Virus record (IMG/VR): IMGVR_UViG_2778261642_000006 | Origin: a virus | Lineage: Duplodnaviria > Heunggongvirae > Uroviricota > Caudoviricetes | Length of the DNA: 42,980 nucleotides | Reading direction: 5' to 3' (one strand) | Shown: in pieces, positions 1-42,980 of the stretch | Layout: each line of letters starts with the position of its first letter | How positions within the stretch are numbered: the first letter of the stretch is position 1 | Position numbers and translations under genes: made by a program | Notes under the pieces: model-generated | The model's input: the letters and a program-made list of their open reading frames with translations, nothing else | Databases searched by the model: none | What the model was told of the DNA's origin: nothing

Positions 1-1284
1 CTACTTCTTCGCCTCTGCAACCACTTTGCTACCCACGCCGCGGTTATTGTATTCCCACATGCGGTTGTAGTTAGTGTCATTCAGATTGCGCTGTACTTCG
101 TCGTTATCATCAACGCTGCCGGTGTTACCCGCAAATGGACGATTAGAGATCACCGCATCAGCCCACGGTTTGGCTGTGTTAAAACCTTCGTTGATGGCGC
201 TATCACGGATCACTACCTGACCGTTGGTATTGGCATCAACATCCAGCGAGCGGCCCAGTTGCGCCACGCCATCACCGGAAGCATTGAAACGGCTGTTTAC
301 GGCGAGGAAACCGTAGTAAATGTTGGACAGCGTAGCCGGTGCAAACACATACGCTTCTTGCTGGGTACGGGAGTTCACCACGCGGAATTCGGTGTTATCG
401 AACACCACTGCGCCGCGACCAGAAACGATATCCACATCCCCTTCAATATAGCTGTTGGTCACCAGCGTACGTGGCTGACGATTCGTTTCCAGACGGTTCT
501 GCACACCGCTGTTGGTGACAAAGAAGGTGTTCTGACGACCGAGAATGTTGACGTTATTGATCTGCACTTTGTCGCCATCAGTACGCAGTGCCACCGCCGG
601 ATGGTTACCCGCATCTACGCTATCGCCCAGCGTGTTTTCGATGGTCAGGTTTTGCAGTTGCAGGCCATTGTTTTGTGACCAGAAGACCGCAGAGCAGAGA
701 ACACCGATACTGTCGCTGCGTTTACTCTGGCAGCTATCGTACATATACCACGCCGGTTTACCTGGCATATATTTGCCGCGCGGGTTGACGTCGTGACGCC
801 AGTCGGCAGGGCTCATGCCACCATCAAGGGAAAGCCCAATCTTCACATCAATCGGTTTTTCACCCGTACCGTACAGAGTAATTCCACCCGGAGCGGCAGG
901 GACATACACCGTTCCCTGATACTCACCAGGCATCACGGCAATATACTGGCGCTTGTTGGTACGCTTGATAATTGCCGCATCTACCGCCGCCTGAATCGTG
1001 GTATGCGTTACACCTTGAGTACCCGCCGGGCCGACAACAAAGTCAGGTTGCGCAGGCAGGGTAATCGGGGAAGGATTCCACGCTGCCGCACCTGGTGTCA
1101 GGGATGCAAAATAGTGTTGAGCATCGAAATTCTGCGCTTCTTTTGCCGACAGAATCGGGCGCGAAGAGGTACCAGGCGCGGTTTGATCAGAAGGACGTTG
1201 ATCGGGCGGTGTTGAGCTACAGGCGGTCAGCGTCACGCCAAAAGCCAATGCCAGCGCCAGACGGGAAACTGAAAATGTGTTCAC
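1..1284 (-). CDS. ybhC: Host lipoprotein YbhC-like (pectinesterase / acyl-CoA thioesterase family)
   Basis: 427-aa ORF with lipoprotein signal (LTACSS); recalled match to E. coli YbhC, the gene flanking attB-lambda; lies just outside the attL core. Confidence 0.85.
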   Translation of the reverse strand: MNTFSVSRLALALAFGVTLTACSSTPPDQRPSDQTAPGTSSRPILSAKEAQNFDAQHYFASLTPGAAAWNPSPITLPAQPDFVVGPAGTQGVTHTTIQAAVDAAIIKRTNKRQYIAVMPGEYQGTVYVPAAPGGITLYGTGEKPIDVKIGLSLDGGMSPADWRHDVNPRGKYMPGKPAWYMYDSCQSKRSDSIGVLCSAVFWSQNNGLQLQNLTIENTLGDSVDAGNHPAVALRTDGDKVQINNVNILGRQNTFFVTNSGVQNRLETNRQPRTLVTNSYIEGDVDIVSGRGAVVFDNTEFRVVNSRTQQEAYVFAPATLSNIYYGFLAVNSRFNASGDGVAQLGRSLDVDANTNGQVVIRDSAINEGFNTAKPWADAVISNRPFAGNTGSVDDNDEVQRNLNDTNYNRMWEYNNRGVGSKVVAEAKK

Positions 1285-1330
1285 AGGTTGCTCCGGGCTA
1301 TGAAATAGAAAAATGAATCCGTTGAAGCCT

Positions 1331-1345
1331 GCTTTTTTATACTAA
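1331..1345. repeat. attL core (GCTTTTTTATACTAA)
   Basis: Exact lambda att core followed by P' arm sequence (…attataaaaaagcattgcttatcaatttgttgcaacgaacaggtcactatcag…) leading into int. Confidence 0.85.
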
Positions 1346-1418
1346 GTAGGCCTTATAAAAAAGCATTGCTTATCAATTTGTTGCAACGAACAGGTCACTA
1401 TCAGTCAAAATAAAATCA

Positions 1419-2489
1419 TTATTTGATTTCAATTTTGTCCCACTCCCTGCCTCTGTCATCACGATACTGTGATGCCATGGTGTCCGACTTATGCCCGAGA
1501 AGATGTTGAGCAAACTTATCGCTTATCTGCTTCTCATAGAGTCTTGCAGACAAACTGCGCAACTCGTGAAAGGTAGGCGGATCCCCTTCGAAGGAAAGAC
1601 CTGATGCTTTTCGTGCGCGCATAAAATACCTTGATACTGTGCCGGATGAAAGCGGTTCACGACGAGTAGATGCAATTATGGTTTCTCCGCCAAGAATCTC
1701 TTTGCATTTATCAAGTGTTTCCTTCATTGATATCCCGAGAGCATCAACATGCAATGTTGTAGGGATGGCAATTTTTACGCCTGTTTTGCTTTGTTCGACA
1801 TAAAGATATCCATCTACGATATCAGACCACTTCATTTCGCATAAATCCCCAACACGCTGCCCGGTAACAACAGCCAGTTCCATTGCAAGTCTGAGCCAAC
1901 ATGGTGATGATTCTGCTGCTTGATAAATTTTCAGGTATTCGTCAGCCGTAAGTCTTGATCTCCTTACCTCTGATTTTGCTGCGCGAGTGGCAGCGACCGG
2001 GTTTGTTGTTATATGGCCTTCAGCTATTGCCTCTCGGAATGCATCGCTCAGTGTTGATCTGATTAACTTGGCTGATGCCGCCTTGCCCTCGTCTATGTAT
2101 CCATTGAGCATTGCCGCAATTTCTTTTGTGGTGATGTCTTCAAGTGGAACATCAGGTAGACCCCTCCTTATTGCTTTAATTTTGCTCATGTAATTTATGA
2201 GTGTCTTCTGCTTGATTCCTCTGCTGGCGAGGATTTTTTCGTAGCGATCAAGCCATGAATGTAACGTAACAGAATTATCACTGTTGATTCTTGCTGTCAG
2301 AGGCTTGTGTTTGTGTCCTGAAAATAACTCAATGTTGGCCTGTATAGCTTCAGTGATTGCTATCCTCCTGTCTCGGCCTAATCCAAACTCTTTACCCGTC
2401 CTTGGGTCCCTGTAGCAGTAATATCCATTGTTTCTTATATAAAGGTTAGGGGGTAAATCCCGGCGCTCATGACCTCGCCTTCTTCCCAT
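1419..2489 (-). CDS. int: Tyrosine integrase, lambda Int-like
   Basis: 356 aa; N-terminus MGRRRGHERRDLPPNLYIRNNGYYCYRDPRTGKEFGLG matches recalled lambda Int; adjacent to attL; overlaps xis as in lambda. Confidence 0.95.
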   Translation of the reverse strand: MGRRRGHERRDLPPNLYIRNNGYYCYRDPRTGKEFGLGRDRRIAITEAIQANIELFSGHKHKPLTARINSDNSVTLHSWLDRYEKILASRGIKQKTLINYMSKIKAIRRGLPDVPLEDITTKEIAAMLNGYIDEGKAASAKLIRSTLSDAFREAIAEGHITTNPVAATRAAKSEVRRSRLTADEYLKIYQAAESSPCWLRLAMELAVVTGQRVGDLCEMKWSDIVDGYLYVEQSKTGVKIAIPTTLHVDALGISMKETLDKCKEILGGETIIASTRREPLSSGTVSRYFMRARKASGLSFEGDPPTFHELRSLSARLYEKQISDKFAQHLLGHKSDTMASQYRDDRGREWDKIEIK

Positions 2490-2685
2490 TTCTGATCCTC
2501 TTCAAAAGGCTACCTGTTACTGGTCGATTTAAGTCAACCTTTACCGCTGATTCGTGGAACAGATACTCTCTTCCATCCTTAACCGGAGGAGGGAATATCC
2601 TGCATTCGCGCACCCATCGACGAACTGTTTCAAGGCTTCTTGGGCGTCGCTGGCGTGCGTTCCACTCCTGAAGTGTCAAGTACAT
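2467..2685 (-). CDS. xis: Excisionase, lambda Xis-like
   Basis: 72 aa from internal Met MYLTLQEWNARQRRPRSLETVRRWV…; matches recalled lambda Xis; the longer track ORF (to 2775) is an upstream in-frame extension. Confidence 0.9.
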   Translation of the reverse strand: MYLTLQEWNARQRRPRSLETVRRWVRECRIFPPPVKDGREYLFHESAVKVDLNRPVTGSLLKRIRNGKKARS

Positions 2686-2802
2686 CGCAAAGTCTCCGCA
2701 ATTACACGCAAGAAAAAGCCGCATTGATGCGGCGATGGTAGGTCTGGATATCATTGAGCAATGAACAGGCCTCACCGAGTGTGAGGCGGTGTTATTTCAT
2801 GG

Positions 2803-3147
2803 TTAGTCCTTGCGTAGCTCGCTGATTCTTCTGTAAGTCTCTGGTGCTTTGTTCCCGTACGTCTTCATTTCAGACTTCAACAGAGCAACGAGTGAATCCC
2901 ATTCGTTGAGGATTCCTTTGAATGCCGGAACGCGCTTTGCAACCTTGTCGAATGAATCTCTGATTTCTGGAATATGCTCAACAAGTGCAACGCATCGCCG
3001 GAAGTCTGCTGCGTCATGTGGAGCGCCGAAGTGATGACCATAGATATTCTTTTTCAGTCCACATGCGATTGAGGCAAGAGTTGCGCTACTGATGCCAACA
3101 TCGCCAGTCGATTGCCATTTCAAAACCTTCATAGCCAAATCTGACAT
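2803..3147 (-). CDS. Hypothetical protein (early-left accessory gene)
   Basis: 114-aa ORF with GGAG-type RBS, located just downstream of a minus-strand terminator hairpin. Confidence 0.55.
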   Translation of the reverse strand: MSDLAMKVLKWQSTGDVGISSATLASIACGLKKNIYGHHFGAPHDAADFRRCVALVEHIPEIRDSFDKVAKRVPAFKGILNEWDSLVALLKSEMKTYGNKAPETYRRISELRKD

Positions 3148-3160
3148 TTCTTGTCTCCAA

Positions 3161-3182
3161 TAAAAAAACCGCCATCAGGCGG
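3161..3182 (-). terminator. Intrinsic terminator (CCGCC-tgat-GGCGG + U-tract) in the early-left operon
   Basis: Forward strand reads aaaaaaaccgccatcaggcgg; on the minus strand this is a GC stem followed by TTTTTTTA. Confidence 0.6.
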
Positions 3183-3248
3183 CTTGGTGTTCTTTCAGTT
3201 CTTCAATTCGAATATTGGTTACATTGTTTTCATATATGAATAAATAAA

Positions 3249-3428
3249 TTAGCTTTTTTCGTTGCCTTCGCGTTCTTTATTAATTTTGACAAACTCGTTT
3301 TTACCACGCTCTCCAAATGCGTCTTTAGAGTCGTTGTATCCGCAATCGCAGCACACATAATCATCAGACCATCCACGCATTGTTTTTTCTTTTGCAATAT
3401 TTCCAGAACCGCATTTTGGACAAGACAT
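3249..3428 (-). CDS. Small zinc-ribbon protein (CPKC…CCDC)
   Basis: 59 aa from MSCPKCGSGN…; two Cys pairs; GGAGG RBS 7 nt upstream of the ATG. Confidence 0.5.
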   Translation of the reverse strand: MSCPKCGSGNIAKEKTMRGWSDDYVCCDCGYNDSKDAFGERGKNEFVKINKEREGNEKS

Positions 3429-3524
3429 ATCACTACCTCCAAAGCATGAGTGAGATGACAACGTAACATTGATTGGAGATTAACAATAGATTGCTGATGT
3501 AAAAGATATGTATAAGCTTCGCTA

Positions 3525-4151
3525 TCAAAGTGGAGGCTCTGGTAGCGGCATCCAGTACAAGGCGTTCCCTAACCACGATAAAGTGCCGTCGCTCAACTCC
3601 ACGTATTCCCCTTGTACCTGTCCTGCCATATACTCGCCGTGCTTTGAATAAATTAAAATCCAATCATCTTGAGCGGGCATTCGCTCACTACAGCTTATCC
3701 AACCATCCGGAGTTACCGGAGAGTTGCCGGGTTCTTTAATGTGCAATCGAGGCTCACCATCTTTTGGTTCAGGCCACTGGCGCTCCATGTTGATCTTCAA
3801 TTTATTTTCCATTGCAGCGGTAATTTCAGCATCACTGATACCAGCACGGCGCTGTGCATCCCACAACAGAAACTGCATATCAGCCCACTCGCTAAGATCG
3901 TCTGGTTCGGCTGCGGCTTCCAGTGCCTCTTTTGAGAGGTGTTTCAGTGGACCAATGGGGCCAACGCAGCCAAATGTGGAGTCAGACCATTTGGCATGCT
4001 CGTGGCGAATCTGTTCGCGTTCCAGTGATGCCAGTGCAATTCGTGCCAGTTCTTCCGCTTCTTCTGCTGGCAGTACAACGTTGCTACCAGGTCCGTATGT
4101 TTCGCGCCACTGCTTGATTGTCAGCAGTCGATCTTTGGTAATAGTGGTCAT
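3525..4151 (-). CDS. Putative MazG-like dNTP pyrophosphohydrolase with C-terminal DUF551-like domain
   Basis: 208 aa; N-terminal region resembles phage dATP/dGTP pyrophosphohydrolase, C-terminus (…DGWISCSERMPAQDDWILIYSKHGEY…YWMPLPEPP) resembles DUF551; recalled family assignment. Confidence 0.6.
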   Translation of the reverse strand: MTTITKDRLLTIKQWRETYGPGSNVVLPAEEAEELARIALASLEREQIRHEHAKWSDSTFGCVGPIGPLKHLSKEALEAAAEPDDLSEWADMQFLLWDAQRRAGISDAEITAAMENKLKINMERQWPEPKDGEPRLHIKEPGNSPVTPDGWISCSERMPAQDDWILIYSKHGEYMAGQVQGEYVELSDGTLSWLGNALYWMPLPEPPL

Positions 4152-4153
4152 AG

Positions 4154-4345
4154 CTATTTCACCTTAATCTCAACATTTCGCAGCTTTAGCTCCACTGGCA
4201 GGTCTGACTTTCCGGTTAAAGCTAATGCGAGATTTTCTGGAGTAATGAGAGCTGTTATTGTTTTCCCCATCGCCAGACGAATAATCATTCGTATCTCGCA
4301 ATCGTCACATGCTCCCGGTCGAACAATTGATATTTGTCCGTTCAT
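4154..4345 (-). CDS. Hypothetical small protein
   Basis: 63-aa ORF tightly packed between neighbouring genes (stop 3 nt from the next start). Confidence 0.45.
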   Translation of the reverse strand: MNGQISIVRPGACDDCEIRMIIRLAMGKTITALITPENLALALTGKSDLPVELKLRNVEIKVK

Positions 4346-4346
4346 C

Positions 4347-4799
4347 TCACTTCCCCTTCACACCAATGTTGGCGGCGGCGCGCTCGGCTTCACTTTGTTC
4401 CCAAAACCACTTGTGAAGCGCCATAAGCTTTTCGTCAATCGGTGCATATTTGCGATTAAAGTAGGCCTGAGCATCTTTCTCAGATTCGTCCGGTAATTCG
4501 CCAGGGCCAAACAGTGTGTTATAAATCCATGCCAGTCCGCTTTTAGCGTCGCCAGTCGATTGCCATTCGATAATGGCAGCCTGCATGACCAGAATGTTTT
4601 TCCCGATTAATAGGTCCAGTTCTTTGTACCTGTTGCGGATGTATGCATTCTCGCTTTGTAATTCAGCGTTTCGCTTCTCTGCTGCTTCTATCTCATCCAG
4701 CAGCGCGTTAGCTTCATACTCTCTCAACACCACTGTGTCGAAGCTTTCGGCCTGCTTTTTGATTTTTGCAATCAGCGCCTGTTTGTTGATGTTGCTCAT
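4347..4799 (-). CDS. Ea22-like coiled-coil protein
   Basis: 150 aa from MSNINKQ…; GGAG RBS; start overlaps upstream stop as ATGA; coiled-coil composition typical of lambdoid Ea22-like proteins. Confidence 0.55.
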   Translation of the reverse strand: MSNINKQALIAKIKKQAESFDTVVLREYEANALLDEIEAAEKRNAELQSENAYIRNRYKELDLLIGKNILVMQAAIIEWQSTGDAKSGLAWIYNTLFGPGELPDESEKDAQAYFNRKYAPIDEKLMALHKWFWEQSEAERAAANIGVKGK

Positions 4800-5113
4800 T
4801 TGGCGGACTCCTGTGCTCCAAGTTTTGCCCATACTTCAAGGCTGTTATGCGAAATCAGCGCTTCGCGAACGCATGGCCTGTAGTAGTGATGGAAAGCGAA
4901 GGTCATGCCGATCTTTGTCGGGCGATTGTGTTTGCCAAGCAATCCCAGGCGAATACAGATAGTCGTTGCCGTGTAGCCAGAGTGATAGCCAGCAGCACGC
5001 TTCATGACTGTTTCTGCCAGAATGGTGCGGAAATCAGTGCGCCCGAAATTGGTACCTTCGAAAGCGGCGTTAACCACTTCGTCTGTAAGATGTGAATCAT
5101 CAACTATGCTCAT
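4796..5113 (-). CDS. Hypothetical protein
   Basis: 105 aa from [14 protein letters not shown]…; RBS GGGGGAAG; ATGA overlaps on both sides. Confidence 0.5.
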   Translation of the reverse strand: MSIVDDSHLTDEVVNAAFEGTNFGRTDFRTILAETVMKRAAGYHSGYTATTICIRLGLLGKHNRPTKIGMTFAFHHYYRPCVREALISHNSLEVWAKLGAQESAK

Positions 5114-5637
5114 ACCGCTTCCCCCTGACGAAGCTGGGCGGCGAACTCGTCGCATACGTGCGTTAAAGAGCAAATCTGGATAGCAGGATGCTCGCGCAAC
5201 AATTCAACACCCTGCGCCCGTACTTCAGCCAGGAAAGCATCGGTGGCCGGAGTTTCAGGAATCCGTCTCCTCATCAGTTCTATTGCATGATTGAACCCGA
5301 AATCTTCAGCAAGAGATACGTCATCCATATTGTCATTGTCGTCCTCAATATCCCGTGGTTCTGGAATTGCAGACTTTATTACCGCATTCTCCGCCGCTAG
5401 CGCCGAAAACTTCTCGTGTGCCAACTTAACAGCCGCATCAGCCTGCTTAATTGACTCAATCGCTTTCTGGTGGTCTTCGGACAGAGCCGAAATCTTGGCC
5501 TCCGCTTCAGCAAATTTACGCACCAGATATTCAGCGTTTGTTTCGTTAACCTTTAAATCTCGCGGGATGCATTTACCTTTCAGAAATCCATCCATCTCAA
5601 TTAGTGACATTTGTTTCATTTCTTCCCACTCCGCCAC
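5110..5637 (-). CDS. Ea22-like coiled-coil protein (start uncertain)
   Basis: 175-aa ORF; acidic coiled-coil sequence; several candidate start Mets near 5637. Confidence 0.5.
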
Positions 5638-5798
5638 ATCGCATTCAGATATTTGTTGTCATTAACAGAGCCGAAACTATTTCTCTTAAGCAATTCCTCT
5701 CTCGATGGCATTGGCTTTACGCGTTGGCGAATAATCATTTCTGCCGGAAGAATGCCGGGATTGTATGCAAGTCCTCTCATGGTAAATTCCTCAGTCAT
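5616..5798 (-). CDS. Hypothetical small protein
   Basis: 60 aa from [15 protein letters not shown]…; start overlaps the stop of the upstream gene. Confidence 0.35.
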
Positions 5799-6084
5799 TA
5801 CTGATAGCGCCATAGCGTGAGCGGTAATTACGCAGGCGCGGGTCAATTTCAGGGAAGTGGGTATATGTGGCTTTGCGGAATGGTCGGATTGATGTCTGGT
5901 AAATTCGCTCGCGTTCTTCTTTCTCTGCAAGCCATATACAATGGCGAAATTCCTTTTCCTCTTTCGTTTCCTGCGGTAGCGACATTATCCGGTCGTAGTT
6001 TTTCCTGAATTTATCCAGCACCTCCGATACGGAATTGCCGGAACAGCGGCGCGCGTCATCCGCACCATACAGAGGCGCTGGCAT
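5791..6084 (-). CDS. Hypothetical protein
   Basis: 97-aa ORF with AGGAG RBS 7 nt upstream. Confidence 0.5.
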
Positions 6085-6097
6085 GATTTTCTCCTGA

Positions 6098-6604
6098 TTA
6101 AATAGCGTGAATAGCGTGACGAGGGAAGGGGAGAGTTACTGGTGCAAAGGGTATATCGTCGTCAAAATCCATCGGAGGTTCGTTGTGTTGTGCTGGTGAT
6201 GATTGCTGCTGTGGCTTCTGTGATTGCCTGCTGGCTGCTTGTTGTTTGCTGTCGCCAATGCCGCCAAGCATTTGCATCACGCCATTAATTCCGACATGAA
6301 CCTCGGTTGTGTAACGGTCTTGCCCTGACTGGTCTTTCCACTTTCTGGTTCTCAGCATTCCCTCGAAATAAATCTGATCACCTTTTTTCACATACTGCCC
6401 CACGACCTCAGCCAGTTTCCCGGATACAGCAACACGATGCCATTCAGTCAATTCCTTTTGCTCGCCAGTATTTTTATCTCGCCATTGTTCTGATGTGGCT
6501 ATTGTCAGGTTAGCGAACGCTGTTCCTGATGGTGAGTATCGAACTTCCGGGTCTTGTCCTACCCGACCAAGGATTATCACCTTATTTATCCCGCGAGAAC
6601 TCAT
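6098..6604 (-). CDS. ssb: Single-stranded DNA-binding protein
   Basis: [44 protein letters not shown]… OB-fold; Gln/Pro-rich tail ending DDDIPF; RBS GAGGTGGAG. Confidence 0.9.
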
Positions 6605-7068
6605 TTGCTCCACCTCTTGCCAGTTTTTATGTTGCTTATAATTGATTGAGATACACCCATGTCTTTTGCTATCTTGTACTGACTCTCTTTTTCAGAGAGT
6701 CTTTTCCTAATTTCTATAACCTGCCACTCTGTTAATTTTGCACCATGATGAGCATGACCTTTCTTGGCTCCACGATGCCTTCCTTTTGCTATCTTGTCGT
6801 CCATGTTTTCTTGCGCGCTACCTAAAAAGAGATGTTCAGGATTAACGCAGCATGGGTTATCGCATTTGTGGCAAACCATCTTCCCAGATGGAATGGGGGA
6901 GTGATAAAGCTCAAAAGCAACCCGATGAGAAAGCATTGTTACGCCAAAGGCTACAAATTTTGTGTATCCTCCTTTGTTTTTTGAATAGGTAGACTCCCAG
7001 CAACCTGTTGTTTCATTAACTTTGTAGCTGGACTCGAATCTTTTAATAATTCCGTCCAAGTGAGACAT
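6601..7068 (-). CDS. HNH endonuclease
   Basis: 155 aa; Cys/His-rich HNH-like core (…[26 protein letters not shown]…); sits between recombinase and ssb. Confidence 0.75.
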
Positions 7069-7776
7069 TTATGCCGCCTGTTTTAGTTCGTTAACTCTGA
7101 TGTTCATTACCTGAACGCATTTAGCCTGCGCCTCCTCGTTGCCAGCCATTAATTGCCAGTCACGCTGATAACGCTCGATGAGTTTTTTCTTGTCAGTTTC
7201 TGTTGACGCATAATCGCTGAAGTCTTTCAGGATTTGCTCGCAGTCAACCGATGGAGATTTCTGGTTGGTATTTTCTGGTGATGGTTTGTTATCTGATGCT
7301 GGCATTGCCCATCCCGGCAGCGATGGAGGGGACCAGTAAAATCCTGTTCCATCTTTCAGTTTTGCCCTGTGCCATCCCTGCTTTTTATCGAGAGATGTTT
7401 GTGCGAAACCTTCCTCAAGGTTATACAGATACCGACCGATTCCCCACTGAACGGCAGCACGCTTCATTGCACCGGAACGACCACCTTTGACGGCTTCTAC
7501 CTGCGTGTTTTCAGCAGCATCCCATTTGGTTACCCATTCGGAATCAATCTTGATTGATATGCCGCATTCAACTCCGCCGTTGTTGGGAATATCGCGGTAT
7601 TCATTGCGCCATCCTGCTTTGCCGCAAACATCGTCCAGGCGTTTCATGATTGCCCTGTTCGTGACATAAGCCAGCACCATAGCCCACACTTTTCCATCGC
7701 GTGTTTTACCGCTTTGCTGTATTCGCCATTCGATATCTTCAGGGCTGAATGGCTCGTCGAATTTATTCAAATTCAT
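7069..7776 (-). CDS. Rad52/Rad22-family single-strand annealing recombinase (Sak-like)
   Basis: 235 aa; …KRAAVQWGIGRYLY… motif typical of phage Rad52-like annealing proteins; occupies the bet position. Confidence 0.75.
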   Translation of the reverse strand: MNLNKFDEPFSPEDIEWRIQQSGKTRDGKVWAMVLAYVTNRAIMKRLDDVCGKAGWRNEYRDIPNNGGVECGISIKIDSEWVTKWDAAENTQVEAVKGGRSGAMKRAAVQWGIGRYLYNLEEGFAQTSLDKKQGWHRAKLKDGTGFYWSPPSLPGWAMPASDNKPSPENTNQKSPSVDCEQILKDFSDYASTETDKKKLIERYQRDWQLMAGNEEAQAKCVQVMNIRVNELKQAA

Positions 7777-7875
7777 AATTCACCTCAGAATGGACATGGC
7801 CCAAGGAAATAACGCTGATTTAATACTTCGACTCGGGACAAATTAAGGCATACCAGCATTCCTTCGCGGTCGCCA

Positions 7876-8034
7876 TTATGGCGATACAAGAGAGCTTTCT
7901 GCGTGTACATGCGTCTCTGTAACTTGCTCTCCTTCACTGTGGTTGCAAGTGACATGAATATCTCCTTCGTTACCGATTAATTCTTTCATCTGACGAATGA
8001 ATTCTTCGTCTGACCAGTTATCTGTAAAACTCAT
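7876..8034 (-). CDS. Hypothetical small protein at the kil position
   Basis: 52 aa from MSFTDNWSDEEF…; start overlaps the cIII-like stop (ATGA); position only. Confidence 0.4.
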   Translation of the reverse strand: MSFTDNWSDEEFIRQMKELIGNEGDIHVTCNHSEGEQVTETHVHAESSLVSP

Positions 8035-8201
8035 GGACGGCCTTGTTGTTTCAAAATATCCCAAAGCTTTTCGAGCAAACTTTTCATTCTTGGTTGTTTA
8101 AAGTCTGCTCCGGTTAAAATATTTTTTCGTGAATGCTGTACCGATAAAATCGGGTTGAAAGGGCGAACCGATGCCGCCCCTGCAATAGCGAACTGTTGCA
8201 T
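8031..8201 (-). CDS. cIII: cIII-like protein (putative FtsH inhibitor)
   Basis: Hand-translated 56-aa ORF MQQFAIAGAASVRPFNPILSVQHSRKNILTGADFKQPRMKSLLEKLWDILKQQGRP with GGAG RBS; resembles recalled lambda CIII (MQYAIAG…LIDILNQPG); under 60 aa so absent from the ORF track. Confidence 0.65.
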   Translation of the reverse strand: MQQFAIAGAASVRPFNPILSVQHSRKNILTGADFKQPRMKSLLEKLWDILKQQGRP

Positions 8202-8415
8202 AGGATGCTCCTTCTGTTTGATTGCATAACGAAAAACGCCTCGAGTGAAGCGTTATTGGTATGCATATAAAAAGGCCCTCACACTGGAGGGCAAAGAAGA
8301 TTTCCAATAATCAGAACAAGTCGGCTCCTGTTTAGTTACGAGCGACATTGCTCCGTGTATTCACTCGTTGGAATGAATACACAGTGCAGTGTTTATTAGT
8401 ATGCCTGTCTTTTAA

Positions 8416-8997
<582 letters not shown>

Positions 8998-9085
8998 GTG
9001 ATATAGATTTACCTTTAATTTTCTGGCGTCCTCTGCATGTTATGCCGCGTTCGCCAGGCTTGCGGTAGTAAATTCGGTTATTTAT

Positions 9086-9111
9086 GTAATAAAAACCCGC
9101 CTTAGCGGGTT
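9086..9111 (-). terminator. Intrinsic terminator after the first pL gene (tL1-like), possibly bidirectional
   Basis: AACCCGC-ctta-GCGGGTT hairpin; minus strand continues TTTTTATTAC; plus strand continues with a weaker T-rich tract. Confidence 0.65.
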
Positions 9112-9112
9112 A

Positions 9113-9556
9113 TTATTTCTTTGGATTTAGCTTTTCCATGTTCTCTGCGATCGTACCTATTCTTGACCTTATTGTTGGAACATCAATTCCTCTCTGTATG
9201 TCTACATTTAAAGACATAAGCTCTCTGCTCCATCCTGCGATCGCATCGTGAAATTGTCTTGCCCTGCTTGCTTGTCTACGTCTGCTGCTTTCAAGCTCTG
9301 TAAGCATTTGCTTTGCTTCGATCTGAGACTTGCCTTGCCCAACTCCCAATGCATCGATTGCACATTGCTTCATCTCTGCTTTTATCAAAGGGTGAAGATT
9401 TTCAGCGCCAATAAAAATTACCTCGTCTATGCTTTTAAAAAGCAGAAGGCAATCAGTAACAACTTTGGTTCTTTTATCATCACACCTTACCTCTACCGAA
9501 GGTACGCCGCCATATTGCTTAACTCTCATTGCCGTGTAAACTGTAGCACTCTTCAA
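9113..9556 (-). CDS. Hypothetical protein at the N/Nun position (not N-like)
   Basis: 147-aa ORF starting at TTG with AGGAGG RBS 5 nt upstream (or ATG 9 codons in); first gene after the pL leader; no arginine-rich N-terminal motif. Confidence 0.55.
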   Translation of the reverse strand: MKSATVYTAMRVKQYGGVPSVEVRCDDKRTKVVTDCLLLFKSIDEVIFIGAENLHPLIKAEMKQCAIDALGVGQGKSQIEAKQMLTELESSRRRQASRARQFHDAIAGWSRELMSLNVDIQRGIDVPTIRSRIGTIAENMEKLNPKK

Positions 9557-9644
9557 ATCAGCCTCCTTTTTCTTTTTCTATATCAAAAAGCTGCTTTGCT
9601 TTTTGTGACTAAAAGCAAAAAAGCCTTCTCGCTAATGAGCAGCA

Positions 9645-9706
9645 TTGCCGTTCATCCTGAACCCGCCGCGCTCCCGACGCATGGTTTAAAGACGCGCCGT
9701 TCGTCT
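9645..9706 (-). promoter_or_regulatory. Conserved leader element L (candidate nutL/put-like antitermination site)
   Basis: Minus-strand GAACGGCGCG…GCGTCGGGAGCGCGGCGGGTTCAGGATGAACGGCAATG aligns with the element after cro; followed by a stem-loop before the first pL gene. Confidence 0.45.
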
Positions 9707-9720
9707 ATGGGTTTATGATG

Positions 9721-9808
9721 TACTTAAAGTTCATTAATGTAAAGTACCAATAGTACATTTTATGGATATAAAAAGCTCACTACATCATAAGTTAGTGAAC
9801 TTTAAGGA
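9721..9808. promoter_or_regulatory. Putative OL operators / pL promoter region
   Basis: Partial copies of the OR half-site (…TTAAAGTTCA…, …ATAAGTTAGTGAACTTTAAG…) between cI and the pL leader. Confidence 0.35.
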
Positions 9809-9817
9809 AATTTATTT

Positions 9818-10525
9818 TTATCCGAATCGCTTGTAATCGATTGACTGCCTAATGAGGACTTTGGCTAGAATGTGAAGTTGCTCTTCTTCACCTTCTTCTA
9901 TGTACCATCGATCATAAGCGGCATTGTCAGAGATGACGGCAAGCCTGTTCTTTTGCATTTGCAGGCGCTTAACGTGCATTGTTTTCCCGTATACAAACAC
10001 ATAAATGCCATCGCCATCAAAACAGGTTATGGATACATCAACAAAGATCTCATCTCCCGGATTGATGGTTCCCTCCATGCTGTCACCGCGAACCGTGATG
10101 ACTTTTACGCTTTCCTGTGGCCTTCCATTAAATAAAATTCTTGCCTGCTCGGTCGTATATTCAATTGCTCTTATCTTTTCTATAAATTCATTGGAAACCA
10201 TGGTTCCTGGCCCGGCGCTCGCCTGAACATCCAATACATCAACACGATAATAATCATTTGATCTTGATAGATGATTTACCGTGATACCGTCATCATCAGC
10301 ATAGCCATGCAGATATGCAGCAGTAGTTCCCAGCACCGAAGCCAGAGATTCCATCTTGTCTTTTCTTGGTATTGACTCCCCGTTGAACCATTTACTAATG
10401 GCTTTTGGTGTGACCTTAAGCCTGACAGCTAAATCAGCCTGCCTACCATGCAAAGGTAATCCCGCTTTATCACAGGCCAGCGCAAGCCTCTGCGAGAAAG
10501 TTTCACGCTCTTTCTGTTGAACCAT
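9818..10525 (-). CDS. cI: CI-type repressor (HTH_XRE + S24/LexA-like peptidase domain)
   Basis: HTH region (…QADLAVRLKVTPKAISKWFNGESIPRKDKMESLASVLG…) and C-terminal S24 motifs (GDSMEGT…HVKRL); divergent from cro across operators; start ambiguous (in-frame ATGs near 10525, 10570, 10582). Confidence 0.8.
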   Translation of the reverse strand: MVQQKERETFSQRLALACDKAGLPLHGRQADLAVRLKVTPKAISKWFNGESIPRKDKMESLASVLGTTAAYLHGYADDDGITVNHLSRSNDYYRVDVLDVQASAGPGTMVSNEFIEKIRAIEYTTEQARILFNGRPQESVKVITVRGDSMEGTINPGDEIFVDVSITCFDGDGIYVFVYGKTMHVKRLQMQKNRLAVISDNAAYDRWYIEEGEEEQLHILAKVLIRQSIDYKRFG

Positions 10526-10589
10526 AAGTTCAACTATATTAGGTATTGACTGTACTATCAGTTCCGTCATAATATGAACCATAAGTTCA
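10517..10589. promoter_or_regulatory. OR operator region: two near-perfect 17-bp palindromes plus a degenerate middle site; pR/pRM
   Basis: TTGAACCATAAGTTCAA (~10517..10533) and ATGAACCATAAGTTCAC (~10575..10589) with TTGACTGTACTATCAGTTC between; lies between cI and cro. Confidence 0.6.
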
Positions 10590-10604
10590 CCACAGGAGAG
10601 AAGC

Positions 10605-10835
10605 ATGAACGAAGTTACGTTTGGAGAAGTTATCAAATCCGTTCGAGTTTCTGTTGTGGCTGATGTTTGTGGACTTACGCCAAAAGCCATCTATAAGTGG
10701 CTTGAGCGTGGTTCTCTGCCGCGTACCGAGTTCACTGGTGAAACCGAATATGCGGATAAGATCGCCAAGGCATCAGGCGGCAAGTACTCAGCAGCACAGA
10801 TTCGCCGTATCGGTAAACAGCAGTTTGTTATGTAA
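10605..10835 (+). CDS. cro: Cro-like repressor
   Basis: 76 aa; HTH (…VADVCGLTPKAIYKWLERGSL…); GGAGAG RBS; divergent to cI directly downstream of operators. Confidence 0.8.
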   Translation: MNEVTFGEVIKSVRVSVVADVCGLTPKAIYKWLERGSLPRTEFTGETEYADKIAKASGGKYSAAQIRRIGKQQFVM

Positions 10836-10856
10836 TAAAAATGTACTTTTAGTACC

Positions 10857-10912
10857 GAACGGCCCGGTATACGGTCGGGTGCCCGGCGTGGTCAAGGATG
10901 ACTGTCAATGGT
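10857..10912 (+). promoter_or_regulatory. Conserved leader element R (candidate nutR/put-like site)
   Basis: GAACGGCCCGGTATACGGTCGGGTGCCCGGCGTGGTCAAGGATGACTGTCAATG; ~75% identical in blocks to element L. Confidence 0.45.
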
Positions 10913-10956
10913 GCACGATAAAAACCCAAATTATTTACCTATGGAGATAGTAAGAA

Positions 10957-11256
10957 ATGACACAAGCAAGCTACAGCAAGCCAACACAGCGAGAAATTGA
11001 TCGCGCAGAAACAGATTTACTCATCAACCTGTCAACGCTTACCCAGCGCGGTCTGGCAAATATGATTGGCTGTCATGAATCGAAGATAAGCAGAACGGAC
11101 TGGAGATTTATTGCTTCGGTCTTGTGTGCTTTCGGAATGGCATCAGACATCAGTCCGATTAGCAGGGCTTTTAAGTATGCGCTTGATGGACTCACCAATA
11201 AAAAACGCCCGGTGTGCAAGACCGAGCGTTCTGATCAAATACAAATGGAATTTTAA
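10957..11256 (+). CDS. cII: CII transcriptional activator
   Basis: 99 aa; C-terminus …LTNKKRPVCKTERSDQIQMEF matches recalled lambda CII …LTNKKRPAATERSEQIQMEF. Confidence 0.9.
   Translation: MTQASYSKPTQREIDRAETDLLINLSTLTQRGLANMIGCHESKISRTDWRFIASVLCAFGMASDISPISRAFKYALDGLTNKKRPVCKTERSDQIQMEF
11198..11229 (-). terminator. OOP-like antisense RNA terminator (to) within the cII 3' end
   Basis: Minus strand reads CGCTCGG-tcttgcaca-CCGGGCG followed by TTTTTTATT, the same position as lambda to/oop. Confidence 0.5.
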
Positions 11257-11278
11257 CAACATCCAGCGAGGTAATTAT

Positions 11279-11551
11279 ATGCGAAACAAAGGCTTTAATC
11301 CACCTGATACACACAAAGAAGTTAAGCGTTTGCGCTTCCTTCGTTCCATTGATGAAAGAACTCAAATCTCTTTTGTGAAAGTTGCCAGAACTGAGCTTCT
11401 GAAGGCTGAGGCGAGGGCGTTGCTCCCGTCTCTACCAAAAGAGGAGGGATATAGGCTCATTCCAAACGCATTTCTGGAAAAGCTGCTCAAAGAAGACATA
11501 TCCGTAAGTCAGTTTAACGATGTTCTTAAGGTCTTTCGTCAAGGCAGGTAG
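11279..11551 (+). CDS. Hypothetical protein between cII and the replication initiator
   Basis: 90 aa from MRNKGFNPPDTHKEVKRLRFL…; the longer track ORF (from 11111) overlaps cII. Confidence 0.45.
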   Translation: MRNKGFNPPDTHKEVKRLRFLRSIDERTQISFVKVARTELLKAEARALLPSLPKEEGYRLIPNAFLEKLLKEDISVSQFNDVLKVFRQGR

Positions 11552-11553
11552 TT

Positions 11554-12501
11554 ATGAGCAATACAGCAAAAATCTACGATTTCAGCGCCGCACACGAGCG
11601 CAGGAGCAACAGGATGGAGAACCAGAAAACTGGTTACATTCCGTTGTACCGGAGCATTCTGAAACAGTCATGGGCGAAAGATGTTTATCTTCGCACCCTG
11701 TGGGAAAACCTTCTCCTGAATGCCGCCAGAAAGCCATACAAAGCGAATTTCAAAGGTCATGAATGGCATCTGCAACCCGGTCAACTGGTTGTGACAGCAG
11801 CTGATTTAGGTCTTCAGTTATGCGACAGGCATGGCAAGCCGGCAAGCCGTGATCAGGTTGAGCGGATGCTTCAGGTTTTTGTGAAAGAGGGGATGATCTC
11901 CATTGATGGAGAGAAGCAAAAAGGTCGTGTGATCACCATCACAAATTACCATGAATATGCTCAAAAAATGGACGATTCACCCGCACATGAAGCCGCACAA
12001 ACAACCGCACATGATGCCGCACATGATGAAGCCAGTAATGGCGCGGCATTCAGCGTACATGCCGCACATGAAAGCGCACATGAAGCCGCACAAACAACCG
12101 CACATCATGAACAAGAAGGTATTAACAAGAATATAAATAATACCCCCCTACCCCCCAATGGGGGAGGCGATGGGCAGGTTAAACCTGAACGTCGCAAGGC
12201 AGAACGCATCGACTACGAATCCTTCCTGAACGCCTACAACACCGAAGTCGGTGACAGACTTCCACACGCTGTTGCGGTCAACGAGAAACGCAAACGCCGC
12301 CTGAAGAAAATCATCCCGCAACTGAAAACGCCAAACGTGGACGGTTTCAGAGCGTATGTCAGGGCGTTTGTGCATCAGGCCAAGCCGTTTTACTTCGGAG
12401 ACAACGACACGGGCTGGGTGGCAGATTTTGATTACCTGCTGAGGGAGGATTCGTTAACGGGAGTTCGGGAAGGGAAGTTTGCAGACAGGGGGATTGCATG
12501 A
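11554..12501 (+). CDS. Replication initiator (lambda O / P22 gene 18 analogue)
   Basis: 315 aa; position after cII; contains the iteron array and its repeated [10 protein letters not shown] peptide; stop overlaps helicase start (ATGA). Confidence 0.75.
11975..12165. repeat. Putative origin of replication: CCGCACATGA-type iterons, AT-rich tract, C6/G5 inverted repeat
   Basis: At least 8 copies of (C)CGCACATGA(A/T)G within ~130 bp, then aagaatataaataata and cccccctaccccccaatggggga. Confidence 0.6.
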
Positions 12502-13874
12502 AACAGGATATCGAAGCGAGCGTTATCGGTGGCCTGCTGATTGGTGGATTAACACCAATTGCCAGTGACGTTCTGGCAACGCTTGAGCCGGAAGCGTTTT
12601 CAATTCCGCTCTACCGGAAAGCCTTCGAGGTTATCCGCAAGCAGGCGCGAAACAGAAATTTAATCGACGCGCTGATGGTTGCCGAGGCGTGCGGAGAGGA
12701 ACATTTCACGTCAATCCTGATGACCAGCAAAAACTGCCCGAGTGCCGCAAACCTGAAGGGATATGCCGGAATGGTCGCGGATAATTATCACCGCCGTCTG
12801 GTGCTGGAAATCATGGATGAAATGCGTGAACCAATTCAGAGCGGAACCATCGACGCATCGAGTCAGGCGATGGATGAACTTGTAAAGCGTCTTTCAGCCA
12901 TCAGAAAGCCCCGTGACGAGGTTAAACCTGTACGGTTAGGGGAAATCATCACTGACTACACTGACACGCTTGACAGGCGTCTGAGGAACGGAAAAGAGTC
13001 AGATACCCTGAAGACCGGAATCGAAGAACTTGACGCCATCACCGGAGGGATGAACGCAGAAGACCTGGTGATAATCGCCGCTCGTCCTGGTATGGGGAAA
13101 ACCGAGCTGGCGCTGAAGATTGCCGAAGGCGTTGCAAGCCGTGTTATTCCTGGTTCTGACGTCCGGCGCGGAGTATTGATTTTCTCGATGGAAATGAGCG
13201 CATTGCAGATTGCAGAGCGAAGCATCGCCAACGCCGGGAGGATGTCGGTTAGCGTGCTGCGAAATCCTGCATCGATGGATGACGAAGGCTGGGCGCGCGT
13301 TGCTAACGGCATGAGTCAGCTTGCAGATTTGGATGTATGGGTGGTCGATGCCTCGCGGTTATCGGTCGAAGAAATACGCTCAATCGCAGAACGGCACAAA
13401 CAGGAAAATCCAAACCTCTCACTCATCATGGCGGATTATCTTGGCCTGATTGAGAAGCCGAAAGCAGACCGCAACGACCTCGCAATTGCTCACATCTCCG
13501 GAAGCCTGAAGGCGATGGCGAAAGACCTGAAAACGCCTGTTATCTCCCTGAGTCAGCTTTCGCGCGATGTTGAGAAGCGACCAAACAAACGCCCGACAAA
13601 CGCAGATTTGCGTGATTCAGGAAGCATTGAACAGGACGCAGACTCAATCATCATGCTCTATCGGGAAGCAGTATATGACGAGAACAGTAGCGCCGCGCCA
13701 TTTGCTGAAATCATTGTGACAAAAAACCGTTTTGGCTCACTTGGTACGGTTTACCAGCGGTTCTGCAACGGACACTTTGTTGCATGTGACCAGGATGAAG
13801 CCAGACAGATTTGCACAGCATCAAATGCACCTGCTGCGCGTGGCAGACGATATGCACAAGGGGCTGACGTATGA
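12498..13874 (+). CDS. Replicative DNA helicase, DnaB-like
   Basis: 458 aa; Walker A ([12 protein letters not shown]) and DnaB-family motifs (…[17 protein letters not shown]…[13 protein letters not shown]…). Confidence 0.9.
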
Positions 13875-13900
13875 CCATCTACATCACTGAGCTAATAACA

Positions 13901-13930
13901 GGCCTGCTGGTAATCGCAGGCCTTTTTATT
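13901..13930 (+). terminator. Intrinsic terminator after the helicase (tR2-like)
   Basis: GGCCTGC-tggtaatc-GCAGGCC followed by TTTTTATTT. Confidence 0.7.
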
Positions 13931-13946
13931 TGGGGGAGAGTAAATC

Positions 13947-14153
13947 GTGGTTGAGTTGATTTTTTCTGCATTGAGGATTCTCGGTGCTATGTGGATGGTG
14001 GCGACGTTCATTGTGGTTGCCAGCAGTTTTGTCCGGCTGGTAGGCGAAGGTAAAGACCTGGTTGGTGTGCTTTTCGGTAGCATTTTCCTGTGGGTGATTA
14101 TCGGTGTTGCGCCTGTAGCTGTAGCAAAAATGGCGTGGCGTTTTGTGAGTTGA
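13947..14153 (+). CDS. Small two-helix membrane protein
   Basis: 68 aa, GTG start after GGGGGAGAG RBS; two hydrophobic segments. Confidence 0.4.
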   Translation: MVELIFSALRILGAMWMVATFIVVASSFVRLVGEGKDLVGVLFGSIFLWVIIGVAPVAVAKMAWRFVS

Positions 14154-14170
14154 ACTGAGGGTAAGTATCG

Positions 14171-14437
14171 ATGGACGAATCAAGAAAGCAGTTTGAAGAA
14201 TGGTTTAAAAACAAATATCACGTTTCAAGTGACGTGATGAAGATTATGCACATCAAGGTCGAGATTGCATGGGAGGCATGGCAGGCATCGCGAGCAGCTA
14301 TTGAAATTGAGCTGCAAAAGCCAAAGAAAGGCCCACTTCCCGGTGATTATCACATTGGCTATGACTCAGGTGCAGAATCACAATACGAAAGCGATGTAGA
14401 GGCCATCCGCGCTGCTGGGGTTAAAGTGAAGGAGTGA
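14171..14437 (+). CDS. Hypothetical protein
   Basis: 88-aa ORF in the nin region. Confidence 0.5.
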   Translation: MDESRKQFEEWFKNKYHVSSDVMKIMHIKVEIAWEAWQASRAAIEIELQKPKKGPLPGDYHIGYDSGAESQYESDVEAIRAAGVKVKE

Positions 14438-14439
14438 GT

Positions 14440-14646
14440 ATGACAAATCAGCAGCAAATAGAGTTCATCCTTGAGCAGATCCGAAAAATGCGAGAAAAGA
14501 ACCAGCCAGACATGATGGAAATATGGAGACGCCAGCAGGAAGAATACCGCAAGCATATTTTTGGTGAGAGAAAACAGGATGACTGGAGCCTATATGGCTA
14601 TGGCACCAGGACAAATAAAAACGGATATAGCCTTTACACATATTGA
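14440..14646 (+). CDS. Hypothetical protein
   Basis: 68 aa from MTNQQQIEFILEQ…; AGGAG RBS. Confidence 0.45.
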   Translation: MTNQQQIEFILEQIRKMREKNQPDMMEIWRRQQEEYRKHIFGERKQDDWSLYGYGTRTNKNGYSLYTY

Positions 14647-14654
14647 GGAATTCC

Positions 14655-15065
14655 ATGAAACAGACAATTTTCCTCAGGAGTAAGCAACAACAGCAAGCCG
14701 CAATCAACGCCATCCTCGCAACACCACTCGATAAAGACAAGCCAGTTACCATCCGCATTACTGACTACAAGCGCAACCTTGACCAGAACGCAAAATTTCA
14801 CGCGATGCTGGCGGATATCGCAAGTCAGGTTCAATGGTGCGGCAAATGGTTAAAACCAGAACAATGGAAGGTTTTGTTGATAAGCGGTCATGCAGTGGCT
14901 ACAAAGCAGGAAGCTGATGTTTTGCCCGGGCTTGAAGGCGAATACGTCAACATTCGCGAAAGCAGCGCGCAGATGAGTGTGAAGCGTATGGCAAGTCTGA
15001 TTGAGTACACGACAGCCTGGGCTATTGGTCAGGGTGTCAGATTTACCGACAGGAGGTATGAATGA
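14655..15065 (+). CDS. ninB: NinB recombination protein
   Basis: 136 aa from [11 protein letters not shown]…; …[27 protein letters not shown]… matches recalled lambda NinB pattern. Confidence 0.8.
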
Positions 15066-15238
15066 GGCGACAGCGACGAAGTTTCACCGACATCATCTGC
15101 GAAAACTGCAAATACCTTCCAACGAAACGCTCCAGAAATAAACGCAAGCCAATCCCAAAAGAATCTGACGTAAAAACCTTCAACTACACGGCTCACCTGT
15201 GGGATATCCGGTGGCTAAGACATCGTGCGAGGAAATGA
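15062..15238 (+). CDS. ninE: NinE
   Basis: Hand-translated 58 aa [58 protein letters not shown], near-identical to recalled lambda NinE; ATGA overlaps on both sides. Confidence 0.75.
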
Positions 15239-16224
15239 CGATGACTGCGTATTACAACGAAATAGATCCGTATGCAGCGCAATGGCTGCGTAACTTAATT
15301 GACGCTGGAGAAATTGCCCCCGGTTATGTAGATGAAAGGAGTATTGAAGATGTCACACCAGGTGATTTGCGAGGATTTACCCAGCACCACTTTTTTGCAG
15401 GAATCGGAGTTTGGAGCTATGCACTTAGAAAAGCAGGATGGCCAGACAACAAGAGTATCTGGACAGGAAGTTGCCCATGCCAACCTTTCAGCTCGGCAGG
15501 CAAAGGAAAAGGGGTTGATGACGAGCGGCACTTATGGCCGGCATTCTTCTGGCTTATTGAAAAATGCAATCCTGGCATCGTTATTGGCGAACAGGTTGCA
15601 AGCGCAGACGGCCTCGCTTGGCTCGACCTTGTACAAACTGACTTGGAAGGTGCGAACTACACCTCTGCAGGTACCGATATTTGCGCTGCGGGCTTCGGTT
15701 CTCCGCACATCAGGCAGCGATTGTATTGGGTGGCCTACTCCAACGACAAATATCAACTTTCAGCCAGAGACGCGCAGGGGAATTCAGAACCTATCTGGAT
15801 GCGTGAGACTAGCGGGATGGCAAACTCCTTTAGCGAACGATGCAACAGGTTCAACGCATTGCTACAGCGGAAAAGACAAGAGCGGAACCCCAAGAATCTG
15901 CTTGAAACTTCCCGGGACGGTGAAGCTATGTACCCATTACCGGTTAACGGCTTCTGGAGAGATGCAGACTGGCTTTACTGTAGAGATGAAAAATATCGTC
16001 CAGTTAGACCCGGCTCATTCCCGATGGTTAATGGCATTGCCAAAAGCTTGGGACGAGGCAAGTCCACACTGGGAAGAATGGCAAAGCGCAATCAAGATCA
16101 GCGAATTATTGGATATGGAAACGCAATCAATGCAGAAGTAGCAACGGCATTCGTGAAAGTTTGTATGGAGGTTGTTAATGCTTATCCCATCCCAATCCAT
16201 TCAATACCAGAAAGAAAGCGTTGA
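15235..16224 (+). CDS. DNA (cytosine-5)-methyltransferase, orphan
   Basis: Motif [12 protein letters not shown], catalytic PCQ ([16 protein letters not shown]), ENV-like region; no restriction endonuclease partner seen. Confidence 0.85.
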
Positions 16225-16354
16225 GCGGGCTTTAACGTGCGCTAACTGCGGTCAGAAGCTGCATGTGCTGGAAGTTCACGTGTGCTCCGATTGCTGCGCA
16301 GAACTGATGAGCGATCCGAATAGCTCGATGCACGAGGAAGAAGACGATGGCTAA
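16178..16354 (+). CDS. ninF: NinF
   Basis: 58 aa [66 protein letters not shown]; matches recalled lambda NinF. Confidence 0.75.
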   Translation: MLIPSQSIQYQKESVERALTCANCGQKLHVLEVHVCSDCCAELMSDPNSSMHEEEDDG

Positions 16355-16913
16355 ACCAGCGCGAAGACGATGTAACCGTAAAAGAGAAGATTTAACTGTT
16401 AAAAGGATATTTGAGTTACTAAGTTTCGATAAATCTACCGGGGTATTTAGATGGAAAGTTCCCACTCAGGGAAGGATAGCATTAAATAGTGTTGCTGGAA
16501 CTTTTGATTCCAACGGTTATTCAATGATCATGATAGATGGGCGTAGATATAAAACTCACATCTTAGTTTTTTACATAACTCATAATCGCTGGCCTGCTGG
16601 TCAAATTGACCACGTTAATGGAATTAGGACCGACAATAGGCCAGAAAATTTAAGAGAATGCCTGCCAATAGAAAATTCAAGAAATATAAGGATCCGAAAG
16701 AACAGCAAATCAGGTTGCAGAGGAGTTACTTGGCACAAACGACAGAAAAAATGGAATGTTAGGCTAGGTTTCCATGGCAAGAGTAAACACTTCGGATGCT
16801 TTGATGATCTGGAGTTAGCGGTACTAGTTGCTGAAGAAGCCCGAGATAAGTATTACGGTGATTTTTCCGGCAACGAAAGGAGCACTTATGCGAATCTATC
16901 GAAGGAAATGTAA
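16347..16913 (+). CDS. HNH endonuclease with AP2-like DNA-binding domain, apparently inserted at the ninG 5' end
   Basis: Begins MAKPARRRC (recalled NinG N-terminus) then HNH motifs (…[18 protein letters not shown]…) and AP2-like segment (…[31 protein letters not shown]…). Confidence 0.75.
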
Positions 16914-17490
16914 ATGTTGCAATGAATGGTTTATACCAAAATATCAAAATCAATATTGGTGTAATGAGATTTGTGGAACCAAGATAGCACTCGAACGACG
17001 AAGTAAAGAACGCGAAAAAGCGGAAAAAGCAGCAGAGAAGAAACTACGACGAGAGGAGCAGAAACAGAAAGATAAACTGAAGATTCGAAAACTCGCCTTA
17101 AAGCCCCGCAGTTACTGGATTAAACAAGCACAACAAGCCGTAAACGCCTTCATCAGAGAAAGAGACCGCGACTTACCATGTATCTCGTGCGGAACGCTCA
17201 CGTCTGCTCAGTGGGATGCCGGACATTACCGGACAACTGCTGCGGCACCTCAACTCCGATTTGATGAACGCAATATTCACAAGCAATGCGTGGTGTGCAA
17301 CCAGCACAAAAGCGGAAATCTCGTTCCGTATCGCGTCGAACTGATTAACCGCATCGGGCAGGAAGCAGTAGACGAAATCGAATCAAACCATAGCCGCCAT
17401 CGCTGGACTATCGAAGAGTGCAAGGCGATCAAGGCAGAGTACCAACAGAAACTCAAAGACCTGCGAAATAGCAGAAGTGAGGCCGCATGA
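16888..17490 (+). CDS. ninG: NinG (Rap-like recombination protein), N-terminus replaced
   Basis: From [15 protein letters not shown]…; from …[24 protein letters not shown]… onward matches recalled lambda NinG; AAGGAG RBS inside the HNH gene 3' end. Confidence 0.75.
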
Positions 17491-17693
17491 CGTTCTCAGT
17501 AAAAACCATTCCAGACATGCTCGTTGAAGCATACGGAAACCAGACAGAAGTAGCACGCAGACTGAAATGTAGTCGCGGCACGGTAAGAAAATACGTTGAT
17601 GATAAAGACGGGAAAATGCACGCCATCGTCAACGACGTTCTCATGGTTCATCGCGGATGGAGTGAAAGAGATGCGCTATTACGAAAGAATTGA
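17487..17693 (+). CDS. ninH: NinH
   Basis: 68 aa [37 protein letters not shown]… matches recalled lambda NinH. Confidence 0.8.
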
Positions 17694-18342
17694 TGGCAGC
17701 AAATACCGAAATGTTTGGGTAGTTGGCGATCTGCACGGATGCTACACGAACCTGATGAAAAAACTGGAGACGATAGGATTCGACACCAAAAAAGACCTGC
17801 TTATCTCGGTGGGCGATTTGGTTGATCGCGGTACAGAGAACGTCGAATGTCTGGAATTAATCACATTCCCCTGGTTCCGAGCTGTACGTGGAAACCATGA
17901 GCAAATGATGATTGATGGCTTATCAGAGCGTGGAAACGTCAATCACTGGCTGTTTAATGGCGGTGGCTGGTTCTTTAATCTCGATTACGACAAAGAAATT
18001 CTGGCTAAAGCTCTTGCCCATAAAGCAGATGAACTTCCGTTAATCATCGAACTGGTGAGCGAAGGTAAAAAATATGTCATCTGCCACGCCGATTATCCCT
18101 GTGACGAATACGAGTTTGGAAAGCCAGTTGATCATCAGCAGGTAATCTGGAACCGCGAACGAATCAGCAACTCACAAGACGGGATCGTGAAAGAAATCAA
18201 AGGAGCGGACACGTTCATCTTTGGTCATACGCCAGCAGTGAAACCACTCAAGTTTGCCAACCAGATGTATATCGATACCGGCGCAGTGTTCTGCGGAAAC
18301 CTCACATTGATTCAGGTACAGGGAGAAGGCGCATGGGCATAA
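17671..18342 (+). CDS. ninI: Ser/Thr protein phosphatase (NinI, lambda PPase-like)
   Basis: From [28 protein letters not shown]…; metallophosphatase motifs GDLHG, GDLVDRG, GNHE. Confidence 0.9.
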
Positions 18343-18851
18343 GAGAACTAAACCTCACCAAAGAGCAGCACGAGTGGCTGAATGGCTGGCTTGAACTGTG
18401 GGGAGCATGGGTTTATTCAGGTCGTCTGGAAAAGCGCATGAGCAGCGTAATAGCTAAGTTCATGGAGAGCGTAGAGCCGGGAAGAGTTATGACAAGGCCA
18501 ATGTGTAATGATGATGATGGAATGTTGATTTCTCAGGTCGTCGATTCCGTCATGTACATTGACAAGAAAGCCTTTGGCATCCTCCTCAGCTACTACGCTC
18601 ATGGTTCATCTAAGCGAGCAATTGCATCCTACTATCACGAGACTGCAAAGCCACGCAAGATGTGTGGGCGTGGTGGCGAGGGATGGAGAAAACCTTCACT
18701 GGCAACCTGTAGAAACGAAATTGACGATATCCTGAAAGCGTCATTATTTGTTTTGTACCAACCAATGAAAAATGCTTTCAAAATGCGTAAACGTGTTGAG
18801 AAAGTTAAGCATGTTGCTGTTAAAAGTCTTGACATGCAATTAGCCATTTAG
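18333..18851 (+). CDS. Q: Late-gene antiterminator Q (non-lambda Q family)
   Basis: 172 aa; directly upstream of pR'-like promoter and tR'; composition resembles the Q family of phage 21/82 type; mainly positional. Confidence 0.6.
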
Positions 18852-18858
18852 CCATAAT
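18829..18858 (+). promoter_or_regulatory. Late promoter pR'-like (TTGACA, 17-18 nt spacer, CATAAT)
   Basis: gtcTTGACAtgcaattagccatttagcCATAATat at the 3' end of Q, ~45 nt upstream of the tR' hairpin. Confidence 0.6.
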
Positions 18859-18898
18859 ATTCACATATGCTGCTGCTTTTGCATTCAGCAACCATCAC

Positions 18899-18924
18899 AA
18901 GCCCACCTCCTGTGGGCTTTTTTG
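18899..18924 (+). terminator. tR'-like intrinsic terminator
   Basis: AAGCCCAC-ctcct-GTGGGCTT followed by TTTTTTGC. Confidence 0.75.
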
Positions 18925-19045
18925 CATTCGCGTGCAATCAAAACAAGAGTCTTAGTGATATGGGCCTGAGATATGGTGGTGGAAACATCGCTCCGCTCTT
19001 GGCTGTCATATCTACGCGAACAGGCTCTATCCCTAAGGTAAAGCG

Positions 19046-19558
19046 ATGAAAGAAATAAAATTAACGCCAGAAATGGTGCTTTCTGTTGTTGATTACAATC
19101 CATCGTCAGGCGACTTTCACTGGAGATGGAGGCAGGGGAGAGAGAGGACCACTTTGACATGGAACTCTCGTTTTGCTTTCAAGAAATGCTCATCAATAAA
19201 TTCTGATGGGTATTTAATGATTATGATTAATGGTAAAGCATACCCTGCTCACAGACTGGCATGGTTGATTGTTTATGGCACCATGCCCGATGGTTTTATT
19301 GATCACATCAACAGGGTAAGAACAGATAACCGGATATCAAATCTTCGTCTTGTCACTCATTCCGAAAATATGCAAAACAGGAAAATTCAGAAGAATAATA
19401 AATCTGGATACCGTGGCGTGTCTTGGGATGCTAAGTACGGGAAATGGAGAGCAAGAATTAATGCGTCTGGAAAGTGTATTAACCTTGGATACCATGACAC
19501 TGCCGAACTTGCCGCTGCGGCTTTTGAGGCAGCCAGAATGAAATATCATACCGTTTAA
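19046..19558 (+). CDS. HNH endonuclease with AP2-like domain (paralogue of 16347..16913)
   Basis: 170 aa; shares HNH block (…IDHINRVRTDNRISNLR…) and AP2-like block (…SGYRGVSWDAKYGKWRARINASGKCINLGYH…) with the ninG-associated copy. Confidence 0.8.
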   Translation: MKEIKLTPEMVLSVVDYNPSSGDFHWRWRQGRERTTLTWNSRFAFKKCSSINSDGYLMIMINGKAYPAHRLAWLIVYGTMPDGFIDHINRVRTDNRISNLRLVTHSENMQNRKIQKNNKSGYRGVSWDAKYGKWRARINASGKCINLGYHDTAELAAAAFEAARMKYHTV

Positions 19559-19612
19559 AGATGTAAGCTGCCGTTAGTGACTCTTAAGTTGCAACGGTGG
19601 CTTTTTTTATTT

Positions 19613-19687
19613 GGGTCAGTCGTATAAAGGTCATTACGGAAGGCTGTTAACCTTCTTATCGTGGTTCGAGTCCACGCTGTCCCGCCA
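19613..19687 (+). tRNA. tRNA-like gene, anticodon GUU (Asn) by manual folding
   Basis: Acceptor GGGTCAG/CTGTCCC (1 mismatch), weak D-stem, anticodon arm GAAGG-CTGTTAA-CCTTC, T-arm CGTGG-TTCGAGT-CCACG, discriminator G, CCA. Confidence 0.5.
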
Positions 19688-19692
19688 AATAT

Positions 19693-19768
19693 GCTGGTTT
19701 AGCTCCAATGGTAGAGCAGTCGCCTTGTAAGCGAATGGGTAGCGGTTCAAGTCCGTTAACCAGCACCA
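19693..19768 (+). tRNA. tRNA, anticodon UGU (Thr) by manual folding
   Basis: 76 nt; acceptor GCTGGTT/AACCAGC, D-arm GCTC…GAGC, anticodon loop CTTGTAA, T-loop TTCAAGT, discriminator A, CCA. Confidence 0.6.
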
Positions 19769-20011
19769 TAACTGAGCCGTAGCCACTGGCTATCCTGAAT
19801 TCATCAGTGATAGTTATGCTGCGGCCTTCTACACATGACCATCGTGAAAGCGGGTGGCAAGAGGCTGCGCTAACAACCTCCTGCCGTTTTGCCCGTGCAT
19901 ATCGGTCACGAACAAATCTGATTACTAAACACAGTAGCCTGGATTTGTTCTATCAGTAATCGACCTTATTCCTAATTAAATAGAGCAAATCCCCTTATTG
20001 GGGGGTAAGAC

Positions 20012-20335
20012 ATGAAGATGCCAGAAAAACATGACCTGTTAGCCGCCATTCTCGCGGCAAAGGAACAAGGCATCGGGGCAATCCTTGCGTTTGCAATGGC
20101 GTACCTTCGCGGCAGATACAATGGTGGTGCGTTTACAAAAACAGTAATCGACGCAACGATGTGCGCCATTATCGCCTGGTTCATTCGTGACCTTCTCGAC
20201 TTCGCCGGACTAAGTAGCAATCTCGCTTATATAACGAGCGTGTTCATCGGCTACATCGGTACTGACTCGATTGGTTCGCTTATCAAACGCTTCGCTGCTA
20301 AAAAAGCCGGAGTAGAAGATGGTGGAAATCAATAA
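20012..20335 (+). CDS. S: Holin S (lambda S107/S105 dual start)
   Basis: [34 protein letters not shown]… essentially identical to recalled lambda S. Confidence 0.95.
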
Positions 20336-20795
20336 TCAACGTAAGGCGTTCCTCGATATGCTGGCGTGGTCAGAGGGAACTGATAACGGACGTCAGAAAA
20401 CCAGAAATCATGGTTATGACGTCATTGTAGGTGGTGAGCTATTCACTGATTACTCCGATCACCCTCGTAAACTTGTCACGCTAAACCCCAAACTCAAATC
20501 AACAGCAGCCGGACGCTACCAGCTTCTTTCCCGTTGGTGGGATGCCTATCGTAAGCAGCTTGGCCTGAAAGACTTCTCTCCGAAAAGCCAGGACGCTGTG
20601 GCACTGCAACAGATTAAAGAGCGTGGCGCTTTACCGATGATTGATCGCGGTGATATCCGTCAGGCAATCGACCGTTGCAGCAATATCTGGGCTTCACTGC
20701 CGGGCGCTGGTTATGGTCAGTTCGAGCATAAGGCTGACAACCTGATTGCAAAATTCAAAGAAGCAGGCGGAACGGTCAGAGAGATTGAGGTATGA
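20319..20795 (+). CDS. R: Endolysin R (lytic transglycosylase)
   Basis: [51 protein letters not shown]… matches recalled lambda R. Confidence 0.95.
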
Positions 20796-21259
20796 GCAGA
20801 GTCACCGCGATTATCTCCGCTCTGGTTATCTGCATCATCGTCTGCCTGTCGTGGGTTGTTAATCATTACCGTGATAACGCCATCGCCTACAAGGAGCAGC
20901 GCGATAAAAAAGTCAGAGAGCTGAAGCAGGCGACTGCCACCATTACTGACATGCAGCAGCGCCAGCGCGATGCTGATGCACTCGATGCTAAATACACGAA
21001 GGAGTTAGCTGATGCGAAAGCTGAAAATGATGCTCTTCGGCGCAAGCTTGATAATGGTGGCAGGGTGCTCGTCAAAGGAAAATGCCCTGTGCCATCCTCA
21101 GACGAAACCTCCAGCGCCTCCGGCATGGGCAATGATGCCACCGTCGAACTCTCTCCAGTTGCTGGACGAAACGTTCTCGGTATCCGGGACGGAATTATCC
21201 GCGACCAAACAGCACTGAGAACGCTTCAGGAGTACATCAGGACGCAATGCCTTCGATGA
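20792..21259 (+). CDS. Rz: Spanin inner-membrane subunit Rz
   Basis: [34 protein letters not shown]… matches recalled lambda Rz N-terminus; C-terminus diverges. Confidence 0.9.
21012..21218 (+). CDS. Rz1: Spanin outer-membrane lipoprotein Rz1 (embedded in Rz, +1 frame)
   Basis: [21 protein letters not shown]… lipobox followed by proline-rich region, entirely within Rz. Confidence 0.8.
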
Positions 21260-21480
21260 TAGCGATAATTTTACTCATCATCCTTCACATCTGGCTCTGT
21301 AGACAGGGTGGTGATCACTTCTGGAGTAAATCCAGATTAAACATCTCATTGCTGATGCTTGATATTGAGCATCTGGCGCGCGGTAAGGGGCTGCGTTGAG
21401 ATAAGAGCCAGTCATCACAAACACCAGGATTTAGCCTCGCATTCGCGGGGTTTTTTATTCCCAACTCCATAGGTAATTTT

Positions 21481-21960
21481 ATGACCCAGCATATTGGCGT
21501 AAAACTGATTAACGCCTTTCCGATGACGAGACAGGCATATAACGATTTTCGTGGCTGGCAGCTTCCTGCCGGAGAAAACGGCGAGGACGAAGGCTATCTG
21601 GTTGAATATCTGGATGGCGGAAAACCTAACACCGATCGCTTTGATGGCTACGTTAGCTGGAGTCCAAAAGAAGTATTCGAAAAGGCTTATCGTCCGGTAT
21701 CAGGGTTAAGTTTCGGCCTTGCCATGGAAGCGTTAAAACAGGGCAAAAGTTTGCAGCGGGCAGGATGGAATGGGAAAGACCAGTTTGTTTATCTCGTGAA
21801 AGGGGAAAAATTAGCGTCTGCGTTGGGTTATGGCTTTGGCGAATATGTTGGCGAGCCAACTTTCAATGACACGCTTGTATTGAAAAACTCACAGAACCGC
21901 CTTGCTACATGGGTTCCATCCATTGGCGACCTGATGGCTGAAGACTGGCAAATCATTTAA
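21481..21960 (+). CDS. Hypothetical protein, C-terminal half DUF2829-like (possible Tad2-like)
   Basis: 159 aa; …AMEALKQGKSLQRAGWNGKDQFVYLV…WVPSIGDLMAEDWQII resembles my recollection of the DUF2829 pattern; N-terminal ~70 aa unassigned. Confidence 0.45.
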   Translation: MTQHIGVKLINAFPMTRQAYNDFRGWQLPAGENGEDEGYLVEYLDGGKPNTDRFDGYVSWSPKEVFEKAYRPVSGLSFGLAMEALKQGKSLQRAGWNGKDQFVYLVKGEKLASALGYGFGEYVGEPTFNDTLVLKNSQNRLATWVPSIGDLMAEDWQII

Positions 21961-22263
21961 CCATGTAGGCATTACAAAGCCTATCTACGGGTGGGCTTGA
22001 TAATGAAACCGGAGTTAATTTCTGGTCACTAATTAACGGCAGTACAGCGAAACAACCCAAGCCAGTAAGTGGGGAAATAACACTGGCAGCCACTGAAAGA
22101 TGAACCTCCAGCCTTATGGCAAAAAAGATTCTTTGTGGTGGCGGACTGATGGAAAGACATCGGTTATTGCAGAGGCCATTCAATGAATGGTCTCGACAAT
22201 GGCTTATACCCTACACGGGATAACTTAACTGATATCCCTTTTAACGGATAAACGGAGCCAACA

Positions 22264-22506
22264 ATGGCAGAGATTATTCCCATGACTGAAGAACAGAAAT
22301 TCCAGTTAGAGATTTACAAGCTGGTCATGAACCAGAGCGCAGCCGCAGAGGAAGCATTTCAATTCATCGGCACTGACGCGTTGAAGCTTGAGCTATTCAA
22401 AATTCACTTCCAGTCAGGCGGCGCTAATTCAGATATCACGACCCGCACAATCGAAGCGGTGCGTAAATCGAAGGAAGCGTTAGACCTGTTCACCACCGGA
22501 GCATGA
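22264..22506 (+). CDS. Hypothetical protein
   Basis: 80-aa ORF upstream of terminase genes. Confidence 0.45.
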   Translation: MAEIIPMTEEQKFQLEIYKLVMNQSAAAEEAFQFIGTDALKLELFKIHFQSGGANSDITTRTIEAVRKSKEALDLFTTGA

Positions 22507-22507
22507 T

Positions 22508-22699
22508 GTGAGTCGCGTAATAATTTTGGGTAAGGAGAAGAAATTCCCAATTACTCAAGAGCTATACGAGAGGCTGGAAAGCGTCATCCATGATTATGGT
22601 GAAATCAGTGTATGTGAGGCGATTGGTACACTCGAATTGCTGAAGCAGTCATTGATTGAAAGCATGAAGAGCCAACGACCTGAAATGACAATTAAGTGA
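22508..22699 (+). CDS. Hypothetical protein
   Basis: 63-aa ORF starting 2 nt after the upstream stop. Confidence 0.45.
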   Translation: MSRVIILGKEKKFPITQELYERLESVIHDYGEISVCEAIGTLELLKQSLIESMKSQRPEMTIK

Positions 22700-22706
22700 G
22701 ATGAAT

Positions 22707-23129
22707 ATGGCGACTGAACCAAAAGCTGGTCGCCCCTCTGATTATATGCCGGAGGTGGCTGACGATATCTGCTCGTTGCTTTCTTCTGGCGAGAGCTTGC
22801 TGAAAGTATGCAGGCGCCCAGGTATGCCGGATAAGTCCACTGTTTTCCGCTGGTTGGCAAAGCATGAGGATTTTCGCGACAAGTACGCGAAGGCAACTGA
22901 GGCACGAGCTGATTCTATTTTCGAAGAGATATTCGAAATTGCTGACAATGCGATTCCAGATGCTGCTGAGGTGGCAAAGGCAAGACTTCGCGTTGATACC
23001 CGCAAATGGGCGCTGGCCAGAATGAATCCCCGTAAGTATGGCGACAAGGTAACTAACGAGCTTGTCGGTAAGGACGGCGGCGCAATCCAGATTGAAACAT
23101 CACCGATGAGTACTCTATTCGGAAAATGA
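22707..23129 (+). CDS. Terminase small subunit
   Basis: 140 aa from MATEPKAGRPSDYMPEVADDICSLLSSGESLLKVCRRPGMPDKSTVFRWL… (HTH-like); directly upstream of large terminase with overlapping stop/start. Confidence 0.7.
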   Translation: MATEPKAGRPSDYMPEVADDICSLLSSGESLLKVCRRPGMPDKSTVFRWLAKHEDFRDKYAKATEARADSIFEEIFEIADNAIPDAAEVAKARLRVDTRKWALARMNPRKYGDKVTNELVGKDGGAIQIETSPMSTLFGK

Positions 23130-24541
23130 CCTCGATTAATCCTATCTTTGAACCGTTCATTGAGGCGCATCGCTACAAAGTCGCCAAAGGCGGTCGAGGT
23201 AGCGGTAAGTCATGGGCAATTGCGAGGCTGCTTGTTGAAGCGGCGCGTCGGCAGCCAGTGCGTATTCTCTGCGCTCGTGAACTGCAAAACAGTATCAGCG
23301 ATTCGGTAATCAGGTTACTTGAAGATACCATCGAGCGGGAAGGGTATTCGGCTGAGTTTGAAATTCAGCGTTCCATGATTCGTCATCTCGGAACGAATGC
23401 TGAATTCATGTTCTACGGCATCAAAAACAACCCGACGAAGATTAAATCGCTCGAAGGCATTGATATCTGCTGGGTGGAAGAAGCGGAAGCGGTAACGAAG
23501 GAATCATGGGATATCCTGATACCAACCATCCGCAAGCCATTTTCCGAAATATGGGTGAGCTTTAACCCGAAAAACATCCTCGACGATACCTATCAGCGAT
23601 TCGTCGTAAATCCTCCAGATGATATTTGCCTGCTGACGGTGAACTACACCGACAACCCGCACTTTCCTGAAGTTCTCCGTCTGGAGATGGAAGAGTGTAA
23701 ACGCAGAAATCCGACCCTGTATCGTCACATCTGGCTTGGTGAGCCAGTGAGCGCAAGTGATATGGCAATCATCAAACGTGAATGGCTTGAAGCCGCAACC
23801 GATGCGCACAAGAAACTAGGATGGAAAGCGAAAGGCGCTGTTGTTTCTGCACATGACCCGTCAGATACAGGGCCGGATGCTAAAGGTTATGCATCGCGTC
23901 ACGGTTCGGTTGTTAAGCGCATTGCCGAAGGTCTGCTGATGGACATCAACGAGGGTGCTGACTGGGCTACTTCGCTGGCGATTGAAGACGGCGCTGACCA
24001 TTACCTGTGGGATGGTGATGGTGTTGGTGCCGGGCTACGCAGACAGACAACGGAAGCGTTCTCCGGCAAGAAAATCACCGCCACGATGTTCAAGGGCAGC
24101 GAATCGCCATTCGATGAAGATGCACCGTATCAGGCCGGAGCATGGGCTGATGAAGTCGTACAGGGCGACAACGTTCGCACTATTGGCGATGTATTCCGCA
24201 ATAAGCGAGCGTAATTCTATTACGCGCTGGCTGACAGGCTGTATCTGACATATCGGGCGGTTGTTCACGGTGAGTATGCAGACCCAGACGACATGCTGAG
24301 TTTCGACAAAGAAGCGATAGGCGAGAAGATGCTGGAGAAGCTGTTTGCAGAACTGACGCAGATTCAGCGCAAATTCAATAACAACGGGAAGCTGGAGCTT
24401 ATGACTAAGGTCGAAATGAAGCAGAAGCTCGGTATTCCATCTCCTAACCTGGCTGATGCACTGATGATGTGTATGCATTGCCCGGAGTCGGCTGCGCAAC
24501 CCGACTATTCCAGTTACTCAATTCCTTGTGGTGTAGGTTGA
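23126..24541 (+). pseudogene. Terminase large subunit interrupted by in-frame TAA at 24212..24214
   Basis: Walker A VAKGGRGSGKS; 362-aa ORF ends at TAA, and the same frame continues without frameshift (FYYALADRLYLTYRAVVHGEYADPDDMLSFDKEAIG…) to 24541, 2 nt before the portal start. Confidence 0.7.
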
Positions 24542-24542
24542 T

Positions 24543-26741
24543 ATGGCAGAAAAAAAGATGACTGACTGGCATCGCAAGGTGCTGTGCAACTTTGATAATG
24601 CCTGGTCAGCAACGCAGGATATGCGTGAGCAGATTATTGAGGCTCAGCGTTTCGTCCGGGTGTCCGGCGCACAGTGGGAAGGCAGCACAAACGCTGGTTA
24701 CTCATTTGATGAAGGCAGGTTTGAGCATTATCCGCGTTTTGAACTGAATAAGATTTCCCGTGAATGTGATCGCATCATTGGCGAGTATCGGCAGAATCGC
24801 ATCAGCGTTAAATTCAGGCCAAAGGATGACAAGGCATCGGAAGCGTTAGCCGAAAAGATGAACGGCAAATTCCGCGCTGATTATCAGGAAACATCCGGTG
24901 GCGAAGCGTGTGATAACGCATTTGATGATGCTGTAACGGGCGGATTCGGTTGTTTCCGCATGTGTGCTGATTACGAAGATGAAATGGATCCGAGTAACGA
25001 GCAGCGACGCATCAGTCTTCTTCCTGTTTACGACCCAGCGACATGCGTCTTCTTCGATCAGGACAGCAAGCAATATGACCGCTCTGATGCTATGTGGGCT
25101 ATGGAAATGTTCTCCATGACGCCTAAAGCGTTCGAGGCTGAATACCCTGATTCCATCGCGGCAAGCCTTTCTCGTGATGACACTGGCACTCAATATGACT
25201 GGTCAACTCCTGATGCCATCTATGTTGGACGCTACTACGAAGTTCGCATAGAGAAGGTGAAGCTCACGGCGTGGCGCAACCCTGTTAGCGGAGAAACGGC
25301 AATCTATGATGAAGAGCAAATCAAAGATATTGTCGACGAACTGACCGATGGTGCATTCGAACTGATTGGCGAGCGAACGGTGAAGAAGCGCCGCGTTTAT
25401 TGCGGTCTTCTGTCTGGCGCTGAATGGCTGGAAGAACCGAAGCGTATTCCGGGCGAACATATTCCTCTCATCCCGGTATATGGGCGTCGCTCATTTGTTG
25501 ATAATCAGGAGCGAATCGAAGGCCACGCAGCAAAAGCGATGGATGCACAGCGTCTTGAGAACCTGATGGTTTCCATGATTGCAGATAACGCCACTCAGGC
25601 TGGCGGTGATGGCATTCCTATCGTGGATGTTGATTTCATTCCCGGCCCATTAATGAATCACTGGGCAGAGAGGAATAAGAAAAGACCTGCAGTTCTTCCT
25701 ATGACCAGCAAGAAGGACAAAAACGGAACAGTCATTTCAGAAGCTCAGGTTGCTGGCTGGACACCTCCGACACAAATGCCTCCTGCTCTTGCCGGGCTAT
25801 TGCAGTACACCGGAACTGCTATTCAGCAAATTACAGGCGCGTCGCAGCTTGAGAACATGCCGAGCAACGTCGCTACTGATACCGTTGATAGCATCTTTAA
25901 CCGGATGGATACGCAGTCCTATATCTACATGGACAACATGGCTAAATCCATGCGTCGCGCTGGCGTTGTGTGGCTTTCTATGGCGCGTGAAGTCTATGGC
26001 AGCGATACGCCGATGCGTATCGTTAATGAGGACGGCAGCGATGACGTGGCGCTGATGACTGGTGAAGTGATTGACCGTCAGACAGGGCAGGTTATCGCGC
26101 TTAACGACCTTTCGCAGGGTAACTATGAAGTGACTGTCGATGTTGGTCAGTCGTTCGCTACTCGCCGTGATGCAACGGTTAAGTCGTTACTTTCCATGCT
26201 GGCACTTATCCCGCCAGGAACGCCGAAGCATGACCTTGTATCGTCGATGATTCTCGACAATATGGACGGCGAAGGGATGGAGGACCTTAAAGAATACAAC
26301 CGCAATCAGTTGCTTCTGTCTGGCGTTATCAAGCCGAGAACGCCAGAAGAGCAGCAAATGGTTGAGCAGGCGAAACAACAACAGGCCAGTCAGCCAGATC
26401 CGGCTATGGTTGCTGCGCAAGGTCAGCTTCTTGCTGGTCAGGCTGAATTGCAGAAAGCGCAGAACGAACAGGCAGCCATTCAGGTTAAAGCATTCCAGGC
26501 ACAGACTGATGCTCAGGTTGCAGCGGCAAATGTTGTGAAAATCCTCGCATCTGCCGATAGCCAGCAGAAATCTGATATCCGCGAGGCTCTGAAACTGCTC
26601 GGACAGTTCCAGCAACAGCAAGGAGACAATGCCCGTGCTGATGCAGAGCTTGTCCTGAAAAGTCAGGCACAGGGCCATGCGCAGCGCATGGACATCAGCA
26701 GCATCCTGCAAAAACCAACTCAGCAACAACCACAGCAGTAA
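24543..26741 (+). CDS. Portal protein (P22 gp1 family)
   Basis: 732 aa; conserved blocks shared with recalled P22 portal (…KRRRVY…GEHIP…PV…, C-terminal …RMDI…ILQ…). Confidence 0.9.
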   Translation: MAEKKMTDWHRKVLCNFDNAWSATQDMREQIIEAQRFVRVSGAQWEGSTNAGYSFDEGRFEHYPRFELNKISRECDRIIGEYRQNRISVKFRPKDDKASEALAEKMNGKFRADYQETSGGEACDNAFDDAVTGGFGCFRMCADYEDEMDPSNEQRRISLLPVYDPATCVFFDQDSKQYDRSDAMWAMEMFSMTPKAFEAEYPDSIAASLSRDDTGTQYDWSTPDAIYVGRYYEVRIEKVKLTAWRNPVSGETAIYDEEQIKDIVDELTDGAFELIGERTVKKRRVYCGLLSGAEWLEEPKRIPGEHIPLIPVYGRRSFVDNQERIEGHAAKAMDAQRLENLMVSMIADNATQAGGDGIPIVDVDFIPGPLMNHWAERNKKRPAVLPMTSKKDKNGTVISEAQVAGWTPPTQMPPALAGLLQYTGTAIQQITGASQLENMPSNVATDTVDSIFNRMDTQSYIYMDNMAKSMRRAGVVWLSMAREVYGSDTPMRIVNEDGSDDVALMTGEVIDRQTGQVIALNDLSQGNYEVTVDVGQSFATRRDATVKSLLSMLALIPPGTPKHDLVSSMILDNMDGEGMEDLKEYNRNQLLLSGVIKPRTPEEQQMVEQAKQQQASQPDPAMVAAQGQLLAGQAELQKAQNEQAAIQVKAFQAQTDAQVAAANVVKILASADSQQKSDIREALKLLGQFQQQQGDNARADAELVLKSQAQGHAQRMDISSILQKPTQQQPQQ

Positions 26742-26831
26742 TTAACCCATAACGTGCAATGGCTGTCTTTATGAGGCCTGGCACCCTATTGCCTTCCGAT
26801 GGGCTGAACATCGAGTAAACAGGGGTAACAA

Positions 26832-27725
26832 ATGGATCAGATGGCAGAAAACACACCAGAAGTTGAAATCGAAACCGACGCGTCAGAGCAGATTCCTGAT
26901 GATGTCGAACTGGCTGAAGAAGTCGAAACAGAAGATGGCAGTGAGTCCTCCGGCAATGATGCAGAGGAAGCTACTGAAACTGATGACGACGAATCAGAGC
27001 AGGAATTCTACTTTGGTGACGAAAAGCTGGATTCGCCAACCAGCGAAGATGGCGCAGAGCATGGACTGGTAAAACACCTGCGCAAGACGATTAAAGAGAA
27101 AGACCGCGAACTGAAAGAGCTGATGCGTCAGTCTCAGAAACCCGTCGAGCAGCAGCCGGTAATCACTCAACCACCGCGAATGCCAAAACTGGATGATGAG
27201 GACATCGGTTTCGATGAAGAAATCTATCAGCAACGTATGGCTAAGTGGGCAGAGGAAAACGGCAAATACCAGGAGCAAGTACGAGAGCGGAAACGAGAGG
27301 AAGAGGCGCGTACCGCAACTCTTCAGCAGAAAGCAGCCAATTACATGCAGAGAGTAAAAGCACTGAAAGTGGCTGGCTACCAGGATGCAGAGCAGGCTGT
27401 ACGCGAAGATGTTCCTGTTCATATTCAGGACATGATCCTTCTTGAGTCAGAGAAGCCGGAAATCGTTGTTCTGGCGCTCGGCCGCAACGCTGAACTGCGC
27501 AAGCAACTGGCAGAAGCTACCAACCCCGTAGCAATTGGTCGTCTGCTGGAACGTATCGAATCGAAGGCCAGAATCATGCCAAAAGCAAAAACCACGGCAG
27601 CCACAACCCCGACAGTTAAGGGGAGCAACGGCGCAGTAATCAATAACCTCGACAAACTGAAAGCCAAGGCGCTGGAAACTGGTGACTGGACGCCGTATTT
27701 CGCCGCTAAAAAGGCAAAAAAATAA
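26832..27725 (+). CDS. Scaffolding protein (P22 gp8-like)
   Basis: 297 aa; highly acidic N-terminus, coiled-coil middle, basic C-terminus; between portal and coat. Confidence 0.75.
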   Translation: MDQMAENTPEVEIETDASEQIPDDVELAEEVETEDGSESSGNDAEEATETDDDESEQEFYFGDEKLDSPTSEDGAEHGLVKHLRKTIKEKDRELKELMRQSQKPVEQQPVITQPPRMPKLDDEDIGFDEEIYQQRMAKWAEENGKYQEQVRERKREEEARTATLQQKAANYMQRVKALKVAGYQDAEQAVREDVPVHIQDMILLESEKPEIVVLALGRNAELRKQLAEATNPVAIGRLLERIESKARIMPKAKTTAATTPTVKGSNGAVINNLDKLKAKALETGDWTPYFAAKKAKK

Positions 27726-27743
27726 CCTATCGGAGCATTAAGC

Positions 27744-28997
27744 ATGGCTAACCAATTAGCAAAAGACCTTGAAATCATGTTCGAAAACTACGTTGAAGGC
27801 TTTGAGGCCGCCTGCGTAGTTTCCCGTAACGCTAAAAAATTCCGTCCCGGTGATACAGCAATGCAGCGAGCAGGTGATGTTCTGTATCGTCCGCAGCATT
27901 ACCACATGAACATTGAGGAAGGCCTCGACCTCAGCAGCAAAACACCAACAGCACTGGTTCAGCGCCTTGTTCCTTCTGTGTTCAAGGAGCCGAAAAACAT
28001 TCTGTACACTCTGGATGCGCGTGAAATGCGTGACCCGGAACATAAAACTGAAGCTGGTCGCGCCGCAGGTATGCGCCTTGCTGCACAGATTGACTCTGAC
28101 CTGATTTCCATGGTCACGCAGCGTGCTACTAACGTGATCACAATGGCTGACTCAACCACTGGTTCACAGGGCCGTGATTTGTGGAACTGTGCGGCAGGTA
28201 TTGATGCCACCATGACGGCGATTGGTGTACCACAGGGTATCAACCGCCGCTCTTTCTGGAACCCCTTCAACTATAAAGACCTTGCTGGCGAGCTTGGTCA
28301 CCGTGCTTATGCTCAGGGCGCAACCCTGACAGCATACGAAAAAGCGCAGATCCCTCCGGTTGCGTCCTTCGATAGCTACAAGACCGATATTTCCGGTCGT
28401 GTTCCGAAGGGTACAGCAACTTCCATTACGCTGGCAGCAGCACCTGCGCACAAGGTTGAAGCGAAAGATGCTAACGATATGCCAGTGGATAACCGACAGG
28501 GGACCATTACGGTATCTGCTGAAGGTTTGCAGGTTGGCGATGCGTTTACCATCGCAGGGGTGAATTCCGTACACCAGATCACCAAAGATACCACCGGGCA
28601 GCCGCAGGTATTCCGCGTTCTGGCAGTTAGCGGAACGACAGTAACTATATCCCCGAAAATTCTGCCGCCTGACAACGCGGATGTCGCCAGCCGTCCATAT
28701 GCAAACGTTGATGCTAATGCGGCAAGTAGCGCAGCAATCACCATTCTCAACAAAAATGCCGCACCGGCTAACCTGTTCTGGGCTGATGGTTCTGTTGAAC
28801 TGATGTACGGCAAACTGGCGTTCCCGACTGGTCAGGGTCCACAGGTAATGACAGCAACCACCGAGCAGGGCGCTACGCTGATCATGTCTTATGCCTTCGA
28901 CCACATCAAAGGCGTAACCACTGCTCGTTTCACCACTCTGTACGGTTGCTCTGTACTTGTTCCTGAATATACGGGCATCGTTATTGCCGGGCAGTAA
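27744..28997 (+). CDS. Major capsid (coat) protein, P22 gp5-like
   Basis: 417 aa; size and position after scaffold; followed by a strong terminator. Confidence 0.8.
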   Translation: MANQLAKDLEIMFENYVEGFEAACVVSRNAKKFRPGDTAMQRAGDVLYRPQHYHMNIEEGLDLSSKTPTALVQRLVPSVFKEPKNILYTLDAREMRDPEHKTEAGRAAGMRLAAQIDSDLISMVTQRATNVITMADSTTGSQGRDLWNCAAGIDATMTAIGVPQGINRRSFWNPFNYKDLAGELGHRAYAQGATLTAYEKAQIPPVASFDSYKTDISGRVPKGTATSITLAAAPAHKVEAKDANDMPVDNRQGTITVSAEGLQVGDAFTIAGVNSVHQITKDTTGQPQVFRVLAVSGTTVTISPKILPPDNADVASRPYANVDANAASSAAITILNKNAAPANLFWADGSVELMYGKLAFPTGQGPQVMTATTEQGATLIMSYAFDHIKGVTTARFTTLYGCSVLVPEYTGIVIAGQ

Positions 28998-29004
28998 TTT
29001 TGGT

Positions 29005-29027
29005 GGGGCTTCGGCCCCATTTTTATT
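29005..29027 (+). terminator. Intrinsic terminator after the coat gene
   Basis: GGGGC-ttcg-GCCCC followed by ATTTTTATT. Confidence 0.8.
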
Positions 29028-29038
29028 GGGAGAAGACA

Positions 29039-29227
29039 ATGGCACGAACAATGCTCTATAAGCCGGGCAACATGATCACCTGTGGTCAGTTTGCTGTCGA
29101 TTACATCATTGTTGATGACGAAGAAGTTAAATCTCACCTGAAAAAAGGCTGGGTAAAAACTCCTGAAGAAACCGCAACGAAGCAAAAAGTGGCTAAGGCG
29201 GAAGAAGATGGCGAAAACGAAGGGTGA
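29039..29227 (+). CDS. Hypothetical small protein
   Basis: 62 aa from MARTMLYKPGNMITCGQ…; immediately downstream of the coat terminator. Confidence 0.4.
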   Translation: MARTMLYKPGNMITCGQFAVDYIIVDDEEVKSHLKKGWVKTPEETATKQKVAKAEEDGENEG

Positions 29228-29669
29228 TCTCGTTCTTAAGGCTTTACGAAAAGCCGGGCTGTATTCCAATGCCACGTTGACAGATGCCGACCCTCAGGCA
29301 ATTGAAGATGCCATTAATGACCTCGAAGACATGATGGCAGCATGGCAGGCGAAAGGTATCGAGCTTGGATATCAGTTTGCTGATACAGAAAACGGCATCA
29401 TGCCGTTACCTGACGATGATTCAGGTATCCCTGCATGGGCAAATGATGGCGTCGCTTTGAAGCTCGCTGTGCAGGTGTGCATGGATAACGTCATTCAGCC
29501 GTCGGATGCTCTCCTGACCGCTGCTGACAGTGCATATCAGACAATCTGTATCGCTTTAACAAAAATACCACCACTTGAGCGACGAAATGACATGCCTCGC
29601 GGTAGTGGTAACAAAAGCGCGTTTACGTGGAATCGGTTTTACATCGAGAAAGATGATCCGAGTACGTGA
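29208..29669 (+). CDS. Tail accessory / head-completion protein (P22 gp4-like)
   Basis: 153 aa; N-terminus [46 protein letters not shown] resembles recalled P22 gp4. Confidence 0.75.
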   Translation: [153 protein letters not shown]

Positions 29670-29678
29670 GGTGAATAA

Positions 29679-31097
29679 ATGCCGATTCAGCAACTTCCGC
29701 TTATGAAAGGTGTCGGCAAAGATTTCCGAAACGCCGACTATATCGACTATCTGCCAGTGAATATGTTGGCTACACCCAAAGAAATCCTTAACAGCAGCGG
29801 ATATCTTCGTTCATTCCCGGGCATTGCCAAACGTTCTGATGTGAACGGAGTATCGCGAGGCGTCGAGTACAACATGGCGCAGAATGCTGTTTATCGCGTG
29901 TGTGGTGGAAAGCTGTACAAAGGAGAAAGTGAAGTCGGTGATGTTGCCGGAAGTGGTCGCGTATCAATGGCGCATGGTCGGACATCACAGGCGGTAGGCG
30001 TTAATGGTCAACTGGTCGAGTATCGCTATGATGGCACGGTTAAAACCGTCTCAAACTGGCCTACAGACAGCGGATTCACACAGTATGAGTTAGGTTCAGT
30101 TCGCGACATTACGCGCTTACGTGGCCGTTATGCGTGGTCAAAAGACGGCACCGATTCATGGTTTATCACTGACCTTGAAGACGAATCGCATCCTGACCGA
30201 TACAGCGCACAATATCGCGCAGAATCACAGCCTGACGGCATCATCGGAATCGGAACATGGCGAGACTTCATCGTCTGCTTTGGTACATCGACTATTGAAT
30301 ATTTCTCCCTGACTGGTGCAACCACAGTTGGTGCTGCTTTGTATGTCGCACAGCCATCGCTGATGGTGCAGAAAGGCATTGCCGGGACTTACTGCAAAAC
30401 ACCATTCGCTGATTCTTATGCGTTCATCAGCAATCCGGCAACGGGTGCGCCGTCTGTGTACATCATCGGTTCCGGGCAGGTGTCACCAATCGCCAGCGCG
30501 AGCATTGAGAAAATTCTTCGCACCTACACTGCTGATGAACTGGCTGATGGCGTAATGGAATCGCTGCGGTTTGATGCTCATGAATTGCTGATTATCCATC
30601 TTCCGCGTCACGTCCTCGTGTACGACGCATCTTCAAGCGCCAATGGTCCGCAATGGTGTGTGTTGAAAACAGGCCTGTATGACGATGTGTACCGCGCTAT
30701 CGACTTCATTTACGAAGGCAATCAGATAACGTGCGGCGATAAGCTGGAATCCGTGACCGGGAAATTGCAGTTCGATATCAGCAGCCAGTACGACAAGCAG
30801 CAGGAACACCTGCTGTTTACTCCACTATTCAAAGCAGATAACGCCAGAGTTTTCGACCTTGAGGTTGAATCGTCAACTGGCGTTGCGCAGTACGCCGACC
30901 GCCTGTTCCTCTCTGCAACCACTGACGGCATAAATTACGGACGTGAGCAGATGATTGAGCAGAATGAACCGTTCGTTTACGACAAGCGTGTTTTGTGGAA
31001 GCGAGTAGGGCGCATCAGGAAAAATGTCGGCTTCAAACTTCGCGTTATCACGAAGTCACCTGTAACTCTGTCTGGCGCTCAGATAAGGATTGAGTAA
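29679..31097 (+). CDS. Tail hub protein (P22 gp10-like)
   Basis: 472 aa, same length as P22 gp10; position between gp4-like and needle. Confidence 0.75.
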
Positions 31098-31945
31098 TGG
31101 CGGATTCATCACTGAATAATCCTGTAGCGGTTCAGGCTACGCGCCTTGATGCTTCAATTTTGCCACGCAATATATTCAGCCAGTCTTACCTGCTGTATGT
31201 CATTAATCAGGGGGCTGATGTAGGCGCAATTGCCGGGAAGGCAAATCAGGCTGGTCAGGGCGCTTATGACGCGCAGGTAAGGAACGATGAGCAGGATGTG
31301 ATTCTCGCTGACCATGAGCAGCGAATTTCTGCTGCGGAAGCAACGCTTGTTAATCATGAGGAGCGAATCAGCCAGGCAGAATCAACTCTTCAGGACCATG
31401 AAACACGAATCGCTCAGAATGAAAGCGATATTGCGTCGCTTGATACCAGAGTTCAGTCGCTGGAATCGCAGGTTTCAGACCATGAAACGCGCATCGATGC
31501 TCTGGAGTATGCAACTACTCGCAAGAAGTCAGAGGTTGTTTACTCTGGCGTATCTGTAACCATCCCGACAGCGCCGACCAACCTTGTTAGCCTGCTGAAA
31601 ACGCTCACGCCGTCATCTGGCACGTTGACACCATTCTTCGACACCGTTAACAACAAGATGGTTGTGTTCAACGAGAACAAAACCTTGTTCTTCAAGCTGT
31701 CGATCGTCGGGACGTGGCCCAGCGGAACCGCCAACAGGTCAATGCAGCTAACATTCTCCGGTTCTGTTCCTGACACACTGGTAAGCAGTCGCAACTCGGC
31801 GACAACAACCGATAACATCTTGTTAGCTACGTTCTTCAGCGTGGATAAAGACGGCTTTCTTGCCACAAATGGCAGCACGTTAACCATTCAGTCGAATGGT
31901 GCGGCGTTTACTGCCACAACCATCAAAATCATTGCGGAACAATGA
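31097..31945 (+). CDS. Tail needle protein (P22 gp26-like) with divergent C-terminal domain
   Basis: N-terminus [61 protein letters not shown] matches recalled gp26; heptad coiled coil; different C-terminal knob. Confidence 0.85.
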
Positions 31946-32331
31946 CAAACATAGACGCTATTACTGGCTCACAATTAATGAGATTGTGGGGTGTTAGCTC
32001 GTGGATTGATCCGGGGGCTAACTATTATTTGTGGGATGGGTGTTGCGTATTTGCCATGGTGAAACAATCAGGCTTCTATGACATCCATGTTGCAATGGAT
32101 AAACGAAGATGGAGTGAGTGCAGAAAAGCTGGTGAATCAATTCTTAAAATGTTTGGCCACCATAAATTGCGGGCGGTAATAATCAGCGACAGGCCAAGAG
32201 TATGCAACTATGCCAGGAGAATGGGGTTTGGTGAGCGAACGTTACAAACCCTAAGGACTGTAGATGGGCGCGAAAGCGCCTTTTTTATTATGTGGCGTGA
32301 TCCGGGGGAATATCATGGGCGGAGCAATTAA
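31942..32331 (+). CDS. Hypothetical virion-associated protein (P22 gp14 position)
   Basis: 129-aa ORF; assignment by position only. Confidence 0.4.
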
Positions 32332-32977
32332 AGGTGTAACAAATGCTGCCAGCGGGATACTTGGTGGAATAGGTGCCAATTCTGCGAGCAAAGAGTACAA
32401 AAAAGCTAATGACAGGCAGCAAAACCTTCAGGAGCAAATGTATCAGCAGCAGATAGCGTTTGGAAAACCTTATCGTGAAGTTGGCGAATCAGCTTTACCA
32501 CGTTTGCAAAAGCTTGCTGGCATTCCTATTGATCGAAATAAATTATTAGGAGACTACTTTAATTCGCAAGAATTCAAACTCCTAAATGATCAGGCTCGTT
32601 ATAGTGGGCTTGCATCTGCTGAAGCTACAGGCGGTCTTGGGTCAACGGCTACTGGAAATATGCTGGCTTCTATTGCCCCTCAATTAGGCCAGCAATATCT
32701 TTCCATGAAGACAGCAGAGCAGCAGGATATGTATAACCAGTTAATGGGGTTAACGAATGTTGGGTTAACTGCTGCTGGTATGGGTAGTGCGGCATCGGCA
32801 AATAACTCAAATGTTTTAACGTCACTTATAGGTGAATCAGGGCAAATCAGGGGGGCGCAAAAAGCCTTACCATGGCAGACGGCAGCCAGTGCTAACTCAT
32901 CATTAGGTAATGGCGCATCTCAGGATGTTAACTCTTTCACTAACATGTTTGGTGGATTTTTAGGAGGATTATTCTGA
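32315..32977 (+). CDS. Ejection (internal virion) protein, gp7 position
   Basis: 220 aa from [13 protein letters not shown]…; Gly/Ala/Ser/Gln-rich; GGGGG RBS; positional analogy to P22 gp7. Confidence 0.55.
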   Translation: MGGAIKGVTNAASGILGGIGANSASKEYKKANDRQQNLQEQMYQQQIAFGKPYREVGESALPRLQKLAGIPIDRNKLLGDYFNSQEFKLLNDQARYSGLASAEATGGLGSTATGNMLASIAPQLGQQYLSMKTAEQQDMYNQLMGLTNVGLTAAGMGSAASANNSNVLTSLIGESGQIRGAQKALPWQTAASANSSLGNGASQDVNSFTNMFGGFLGGLF

Positions 32978-34314
32978 TGGCTTATAGTATTGGCAGCCCA
33001 TTAAATCTGATGTCATTAGTTCCTGACTTCAGACTGGAAGGATTGAAAGAAGCTCAAACCTTTGCCACGACACAGCAAGGTATAGCGCAGGGAATAGATA
33101 ACCAGCGGGCTATTCGACAGGATGCCAGACAGCAGGAATTCTATAAAGCTATGAATGAAACTCCTCCTGAACAAATAGCTTCTCTGCGTAGAAAATTCCC
33201 TGAGTTTACTCAGGCTATACAACAGGAGTTAGGTATTCAGAGTGCTGAGCATTCAGCATTTGTTAATTCAGCTTTAAATAAAATATCAATTGCTGCATCT
33301 ACAGGAAATCCAAATGAAATTGCAAATGCTCTGAATAGCAACAGCGCAGCATTATTAAGTCTTGGTGTGAGTAAGGATGATGCATGGCAGCTTTATCAAC
33401 AGGATCCGGCCAGGTTTAATAGTCTGTTAAATGCTAGCCGCCTTGCCACTCTGCCTATGGATAAACAGTTTGATGTGCAGCATCAACGCGATCAGCTTAA
33501 TGAGACAATCCGCAGCAATAAAGCTGGGGAAGGTTTACAGGCGCAAAGCATTGCTGTTAGCCGTGAAAACTCCCTGCGCACTGCTGGAGGTGCTGTTCCT
33601 GCATCTGTTAAAGAATATCAATATTTCAACAGCCTGTCTCCAGAGCAACAAAAGACATATCTTCGTGTTCGAGGCCGTCCTGATGCTGGCGGGGAGAATG
33701 TTGTGCAACTGGCAGATGGCAGAACGGTAACGGTTGGTAAGAAGCTTCACGGCGCTGGTGCTAACGCGTTCTACGAAGGAATAGACAACGAGGGCAATAT
33801 GATTCGCGTCCCCGCCAGTTCTATTGCTGCTCCGGCTACATCGGCAGCTAATGCGCAGAATTACGAAATGAAGAAAGATCTTGATGCAATTTCTGGCGCA
33901 TCAATTGACGATCTTGGCTTCATGACAGGTATTACAGGTTCTTCAGGTTCTTTTGCTCTTGGTGCAGATATTCGTAGCCGGGCATCTGGTGTTGAGGAGA
34001 GGAGGCTATACAACGCTGCACAGCGAATCATGGGCAAAATGCAAAATCAGGGGATTGCAGCAGCCCGAGATATGGGGGCATCTGGCATCAACACCGAAGC
34101 AGAGGCTAATAGGTATTTTCAGGGTATGCCAAAGCCTGATTTCTCAAGTCCTGAAGCGCTGCAACAATCAATGCGCGACATTCAGCAATATACCGACAAT
34201 TACAACCAGCAATATAACGTTAATGTTGGTAAATCTCAGCGGCAGCAATCTCAACCTACACAGGTATCACAGCCAGCAGCCAGCAGTAACTTTTCTTCAC
34301 TATGGGGTGATTAA
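32977..34314 (+). CDS. Ejection (internal virion) protein, gp20 position
   Basis: 445 aa, Gln/Ala/Ser-rich; size and order as P22 gp20. Confidence 0.6.
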
Positions 34315-36482
34315 TGGCTAAAGCATGGAAAGATGTTATCGCCTCTCCACAGTATCAGGCGTTAACTGAAGAACAGAAAGCACAGGCTCAAGCGCAATAT
34401 TTTGATGAGGTTGTTGCCCCTAAGGCTGGTGACAAATGGGCTGAAGCAAGAGATCAGTTTTATGCAGCATACCCTCCGCCTCAGCAGCAGAAAGAAGAAC
34501 CATCATTGATGCAACAAGCTGGTGATTGGCTCACAGGCGGTCAAAGTGCAGGGCAAATTGCAGAGCAGGCTGGTCGTGGTCTGGTAAACATACCATTTGA
34601 CGTATTGCAGGGTGGCGCAAGTCTGATTAATGCAATCAGTCAGGGGCTTGGTGGGCCCAAGGTTTTGGATGATGTCTATCGTCCAGTCGATCGACCGACA
34701 GACCCTTACGCGCAAGCCGGTGAAACAATTGGTGGGTATCTCCTGCCAATTGGCACAGCGGCAAAAGCTGCTGGAGCGCCAGCAAAGCTCGCTGGAGATA
34801 TCAGTTCCGCAGGAAACATGATTGCAGGTTCTCTTGCTGATGCTGCAAATCAGGAGGGTGATTTTGCACAAAATGCTGCCATTAACGGTGGTATCAATAT
34901 TGGTGCTCAAGGCGTTCTTTCAGGTGTCGGGCGCGTTATTGCGCCAAGGGTTTCACAGGCTCTTGGTGGTGCAGCACTGAATTCTGCTAATGATGTTTCG
35001 AAAATGGCAAAGTCAGGTACAGGAAGAGAGATTATTGCCAGACAGTCAGCTAACGTGTCAGACGAAATAGCAAAAGCAGCAGATACTGCTGGAATAGATA
35101 TCAACGCATTAACTCCTGGCATGAGATCAGGTAGTCGTGGTCTTGCTCAGGCGGAGGGGATTCTGGCGTCAAAGCCCGGAATTACACAGGATGCACACAC
35201 CAAAGCATTCAGTGAAATAGAGTCGAAATTTAACTCAGCATTGGATGAGTTTGGGGCTGAAGCAGGAACTGCATCAGAAAAAAGTGCAGCCATAAAACAG
35301 AGGGTTTTGGCAAGCATTGATAAAATGAAAAATTCAGAAAAGGCCGCATGGGATAGCGTCCGCTCCACGATGCCTGACGCAAAGGCCAGAATGTCAAACC
35401 TGAACGCTACAATTCAGGGTGATATTTTGGCTGGCATGCCGCTAACTCCTGAGATGAAACAATTCGCATCTGCTTATGCTAAAACTGGTAAAAAAGGAAT
35501 CACGTTTGATGCCATGAAGGCATGGCGAAGTAAACTTGCTGACGCAGAGCAGAAGTATATAAGGTCTGGTGAGGCAAATACGGCAAGGCGCATGGCTGAG
35601 CTTCGTGATGCAGCAACGGAAGATATGCGCATAATGGCTCAAAATGGCGGTTTTCTTGATGACTGGCAAAAAGCTAATGACCTGTCAAAGGCAAGATTTA
35701 CAGCACAAGAACAGGCTGAAGCAGCGTTTGGCAGAGACCTTGCAACTGATCAGTTGGTAAATAATGGCTCTAAGGCGTTACAGGGCTCAGCAAAAAGTGG
35801 AACAGGTCAGTTCCATAAAATAATAAGCGCCCTACCTGAGTCGGAACGCGCGCCAGCAATTGCATCAATATTACAAGATGCAATGTCGCAAGGGGTACGC
35901 GGAGGTAAGTCTGAAGAGGCTGGAATTAAGCATATCGCGACTATTCTTACCCCACAAAACGTGAAGGCAATTAGTCGATATTCTCCAGAACTTGGCAGGA
36001 TTACAAGTTCATACGGAGAACTTGCAAGAGCAGCAACAAAGCCACTTCGATATGTTGAACAGACAGGGCGATCTATGCCAGCCATTAGCACTCTTGAGAA
36101 TGGCCTTCATCCAGTTTTAGAGAGCGCATTGTCTGGCGCTTTTAGAACTACTGGCACTATCGCAGGGTTCTCTGGAGGAGGCGTTATTGGAGCAATAGCG
36201 GGTGGCGCTGCAGGTGGAGCAATTGATGCAATGGCAAAAGGAGCGATAGCGAAATTATCCGCAACTAGAAGCGGTCGTTACGCTATTGAAAAGGCTGTTC
36301 AAGAGGCAACAAAGGCAGTTAAGGTTGGGGCAAGTGATGGTGCATTAGCGGCGGCGGAACGCAGATTTATGGCAAATAAGGCCGCCGTAAAAGCAATACG
36401 CGAGGCACTAGGAAACGAAGAGTTCCAGCGTTTAGCAAGGGCTGGAATTGTGGCATCGCTAAGCGGAATGGCACAGGAGTAA
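34314..36482 (+). CDS. Ejection (internal virion) protein, gp16 position
   Basis: 722 aa, Ala/Gly-rich with Gly-rich C-terminal segment; order as P22 gp16. Confidence 0.6.
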
Positions 36483-36812
36483 TTAGTCATCCATGGATGG
36501 ATTGAGCTTATCTCGTGTTGATGTGGCAATTTTCCCAACATTTTTCAACCAAGATTTTAAGAAGGATATGTCGTCCTTAATATCATGAATATCCTCATTC
36601 TTTATACGATCAACCTTATCCTCTAGGCTCTCTATAGAACGCTCAATGCTAGACAGAGAGATTTTTAAGTCTCCTTGATCACGTTCCAGTGAGGATTTGA
36701 GAGCACAATATTCGTTTTCTAGAATTCCTATTTTTTTTGTTAGAGAGTGCATTCGATACTCATACACCAAACCAGAAACGACTAATGCAGCCAACAGAAA
36801 CCATTCAAGCAC
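36483..36812 (-). CDS. Hypothetical membrane-anchored coiled-coil protein (sieA-position accessory gene)
   Basis: 109 aa from GTG with AAGGAGG RBS 5 nt upstream; N-terminal hydrophobic helix (LEWFLLAALVVSGLVYEY) then heptad-rich region. Confidence 0.5.
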   Translation of the reverse strand: MLEWFLLAALVVSGLVYEYRMHSLTKKIGILENEYCALKSSLERDQGDLKISLSSIERSIESLEDKVDRIKNEDIHDIKDDISFLKSWLKNVGKIATSTRDKLNPSMDD

Positions 36813-36842
36813 ACCAACCTCCTTAGTTTTGCGCAGGATACC

Positions 36843-37208
36843 ATGAAAAAAGTTAACATTGGAAACGTACCAAAGATGCTCGTTCCGCTCTTTGAGAGCG
36901 GTACAATTGTGTTTTGTAGAGACTTTCCAGAATGGCAACGCCTGCATCAAAAACTTGGCGTTGACGTGCATGACTCGGACGCCAACGGAGCGTCTCATAC
37001 AATGAGTAGCGAGAATGGTGTTTTGCATGTGATAGGCGTGTTCAATGGCAAACTATCTACTATTGCCCATGAGTGCGCTCACATGGCATTCGATATCTGC
37101 TCAAGGGTAGGTGTTGATGTTGAACCAGGAAGAGCCAACGAGACTTACTGCTACTTAATGAGCAGGCTTGTTGAGTTCTGCGAGCGACATATCAAAAAGC
37201 CGGAGTGA
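36843..37208 (+). CDS. Hypothetical protein with HEXXH zinc-metallopeptidase-like motif
   Basis: 121 aa; …STIAHECAHMAFDI…; divergent from the membrane gene with only ~30 bp between starts. Confidence 0.5.
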   Translation: MKKVNIGNVPKMLVPLFESGTIVFCRDFPEWQRLHQKLGVDVHDSDANGASHTMSSENGVLHVIGVFNGKLSTIAHECAHMAFDICSRVGVDVEPGRANETYCYLMSRLVEFCERHIKKPE

Positions 37209-37221
37209 CCCGGCTTGATTA

Positions 37222-37401
37222 TTACTTTTTGCTGTCTGGAGTTCGCTTATCCAATACCCAGCCATGACCTGGCTTTGTTGTTGGTGGAAGCCTTTCGTTG
37301 TCCTTGACGGTTGCAAAATTGTCTTTCTTACCGCCGCGTGGGCCAACTTCTTGGTATATTCCGCCGTTTTTTCCTGTGTTTTCACCTGGTTTTTTCGCCA
37401 T
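37222..37401 (-). CDS. Small YjzC-like protein
   Basis: 59 aa MAKKPGENTGKNGGIYQEVGPRGG…; GAGGT RBS; Gly/Pro/Lys-rich pattern recalled for YjzC-family proteins. Confidence 0.45.
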   Translation of the reverse strand: MAKKPGENTGKNGGIYQEVGPRGGKKDNFATVKDNERLPPTTKPGHGWVLDKRTPDSKK

Positions 37402-37500
37402 GATATACCTCAACATACACCCGTTATTGGGCGATTAAATATTGATCTCATTTTATAAGTAGTCAATATGGCCCAGGTAAATGCAAAAATTAACCCACCT

Positions 37501-37752
37501 TCAGGTGGGTTTTTTGTACAAATCCTTCAGCGTATCAAACACCATCTTCTTAACAAGCTCTGACTGCTCATCAGCGATGCGTTCCGCATCGTCTCGATAG
37601 CCTGAAATTTTGGATGGCTTTGATACAGCATCAGTCACTATCTGAACTAATTCTGAATTAAGAGAGCGACCATTGGATTTGGCTCGCTGTTTTAGTTTTT
37701 CCTTTAATTCGTAAGGTAGCCGCAGATTAAATTGCGGGTCATCTCTTCCCAT
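37501..37752 (-). CDS. mnt: Mnt repressor (ribbon-helix-helix, P22 immI)
   Basis: 83 aa MGRDDPQFNLRLPYELKEKLKQRAKSNGRSLNSELVQIVTDAVSKPSKISGYRDDAERIADEQSELVKKMVFDTLKDLYKKPT, closely matching recalled P22 Mnt. Confidence 0.9.
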   Translation of the reverse strand: MGRDDPQFNLRLPYELKEKLKQRAKSNGRSLNSELVQIVTDAVSKPSKISGYRDDAERIADEQSELVKKMVFDTLKDLYKKPT

Positions 37753-37815
37753 TCTTGATGCCTCGCTTTTGTGAGTGGATCGGCATCTTATTATCTGCTG
37801 GTTGCATCCTCAATA

Positions 37816-37830
37816 AGACCACAGTGGTCT
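37816..37830. promoter_or_regulatory. Putative Mnt operator (AGACCAC-A-GTGGTCT palindrome)
   Basis: Perfect 15-bp inverted repeat between mnt and the tailspike start, where P22 has Omnt/Pant. Confidence 0.55.
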
Positions 37831-37898
37831 CTTTGTTTGATTAATAATGCATCACTGTGGCAATGCTGCGGCGATTCCTTGTATCTGGAGCAAATTAA

Positions 37899-40550
37899 AT
37901 GACAGACATTACAGCCAATGTTGTAGTGAGTATGCCTTCGCAACTCTTCACTATGGCGCGTTCTTTTAAAGCCGTAGCCAATGGCAAAATTTATATCGGT
38001 AAAATTGACACTGACCCGGTAAATCCTGAAAACCGGATTCAGGTTTATGTGGAGAACGAAGACGGCTCTCACGTTCCTGTATCGCAGCCAATCATCATTA
38101 ACGCTGCCGGATATCCTGTATATAACGGACAGATTGCCAAATTCGTTACTGTACAGGGCCATTCTATGGCTGTTTATGATGCGTATGGTTCGCAGCAGTT
38201 CTATTTTCCAAACATTCTGAAATATGATCCTGATCAGTTTAAACAAGAACTAGAGAATAAATTTAACAATGGTTCAACTCCATCAATTATAAATTATAAG
38301 TACGGTCTTCCAGAAGAAGTAGACGGAGCAACACAAAGGACGCTACAGGATAAACTTGATGACCATGTAAATGTTCGCGATTTTGGTGCAAAAGGGGATG
38401 GCATTACTGACGATACAGACGCAATAACAAGTGCCATCATTTACTGCGCATCTAACGGAAAACGCCTGAAGTGGGATTCTGGTGTGTATTTGATTAGCCG
38501 CATAAAATGCGGCGGGGATAATTATAACTATGACTGGGTAGCTGATGGCAAGGTTGTCTTAAAGTCAACCGCAAAAGAGCCTCTTGGCCCAAACTGGATT
38601 GATGATTATTTCATAAGACTCGAAGGTGGAGATGCCACGCCAATTGACTATAATTCAACAATAAATCCTGGTGACACATCAATATCAATTAACTCAGCAT
38701 ACTCTGTTGATGCAGGCGATATAATTATGATTCATGGCAATCGCTTAATTCAGACAGATAATAGAGGACAGGCTTGTGAAGGTGAAATGCATGTTGTTAC
38801 TGCTTTTGATAATGCAACAAAAAAAGCGGAGATATCAGGTGCATTTTATTTTTTCTACTCTGCGAGCAATGATTACTCAACGACCGTAACAGCATCTGTA
38901 TCCGGAGGTGAATTCTCATTTGGTAATGATGCAACATTAACAAAACAATACAATCAGGTAAAAGTAACAGGTGTCACCGGAGCTAACGCCGGAACATCAA
39001 GATACATAACTCATTGGGATTACGACACTAAAACAGCAAAATTTGAATATGCTCAGGGACCATTCCCGTTTAAACCATCTGTTGGAGACGTGTTTAAAAT
39101 CACAAGAAAGGCAAATATATATAAAAGAAAACCATGCTACGGCAGAATTGTTGGTGATTTCAATTTTGAAAGACCTGTCACGCAGAACGCATCTCCTGGT
39201 GATTTGGGGTTCCGTGGTCTTGTGATAGATGGCGCTGTTGATATGCATATAGAAGGAATAAAACTAATCGGCTTTTCAGAAACTGGAATTTTTCTTGAGT
39301 CATGCTACAGAACGAAAATAATAGAACCATATATTGAATACTCAAACCGTGCATATGATTTAACAAACGGCACTGGTTATGGTGTTGAAATATACAATAG
39401 CAGCTATTGCACAGTCGTGGATATGATAGCATTTGCTTGCAGGAGGGGGCTTGATGTAAGCGGGACTCAAATGGTATCACTGTATAATAACATTATAAAT
39501 CCAACGATGATGGGTGGTGGAACTGCATATGATGGAGTTAAATTTTTCCCTGATGGCGATACAAGAAATTCATGTTGCGGTGGACACGGCCCATCATACG
39601 AAACAACTTTTACAGGCGGCAATTCAGTCAATTTGTATTATGCTGGTGTAATACGCGGATTAAATGAAGTGTATGATGGAATGAACGCCAGGGGATTTAG
39701 CGGCCCGGCTCCTTTTTTTGTAAGATATAGTGGTGGTGGGTTCACGATTCAGAACTGTAATTATATTGATGGTTTTACTGAGATGTCTTTGCCATACAAC
39801 TTGAGGTACAAACCTGTGAATGCAACTCAACGTAATCACAGACCTCTTGTTTTTATTGAAACAACTCTGGCACAGACAGACAGAAACTCTTACTATAAAG
39901 AACTTCCTGTTGTTATTAAAAATAATACCGCAAGGACTGTTCTCAAGGGCTTTTTACGTTTTGAGGTTAATGATGGCCTCACCCCTCTAATCCAAAATAT
40001 TTATTTTGGTGGTAATTTATGTATGGCGAACCCAGAAACATCAGACTCTGTATCAGGGCAAACAGAGGCAGTAATGGTTTATTCATCTGTTCCTGGTGCA
40101 ATAATTGTTCGAAATTTCCATGATCTTGGCGGTAACAGAATTGTTCCTGTTGGAGCAGGATACAGATACTGCGGTATGTTCAACACGCCAGATGGAATAG
40201 CAGGAACAATAGTTCAACCAGACGGAAAATATCTAATAACACTTGAAGCCAACAAATCTACAAGTATCCTTGTTGGTGGATACGTACCATGTGTTCGCCT
40301 TGATATGCACGACATACTTGATATTCATGGGGTAATTGCAGTTGGTGTTCTTATTCATCGTGGTGAGGCAATTGATTTTTCTCCTTTAAAAGAAATTAAT
40401 AAGCAAAATGTTGTATTGAAAACCGGAGTTCTTTCAGATAATGATGGTGATGAAAATAACTTAAATATTTCGTTTGACTTTGCAACCATATATTTAAGCA
40501 ACAAGATGCCAAATAAGATTCAACTATCTATTGAAGTATCAGGAGTGTAA
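37899..40550 (+). CDS. Tailspike protein: P22-type head-binding domain plus long divergent beta-helix receptor-binding domain
   Basis: N-terminus [59 protein letters not shown]… matches recalled P22 gp9 N-terminus; 883 aa total. Confidence 0.9.
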
Positions 40551-40586
40551 TTGTATCAATTTGCTAAATTAAAAAAGGATAAAAAT

Positions 40587-40874
40587 ATGGATACAACACC
40601 AATAACACATGCAGTATGCGCGGTTATTGCGCAGATACTGGTTGGCCTTTCTACCGGAAACTGGGCTTACGGTGCGATAGCCGGTTGTACGTTCTTCATT
40701 GCGCGTGAACACACCCAGGCAGAATATCGCTGGATAGAAAAGTTTGGGAAAGGGAAACGCATCAACATGCCGTGGTGGGGAGGTTTTGATCCACGCGTGT
40801 GGGATGTGGGAAGTCTGTTGGATTTTTCTTTCCCAATTATCGGATGCTTATTGGTATGGATTCTTGCATCGTAG
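40587..40874 (+). CDS. Hypothetical small membrane protein downstream of tailspike
   Basis: 95 aa from MDTTPITHAVCAVIAQILVGLSTGNWAYGAIAGCTFFIA…; AAGGA RBS; two hydrophobic segments. Confidence 0.45.
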   Translation: MDTTPITHAVCAVIAQILVGLSTGNWAYGAIAGCTFFIAREHTQAEYRWIEKFGKGKRINMPWWGGFDPRVWDVGSLLDFSFPIIGCLLVWILAS

Positions 40875-40970
40875 CGAACACATAATTACCGATGAAACAA
40901 AACTGAGACACACAAAGCTTTGCACTGGATTGCGAGGCGTTGCGCTTCTCTGGAGTGCGACAGGTTTGAT

Positions 40971-41013
40971 GACAAAAAATTAGCGCAAGAAGACAAAAAC
41001 CACCTTGCGCTAA
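40971..41013 (-). terminator. lambda sib/tI-like hairpin in the attP P-arm
   Basis: TTAGCGCAAG…CTTGCGCTAA stem preceded on the forward strand by an A-run (U-tract on minus strand); surrounding sequence matches recalled lambda attP arm. Confidence 0.55.
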
Positions 41014-41159
41014 TGCTCTGTTACAGGTCACTAATACCATCTAAGTAGTTGATTCATAGTGACTGCATATGTTGTGTTTTACAGTATTATCTAGTCTATT
41101 TTTTATACGAAATGAAATGTAATATATTGATATTTATAACATTTTACGTTTCTCGTTCA

Positions 41160-41174
41160 GCTTTTTTATACTAA
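41160..41174. repeat. attR core (GCTTTTTTATACTAA)
   Basis: Exact repeat of the attL core, followed by attB-like …cttgagcgaaacggg. Confidence 0.85.
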
Positions 41175-41264
41175 CTTGAGCGAAACGGGAAGGTAAAAAG
41201 ACAAAAAGTTGTTTTTAATACCTTTAAGTGATACCAGATGGCATTGCGCCATCTGGCAGAGTGA

Positions 41265-41741
41265 TTAACTAAACATCGCAGTAATCGAGGCACTCGCCAG
41301 AGAGTGAAAATGAACGTTAAACCCGACCATCGCGCCGCTGGCACCTTCATCGACATCAATACGTTCTACATCCAGCGCGTGAACGGTAAAAATGTAGCGA
41401 TGGGTTTCGCCTTTCGGCGGCGCTGCGCCATCGTACCCGGTTTTACCAAAGTCGGTACGCGTCTGCAAAACGCCGTCTGGCATAGCTACCAGACCAGAGC
41501 CAAACCCTTGCGGTAATACGCGGGTATCAGCGGGTAAATTAACAACTACCCAGTGCCACCAGCCGGAGCCGGTTGGCGCATCCGGGTCATAGCAGGTGAC
41601 AACAAAACTTTTCGTTCCCACAGGAACATCATCCCACGCCAGATGCGGTGAAATATTATCGCCATCGTAACCCATGCCGTTAAAGACATGACGATGCGGC
41701 AGCTTATCGCCATCGCGCAGATCGTTACTGATGAGTTTCAT
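41265..41741 (-). CDS. ybhB: Host PEBP/UPF0098-family protein YbhB-like
   Basis: 158 aa; PEBP-like motifs (…CYDPDAPTGSGWWHWVVVNLP…); recalled as the gene on the bio side of attB-lambda. Confidence 0.85.
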   Translation of the reverse strand: MKLISNDLRDGDKLPHRHVFNGMGYDGDNISPHLAWDDVPVGTKSFVVTCYDPDAPTGSGWWHWVVVNLPADTRVLPQGFGSGLVAMPDGVLQTRTDFGKTGYDGAAPPKGETHRYIFTVHALDVERIDVDEGASGAMVGFNVHFHSLASASITAMFS

Positions 41742-41849
41742 TAGAATGCCTCCGGGAAACCTCGGCCTTCAGACCGGGGAGGAAAGGAGGCGGTTTTCCG
41801 ACTAACTGTACTTTGCATAATCACATTTTCCTCTTTAGTATGTGAACAC

Positions 41850-42980
41850 ATGAAACGCGCATATAAATACCGGTTTTACCCGACAACTGAGCAGGCTGAG
41901 CTTTTAGCTCAGACGTTTGGCTGTGTGCGCTTCGTCTACAATTCCATCCTTCGTTGGCGTACCGATGCGTACTACGAGCGAAAAGAAAAGATCGGTTATC
42001 TACAGGCCAACGCTCGCCTTACGGCGCTCAAAAAAGAGCCTGAATACATATGGCTGAATGATGTTTCCTGCGTTCCCCTCCAGCAGTCGTTGCGCCACCA
42101 ACAAGCCGCCTTTGCTAACTTCTTTGCCGGACGAGCTGCATATCCGGCTTTCAAAAGCAAACGGCACAAACAGGTGGCTGAGTTCACTGCCAGCGCGTTT
42201 AAACACCGTGACGGCGAGTTGTATATAGCAAAGAGCAAGTCGCCGCTGGATGTTCGCTGGAGTCGAGAATTACCATCTGCGCCGTCAACCGTTACCATTT
42301 CCAGAGATAGCGCTGGCAGGTACTTTGTTTCCTGCCTGTGTGAGTTTGAACCTGTATCAATGCCTGTTACCGCTAAAACGGTCGGCATTGATGTGGGCTT
42401 AAAAGATTTATTCGTCACCGATACCGGATTCAAAACCGACAATCCCCGCCACACCGCTAAATATGCGAAGCGATTAACGCTGCTACAGCGACGTTTAAGC
42501 AGGAAGCAAAAAGGCTCAAGAAACCGTATTAAAGCCCGCTTAAAGGTCGCCCGACTCCACGCGAAAATCGCCGATTGCCGGATGGACAATCTGCACAAGT
42601 TGTCCCGCAAACTGATTAACGAAAACCAAGTTGTTTGCGTCGAATCCCTCAAGGTGAAAAACATGATCCGCAACCCGAAGCTGTCTAAAGCAATAGCTGA
42701 CGCAGGCTGGAGCGAACTTGTTCGCCAGCTCCAGTACAAAGGCAAATGGGCCGGGCGGTCAGTGGTCGCCATTGACCAGTATTTACCGTCCTCAAAATGC
42801 TGTAGTTGCTGCGGTTTCACCATGCAAAAAATGCCTCTTAATGTTCGTAAATGGCACTGCCCTGAATGCGGCGCAGACCATGATCGCGACATTAACGCGG
42901 CACGTAATATTAAAGCTGCCGGGCTGGCAGTGTTAGCCCACGGAGAGCCTGTAAACCCTGAATCGCAGCACGCGGCTTAG
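41850..42980 (+). CDS. tnpB: IS200/IS605-family TnpB (OrfB) RuvC-like nuclease
   Basis: 376 aa; N-terminus MKRAYKYRFYPTTEQ; RuvC-like motifs (GIDVGLKDLFV, …DHDRDINAARNI) and zinc finger (CCSCCG…CPECG); stop codon is the last 3 nt of the window. Confidence 0.85.
   Translation: MKRAYKYRFYPTTEQAELLAQTFGCVRFVYNSILRWRTDAYYERKEKIGYLQANARLTALKKEPEYIWLNDVSCVPLQQSLRHQQAAFANFFAGRAAYPAFKSKRHKQVAEFTASAFKHRDGELYIAKSKSPLDVRWSRELPSAPSTVTISRDSAGRYFVSCLCEFEPVSMPVTAKTVGIDVGLKDLFVTDTGFKTDNPRHTAKYAKRLTLLQRRLSRKQKGSRNRIKARLKVARLHAKIADCRMDNLHKLSRKLINENQVVCVESLKVKNMIRNPKLSKAIADAGWSELVRQLQYKGKWAGRSVVAIDQYLPSSKCCSCCGFTMQKMPLNVRKWHCPECGADHDRDINAARNIKAAGLAVLAHGEPVNPESQHAA

What the first reader, a model, noticed from the sequence alone, without database searches (positions are those of the whole stretch)
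37899..40550. Chimeric tailspike with large divergent receptor-binding domain
Only the first ~115 residues match the P22 head-binding domain; the remaining ~770 residues, including a Cys-containing segment (…NSCCGGHG…), are unrelated to the P22 receptor-binding domain as I recall it. This implies a different surface polysaccharide specificity.
Basis: partly seen in the sequence, partly recalled or inferred. Interest (0 to 1): 0.4.

Follow-up and report, generated by a model that had tools for sequence, protein, structure and literature searches.

The report
Prophage tailspike that targets a capsule
A P22-type prophage of E. coli carries a mosaic tailspike whose large outer part is a swapped-in, lyase-like module found only in strains with the K53/K93 capsule gene cluster, so it most likely recognises and cuts that capsule rather than the O-antigen; this is useful to know but is a new example of a known kind of module exchange.

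Summary
Window 37899-40550 (+) is an intact 883-aa tailspike. Residues 1-113 are the P22 head-binding domain, and the rest matches no characterised tailspike in sequence. The outer module (aa 157-883) also occurs, 99% identical, on an epsilon15-type anchor in a second prophage type. It is a beta-helix enzyme homologous to the proven O-polysaccharide lyase LKA1 gp49 (hhalign probability 97%). The three conserved active-site residues of gp49 align with family-invariant Arg289, Arg515 and His563. The receptor is probably not the O-antigen. The module occurs in 10 of 5,426 complete E. coli genomes. Five typed hosts are O4, O4, O6, O45-variant and O51, yet all 10 fall among the 40 genomes that carry one group-2 capsule locus (glf, UDP-glucose dehydrogenase, acetyltransferase). 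That locus matches the published K53/K93 architecture. A sister module only 31% identical occurs in 4 genomes, all within the same 40 (combined P = 1e-31). Best reading: a K53/K93 capsule-specific depolymerase, probably a lyase, analogous to the K1-specific tailspike of prophage CUS-3. No enzymology exists, and the K-type name is inferred. It is a new member of a known kind, of moderate interest.

The parts
37899..40550 (+). Tailspike gene, 883 aa, intact
   Evidence: ORF list and translation. RefSeq annotates the same gene in strain YP3. PHROG phrog_14558 matches full length.
37899..38237 (+). P22-type head-binding (virion anchor) domain, aa 1-113
   Evidence: Pfam PF09008, E 4e-66. PDB hits to P22, Sf6 and HK620-type anchors. 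DNA identity of 83-94% to HK620, Sf6 and CUS-3 ends at about nt 341.
38238..38366 (+). Linker, aa 114-156. It lies outside both the anchor and the block shared with the epsilon15-type version, and is predicted disordered apart from one short helix.
   Evidence: The block shared with the uetakevirus copy starts at 38367. Model pLDDT is below 50 for module residues 1-38. The same linker is present in the sister tailspike P0012.
38367..40833 (+). Horizontally mobile block: receptor-binding module (aa 157-883) plus nearly all of the small downstream ORF. It is 99.6% identical in an epsilon15-type prophage of strain KC-Dl-1.
   Evidence: blastn of the window against L002. Six genomes carry it on a 924-aa protein. 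That protein's N-terminus is 95-96% identical to E. coli uetakevirus tailspike anchors and 70% to epsilon15.
38628..39122 (+). Insertion domain interrupting the beta-helix (about aa 244-408; boundaries approximate). It contains the invariant TDNRGQ motif.
   Evidence: hhalign places the LKA1 gp49 insertion domain (residues 284-370) here. Strand pattern of the model. Relatives give weak Pfam 'K1-lyase Rider domain' hits in the same alignment region.
38763..38765 (+). Arg289 codon: invariant Arg of the insertion domain, aligned with LKA1 gp49 Arg329
   Evidence: Invariant in alignment A1. hhalign mapping verified by script. The role of Arg329 is described in PMC5701251.
39441..39443 (+). Arg515 codon (CRRGLD motif): invariant, aligned with LKA1 gp49 Arg459
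39567..39590 (+). 'NSCCGGHG' segment (aa 557-564). His563 (39585-39587) is invariant and aligns with LKA1 gp49 His499. Cys559/Cys560 occur only in close relatives.
39858..40547 (+). C-terminal all-beta region (about aa 654-883), beyond the part alignable to LKA1 gp49. Probably trimerisation and/or extra carbohydrate binding (inferred).
   Evidence: Model secondary structure with pLDDT mostly 80-95. Many distant relatives share only the first ~470 residues of the module and differ here.
40587..40874 (+). Small membrane-protein ORF (95 aa, phrog_1443) that travels with the module. It is a generic gene found downstream of receptor-binding genes and is a likely 3' recombination anchor.
   Evidence: PHROG hit. 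It is annotated in both prophage types. tblastn finds 78-90% identical copies in 72 phage records, both P22-like and lambdoid, downstream of tail fibre or spike genes.
37501..37752 (-). Arc-family repressor gene upstream of the tailspike (P22-type immI region), given as context
   Evidence: ORF. RefSeq annotation of the identical YP3 region.
41265..41741 (-). Host gene ybhB, which marks the right end of the prophage. ybhC and the integrase are at the left end of the window.

Best explanation
The gene encodes the tailspike of a P22-like (Lederbergvirus-type) prophage integrated between ybhC and ybhB. It has two parts. The first is a conserved P22 head-binding anchor (aa 1-113), which fixes the spike to the virion. 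The second is a horizontally exchanged receptor-binding module (aa 157-883), which also circulates on epsilon15-type anchors. The module is a right-handed beta-helix interrupted by an insertion domain and followed by an all-beta C-terminal region. It is homologous to the O-polysaccharide lyase tailspike LKA1 gp49. Most likely mechanism: the trimeric spike binds the group-2 K53/K93 capsule of E. coli, an acidic Galf/GlcA polymer that differs between K53 and K93 in O-acetylation. It then depolymerises the capsule by beta-elimination at the uronic acid, using the groove formed by Arg289 (from the insertion domain), Arg515 and His563. This lets the virion tunnel through the capsule to the outer membrane. 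Shown here: the domain composition, the module exchange, the homology to a proven lyase with conserved site residues, and the exclusive co-occurrence with one kps locus type. Inferred: the receptor identity, the K-type name, enzymatic activity and the lyase chemistry.
For: 1. Chimerism and mobility. The anchor is PF09008. The module is 99.3-100% identical in 10 genomes. Three carry it on an intact P22-type anchor, one as an N-terminally truncated remnant next to thrW, and six on an epsilon15-type anchor.
2. Host association. Five carriers are O4, O4, O6, O45-S88 variant and O51. O4 wzy is present in only 2 of the 10 carriers. All 10 carriers lie within the 40 of 5,426 genomes that hold the kps region 2 of strain YP3. 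Hypergeometric P is 1.4e-22, or 1.7e-11 when only five clearly independent events are counted.
3. Replicate. The sister module P0012, 31% identical, occurs in 4 genomes, and all are within the same 40 (P 2.5e-9; combined 14/14 P 1e-31).
4. Capsule identity. Region 2 encodes proteins of 583, 580 and 664 aa (double GT2), glf, a hexapeptide acetyltransferase, a UDP-glucose-dehydrogenase-family enzyme and a 446-aa GT2. This is the gene set, order and sizes listed for the serologically typed K53/K93 loci in the supplement of PMC13171606. The acetyltransferase is 222 aa (as in K53_9) in the 28-genome type and 227 aa (as in K93_9) in the 12-genome type. In-silico K53 is recorded in O4:H5 ST12 and O6:H31 ST127 (PMC13171598 supplement).
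6. Active site. hhalign against LKA1 gp49 gives probability 97.1%, E 4.9e-11 over 365 columns. gp49 Arg329, Arg459 and His499 align with invariant Arg289, Arg515 and His563. gp49 is an experimentally proven lyase that yields a 4,5-unsaturated uronate product (PMC5701251). K1 lyase uses Tyr, His and Arg in syn beta-elimination (PMC8822698).
Confidence: 0.6

Rival explanations
1. The receptor is the same (K53/K93 capsule), but the module is a glycoside hydrolase, for example an endo-galactofuranosidase or glucuronidase, and not a lyase.
Confidence: 0.2
2. The co-occurrence with the K53/K93 locus is hitch-hiking. The true receptor is some other structure, or the prophages are simply inherited within capsule-defined lineages.
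For: Association is not proof of receptor use. Several of the 40 genomes may be clonally related, and sampling of complete genomes is biased.
Against: Carriers have four different O-antigen clusters, come from dog, chicken, human, whale, mink and river water, and hold the module in three genomic contexts on two virion backbones. A second module, only 31% identical, shows the same exclusive association. Both the K53-type and K93-type loci are represented. No carrier lies outside the 40 genomes (P 1e-31).
Confidence: 0.07
3. It is an ordinary O-antigen-specific tailspike, as assumed for most Lederbergvirus and Uetakevirus prophages.
For: P22-type and epsilon15-type tailspikes are classically O-antigen endoglycosidases, and prophage tailspikes have been used to predict O-serogroups (PMC10408124). 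The first host examined is O4.
Against: Only 2 of 10 carriers have O4 wzy. The other typed hosts are O6, O45-variant and O51, which have unrelated gene clusters.
Confidence: 0.03
4. The module binds the capsule but is catalytically inert, acting as an adhesin-type spike.
Against: A set of polar residues in the groove is strictly conserved down to 24% identity, including the counterparts of the LKA1 gp49 site. A podovirus with a short tail needs to penetrate a capsule (established knowledge of K1, K5 and Klebsiella podophages).
Confidence: 0.05

Closest known systems
Pseudomonas phage LKA1 gp49 / phi297 gp61 tailspikes (O-specific polysaccharide lyases; PDB 4RU4, 4RU5)
   Different: Only about 17-21% identical. 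The insertion domain here is about twice as long. The C-terminal region is not alignable. The anchor differs (P22 head-binding against the T7-like adaptor). The substrate there is P. aeruginosa O5 B-band LPS, here apparently an E. coli group-2 capsule.
CUS-3 prophage tailspike (P22-like prophage of E. coli K1 strain RS218, endosialidase)
   Same: Same biological design: a P22-like prophage of extraintestinal E. coli whose tailspike joins the P22 head-binding domain to a capsule-specific depolymerase. The anchor DNA is 91.5% identical, and similarity ends at the same boundary, about nt 341, where CUS-3 has an annotated 'boundary sequence'.
   Different: The CUS-3 module is a K1 endosialidase (a hydrolase with a different fold and a C-terminal chaperone; from established knowledge). 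This one is a beta-helix lyase-like module tied to K53/K93. The window ORFs scanned against Pfam include no capsule-modifying gene like neuO.
Coliphage K5A / K1-5 K5 lyase KflA (PDB 2X3H)
   Different: There is no detectable sequence homology beyond the N-terminal cap motif (hhalign probability 6%). KflA has no insertion domain of this type (per PMC8822698 it ends in a triple-stranded beta-helix). It belongs to lytic T7/SP6-like phages.
Klebsiella phage NTUH-K2044-K1-1 K1 lyase (PDB 7W1C) and K64-1 S2-4 (9K4A)
   Different: About 10-14% identity. The substrate is the Klebsiella K1 capsule. Residue-level correspondence was not established here.
P22 gp9, Sf6 gp14 and HK620 gp9 tailspikes
   Same: The same N-terminal head-binding domain and gene position in a P22-like genome. 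The general class is the same: a trimeric right-handed beta-helix.

Membership tests
P22-like (Lederbergvirus-type) tailspike | N-terminal head-binding domain (PF09008) | tested here: met
   aa 1-113, E 4e-66, full-length match to the profile. PDB hits to P22, Sf6 and HK620-type anchors.
P22-like (Lederbergvirus-type) tailspike | Gene position: after the ejection-protein genes and the Arc/immI region, at the end of a P22-like prophage | tested here: met
   gp10, tail needle, ejection proteins and Arc precede it. ybhB follows. The integrase is at the other end next to ybhC.
P22-like (Lederbergvirus-type) tailspike | P22 gp9-type endorhamnosidase receptor-binding domain | tested here: not met
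   P22 tailspike aligns only to aa 1-124. The module is a different family.
LKA1 gp49-type polysaccharide-lyase tailspike module | Detectable sequence homology across the beta-helix and insertion domain | tested here: met
   hhalign probability 97.1%, E 4.9e-11, 365 columns. Foldseek E 2.5e-14.
LKA1 gp49-type polysaccharide-lyase tailspike module | Conserved groove residues Arg329 (insertion domain), Arg459 and His499 | tested here: met
   They align with Arg289, Arg515 and His563, which are invariant in 15 family members.
LKA1 gp49-type polysaccharide-lyase tailspike module | Three-domain layout: beta-helix, inserted beta-barrel, C-terminal beta-sandwich | tested here: inconclusive
LKA1 gp49-type polysaccharide-lyase tailspike module | Beta-elimination activity yielding a 4,5-unsaturated uronate | not testable with these tools
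   This needs enzymology. It was shown only for LKA1 gp49 itself (PMC5701251).
Capsule (K-antigen)-specific phage depolymerase | Occurrence restricted to hosts of one capsule type, independent of O-type | tested here: met
   10 of 10 carriers, and 4 of 4 for the sister module, lie within the 40 of 5,426 genomes with one kps region 2. Four O-types are represented.
Capsule (K-antigen)-specific phage depolymerase | Capsule required for adsorption, and capsule degraded by the protein | not testable with these tools
   No experimental data were found, and no K53/K93 coliphage or depolymerase appears in the searchable literature.
E. coli K53/K93 group-2 capsule locus (host side) | Region-2 gene set, order and sizes as in the serologically typed reference loci | tested here: met
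   583 aa, 580 aa, 664 aa (GT2), glf 368/369 aa, acetyltransferase 222 or 227 aa, kfiD-like and GT2, compared with the PMC13171606 supplement.
E. coli K53/K93 group-2 capsule locus (host side) | Sequence identity to reference loci, or a serological K53/K93 reaction | not tested
There is no sign they are in the searched collection.

The most novel reading that the evidence does not exclude
The module and its 31%-identical sister may represent an uncharacterised enterobacterial branch of LKA1 gp49-type lyases dedicated to Galf/GlcA group-2 capsules. The two deeply diverged lineages could coexist on the same capsule because they differ in tolerance of its O-acetylation (K53 against K93) or in the bond they cleave. 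If so, these would be the first K53/K93 depolymerases and, after K5 lyase, a second lyase class acting on E. coli group-2 capsules. It would also show that Lederbergvirus and Uetakevirus prophage tailspikes cannot be used blindly as O-serogroup predictors.
Probability: 0.35. Interest if true: 0.5.

Novelty: new member of a known kind. Interest (0 to 1): 0.4.

Why it matters
K53 and K93 are group-2 capsules of extraintestinal pathogenic E. coli lineages; in-silico K53 is recorded in O4:H5 ST12 and O6:H31 ST127 (PMC13171598 supplement). No phage or depolymerase for them was found in the searchable literature. A specific depolymerase would be a ready reagent for capsule typing, for stripping capsule in anti-virulence or phage-therapy designs, and for retargeting tailocins. 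The case also shows that tailspikes of P22-like and epsilon15-like prophages, often taken as O-antigen predictors, can be capsule-specific. Comparing a prophage module's distribution with kps and O-antigen loci separates the two. Mechanistically, it extends the LKA1 gp49 lyase family from Pseudomonas LPS to enterobacterial capsules and gives three testable active-site residues.

Tried and rejected
1. 'O4-specific tailspike'. The first host (YP3) is O4, but O4 wzy is present in 36 genomes and only 2 of the 10 carriers are among them. Further hosts are O6, O45-variant and O51. Rejected.
2. The small downstream ORF as a specific partner (chaperone or conversion gene) of the module. It is a generic gene found downstream of receptor-binding genes in 72 P22-like and lambdoid phage records, and the sister tailspike has a different downstream gene. 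Rejected; it is more likely a recombination anchor.
3. Residue-level mapping onto K5 lyase KflA. hhalign aligned only the N-terminal cap motif (probability 6%). The profile-against-PDB search likewise found only anchor and cap matches.
4. Naming the capsule by finding the serological reference genomes among the hits. No record length matched SSI 81999 or SSI 85376. The 'NZ_OZ' record I checked belongs to another project, so this test is uninformative.
5. Reading the K53/K93 repeat-unit structure. Only the abstract of PMC2188001 is held. EK3D, PMC10072801 and the two 2026 Nat Microbiol main texts do not give it. The backbone is therefore quoted from memory of Bax et al. 1988.
6. A capsule-modifying moron in the prophage, as with neuO in CUS-3. 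The window ORFs scanned are HNH-AP2 endonucleases, NinG, a phosphoesterase, a Q antiterminator, a CI-like repressor and unknowns. None was found.
7. Literature search for K53/K93 coliphages or depolymerases. Only Acinetobacter and Klebsiella 'K53/K93' papers turned up.
Full report
**Observation**

Window 37899-40550 (+) is a single intact ORF of 883 aa with an ATG start and TAA stop. The string NSCCGGHG is at residues 557-564. Pfam places the P22 head-binding domain on residues 1-113 (E 4e-66), with only a weak pectate-lyase-like cap motif at 157-185. Against all PDB sequences, P22 tailspike aligns to residues 1-124 only, Sf6 gp14 to 1-185 and CBA120 TSP3 to 114-197. Nothing matches beyond residue ~200. 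In 50,697 deposited phage genomes only the first 341 nt match at DNA level (HK620, Sf6, CUS-3 and others). The remaining 768 aa have no tblastn match covering more than 32% of the query; the longest is 25% identical, to a Bacillus phage tailspike. GC content falls to 0.33-0.42 over the receptor-binding part, against 0.45-0.52 in the ejection-protein genes upstream. The gene is not an orphan. RefSeq annotates it without function (WP_021556114.1), and a PHROG family (phrog_14558, 'tail spike protein') matches it end to end.

**Context**

The window is a P22-like prophage. The left end holds ybhC and a tyrosine integrase. Then come P22-type early, lysis, terminase, portal, coat, needle and ejection genes, an Arc-family repressor, the tailspike, a 95-aa membrane-protein ORF, and the host gene ybhB. 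It is a mosaic sibling of the prophage of E. coli YP3 at the same site. Long blocks are 97.8-99.9% identical, interrupted by unrelated or diverged segments. The tailspike region (36342-42980) is 99.985% identical.

**The receptor-binding part is a mobile module**

The DNA for residues ~117-883 occurs at >=99.3% identity in 10 of 5,426 complete E. coli genomes. Three genomes carry it on an intact P22 anchor. One carries an N-terminally truncated remnant next to an integrase at thrW. In the other six, identity starts at window position 38367 (residue 157), and the N-terminus is a different ~197-aa anchor. That anchor is 95-96% identical to the tailspike anchors of E. coli uetakeviruses and 70% to epsilon15. 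The identical block (99.6%) runs from 38367 to 40833, through the tailspike stop and nearly all of the small downstream ORF. That ORF (phrog_1443) is found at 78-90% identity in 72 phage records, both P22-like and lambdoid, downstream of their fibre or spike genes. It is best seen as a conserved 3' flank that helps exchange, not as a partner specific to this module.

**What the module is**

A search of 5.8 billion proteins found about 17 full-length relatives (99-24% identity). They come from E. coli, Citrobacter, Plesiomonas and metagenomes, and sit on P22-type, epsilon15-type, T7-fibre-type and CBA120-type anchors. An exhaustive HMMER scan of 1.84 billion cluster representatives found only 57 at E <= 1e-30 and 122 at E <= 1e-10. 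Most share the first ~470 residues and differ at the C-terminus.

The alignment shows a set of invariant polar residues: TDNRGQ, NRAY, GTGYG, CRRGLD, GGG, G-H-G and RGLNE. The AlphaFold model built on this alignment is confident (mean pLDDT 84.7, pTM 0.85).
- Foldseek against the PDB ranks Pseudomonas phage phi297 gp61 and LKA1 gp49 first. Acinetobacter AP22 gp54 and the Klebsiella K1 capsule lyases follow (E 6e-15 to 1e-12). Sf6 and HK620 tailspikes are far weaker (1e-6 to 1e-5).

Sequence profiles cannot be aligned to KflA beyond the cap motif. They do align significantly to LKA1 gp49 (probability 97.1%, E 4.9e-11, 365 columns). LKA1 gp49 is an experimentally proven O-polysaccharide lyase whose product carries a 4,5-unsaturated uronic acid. 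It is built of a beta-helix, an inserted beta-barrel and a C-terminal beta-sandwich. Its conserved site is formed by Arg329 from the insertion domain, hydrogen-bonded to His499, with Arg459 across the groove (PMC5701251). In the alignment these three residues fall exactly on the family-invariant Arg289, His563 and Arg515 of the window protein; I verified the numbering by script. The two cysteines occur only in close relatives. The Klebsiella K1 lyase likewise uses Tyr, His and Arg for syn beta-elimination at glucuronic acid (PMC8822698).

**What it recognises**

I tested the expected answer, the host O-antigen, first.
- Strain YP3 has an O4 cluster. O4 wzy is present in 36 genomes, and only 2 of the 10 carriers are among them.
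- Further carriers are O6 (HB37), an O45-S88 variant (2452) and O51 (266917_2). These clusters are unrelated, so the O-antigen cannot be the common receptor.
- YP3 has a group-2 kps capsule locus. Its serotype-specific region 2 encodes two unknown proteins, a double GT2, UDP-galactopyranose mutase, a hexapeptide acetyltransferase, a UDP-glucose-dehydrogenase-family enzyme and a second GT2.
- Searching this 10.2-kb region against all complete genomes gave 40 genomes with >=80% coverage. All 10 carriers are among them (hypergeometric P 1.4e-22).
- Counting only five events that are clearly independent by O-type, virion backbone or integration site still gives P 1.7e-11.

As a replicate I took the sister tailspike P0012, which has a P22 anchor and a module only 31% identical. 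Its module DNA occurs in four complete genomes, and all four are again among the same 40 (P 2.5e-9; combined 14 of 14, P 1e-31). Both lineages retain the Arg/Arg/His residues.

**Naming the capsule**

The supplement of PMC13171606 lists, for the serologically typed K53 and K93 reference strains, these shared genes:
- K53_K93_7: a GT2;
- K53_K93_8: 63.5% identical to K5 kfiD;
- K53_K93_10: glf, 369 aa;
- K53_K93_11: a GT2 of 664 aa with two GT domains;
- K53_K93_12: 580 aa;
- K53_K93_13: 583 aa, kfiB-like.

It also lists a type-specific acetyltransferase, K53_9 (222 aa) or K93_9 (227 aa), which are 64% identical to each other. My region 2 has exactly this order and these sizes. The 40 genomes split into two types. 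A 28-genome type has a 222-aa acetyltransferase. A 12-genome type aligns at 91% coverage and 99.1% identity and has a 227-aa ORF there. I therefore call the first K53-type (9 carriers of the window module) and the second K93-type (1 carrier).

Independently, the supplement of PMC13171598 records in-silico K53 in O4:H5 ST12 and O6:H31 ST127. It finds glf in only three K loci and places KL53, KL164 and KL93 together in its K-locus tree. This naming is inferred from architecture. It is not based on alignment to the reference sequences, which I could not access and which do not appear to be in the searched collection.

The repeat unit is, from my memory of Bax et al. 1988 (cited), ->3)-beta-D-Galf-(1->4)-beta-D-GlcA-(1->, with different O-acetylation in K53 and K93. 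I could not read a source for it. The gene content (glf, UDP-Glc dehydrogenase, acetyltransferase, two GT2s) agrees. So does the search index showing 'galactofuranose' and 'glucuronic acid' in the K93 paper. A 4-substituted glucuronic acid is the substrate geometry that beta-elimination requires, as in K5 and Klebsiella K1 lyases.

**Most likely mechanism**

The spike is anchored to the P22-type tail by residues 1-113. Its outer module binds the K53/K93 capsule along the beta-helix groove, which is deepened by the insertion domain. It cleaves the polymer at glucuronic acid by beta-elimination, with His563 and a nearby Tyr (for example Tyr494, which aligns with gp49 Tyr438) as candidate base and acid. 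Arg289 and Arg515 would neutralise and position the carboxylate. The virion thereby tunnels to the outer membrane.
- The capsule assignment is well supported (about 0.8).
- The lyase chemistry is plausible but unproven (about 0.6). Invariant Asp and Glu residues, and high-ranking hydrolase neighbours, keep a hydrolase alternative alive.

**Comparison with what is known, and novelty**

The closest biological analogue is CUS-3, the P22-like prophage of K1 E. coli, whose tailspike joins the same anchor at the same boundary to a K1 endosialidase. The closest molecular relatives are LKA1 gp49 and phi297 gp61. The closest functional analogue in E. coli is the K5 lyase. Pas et al. (PMC10408124) treat Lederbergvirus and Uetakevirus prophage tailspikes as O-serogroup predictors and use K1 spikes only as an outgroup. 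This subtype is not among theirs. No K53/K93 coliphage or depolymerase appears in the searchable literature. The finding is thus a new member of a known kind: a modular tailspike with a capsule depolymerase. It has a new predicted specificity and a testable active site, and it is not a new kind of system.

**Caveats**

There are no experimental data. The K-type name is inferred. The catalytic roles of the LKA1 gp49 residues are themselves proposed from conservation. Model coordinates could not be inspected, so domain boundaries are approximate. The window's own prophage carries a nonsense codon in the large terminase, so this copy may be defective even though its tailspike is intact.

Noticed in passing
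window 23126-24541 (stop created at 24212): The large-terminase gene has a single C->T change relative to the YP3 prophage. It creates a premature stop (362 aa instead of 471 aa). This prophage copy may be unable to package DNA, or it may be a sequencing error.
   Followed up: partly
window 40587-40874: This 95-aa predicted membrane protein (phrog_1443, no Pfam hit) sits immediately after the tailspike. Copies 78-90% identical occur downstream of tail fibre or tailspike genes in 72 P22-like and lambdoid phage records. Its function is unknown. It lies inside the 99.6%-identical exchanged block.
   Followed up: partly
window 16347-16913 and 19046-19558: Two paralogous HNH endonuclease plus AP2-domain ORFs (homing-endonuclease-like) lie in the nin/late-regulator region, inside a segment (16349-19766) that does not match the YP3 prophage.
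   Followed up: no
window 41850-42980: An IS200/IS605-type TnpB/InsQ RNA-guided endonuclease gene sits just outside the prophage, between ybhB and bioA, and runs to the end of the window. It is also present in strain YP3.
   Followed up: no
window 31945-36342: The ejection-protein region differs from the otherwise near-identical YP3 prophage. Only one ~1.2-kb stretch aligns, at 82%. This shows mosaic exchange immediately upstream of the conserved tailspike block.
   Followed up: no
L014 3001-5604 (protein P0012), with carriers CP100530, CP032237, CP019392 and CP095448: A sister P22-anchored tailspike, with a module only 31% identical, is also found exclusively in K53/K93-locus genomes (4 of 4). 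Its downstream gene is a DUF6395 protein on the opposite strand, not the small membrane ORF. Why two such diverged modules serve the same capsule is unexplained.
   Followed up: partly
L016 3666-7625 (strain 2452): At the thrW tRNA-Thr site there is a prophage remnant consisting only of an integrase, an N-terminally truncated copy of this tailspike and the small ORF. It abuts a second prophage.
   Followed up: partly
L008 24259-24926 (YP3); feature counts for HB37: The capsule acetyltransferase gene of the K53-type locus is annotated as two fragments in YP3. The gene count suggests the same in HB37. The capsule of some lysogens may therefore be non-acetylated.
   Followed up: no
L006 13290-14544 (HB37): The O6 wzx flippase of carrier HB37 is annotated as frameshifted, so this host may not display O-antigen at all.
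   Followed up: no
rows H30 and H31 (HB37, 2452): Both genomes show a second place matching the receptor-binding module DNA. I did not examine the second copies.
   Followed up: no
hits H148-H167 and 50 unlisted records: Seventy further genomes share parts of kps region 2. Twenty of them share the last 2.6 kb (UDP-glucose-dehydrogenase-like gene plus GT2) at ~94% identity. This points to related K loci that I did not characterise.
   Followed up: no
L003 1561-4116 (YP3, next to dacD): A gtrA/gtrB-like pair (yfdG, yfdH) plus an adjacent unknown gene looks like a remnant O-antigen glucosylation module. It could modify the O4 antigen of this host.
   Followed up: no

What the first reader, a model, noticed from the sequence alone, without database searches (positions are those of the whole stretch)
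40587..41013. Small membrane protein after the tailspike, and a sib/tI-like hairpin facing host ybhB
A 95-aa two-helix membrane protein is the last prophage gene, a typical lysogenic-conversion slot. The lambda sib/tI hairpin in the attR P-arm is oriented to terminate minus-strand transcripts, which in the lysogen would come from ybhB.
Basis: inference. Interest (0 to 1): 0.35.

Follow-up and report, generated by a model that had tools for sequence, protein, structure and literature searches.

The report
Prophage right end: unknown membrane gene, lambda tI/sib
The right end of a P22-like prophage in E. coli carries a common, uncharacterised small membrane-protein gene and a copy of phage lambda's well-known tI/sib hairpin; both are real but ordinary, and the neighbouring host gene ybhB already has its own transcript end.

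Summary
Both features are at the stated coordinates. The ORF (40587..40874, +) is a real gene. It has an AAGGA ribosome-binding site, dN/dS of about 0.15-0.25, and a full-length match to PHROG 1443 (unknown function). It has no Pfam, NCBIfam or PADLOC match. AlphaFold2 predicts three helices, not two. Homologues occur in 35% of complete E. coli genomes, typically just downstream of tailspike or tail-fibre genes with differing receptor-binding domains. The 90%-identical gene of prophage Gally is at background in LB but induced in DMEM and in macrophages. Its function is unknown. My best guess is an inner-membrane accessory protein of the superinfection-exclusion type.

The hairpin (40980..41013) is lambda tI/sib. 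It differs from lambda by one loop base, lies 146 nt from the att core as in lambda, and has a U-tract only on the minus strand. Its established role is control of int in the non-integrated phage. Published Term-seq puts the ybhB mRNA 3' end at a host hairpin (window 41229), before the att core. So tI is at most a backstop for ybhB transcripts.

Novelty is low.

The parts
37899..40550 (+). Tailspike gene (883 aa). It has a P22-type head-binding N-terminus and a pectate-lyase-like body, and is the upstream neighbour of the ORF with a 36-nt gap.
   Evidence: Pfam Head_binding E=4e-66; RefSeq 'phage head-binding domain-containing protein'.
40575..40579 (+). AAGGA ribosome-binding site, 7 nt upstream of the ATG.
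   Evidence: Read directly from the sequence.
40587..40874 (+). 95-aa small membrane protein gene of family phrog_1443 (function unknown). Three helices are predicted. Invariant motif: H8 ... R40-E41-x-x-Q44-A45-E46-Y47-R48-W49 ... W72 ... P83.
   Evidence: RefSeq WP_021556115.1 'hypothetical protein'.
40909..41178 (.). Segment 95.6% identical to lambda 27473..27742 (sib, P arm and att core).
40972..41021 (-). tI/sib element. Core hairpin 40980..41013 (dG -14.8), U6 tract 40974..40979, extended stem 40972..41021 (dG -21.4, 20 pairs including 4 G-U on the minus strand).
   Evidence: annotated as terminator tI / sib in the O276 and HK97 records.
41014..41159 (.). P arm of attR (lambda-type Int arm sites region).
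   Evidence: Alignment to lambda and the lambda 'int 1/2/3' binding features.
41160..41174 (.). attR core GCTTTTTTATACTAA. An identical copy at 1331..1345 is the attL core.
41229..41258 (-). Host hairpin directly after the ybhB stop (11 bp, dG -19.2). The ybhB mRNA 3' end mapped by Term-seq in MG1655 corresponds to 41229.
   Evidence: Adams et al. 2021, PMC7815308, Suppl. file 1.
41265..41741 (-). Host gene ybhB, transcribed toward attR.
1419..2489 (-). Lambda-type integrase gene at the other prophage end. In the circular phage, tI/sib lies about 234 nt downstream of its stop codon.
   Evidence: the distance is computed from the coordinates.

Best explanation
This is the right end of a P22-like (Lederbergvirus-type) prophage that carries a lambda-type int-xis-attP-sib module and is integrated at att-lambda between ybhC and ybhB.

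(1) The hairpin is lambda's tI/sib. In the infecting or excised circular phage it lies about 234 nt downstream of int on the same strand. There it terminates non-antiterminated int transcripts. When antiterminated transcripts read through it, the longer stem forms and is cut by RNase III, which destabilises int mRNA (retroregulation; this is established lambda biology, not tested here). Integration moves it to the far end of the prophage, so it no longer acts on int. At attR it is essentially a passenger. At most it is a second barrier to leftward host read-through, because ybhB mRNA already ends at a host hairpin before the att core.

(2) The 95-aa ORF is a conserved small inner-membrane protein of family phrog_1443. 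It is transcribed together with the receptor-binding-protein gene that precedes it. Inferred, not shown: it acts at the cell envelope as an accessory protein, most likely blocking entry of incoming phage (superinfection-exclusion type), through the invariant RE-x-x-QAEYRW segment and the loop that follows helix 2.
For: Prophage and att module:
- Identical cores at 1331 and 41160, lambda-type int and xis at the left end, and ybhC and ybhB as flanks.

Hairpin:
- 95.6% identity to lambda across sib, P arm and core; one loop difference; the same 146-nt spacing to the core.
- The hairpin block is invariant in lambda, HK97 and Gally, although Gally has a different att core.
- The U-tract is on the minus strand only. 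The minus-strand fold has 20 pairs including 4 G-U (-21.4 kcal/mol), against 16 pairs (-17.3) on the plus strand.
- Depositors annotate the same sequence as tI and sib.

ybhB 3' end:
- It maps to the host hairpin.

ORF:
- It is under purifying selection.
- The family has 455 clusters at 50% identity, all stand-alone proteins of roughly 70-145 aa (most about 90-120).
- Three hydrophobic helices are predicted.
- It is repeatedly placed 0-287 nt downstream of a tailspike or fibre gene, or of the small ORF that follows the fibre gene, on the same strand. This holds in P22-like, lambda-like and P1-like elements.
- It is often the last gene before the predicted prophage end.
- The Gally homologue is induced 16- to 30-fold in macrophages, together with the tailspike gene, while other late genes stay silent.
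- Precedent: the small inner-membrane moron HK97 gp15 is a superinfection-exclusion protein and also has chromosomal homologues outside prophages (PMC3594210).
Against: - No experiment addresses the function of any member of the ORF family.
- It has no match to known defence or exclusion proteins (PADLOC).
- Fold searches give only generic helical-hairpin hits.
- An invariant polar motif conserved from Escherichia to Sphingomonas and Desulfovibrio is unusual for exclusion proteins. It hints at an enzymatic or ligand-binding role.
- At least one Aeromonas copy lies in an ordinary chromosomal context (others not examined).
- The Gally homologue is at background in LB, and the Tritos homologue stays at background in every condition.
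- RNase III cleavage and termination at this copy of tI were not tested.
- The Term-seq 3' end at the ybhB hairpin could be a processed end rather than a termination point. It was also measured in K-12 without a prophage.
Confidence: 0.6

Rival explanations
1. One reading: in the lysogen, tI at attR has a real function as the terminator of ybhB (and bio leftward) transcripts. It would insulate the prophage from host read-through and protect the convergent tailspike/ORF95 transcripts.
For: The orientation and U-tract are right for leftward transcripts. The ybhB hairpin lacks a good U-tract (UCACUUAAAGG), so some read-through is plausible. The arrangement recurs in many E. coli genomes with prophages at att-lambda.
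Against: The primary ybhB 3' end maps to the host hairpin before the core. The element is conserved next to att sites of different specificity and different host flanks (Gally at the HK022/torS site). This fits a phage-internal role rather than a role tied to ybhB. Its placement follows automatically from integration.
Confidence: 0.2
2. ORF95 is a lysogenic-conversion factor that alters O-antigen or LPS, for example by modulating the ligase, the polymerase or chain length. This would prevent adsorption of tailspike-bearing phages.
For: It occupies the slot used by gtrABC and oac in P22-like phages (established knowledge). One related locus has an Acyl_transf_3 gene after the tailspike, in the slot ORF95 occupies here. 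Most neighbouring receptor-binding proteins are glycan-directed: pectate-lyase, endosialidase-like and Peptidase_S74 types.
Against: The same protein (78-100% identical) follows tailspikes with many different receptor-binding domains and also lambda-type fibres. It has no similarity to Gtr, Oac or Wzy-inhibitor families. Relatives occur in bacteria and phage types with quite different envelopes.
Confidence: 0.15
3. ORF95 works in the lytic cycle as a late gene co-transcribed with the tailspike. Possible roles are a holin/antiholin-like membrane protein, or a factor that protects progeny from re-adsorbing to the dying cell.
For: The gap to the upstream receptor-binding gene is 0-91 nt in many loci, with no conserved promoter of its own. 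It is co-induced with the tailspike gene in LF82. It has three helices like class I holins. In a P1-like element it lies just upstream of the lydA holin gene and lydB.
Against: It lies far from the lysis cassette. It has no charged C-terminal tail, and holins rarely have an invariant polar motif. It has no consistent Pfam holin match: 1 of 83 members, E=0.004. It is expressed in LF82 while most late genes are silent.
Confidence: 0.15
4. ORF95 belongs to a cellular family of small membrane proteins with a catalytic or metal/ligand-binding site (H8, E41, Q44, E46). Its role would be unrelated to phage-phage conflict, and prophages merely carry it as cargo.
For: The polar residues are invariant across Alpha-, Beta- and Gammaproteobacteria and Desulfovibrio. 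An Aeromonas chromosomal copy sits among housekeeping genes.
Against: In Escherichia and the Enterobacteriaceae loci examined, the copies are in prophages or phage-plasmids, next to tail-fibre genes. The protein is very small and has no detectable relative of known function.
Confidence: 0.1

Closest known systems
Lambda tI terminator / sib retroregulation site (lambda 27544..27577 and flanks)
   Same: The sequence is identical except for one loop base. The spacing to the att core is the same 146 nt. The strand, U-tract and extended stem are the same. It is linked to a lambda-type int-xis-attP module.
   Different: It sits in a P22-like podophage backbone rather than in lambda, and the DNA to its left is the ORF95 gene instead of lambda's b region. 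Function at this copy was not tested.
Prophage Gally of E. coli LF82 (OV696608; Lederbergvirus), gene GALLYPH_17
   Same: The layout is the same: Mnt - tailspike - 95-aa ORF (90.5% identical) - sib - att - int - xis.
   Different: Gally has an HK022-type att core and integrates at torS. It has a different tailspike body, a 240-nt gap before the ORF, and an extra ~100-nt insert between the ORF and sib.
Small inner-membrane superinfection-exclusion morons (HK97 gp15; P22 SieA)
   Same: They are small, prophage-encoded, membrane-inserted and inserted among tail genes. HK97 gp15 also has chromosomal homologues outside prophages (PMC3594210).
   Different: There is no sequence relationship and no exclusion phenotype is known. 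The ORF95 family is far more widely conserved, with an invariant polar motif.
Lysogenic-conversion genes between tailspike and att in P22-like phages (P22 gtrABC, Sf6 oac)
   Same: Same genomic slot (from established knowledge). One related locus carries an Acyl_transf_3 gene there.
   Different: There is no homology. ORF95 is not tied to any one tailspike specificity.

Membership tests
Lambda tI/sib element | Sequence homology to the lambda hairpin and its flanks | tested here: met
   One loop base differs from lambda 27544..27577, and identity is 95.6% over 270 nt.
Lambda tI/sib element | Lies in the P-arm side of attP, downstream of int on the int-sense strand in the circular phage | tested here: met
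   It lies 146 nt from the core, as in lambda. int is at 1419..2489 (-) next to the attL core, which puts the element about 234 nt after the int stop in the circular form.
Lambda tI/sib element | GC-rich hairpin followed by a U-tract on the int-sense strand, plus a longer stem that includes the U-tract | tested here: met
   The hairpin is -14.8 kcal/mol and is followed by U6. The extended stem is -21.4 kcal/mol with 4 G-U pairs, and is weaker on the plus strand.
Lambda tI/sib element | Termination of PI transcripts and RNase III cleavage of read-through transcripts | not testable with these tools
   This needs in vitro or in vivo RNA mapping.
PHROG 1443 | Full-length match to the family profile | tested here: met
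   E=6.9e-53, residues 1-94 against profile positions 1-94 of 97.
Superinfection-exclusion membrane proteins | Membrane insertion | tested here: inconclusive
   This is prediction only: three hydrophobic helices at pLDDT 85, plus hydropathy.
Superinfection-exclusion membrane proteins | Expressed from the repressed prophage | tested here: inconclusive
   Published LF82 RNA-seq shows the Gally homologue at background in LB and induced in DMEM and macrophages. The Perceval homologue is weakly induced and the Tritos homologue is not. There are no data for this strain.
Superinfection-exclusion membrane proteins | Blocks infection by other phages | not testable with these tools
   This needs plating and DNA-entry assays. 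PADLOC has no match.
O-antigen modification genes (GtrA/GtrB/Gtr-specific, Acyl_transf_3 Oac) | Homology to one of these families | tested here: not met
   No Pfam or NCBIfam match for the ORF or for 83 diverse relatives.
Holins | Located in the lysis cassette, with a charged C-terminal tail and a holin family match | tested here: not met
   The ORF lies at the prophage end next to the tailspike gene. Its C-terminus is hydrophobic (…LLVWILAS). Only 1 of 83 relatives has a weak Phage_holin_8 hit.
Intrinsic terminator of ybhB (host) | Stable hairpin after the stop codon with a mapped RNA 3' end just downstream | tested here: met
   An 11-bp stem (-19.2 kcal/mol; region z=-5.4) is present. The Term-seq primary 3' end at MG1655 807397(-) equals window 41229 and the sequence is identical. 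The U-tract is poor, so a processed end cannot be excluded.

The most novel reading that the evidence does not exclude
PHROG 1443 may be an unrecognised, very widespread envelope-acting phage accessory family. It is found in 35% of complete E. coli genomes, comprises 455 clusters at 50% identity, and occurs from Gammaproteobacteria to Alphaproteobacteria. It travels with receptor-binding-protein genes of podo-, sipho- and myovirus-type elements. Its invariant H...RE-x-x-QAEYRW...W...P motif may carry out a new mechanism of superinfection exclusion or of host membrane modification. The closest homologue is switched on inside macrophages.
Probability: 0.3. Interest if true: 0.5.

Novelty: new member of a known kind. 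Interest (0 to 1): 0.2.

Why it matters
The hairpin adds nothing new. It is a textbook element, and its position at attR is a geometric consequence of integration.

The ORF has modest value. It is one of the commonest unannotated prophage genes in E. coli. It has a sharply conserved motif, sits at a constant position after receptor-binding genes, and is induced in macrophages in a Crohn's-associated strain. A simple expression and deletion screen could assign a function to hundreds of thousands of 'hypothetical protein' entries. That is an opportunity for the whole family, not something special to this window.

Tried and rejected
Searches on the ORF and its relatives that found nothing informative:
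- Pfam, NCBIfam and PADLOC scans of the ORF gave nothing above noise.
- A Pfam scan of 83 diverse relatives gave only scattered weak hits, with no consistent family.
- A profile search of PDB sequences found nothing.
- The AFDB library was unavailable.

Other negative results:
- Rfam found no family in 40400..41900.
- The simple terminator scan missed both hairpins. The tI loop of 13-14 nt exceeds its limit, and the ybhB hairpin lacks the U-run.
- The promoter scan found no more sites than expected by chance (5 against 3.8), so no promoter is claimed for the ORF.
- Literature searches for retroregulation/sib, and for ybhB read-through in lysogens, found nothing directly relevant in the held library.
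- A CRISPRi study of LF82 reports no phenotype for the Gally homologue.

Ideas considered and rejected:
- A lipoprotein, because there is no lipobox.
- A partner gene, because the downstream neighbours are unrelated: holin LydA, a UmuD-like gene, integrase, Pin or sitD.

Full report
**Setting**

The window is a complete prophage with its host flanks.
- The 15-bp lambda att core GCTTTTTTATACTAA occurs twice, at 1331..1345 and at 41160..41174.
- To the left are host ybhC (1..1284, -) and, inside the prophage, a lambda-type int (1419..2489, -) and xis.
- To the right are ybhB (41265..41741, -), a solo TnpB/InsQ gene (41850..42980, +) and then bioA.
- The sequence is 100% identical to the chromosome of E. 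coli strain YP3.
- The tailspike (37899..40550) has the P22-type head-binding domain. The gene order Mnt - tailspike - small ORF - sib - att - int - xis matches the Lederbergvirus prophage Gally of strain LF82.
- So this is a P22-like phage with a lambda-type integration module, sitting at att-lambda.

**The ORF: is it real?**

- It runs from the ATG at 40587 to the stop ending at 40874 (95 aa). AAGGA lies 7 nt upstream.
- It matches PHROG 1443 (unknown function) over its full length, E=7e-53.
- It has no Pfam, NCBIfam or PADLOC match.
- 574 homologues were found in the 90%-clustered protein collection. The profile search found 455 clusters at 50% identity. The listed hits are roughly 60-145 aa, most about 90-120, with no added domains, and the named ones are all called hypothetical.
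- Pairwise dN/dS against 45 distinct viral copies is 0.15-0.25 at dS of 0.3-0.9, which shows purifying selection.
- It is a real gene.

**The ORF: what does it look like?**

- AlphaFold2 with an 85-sequence alignment gives pLDDT 85 and three helices, at residues 4-23, 26-53 and 74-94.
- The first two helices form a hydrophobic hairpin. The second continues into a polar segment.
- The loop at 54-73 is rich in Arg and Lys. By the positive-inside rule it probably faces the cytoplasm (inference).
- Conservation is striking for so small a protein. H8, R40, E41, Q44, A45, E46, W72 and P83 are invariant or nearly so, even among relatives only 30-50% identical.
- Fold and sequence searches against solved and viral structures gave nothing specific.

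**The ORF: where is it found?**

- It is in 1918 of 5426 complete E. coli genomes, with a median of two and up to seven copies per positive genome.
- It is in 435 IMG/VR viral contigs.
- It is also in Aeromonas, Comamonas, Leclercia, Sphingomonas-group and Desulfovibrio genomes.
- The position is remarkably constant. The gene is on the same strand as, and 0-287 nt downstream of, a receptor-binding-protein gene (or the small ORF that follows a fibre gene). These include:
  - P22-type tailspikes with the same head-binding N-terminus but at least seven different bodies, including an endosialidase-like one;
  - lambda-type Stf fibres;
  - Peptidase_S74 fibres;
  - the S/U fibre genes of a P1-like phage-plasmid;
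  - a pectate-lyase spike in Citrobacter;
  - GpJ in Comamonas.
- Exceptions among the 80 viral loci are insertion-sequence or tandem-prophage junctions: an IS66 transposase, an IS1-like fragment, and L041 (see the last section).
- In many predicted prophages it is the last gene.
- One Aeromonas copy lies among ordinary chromosomal genes.
- No consistent downstream partner was found.

**The ORF: is it expressed?**

- Published RNA-seq of LF82 covers three homologues (Misson et al. 2023, PMC9928086).
- The Gally gene (GALLYPH_17, 90.5% identical, same slot) is at prophage background in overnight LB (log2 3.75 and 4.53). The authors therefore listed no morons for Gally.
- The same gene rises to 6.0-7.0 in DMEM and 7.9-8.7 inside macrophages. 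It rises together with the tailspike gene, Mnt and two upstream genes, while terminase, portal and injection genes stay near 3.
- The Perceval homologue rises from about 3.5 to about 6. The Tritos homologue does not move.
- So the closest relative can be transcribed in a lysogen without a full lytic programme, but only under some conditions and apparently as part of the tailspike transcript.

**The ORF: what does it do?**

- Nothing here shows a function.
- The link to many different receptor-binding domains argues against a serotype-specific O-antigen modification. There is also no homology to Gtr or Oac proteins.
- The hydrophobic C-terminus and the location away from the lysis genes argue against a holin.
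- The best-fitting model is a small inner-membrane accessory protein of the superinfection-exclusion type, by analogy with HK97 gp15. That protein is also small, membrane-inserted, embedded among tail genes, and has chromosomal homologues (PMC3594210).
- I put this at roughly one in three.
- The invariant polar motif and the wide taxonomic spread leave room for an enzymatic or ligand-binding role.

**The hairpin**

- Window 40909..41178 is 95.6% identical to lambda 27473..27742.
- The hairpin arms (40980-40989 and 41004-41013) and their flanks are invariant in lambda, HK97 and Gally, while the sequences around them diverge. Gally even has a different att core.
- The only difference from lambda is one base in the loop.
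- The distance to the core is 146 nt in both.
- On the minus strand the hairpin (-14.8 kcal/mol) is followed by UUUUUUGU. A longer stem, 40972..41021, pairs the U-tract with upstream bases (-21.4 kcal/mol, 20 pairs, 4 of them G-U). The plus-strand version is weaker, at 16 pairs and -17.3.
- The O276 record annotates the equivalent 40 nt as 'Transcription terminator tI' on the minus strand. The HK97 record annotates it as the 'sib retroregulation site'.
- The identification as lambda tI/sib is secure.
- Its known role is in the non-integrated phage. In the circular form of this phage it lies about 234 nt downstream of int. There it terminates int transcripts or, on read-through, forms the RNase III site that destabilises them. 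This is established lambda biology and was not tested here.

**Does it 'face' ybhB in a meaningful way?**

- Geometrically, yes. ybhB is transcribed leftward toward attR, and tI has the right polarity.
- But the host DNA between the ybhB stop and the core contains its own 11-bp hairpin (41232..41258, -19.2 kcal/mol; region z=-5.4).
- Term-seq in MG1655 lists a 'primary' ybhB 3' end at 807397(-). The surrounding 61 nt are identical to window 41279..41219. That places the end at window 41229, a few bases after that hairpin. This is 54 nt before the core and about 250 nt before the tI U-tract (Adams et al. 2021, PMC7815308, Suppl. file 1).
- Caveats: the U-tract there is poor, so the end could arise by trimming back to the hairpin. 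The data come from one growth-condition sheet of a prophage-free K-12.
- tI at attR is best seen as a passenger that may catch residual read-through.

**Verdict**

The identities and the geometry are right, but the functional claims are untested or weakened.
- The hairpin is already known.
- The ORF is a new copy of a known-unknown family. It is mildly interesting as a family, but not as a peculiarity of this window.

**Other things seen**

- A TnpB gene lies between ybhB and bioA.
- Tailspike bodies are swapped in front of a constant ORF.
- Gally's ORF-sib spacer holds a fossil of an integrase 3' end.
- L041 is a tandem-prophage junction at an HK022-type att site. A first prophage ends tailspike - Acyl_transf_3 - sib - P arm - core. 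A fibre-gene end, ORF95 and an integrase gene of a second element follow.
- PHROG 1361 small ORFs recur between fibre genes and PHROG 1443.
- In the published LF82 data, tail-fibre genes of three prophages are induced in macrophages without the rest of the late operon.

Noticed in passing
window 41850..42980 (+): A solo TnpB/InsQ (RNA-guided endonuclease family) gene lies between ybhB and bioA, divergent from ybhB. It is present in this strain and in a minority of E. coli genomes. It separates ybhB from bioA, so ybhB may here depend on a promoter in the 108-nt gap. A promoter-like site with an extended -10 lies at 41846..41817 (-).
   Followed up: partly
window 37899..40550, and loci L018-L040: P22-type tailspikes with near-identical head-binding N-termini but at least seven different C-terminal bodies (663-912 aa, one endosialidase-like) precede near-identical copies of the 95-aa ORF. 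The window tailspike has 39% GC against 48% for the ORF. This is a mosaic joint, with the small ORF on the constant side.
   Followed up: partly
L003 (Gally) 4289..4495, and L041 5340..5470: The spacer between the Gally ORF and its sib hairpin contains about 85 nt nearly identical to the 3' end of an integrase gene that is intact in L041 (5383..6576, -). It is a recombination fossil. The ORF's 3' flank (CGAACACATAATTAC...CACACAAAGCTTTGCACTGGATTGC) travels with the ORF, and part of it is also present in lambda at about 27473-27505.
   Followed up: partly
L041 1438..6576: A tandem prophage junction at an HK022-type att site: tailspike - Acyl_transf_3 (Oac-like) - sib hairpin - P arm - core - C-terminal end of a fibre gene - 95-aa ORF - integrase.
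   Followed up: partly
L005 6001..6309 (Aeromonas rivipollensis chromosome): A family member (59% identical) lies between a pirin gene and a RIO1 kinase gene, near lipid A acyltransferase genes, with no phage genes within 6 kb. Other Aeromonas species also carry copies (L102-L105), whose contexts I did not examine. The family may have a cellular origin or role.
   Followed up: no
L007 3637..3906; L013 4601..4888; L017 3710..3988; L098 3710..3988: An 89-95-aa ORF of PHROG 1361 (unknown function) repeatedly sits between the tail-fibre gene and the PHROG 1443 gene in lambda-like and P1-like elements. It is absent from the P22-like layout.
   Followed up: partly
Published LF82 RNA-seq (PMC9928086, S1 Table); corresponds to window 36483..40874: In macrophages, the tailspike or tail-fibre genes of three different LF82 prophages (Gally, Perceval, Tritos) are induced 6- to 40-fold while the rest of each late operon stays silent. 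This suggests internal promoters ahead of receptor-binding genes in lysogens. In the window, an Arc/Mnt-family repressor gene (37501..37752, -) diverges from the tailspike gene with no ant gene between them.
   Followed up: partly
window 36483..37028 (-) and 36843..37208 (+): Two overlapping, oppositely oriented ORFs between the ejection-protein genes and mnt match PHROGs 5962 and 1365 (both of unknown function). RefSeq calls a shorter version of the first.
   Followed up: no
L165 500..661 (phage DN1, a lambda-DE3 bio-transducing derivative): That record annotates an 'antisense RNA' on the plus strand ending just before the tI hairpin, and it also carries attR-ybhB-bioA. I did not work out what the annotation rests on.
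   Followed up: no

Follow-up and report, generated by a model that had tools for sequence, protein, structure and literature searches.

A tnpB-only IS1341-type element between ybhB and bioA of Escherichia coli and its predicted guide RNA

The tnpB gene and the ends of the element

The analyzed stretch of DNA (the window; 42,980 nucleotides of IMG/VR record IMGVR_UViG_2778261642_000006) closes with the host gene ybhB and an oppositely oriented tnpB gene, which are separated by 108 nt (Table 1). The ATG of tnpB is the 109th base after ybhB, in agreement with the first-pass annotation, which had placed the start 109 bp from that gene, and the TAG stop codon falls on the last base of the window. 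The corresponding RefSeq entry is WP_000817269.1, named "RNA-guided endonuclease InsQ/TnpB family protein."

Table 1. Features at the tnpB locus (coordinates are those of the window)
Feature	Position	Strand	Description
Lambda-type att core GCTTTTTTATACTAA	41160..41174	+	Right boundary of the prophage, which excludes ybhB and the IS
ybhB (host context gene)	41265..41741	-	NCBIfam PRK10257, 343 bits; RefSeq ybhB
Candidate TAM/target motif TTCAT	41737..41741	+	Flanks the left end; CAT is the ybhB ATG on the opposite strand
Left end (LE)	41742..41849	+	108 bp, begins TAGAATGCCTCCGGG; from empty-site comparison and start of homology to relatives
LE subterminal imperfect palindrome	41749..41782	+	CCTCCGGGAAACCTCGGCCTTCAGACCGGGGAGG; stem in the DNA fold
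tnpB CDS	41850..42980	+	RNA-guided endonuclease, IS200/IS605 family; 376 aa plus stop
omegaRNA (reRNA) scaffold, 5' part (predicted)	42915..42980	+	Overlaps the end of tnpB; cut by the window end

The product had been described as a full-length TnpB with RuvC-like motifs and a zinc finger, and profile searches and alignment bore this out. Specifically, three Pfam domains were matched, all well over their cut-offs, namely, HTH_OrfB_IS605 (PF12323; residues 1 to 45), OrfB_IS605 (PF01385; residues 172 to 274), and Cas12f1-like_TNB (PF07282; residues 287 to 354). The NCBIfam model guided_TnpB (NF040570) gave 369.5 bits at a cut-off of 100, and IS200_TnpB (NF038281) gave 400 bits, slightly below its strict "exception" cut-off of 425. 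An end-to-end alignment with the TnpB protein of ISDra2 (residues 3 to 369; E = 9e-75) placed the RuvC triad at D181 (GIDVG), E265 (CVESL), and D347 (HDRDIN), opposite the ISDra2 motifs GVDVG, GTEHL, and HDRDEN, and the zinc-finger cysteines at C317/318/320/321 and C337/340. The dN/dS ratio of tnpB was 0.07 to 0.13 against nine orthologues of 83 to 90% identity, and 376-residue orthologues are intact in many genera; judged from these coding sequences, strong purifying selection acts across the whole TnpB clade. The nuclease encoded at this locus is apparently intact as well.

The boundaries of the element, which spans 1,291 bp, were determined by comparison with the empty site of strain K-12 and with 27 relatives. 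Relative to K-12, the insert begins cleanly after TTCAT, without target duplication; TTCAT is kept in the empty site, which reads ...GAGTTTCAT followed by GAACCC..., and in CFT073 adjoins the insert on its 5' side. The element's first base, directly 3' of this motif, is the one from which homology to the relatives extends, and it coincides exactly with position 41742, where the first-pass annotation had begun its call. The left end and the candidate TAM, for which that annotation had advised a search, both follow from the K-12 empty site. As it had anticipated, the right end lies beyond the window: it reaches 52 bp past the tnpB stop codon in CFT073 and in the source genome, E. coli YP3 (100% identical), and terminates with ...GTCAA. 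This terminus is conserved across about 45 loci, and in relatives from other genera the homology stops at GTCAA and gives way to locus-specific flanks. Relatives of the same element type carry an NTCAT flank at 15 of 16 independent sites.

A frameshifted or truncated reading frame and missing IS end structures had been named as findings that would speak against the annotation. Extending the sequence uncovered neither frameshift nor truncation of tnpB, and end structures are present as subterminal imperfect palindromes, the TTCAT target motif, and the conserved GTCAA terminus. Overall, the ends fit the IS200/IS605 pattern: imperfect palindromes lie just inside both ends, terminal inverted repeats are lacking, the target motif is 5 nt long, and the terminus is of the TCAA type. 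The right-end palindrome TCCCCGTCATTCAGGGCGGGGAG resembles that of the left end: each has TTCAG as its loop and GGGGAG as its 3' arm. Folding of single RNA and DNA sequences gave unremarkable z-scores (-1.2 to -2.0), so that the left-end palindrome is supported by position and comparison, and the structural claim for the RNA described below stands on covariation, not on folding energy.

The predicted guide RNA scaffold

The first-pass annotation had derived the guide RNA from the 3' end of the gene together with the right end of the IS, and the scaffold predicted here from covariation and comparison of relatives spans both. It comprises the last ~65 nt of tnpB and the 52-bp right end, continuing 52 nt past the window to ...GCCGTCAA, after which the guide GAGCCCTCCTTTCTAG follows in the source genome. 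RNAalifold, applied to 27 relatives, predicted 33 pairs, and compensatory changes occur in 19 of these. In this scaffold alignment, 94.7% of the cells pair, compared with 81% after shuffling and 38 to 52% when the alignment is slid, and none of 500 shuffles reached the observed values. Where the scaffold overlaps tnpB, third-position identity is 0.78 to 0.94, and synonymous divergence is reduced 3- to 9-fold against eight of the nine orthologues.

A search of the scaffold against Rfam returned no family at its gathering threshold and two informative matches below threshold, RAGATH-18 and sot0042, both of which are TnpB-associated RNA families (PMC11061315). The better match was to RAGATH-18 (RF03064; 29 bits, E = 0.001, gathering threshold of 44.9 bits) at positions 7738 to 7803 of the CFT073 locus (L001), which in the window starts at position 42937 and runs 23 nt beyond its end. 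This match contains the conserved GGAG...CG-UGAA...GGAA core and both stems, features shared with the RAGATH-18 reRNAs of IS607 TnpBs (Ren et al. 2024, PMC11061315), and is a resemblance, not a membership. The IS607 reRNAs lie wholly downstream of the gene, whereas the motif overlaps the open reading frame here, and the present protein scores as IS200/IS605 type, not IS607. The sot0042 match lies at exactly the place of the scaffold and is weak (11.8 bits, threshold of 88), indicating an architecture shared with the Halobacterium IS1341-type genes with sense-overlapping transcripts rather than membership in that RNA family; the hosts here, unlike Halobacterium, are gammaproteobacteria. More generally, IS1341-group elements resemble the present one in having only tnpB between IS200/IS605-type ends and a structured sense RNA over the 3' end of the gene.

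The missing transposase and occurrence in E. coli

The window was correctly said to lack tnpA: a tblastn search for a Y1 transposase with three TnpA proteins (those of IS200C and of loci L077 and L056) yielded nothing better than E = 0.5. No tnpA was present within about 6 kb on either side of the element in CFT073, nor was one adjacent to any of 79 related loci, where tblastn matches came only from unrelated elements. Consequently, the element is regarded as non-autonomous and assigned to the tnpB-only IS1341 group. This is the usual state, as ~75% of tnpB genes have no tnpA nearby (Meers et al., 10.1101/2023.03.14.532601).

Two transposases were considered as partners and rejected. The tnpA of locus L077 precedes a 5'-truncated tnpB, and the DNA upstream of it shares nothing with related left ends, so that it represents another IS inserted into a tnpB. 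The tnpA of IS200C is present in 2,582 E. coli genomes, including at least two carriers of the element; the ends of IS200C are quite different from those of the element, and by this comparison it was dropped as the likely mobilizer.

Among 5,426 complete E. coli genomes, about 340 (about 6%) carry the element at the ybhB-bioA site, including CFT073, Nissle 1917, ATCC 25922, LF82, and E2348/69-type strains. It is found at 99% identity or more in 333 genomes, and at least one E. coli copy of tnpB is frameshifted; given identities of at least 99% among the E. coli copies, selection on this particular copy is not measurable. The ybhB junction is included in 342 of the 346 places at which the element occurs in E. 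coli chromosomes, and all examined copies lie at the ybhB-bioA site. With this single chromosomal site there is no sign of recent transposition in E. coli, and the element is apparently immobile in this species. The same element type (81 to 90% identity) is found in other enterobacteria, plasmids, and phages, where it occupies no fewer than 16 distinct sites, and more distant relatives are present in multiple copies per genome in Endozoicomonas and Zobellella. A literature search for this particular element (TnpB with CFT073; ybhB/bioA/IS605) returned nothing; it is an ordinary, routinely annotated kind of mobile element in well-known strains.

The empty site was examined for matches to the guide. 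In 824 of the 5,426 genomes (15%), it has TTCAT together with 26 nt identical to the guide flank of CFT073. The commonest empty allele, that of the K-12 type (about 3,838 genomes), has a mismatch at guide position 3, beside the TAM, and the guide of the source strain YP3 differs by a further single-nucleotide polymorphism at position 15.

Proposed action of the element and alternative readings

We consider it highly probable that the locus holds a non-autonomous IS1341-type element of 1,291 bp which was inserted once at ybhB and which combines an apparently intact TnpB with an omegaRNA guided to the empty allele. The single insertion would have landed 3' of TTCAT, separating the ybhB start codon from its ribosome-binding site and ybhB from bioA, and the element would have been inherited at that one site since, mainly in B2-type E. 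coli. At least the final ~65 nt of tnpB would join the right end in the omegaRNA scaffold, with the adjoining host DNA supplying the guide (GAGCCCTCCTTTCT...). If it works as TnpB of ISDra2 and of Geobacillus does, the TnpB-omegaRNA complex would recognize TTCAT plus the guide sequence, i.e., the element-free allele, and cut it, and recombinational repair from an element-bearing copy would then restore or spread the element. The model implies that the element is expressed, that its TnpB acts as a nuclease requiring the TAM, and that mobilization would depend on a Y1 TnpA acting in trans.

The two systems on which this reading is modeled differ from the element in several respects. ISDra2 TnpB of Deinococcus radiodurans (PDB 8BF8, 8EXA, and 8H1J; Karvelis et al. 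2021, PMC8612924) shares the three-domain layout, the RuvC D-E-D triad, and the CxxC...CxxC zinc finger, as well as a guide-RNA scaffold over the tnpB 3' end and right end, a guide taken from the flank, and a 5-nt T-rich target motif adjoining the left end. It is longer (408 compared with 376 residues) and has the TAM TTGAT, whereas TTCAT is the probable TAM here (NTCAT in relatives), and unlike ISDra2 the present element has no tnpA partner; its TnpB is a putative nuclease. In Geobacillus stearothermophilus, tnpB-only ISGst elements are mobilized in trans, and the proposed role of the nuclease is to cut the empty donor site so that the element is retained (10.1101/2023.03.14.532601). The ISGst TnpB/IscB elements are likewise non-autonomous, have a TAM at the left-end flank that equals the TnpA target, and are closed by a conserved motif at the right end. 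TTCAT is the TAM of ISGst5, an IscB element, and that of Geobacillus TnpB2 is TTTAT (10.1101/2023.03.14.532601); here, TTCAT stands beside a tnpB element. Furthermore, a cognate TnpA was identified in Geobacillus and none was found here, and the Geobacillus elements occur in multiple copies, in contrast to the single copy in E. coli. As found, the element matters little, conforming to the ISDra2/ISGst model; its value is that of a compact 376-residue relative of ISDra2 TnpB native to E. coli, for which boundaries, a candidate TAM, and a predicted omegaRNA are now defined. With natural targets in 15% of E. coli genomes, it would offer a convenient test, in its native host and with the probiotic strain Nissle included, of whether TnpB drives retention or allele conversion.

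It is unlikely, though less so than the other alternatives, that the element is an inert fossil, stranded in E. coli with a reading frame intact through youth alone and with protein and RNA idle today. The use of one and the same site in all carriers, no other having been observed on the chromosome, the failure to find a cognate tnpA in the window, the flanks, or the related loci, and the frameshifted tnpB copy would agree with such a state, as would the lack of a clear tnpB promoter (no candidate passed a sigma-70-type scan) and the near identity of the E. coli copies, which leaves no power to detect selection. Against it stand the intact reading frame, catalytic residues, ends, and RNA scaffold, with 333 genomes at 99% identity or more, and the strongly purified clade with its intact orthologues in many genera. 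Moreover, the absence of tnpA would not silence the nuclease, as ISDra2 TnpB cleaves DNA without TnpA (PMC8612924).

The position of the insertion raises the question of domestication. In K-12, where bioA and ybhB are neighbors, AAGGAGGGTTC directly precedes the ATG of ybhB, and the insertion parted this ribosome-binding site from the start codon. On the ybhB strand, the left end now reads GGAGGCATTCTA up to the ATG and provides a GGAGG 7 nt upstream of it; the left end also contains, directed toward ybhB, a promoter-like TTCACA-18-GATTAT that has a TG upstream, and complementarity exists between the guide and the ribosome-binding region displaced from ybhB. Co-option of TnpB or its RNA, for instance as a TldR-like regulator of ybhB or the bio genes, or retention of the element for a left end that drives ybhB translation and transcription, could account for these features, and like TldR the element is a solo tnpB-like gene whose place on the chromosome, next to a particular host gene, is fixed. 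We nevertheless regard domestication as quite improbable. TldR proteins are reportedly nuclease-dead and truncated, whereas the TnpB found here is full length with its triad, zinc finger, C terminus, and full transposon ends intact. The same architecture recurs at many unrelated genes, which suggests that it belongs to the element and is not a role specific to ybhB. In a carrier, the guide match is preceded by GTCAA instead of a TAM, so self-binding is not expected, and the promoter-like match is at chance level (two such matches found, 1.3 expected).

Two further readings were refuted or effectively so, and we assign virtually no probability to either. That tnpB is cargo of the P22-like prophage filling the window might be suggested by its distance of only 676 bp from the right att core, by a window that runs through the gene, as many IMG/VR prophage calls do, and by related tnpB copies in phage genomes and P1-like phage-plasmids; however, the prophage is bounded by two exact copies of the att core, at 1331 and 41160 (0 expected by chance), ybhB lies between it and the IS, its end is common to only 2 genomes compared with about 340 for the IS, and CFT073 and many other strains, in which attB holds no prophage, carry exactly this element at exactly this site, so that the element is unrelated to the prophage. 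A TnpB of the IS607 type (with a serine-recombinase partner) or a Cas12f-like type V CRISPR effector, to which the RAGATH-18 resemblance described for IS607 reRNAs (PMC11061315) and weaker NCBIfam matches to IS607_TnpB (170 bits), C2c8, and Cas12f2 might point, is contradicted by scores far under the respective cut-offs (350 to 450 bits) next to 400 bits for IS200_TnpB, by the IS200/IS605-type ends, 5-nt target motif, and TCAA-type terminus, by a scaffold overlapping the reading frame as in IS200/IS605 and unlike IS607 (PMC11061315), and by the absence of a CRISPR repeat array within positions 5900 to 8000 of the CFT073 locus.

The element type to which this non-autonomous element belongs also shows a bias in its insertion sites. 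Among the 16 independent insertions of the element type, 11 lie between a ribosome-binding site and an ATG, against a background of 17%. In 19-mer pattern scans of metagenome and viral sequences, 72 of 127 stretches (74 of 129 matches) were discarded as chance, and those kept had to show an extended left-end match. Tentatively, and with somewhat more doubt than confidence, we suggest that this tnpB-only clade may be adapted to dock between ribosome-binding site and start codon, a portable GGAGG located 7 nt from the junction and possibly an outward promoter keeping the gene translatable. Such docking would mean that the omegaRNA guides of the clade systematically match displaced ribosome-binding regions. 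If the bias is selected, it would show how a nuclease-bearing transposon cuts the cost of its insertion and persists without a transposase. Read on the opposite strand, the target motif NTCAT becomes ATGAN; the motif of the sister group, TTTAT or TTTAC, is unable to contain a start codon, and no GGAGG-like sequence is present at the start of its left ends.

Boundaries and genomic setting of the tnpB element

Alignment of CFT073 with the empty site of K-12 delimited a clean insert of 1,291 bp. The joint reads ...GATGAGTTTCAT/GAACCCTCCTTTC... in K-12 and ...GATGAGTTTCAT/TAGAATGCCTCC...(element)...GGGGAGCCGTCAA/GAGCCCTCCTTTC... in CFT073, slashes marking the junctions. The start proposed in the first-pass annotation, position 41742, proved to be exactly the first base of the element in this alignment, and the right end lies beyond the window as had been supposed: the terminus would fall at 43032, 52 bp past the window end, leaving the last 52 nt of the guide RNA scaffold and the guide outside. 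The genes ybhB and bioA, direct neighbors in K-12, flank tnpB on its two sides in CFT073 and in strain YP3.

A species scan with one genome per species yielded 79 related loci (62 to 90% protein identity) in Serratia, Citrobacter, Salmonella arizonae and diarizonae, Klebsiella, Leclercia, Escherichia whittamii, Erwinia, Pantoea, Providencia, Zobellella, and Endozoicomonas, with many copies in some genomes. In these loci, homology begins at a common base on the left and ends at a common ...GTCAA terminus on the right, after which the flank is different in every locus. The element has neither a target duplication nor terminal inverted repeats; similar subterminal imperfect palindromes (TTCAG loop, GGGGAG arm) are present at both ends, the left one beginning approximately 8 to 20 nt inside the boundary and the right one stopping approximately 9 nt short of the terminus. 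IS608 and ISDra2 carry a short target motif beside the left end and a TCAA-type right terminus, and the present element resembles them in both respects. Relatives from Endozoicomonas/Endozoicomonadaceae (loci L031 to L079, e.g., contig OZ246962.1; 62 to 68% identity) are highly multi-copy, with one chromosome carrying at least 15. Their flanking motif is TTTAC or ATTAC, and their right end is longer, extending approximately 90 to 118 bp past the stop codon.

Coordinates of annotated features in the window
Feature	Position	Strand	Remarks
Lambda att cores GCTTTTTTATACTAA	1331-1345 and 41160-41174		two exact copies bounding the P22-like prophage, ~39.8 kb
Tailspike of the P22-like prophage	37899-40550
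ybhB	41265-41741	-	108 nt between its start codon and that of tnpB
tnpB ORF	41850-42980	+	376 codons, ATG start, TAG on the last base of the window

Over its entire length, the window is a 100% match to the canine strain YP3, and the tnpB region is 100% identical in E. coli CFT073, Nissle 1917, ATCC 25922, LF82, NRG 857C, and many others. A P22-like prophage makes up the remainder of the window. Both ybhB and the element are located outside the att cores, and the element is not phage cargo, because CFT073 carries an identical copy with no prophage at the same att site. The prophage also encodes an Arc-family repressor, the window extends past it at both sides, and the ybhB-IS junction is a shared end point of many IMG/VR prophage calls.

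Among 5,426 complete E. coli genomes, the element alone was matched in 391 (346 places on chromosomes and 46 on plasmids), and it was joined to ybhB in 342 genomes; from this distribution, the chromosomal element appears to descend vertically from one old insertion. The one divergent chromosomal copy that was inspected (L083; NZ_AP045789.1, strain 23CRST027) occupies the ybhB site, and its tnpB is frameshifted and 14 bp shorter. Both ybhB (internal stop) and tnpB (frameshift) are annotated as pseudogenes in this strain, which could reflect real decay or an assembly error. The plasmid copies represent a different member (81% DNA identity) residing in about 46 P1-like phage-plasmids of E. coli. 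In one of these (L082; NZ_CP027133.1 5752-14907), tnpB (4003-5133) lies directly before the start codon of a 'head processing protein' gene, and a separate IS200C copy is found 1.2 kb away.

TnpB protein and transposase search

The three TnpB domains of Pfam (HTH_OrfB_IS605, OrfB_IS605, and Cas12f1-like_TNB) were all found in the ORF, which scored 369.5 bits with the NCBIfam model guided_TnpB (cut-off, 100) and 400 bits with IS200_TnpB; scores far under the respective NCBIfam cut-offs argued against an IS607, C2c8, or Cas12f2 identity. In a Protein Data Bank search, residues 3 to 369 aligned with ISDra2 TnpB (8BF8, 8EXA, 8H1J; E = 9e-75), with RuvC residues D181, E265, and D347 and the zinc-finger cysteines all conserved. 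With 376 residues, the protein is full length by the standard of its clade, in which relatives comprise 373 to 381. The earlier description of a full-length TnpB with RuvC motifs and zinc finger, encoded beside ybhB, was thus confirmed. RefSeq labels it 'RNA-guided endonuclease InsQ/TnpB family protein' (WP_000817269.1).

Searches by tblastn with three Y1 transposases detected none in the window (best E = 0.5), in agreement with the first-pass annotation, and none in the CFT073 and YP3 flanks. A cognate tnpA was absent from all 79 related loci and, for the Endozoicomonas relatives, within 3 kb. On these searches, the element is assigned to the tnpB-only, non-autonomous group and would presumably be mobilized in trans. 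Such an arrangement is usual, as tnpA is nearby for only ~25% of tnpB genes (Meers et al., 10.1101/2023.03.14.532601). The only adjacent tnpA, that of L077, one of the related loci, was rejected as cognate, as it belongs to a different IS: at 2524-3597, an IS200-like tnpA (137 aa) directly precedes a tnpB starting only at the RuvC-I motif, which looks like insertion into, and truncation of, a tnpB copy. Of the 5,426 E. coli genomes, 2,582 have an IS200C tnpA, among them two carriers of the element, SCU-112 and ATCC 25922; IS200C is an unlikely helper because its ends are unrelated to those of the element. The interpretation made at first pass is correct, and the object is a non-autonomous TnpB element of the IS200/IS605 type that is ordinary in kind and has already been annotated.

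Guide RNA and predicted targets

When 27 elements were aligned over their 3'-terminal 190 nt, the consensus fold contained 33 base pairs, and compensatory double changes support 19 of these. Pairing was found in 94.7% of cells, compared with 81% after shuffling and 38 to 52% with partners slid by 1 to 3 columns; on each of five measures, the observed value was reached by 0 of 500 shuffles. The well-supported helices extend from position 42915, inside tnpB, to the right end. Over the 3'-terminal 78 nt of tnpB, synonymous divergence is reduced 3- to 9-fold versus 8 of 9 orthologues, and third-position identity at the ORF 3' end is 0.78 to 0.94 (baseline, ~0.55). Rfam returned only subthreshold hits, both to TnpB-tied RNAs: RAGATH-18, matching at the scaffold (29 bits, E = 0.001), and sot0042, the transcript that overlaps an archaeal IS1341-type gene in the sense orientation. 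RAGATH-18 is the core of IS607 reRNAs (PMC11061315). Covariation, Rfam resemblance, and suppressed synonymous change place the predicted RNA at the tnpB 3' end and right end, where the scaffold had been expected; the window holds its 5' part only. Two further tnpB stretches (42540-42660 and 42780-42860), well upstream of the covariation-supported scaffold, show third-codon-position identities of 0.77 to 0.87 versus ~0.55 elsewhere (11 orthologues) and could be explained by an omegaRNA reaching further 5', by a promoter inside the gene, or by recombination.

The guide reads GAGCCCTCCTTTCTAG in YP3 and GAGCCCTCCTTTCTTG in CFT073; over the 16 nt that follow the right end (loci L084 and L001, respectively, both 7834-7849), the two differ by one base (CFT073, ...CTTG). 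Targets exist within the species: an empty allele exactly matching the CFT073 guide flank (TTCAT, then GAGCCCTCCTTTCTTGTTTGCAGAAA) occurs in 824 genomes, and the K-12-type empty allele, with a mismatch at guide position 3, in approximately 3,838. By homology with ISDra2 and Geobacillus elements, the TnpB-omegaRNA complex, if expressed and active as a nuclease, would recognize TTCAT as its presumed TAM together with guide-matching sequence, i.e., the element-free joint. A cut there would allow homologous repair from an element-bearing copy to restore or spread the element. On the carrier chromosome, GTCAA rather than the TAM precedes the guide-matching DNA, so that self-cutting should be prevented.

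Across genera, strong purifying selection acts on the protein (dN/dS 0.07 to 0.13). The main rival to a functional system, an inert fossil in E. coli, is less probable but keeps some weight, because the copies there are too similar to reveal selection and a promoter scan detected no promoter for tnpB. Intact nuclease residues, together with two intact transposon ends, make a TldR-like domestication unlikely. The element could offer a native E. coli system for tests of TnpB function.

Insertion at start codons

The insertion point lies exactly between the ribosome-binding site of ybhB (AAGGAGGGCTC, now past the right end) and its ATG. On the ybhB strand, the left end provides GGAGGCATTCTA/ATG, placing GGAGG 7 nt upstream of the start codon. 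Among 16 independent sites collected from the species, metagenome, and viral scans and from P1-like plasmids, the CAT of the target NTCAT is the opposite-strand start codon of a real gene in 11 (window 41737-41760; L082 3886-3905; and loci L005, L006, L007, L012, L014, L086, L125, L169, and L181). The genes concerned are ybhB, two TraD/TraG-like genes, trbI, and those for a GT9 heptosyltransferase, an NAD-binding dehydrogenase, a DUF3142 protein, an Fe-S protein, a lambda-type tail protein Z (from model position 1 onward), a baseplate hub protein, and P1 head processing; the TraD/TraG-like pair is mutually homologous and possibly derives from one old insertion. ATGA sites opening an ORF of at least 140 aa make up 17% in the same DNA, and the binomial probability of at least 11 of 16 is 7e-6 against this background and 8e-4 against a rough 28% null restricted to non-disruptive sites. 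At these 11 sites, the element separates the native ribosome-binding site from the ATG, and GGAGG is provided by its left end 7 nt upstream. The native site thus displaced is mostly found in the flank of the right end, i.e., in the guide. No GGAGG-like sequence opens the left end in a sister group whose targets are TTTAT or TTTAC.

This pattern is partly accounted for by the survival of insertions that do no harm, and the replacement ribosome-binding site may be a selected adaptation. For TnpB overall, Meers et al. (10.1101/2023.03.14.532601) reported no orientation bias, and no description of start-codon docking was found in the literature. Outward promoter-like matches were at chance level in the promoter scan (2 found, 1.3 expected). 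A promoter-like TTCACA-18-GATTAT with an upstream TG is located in the left end on the minus strand, facing ybhB (41817-41846; L001 6618-6647).
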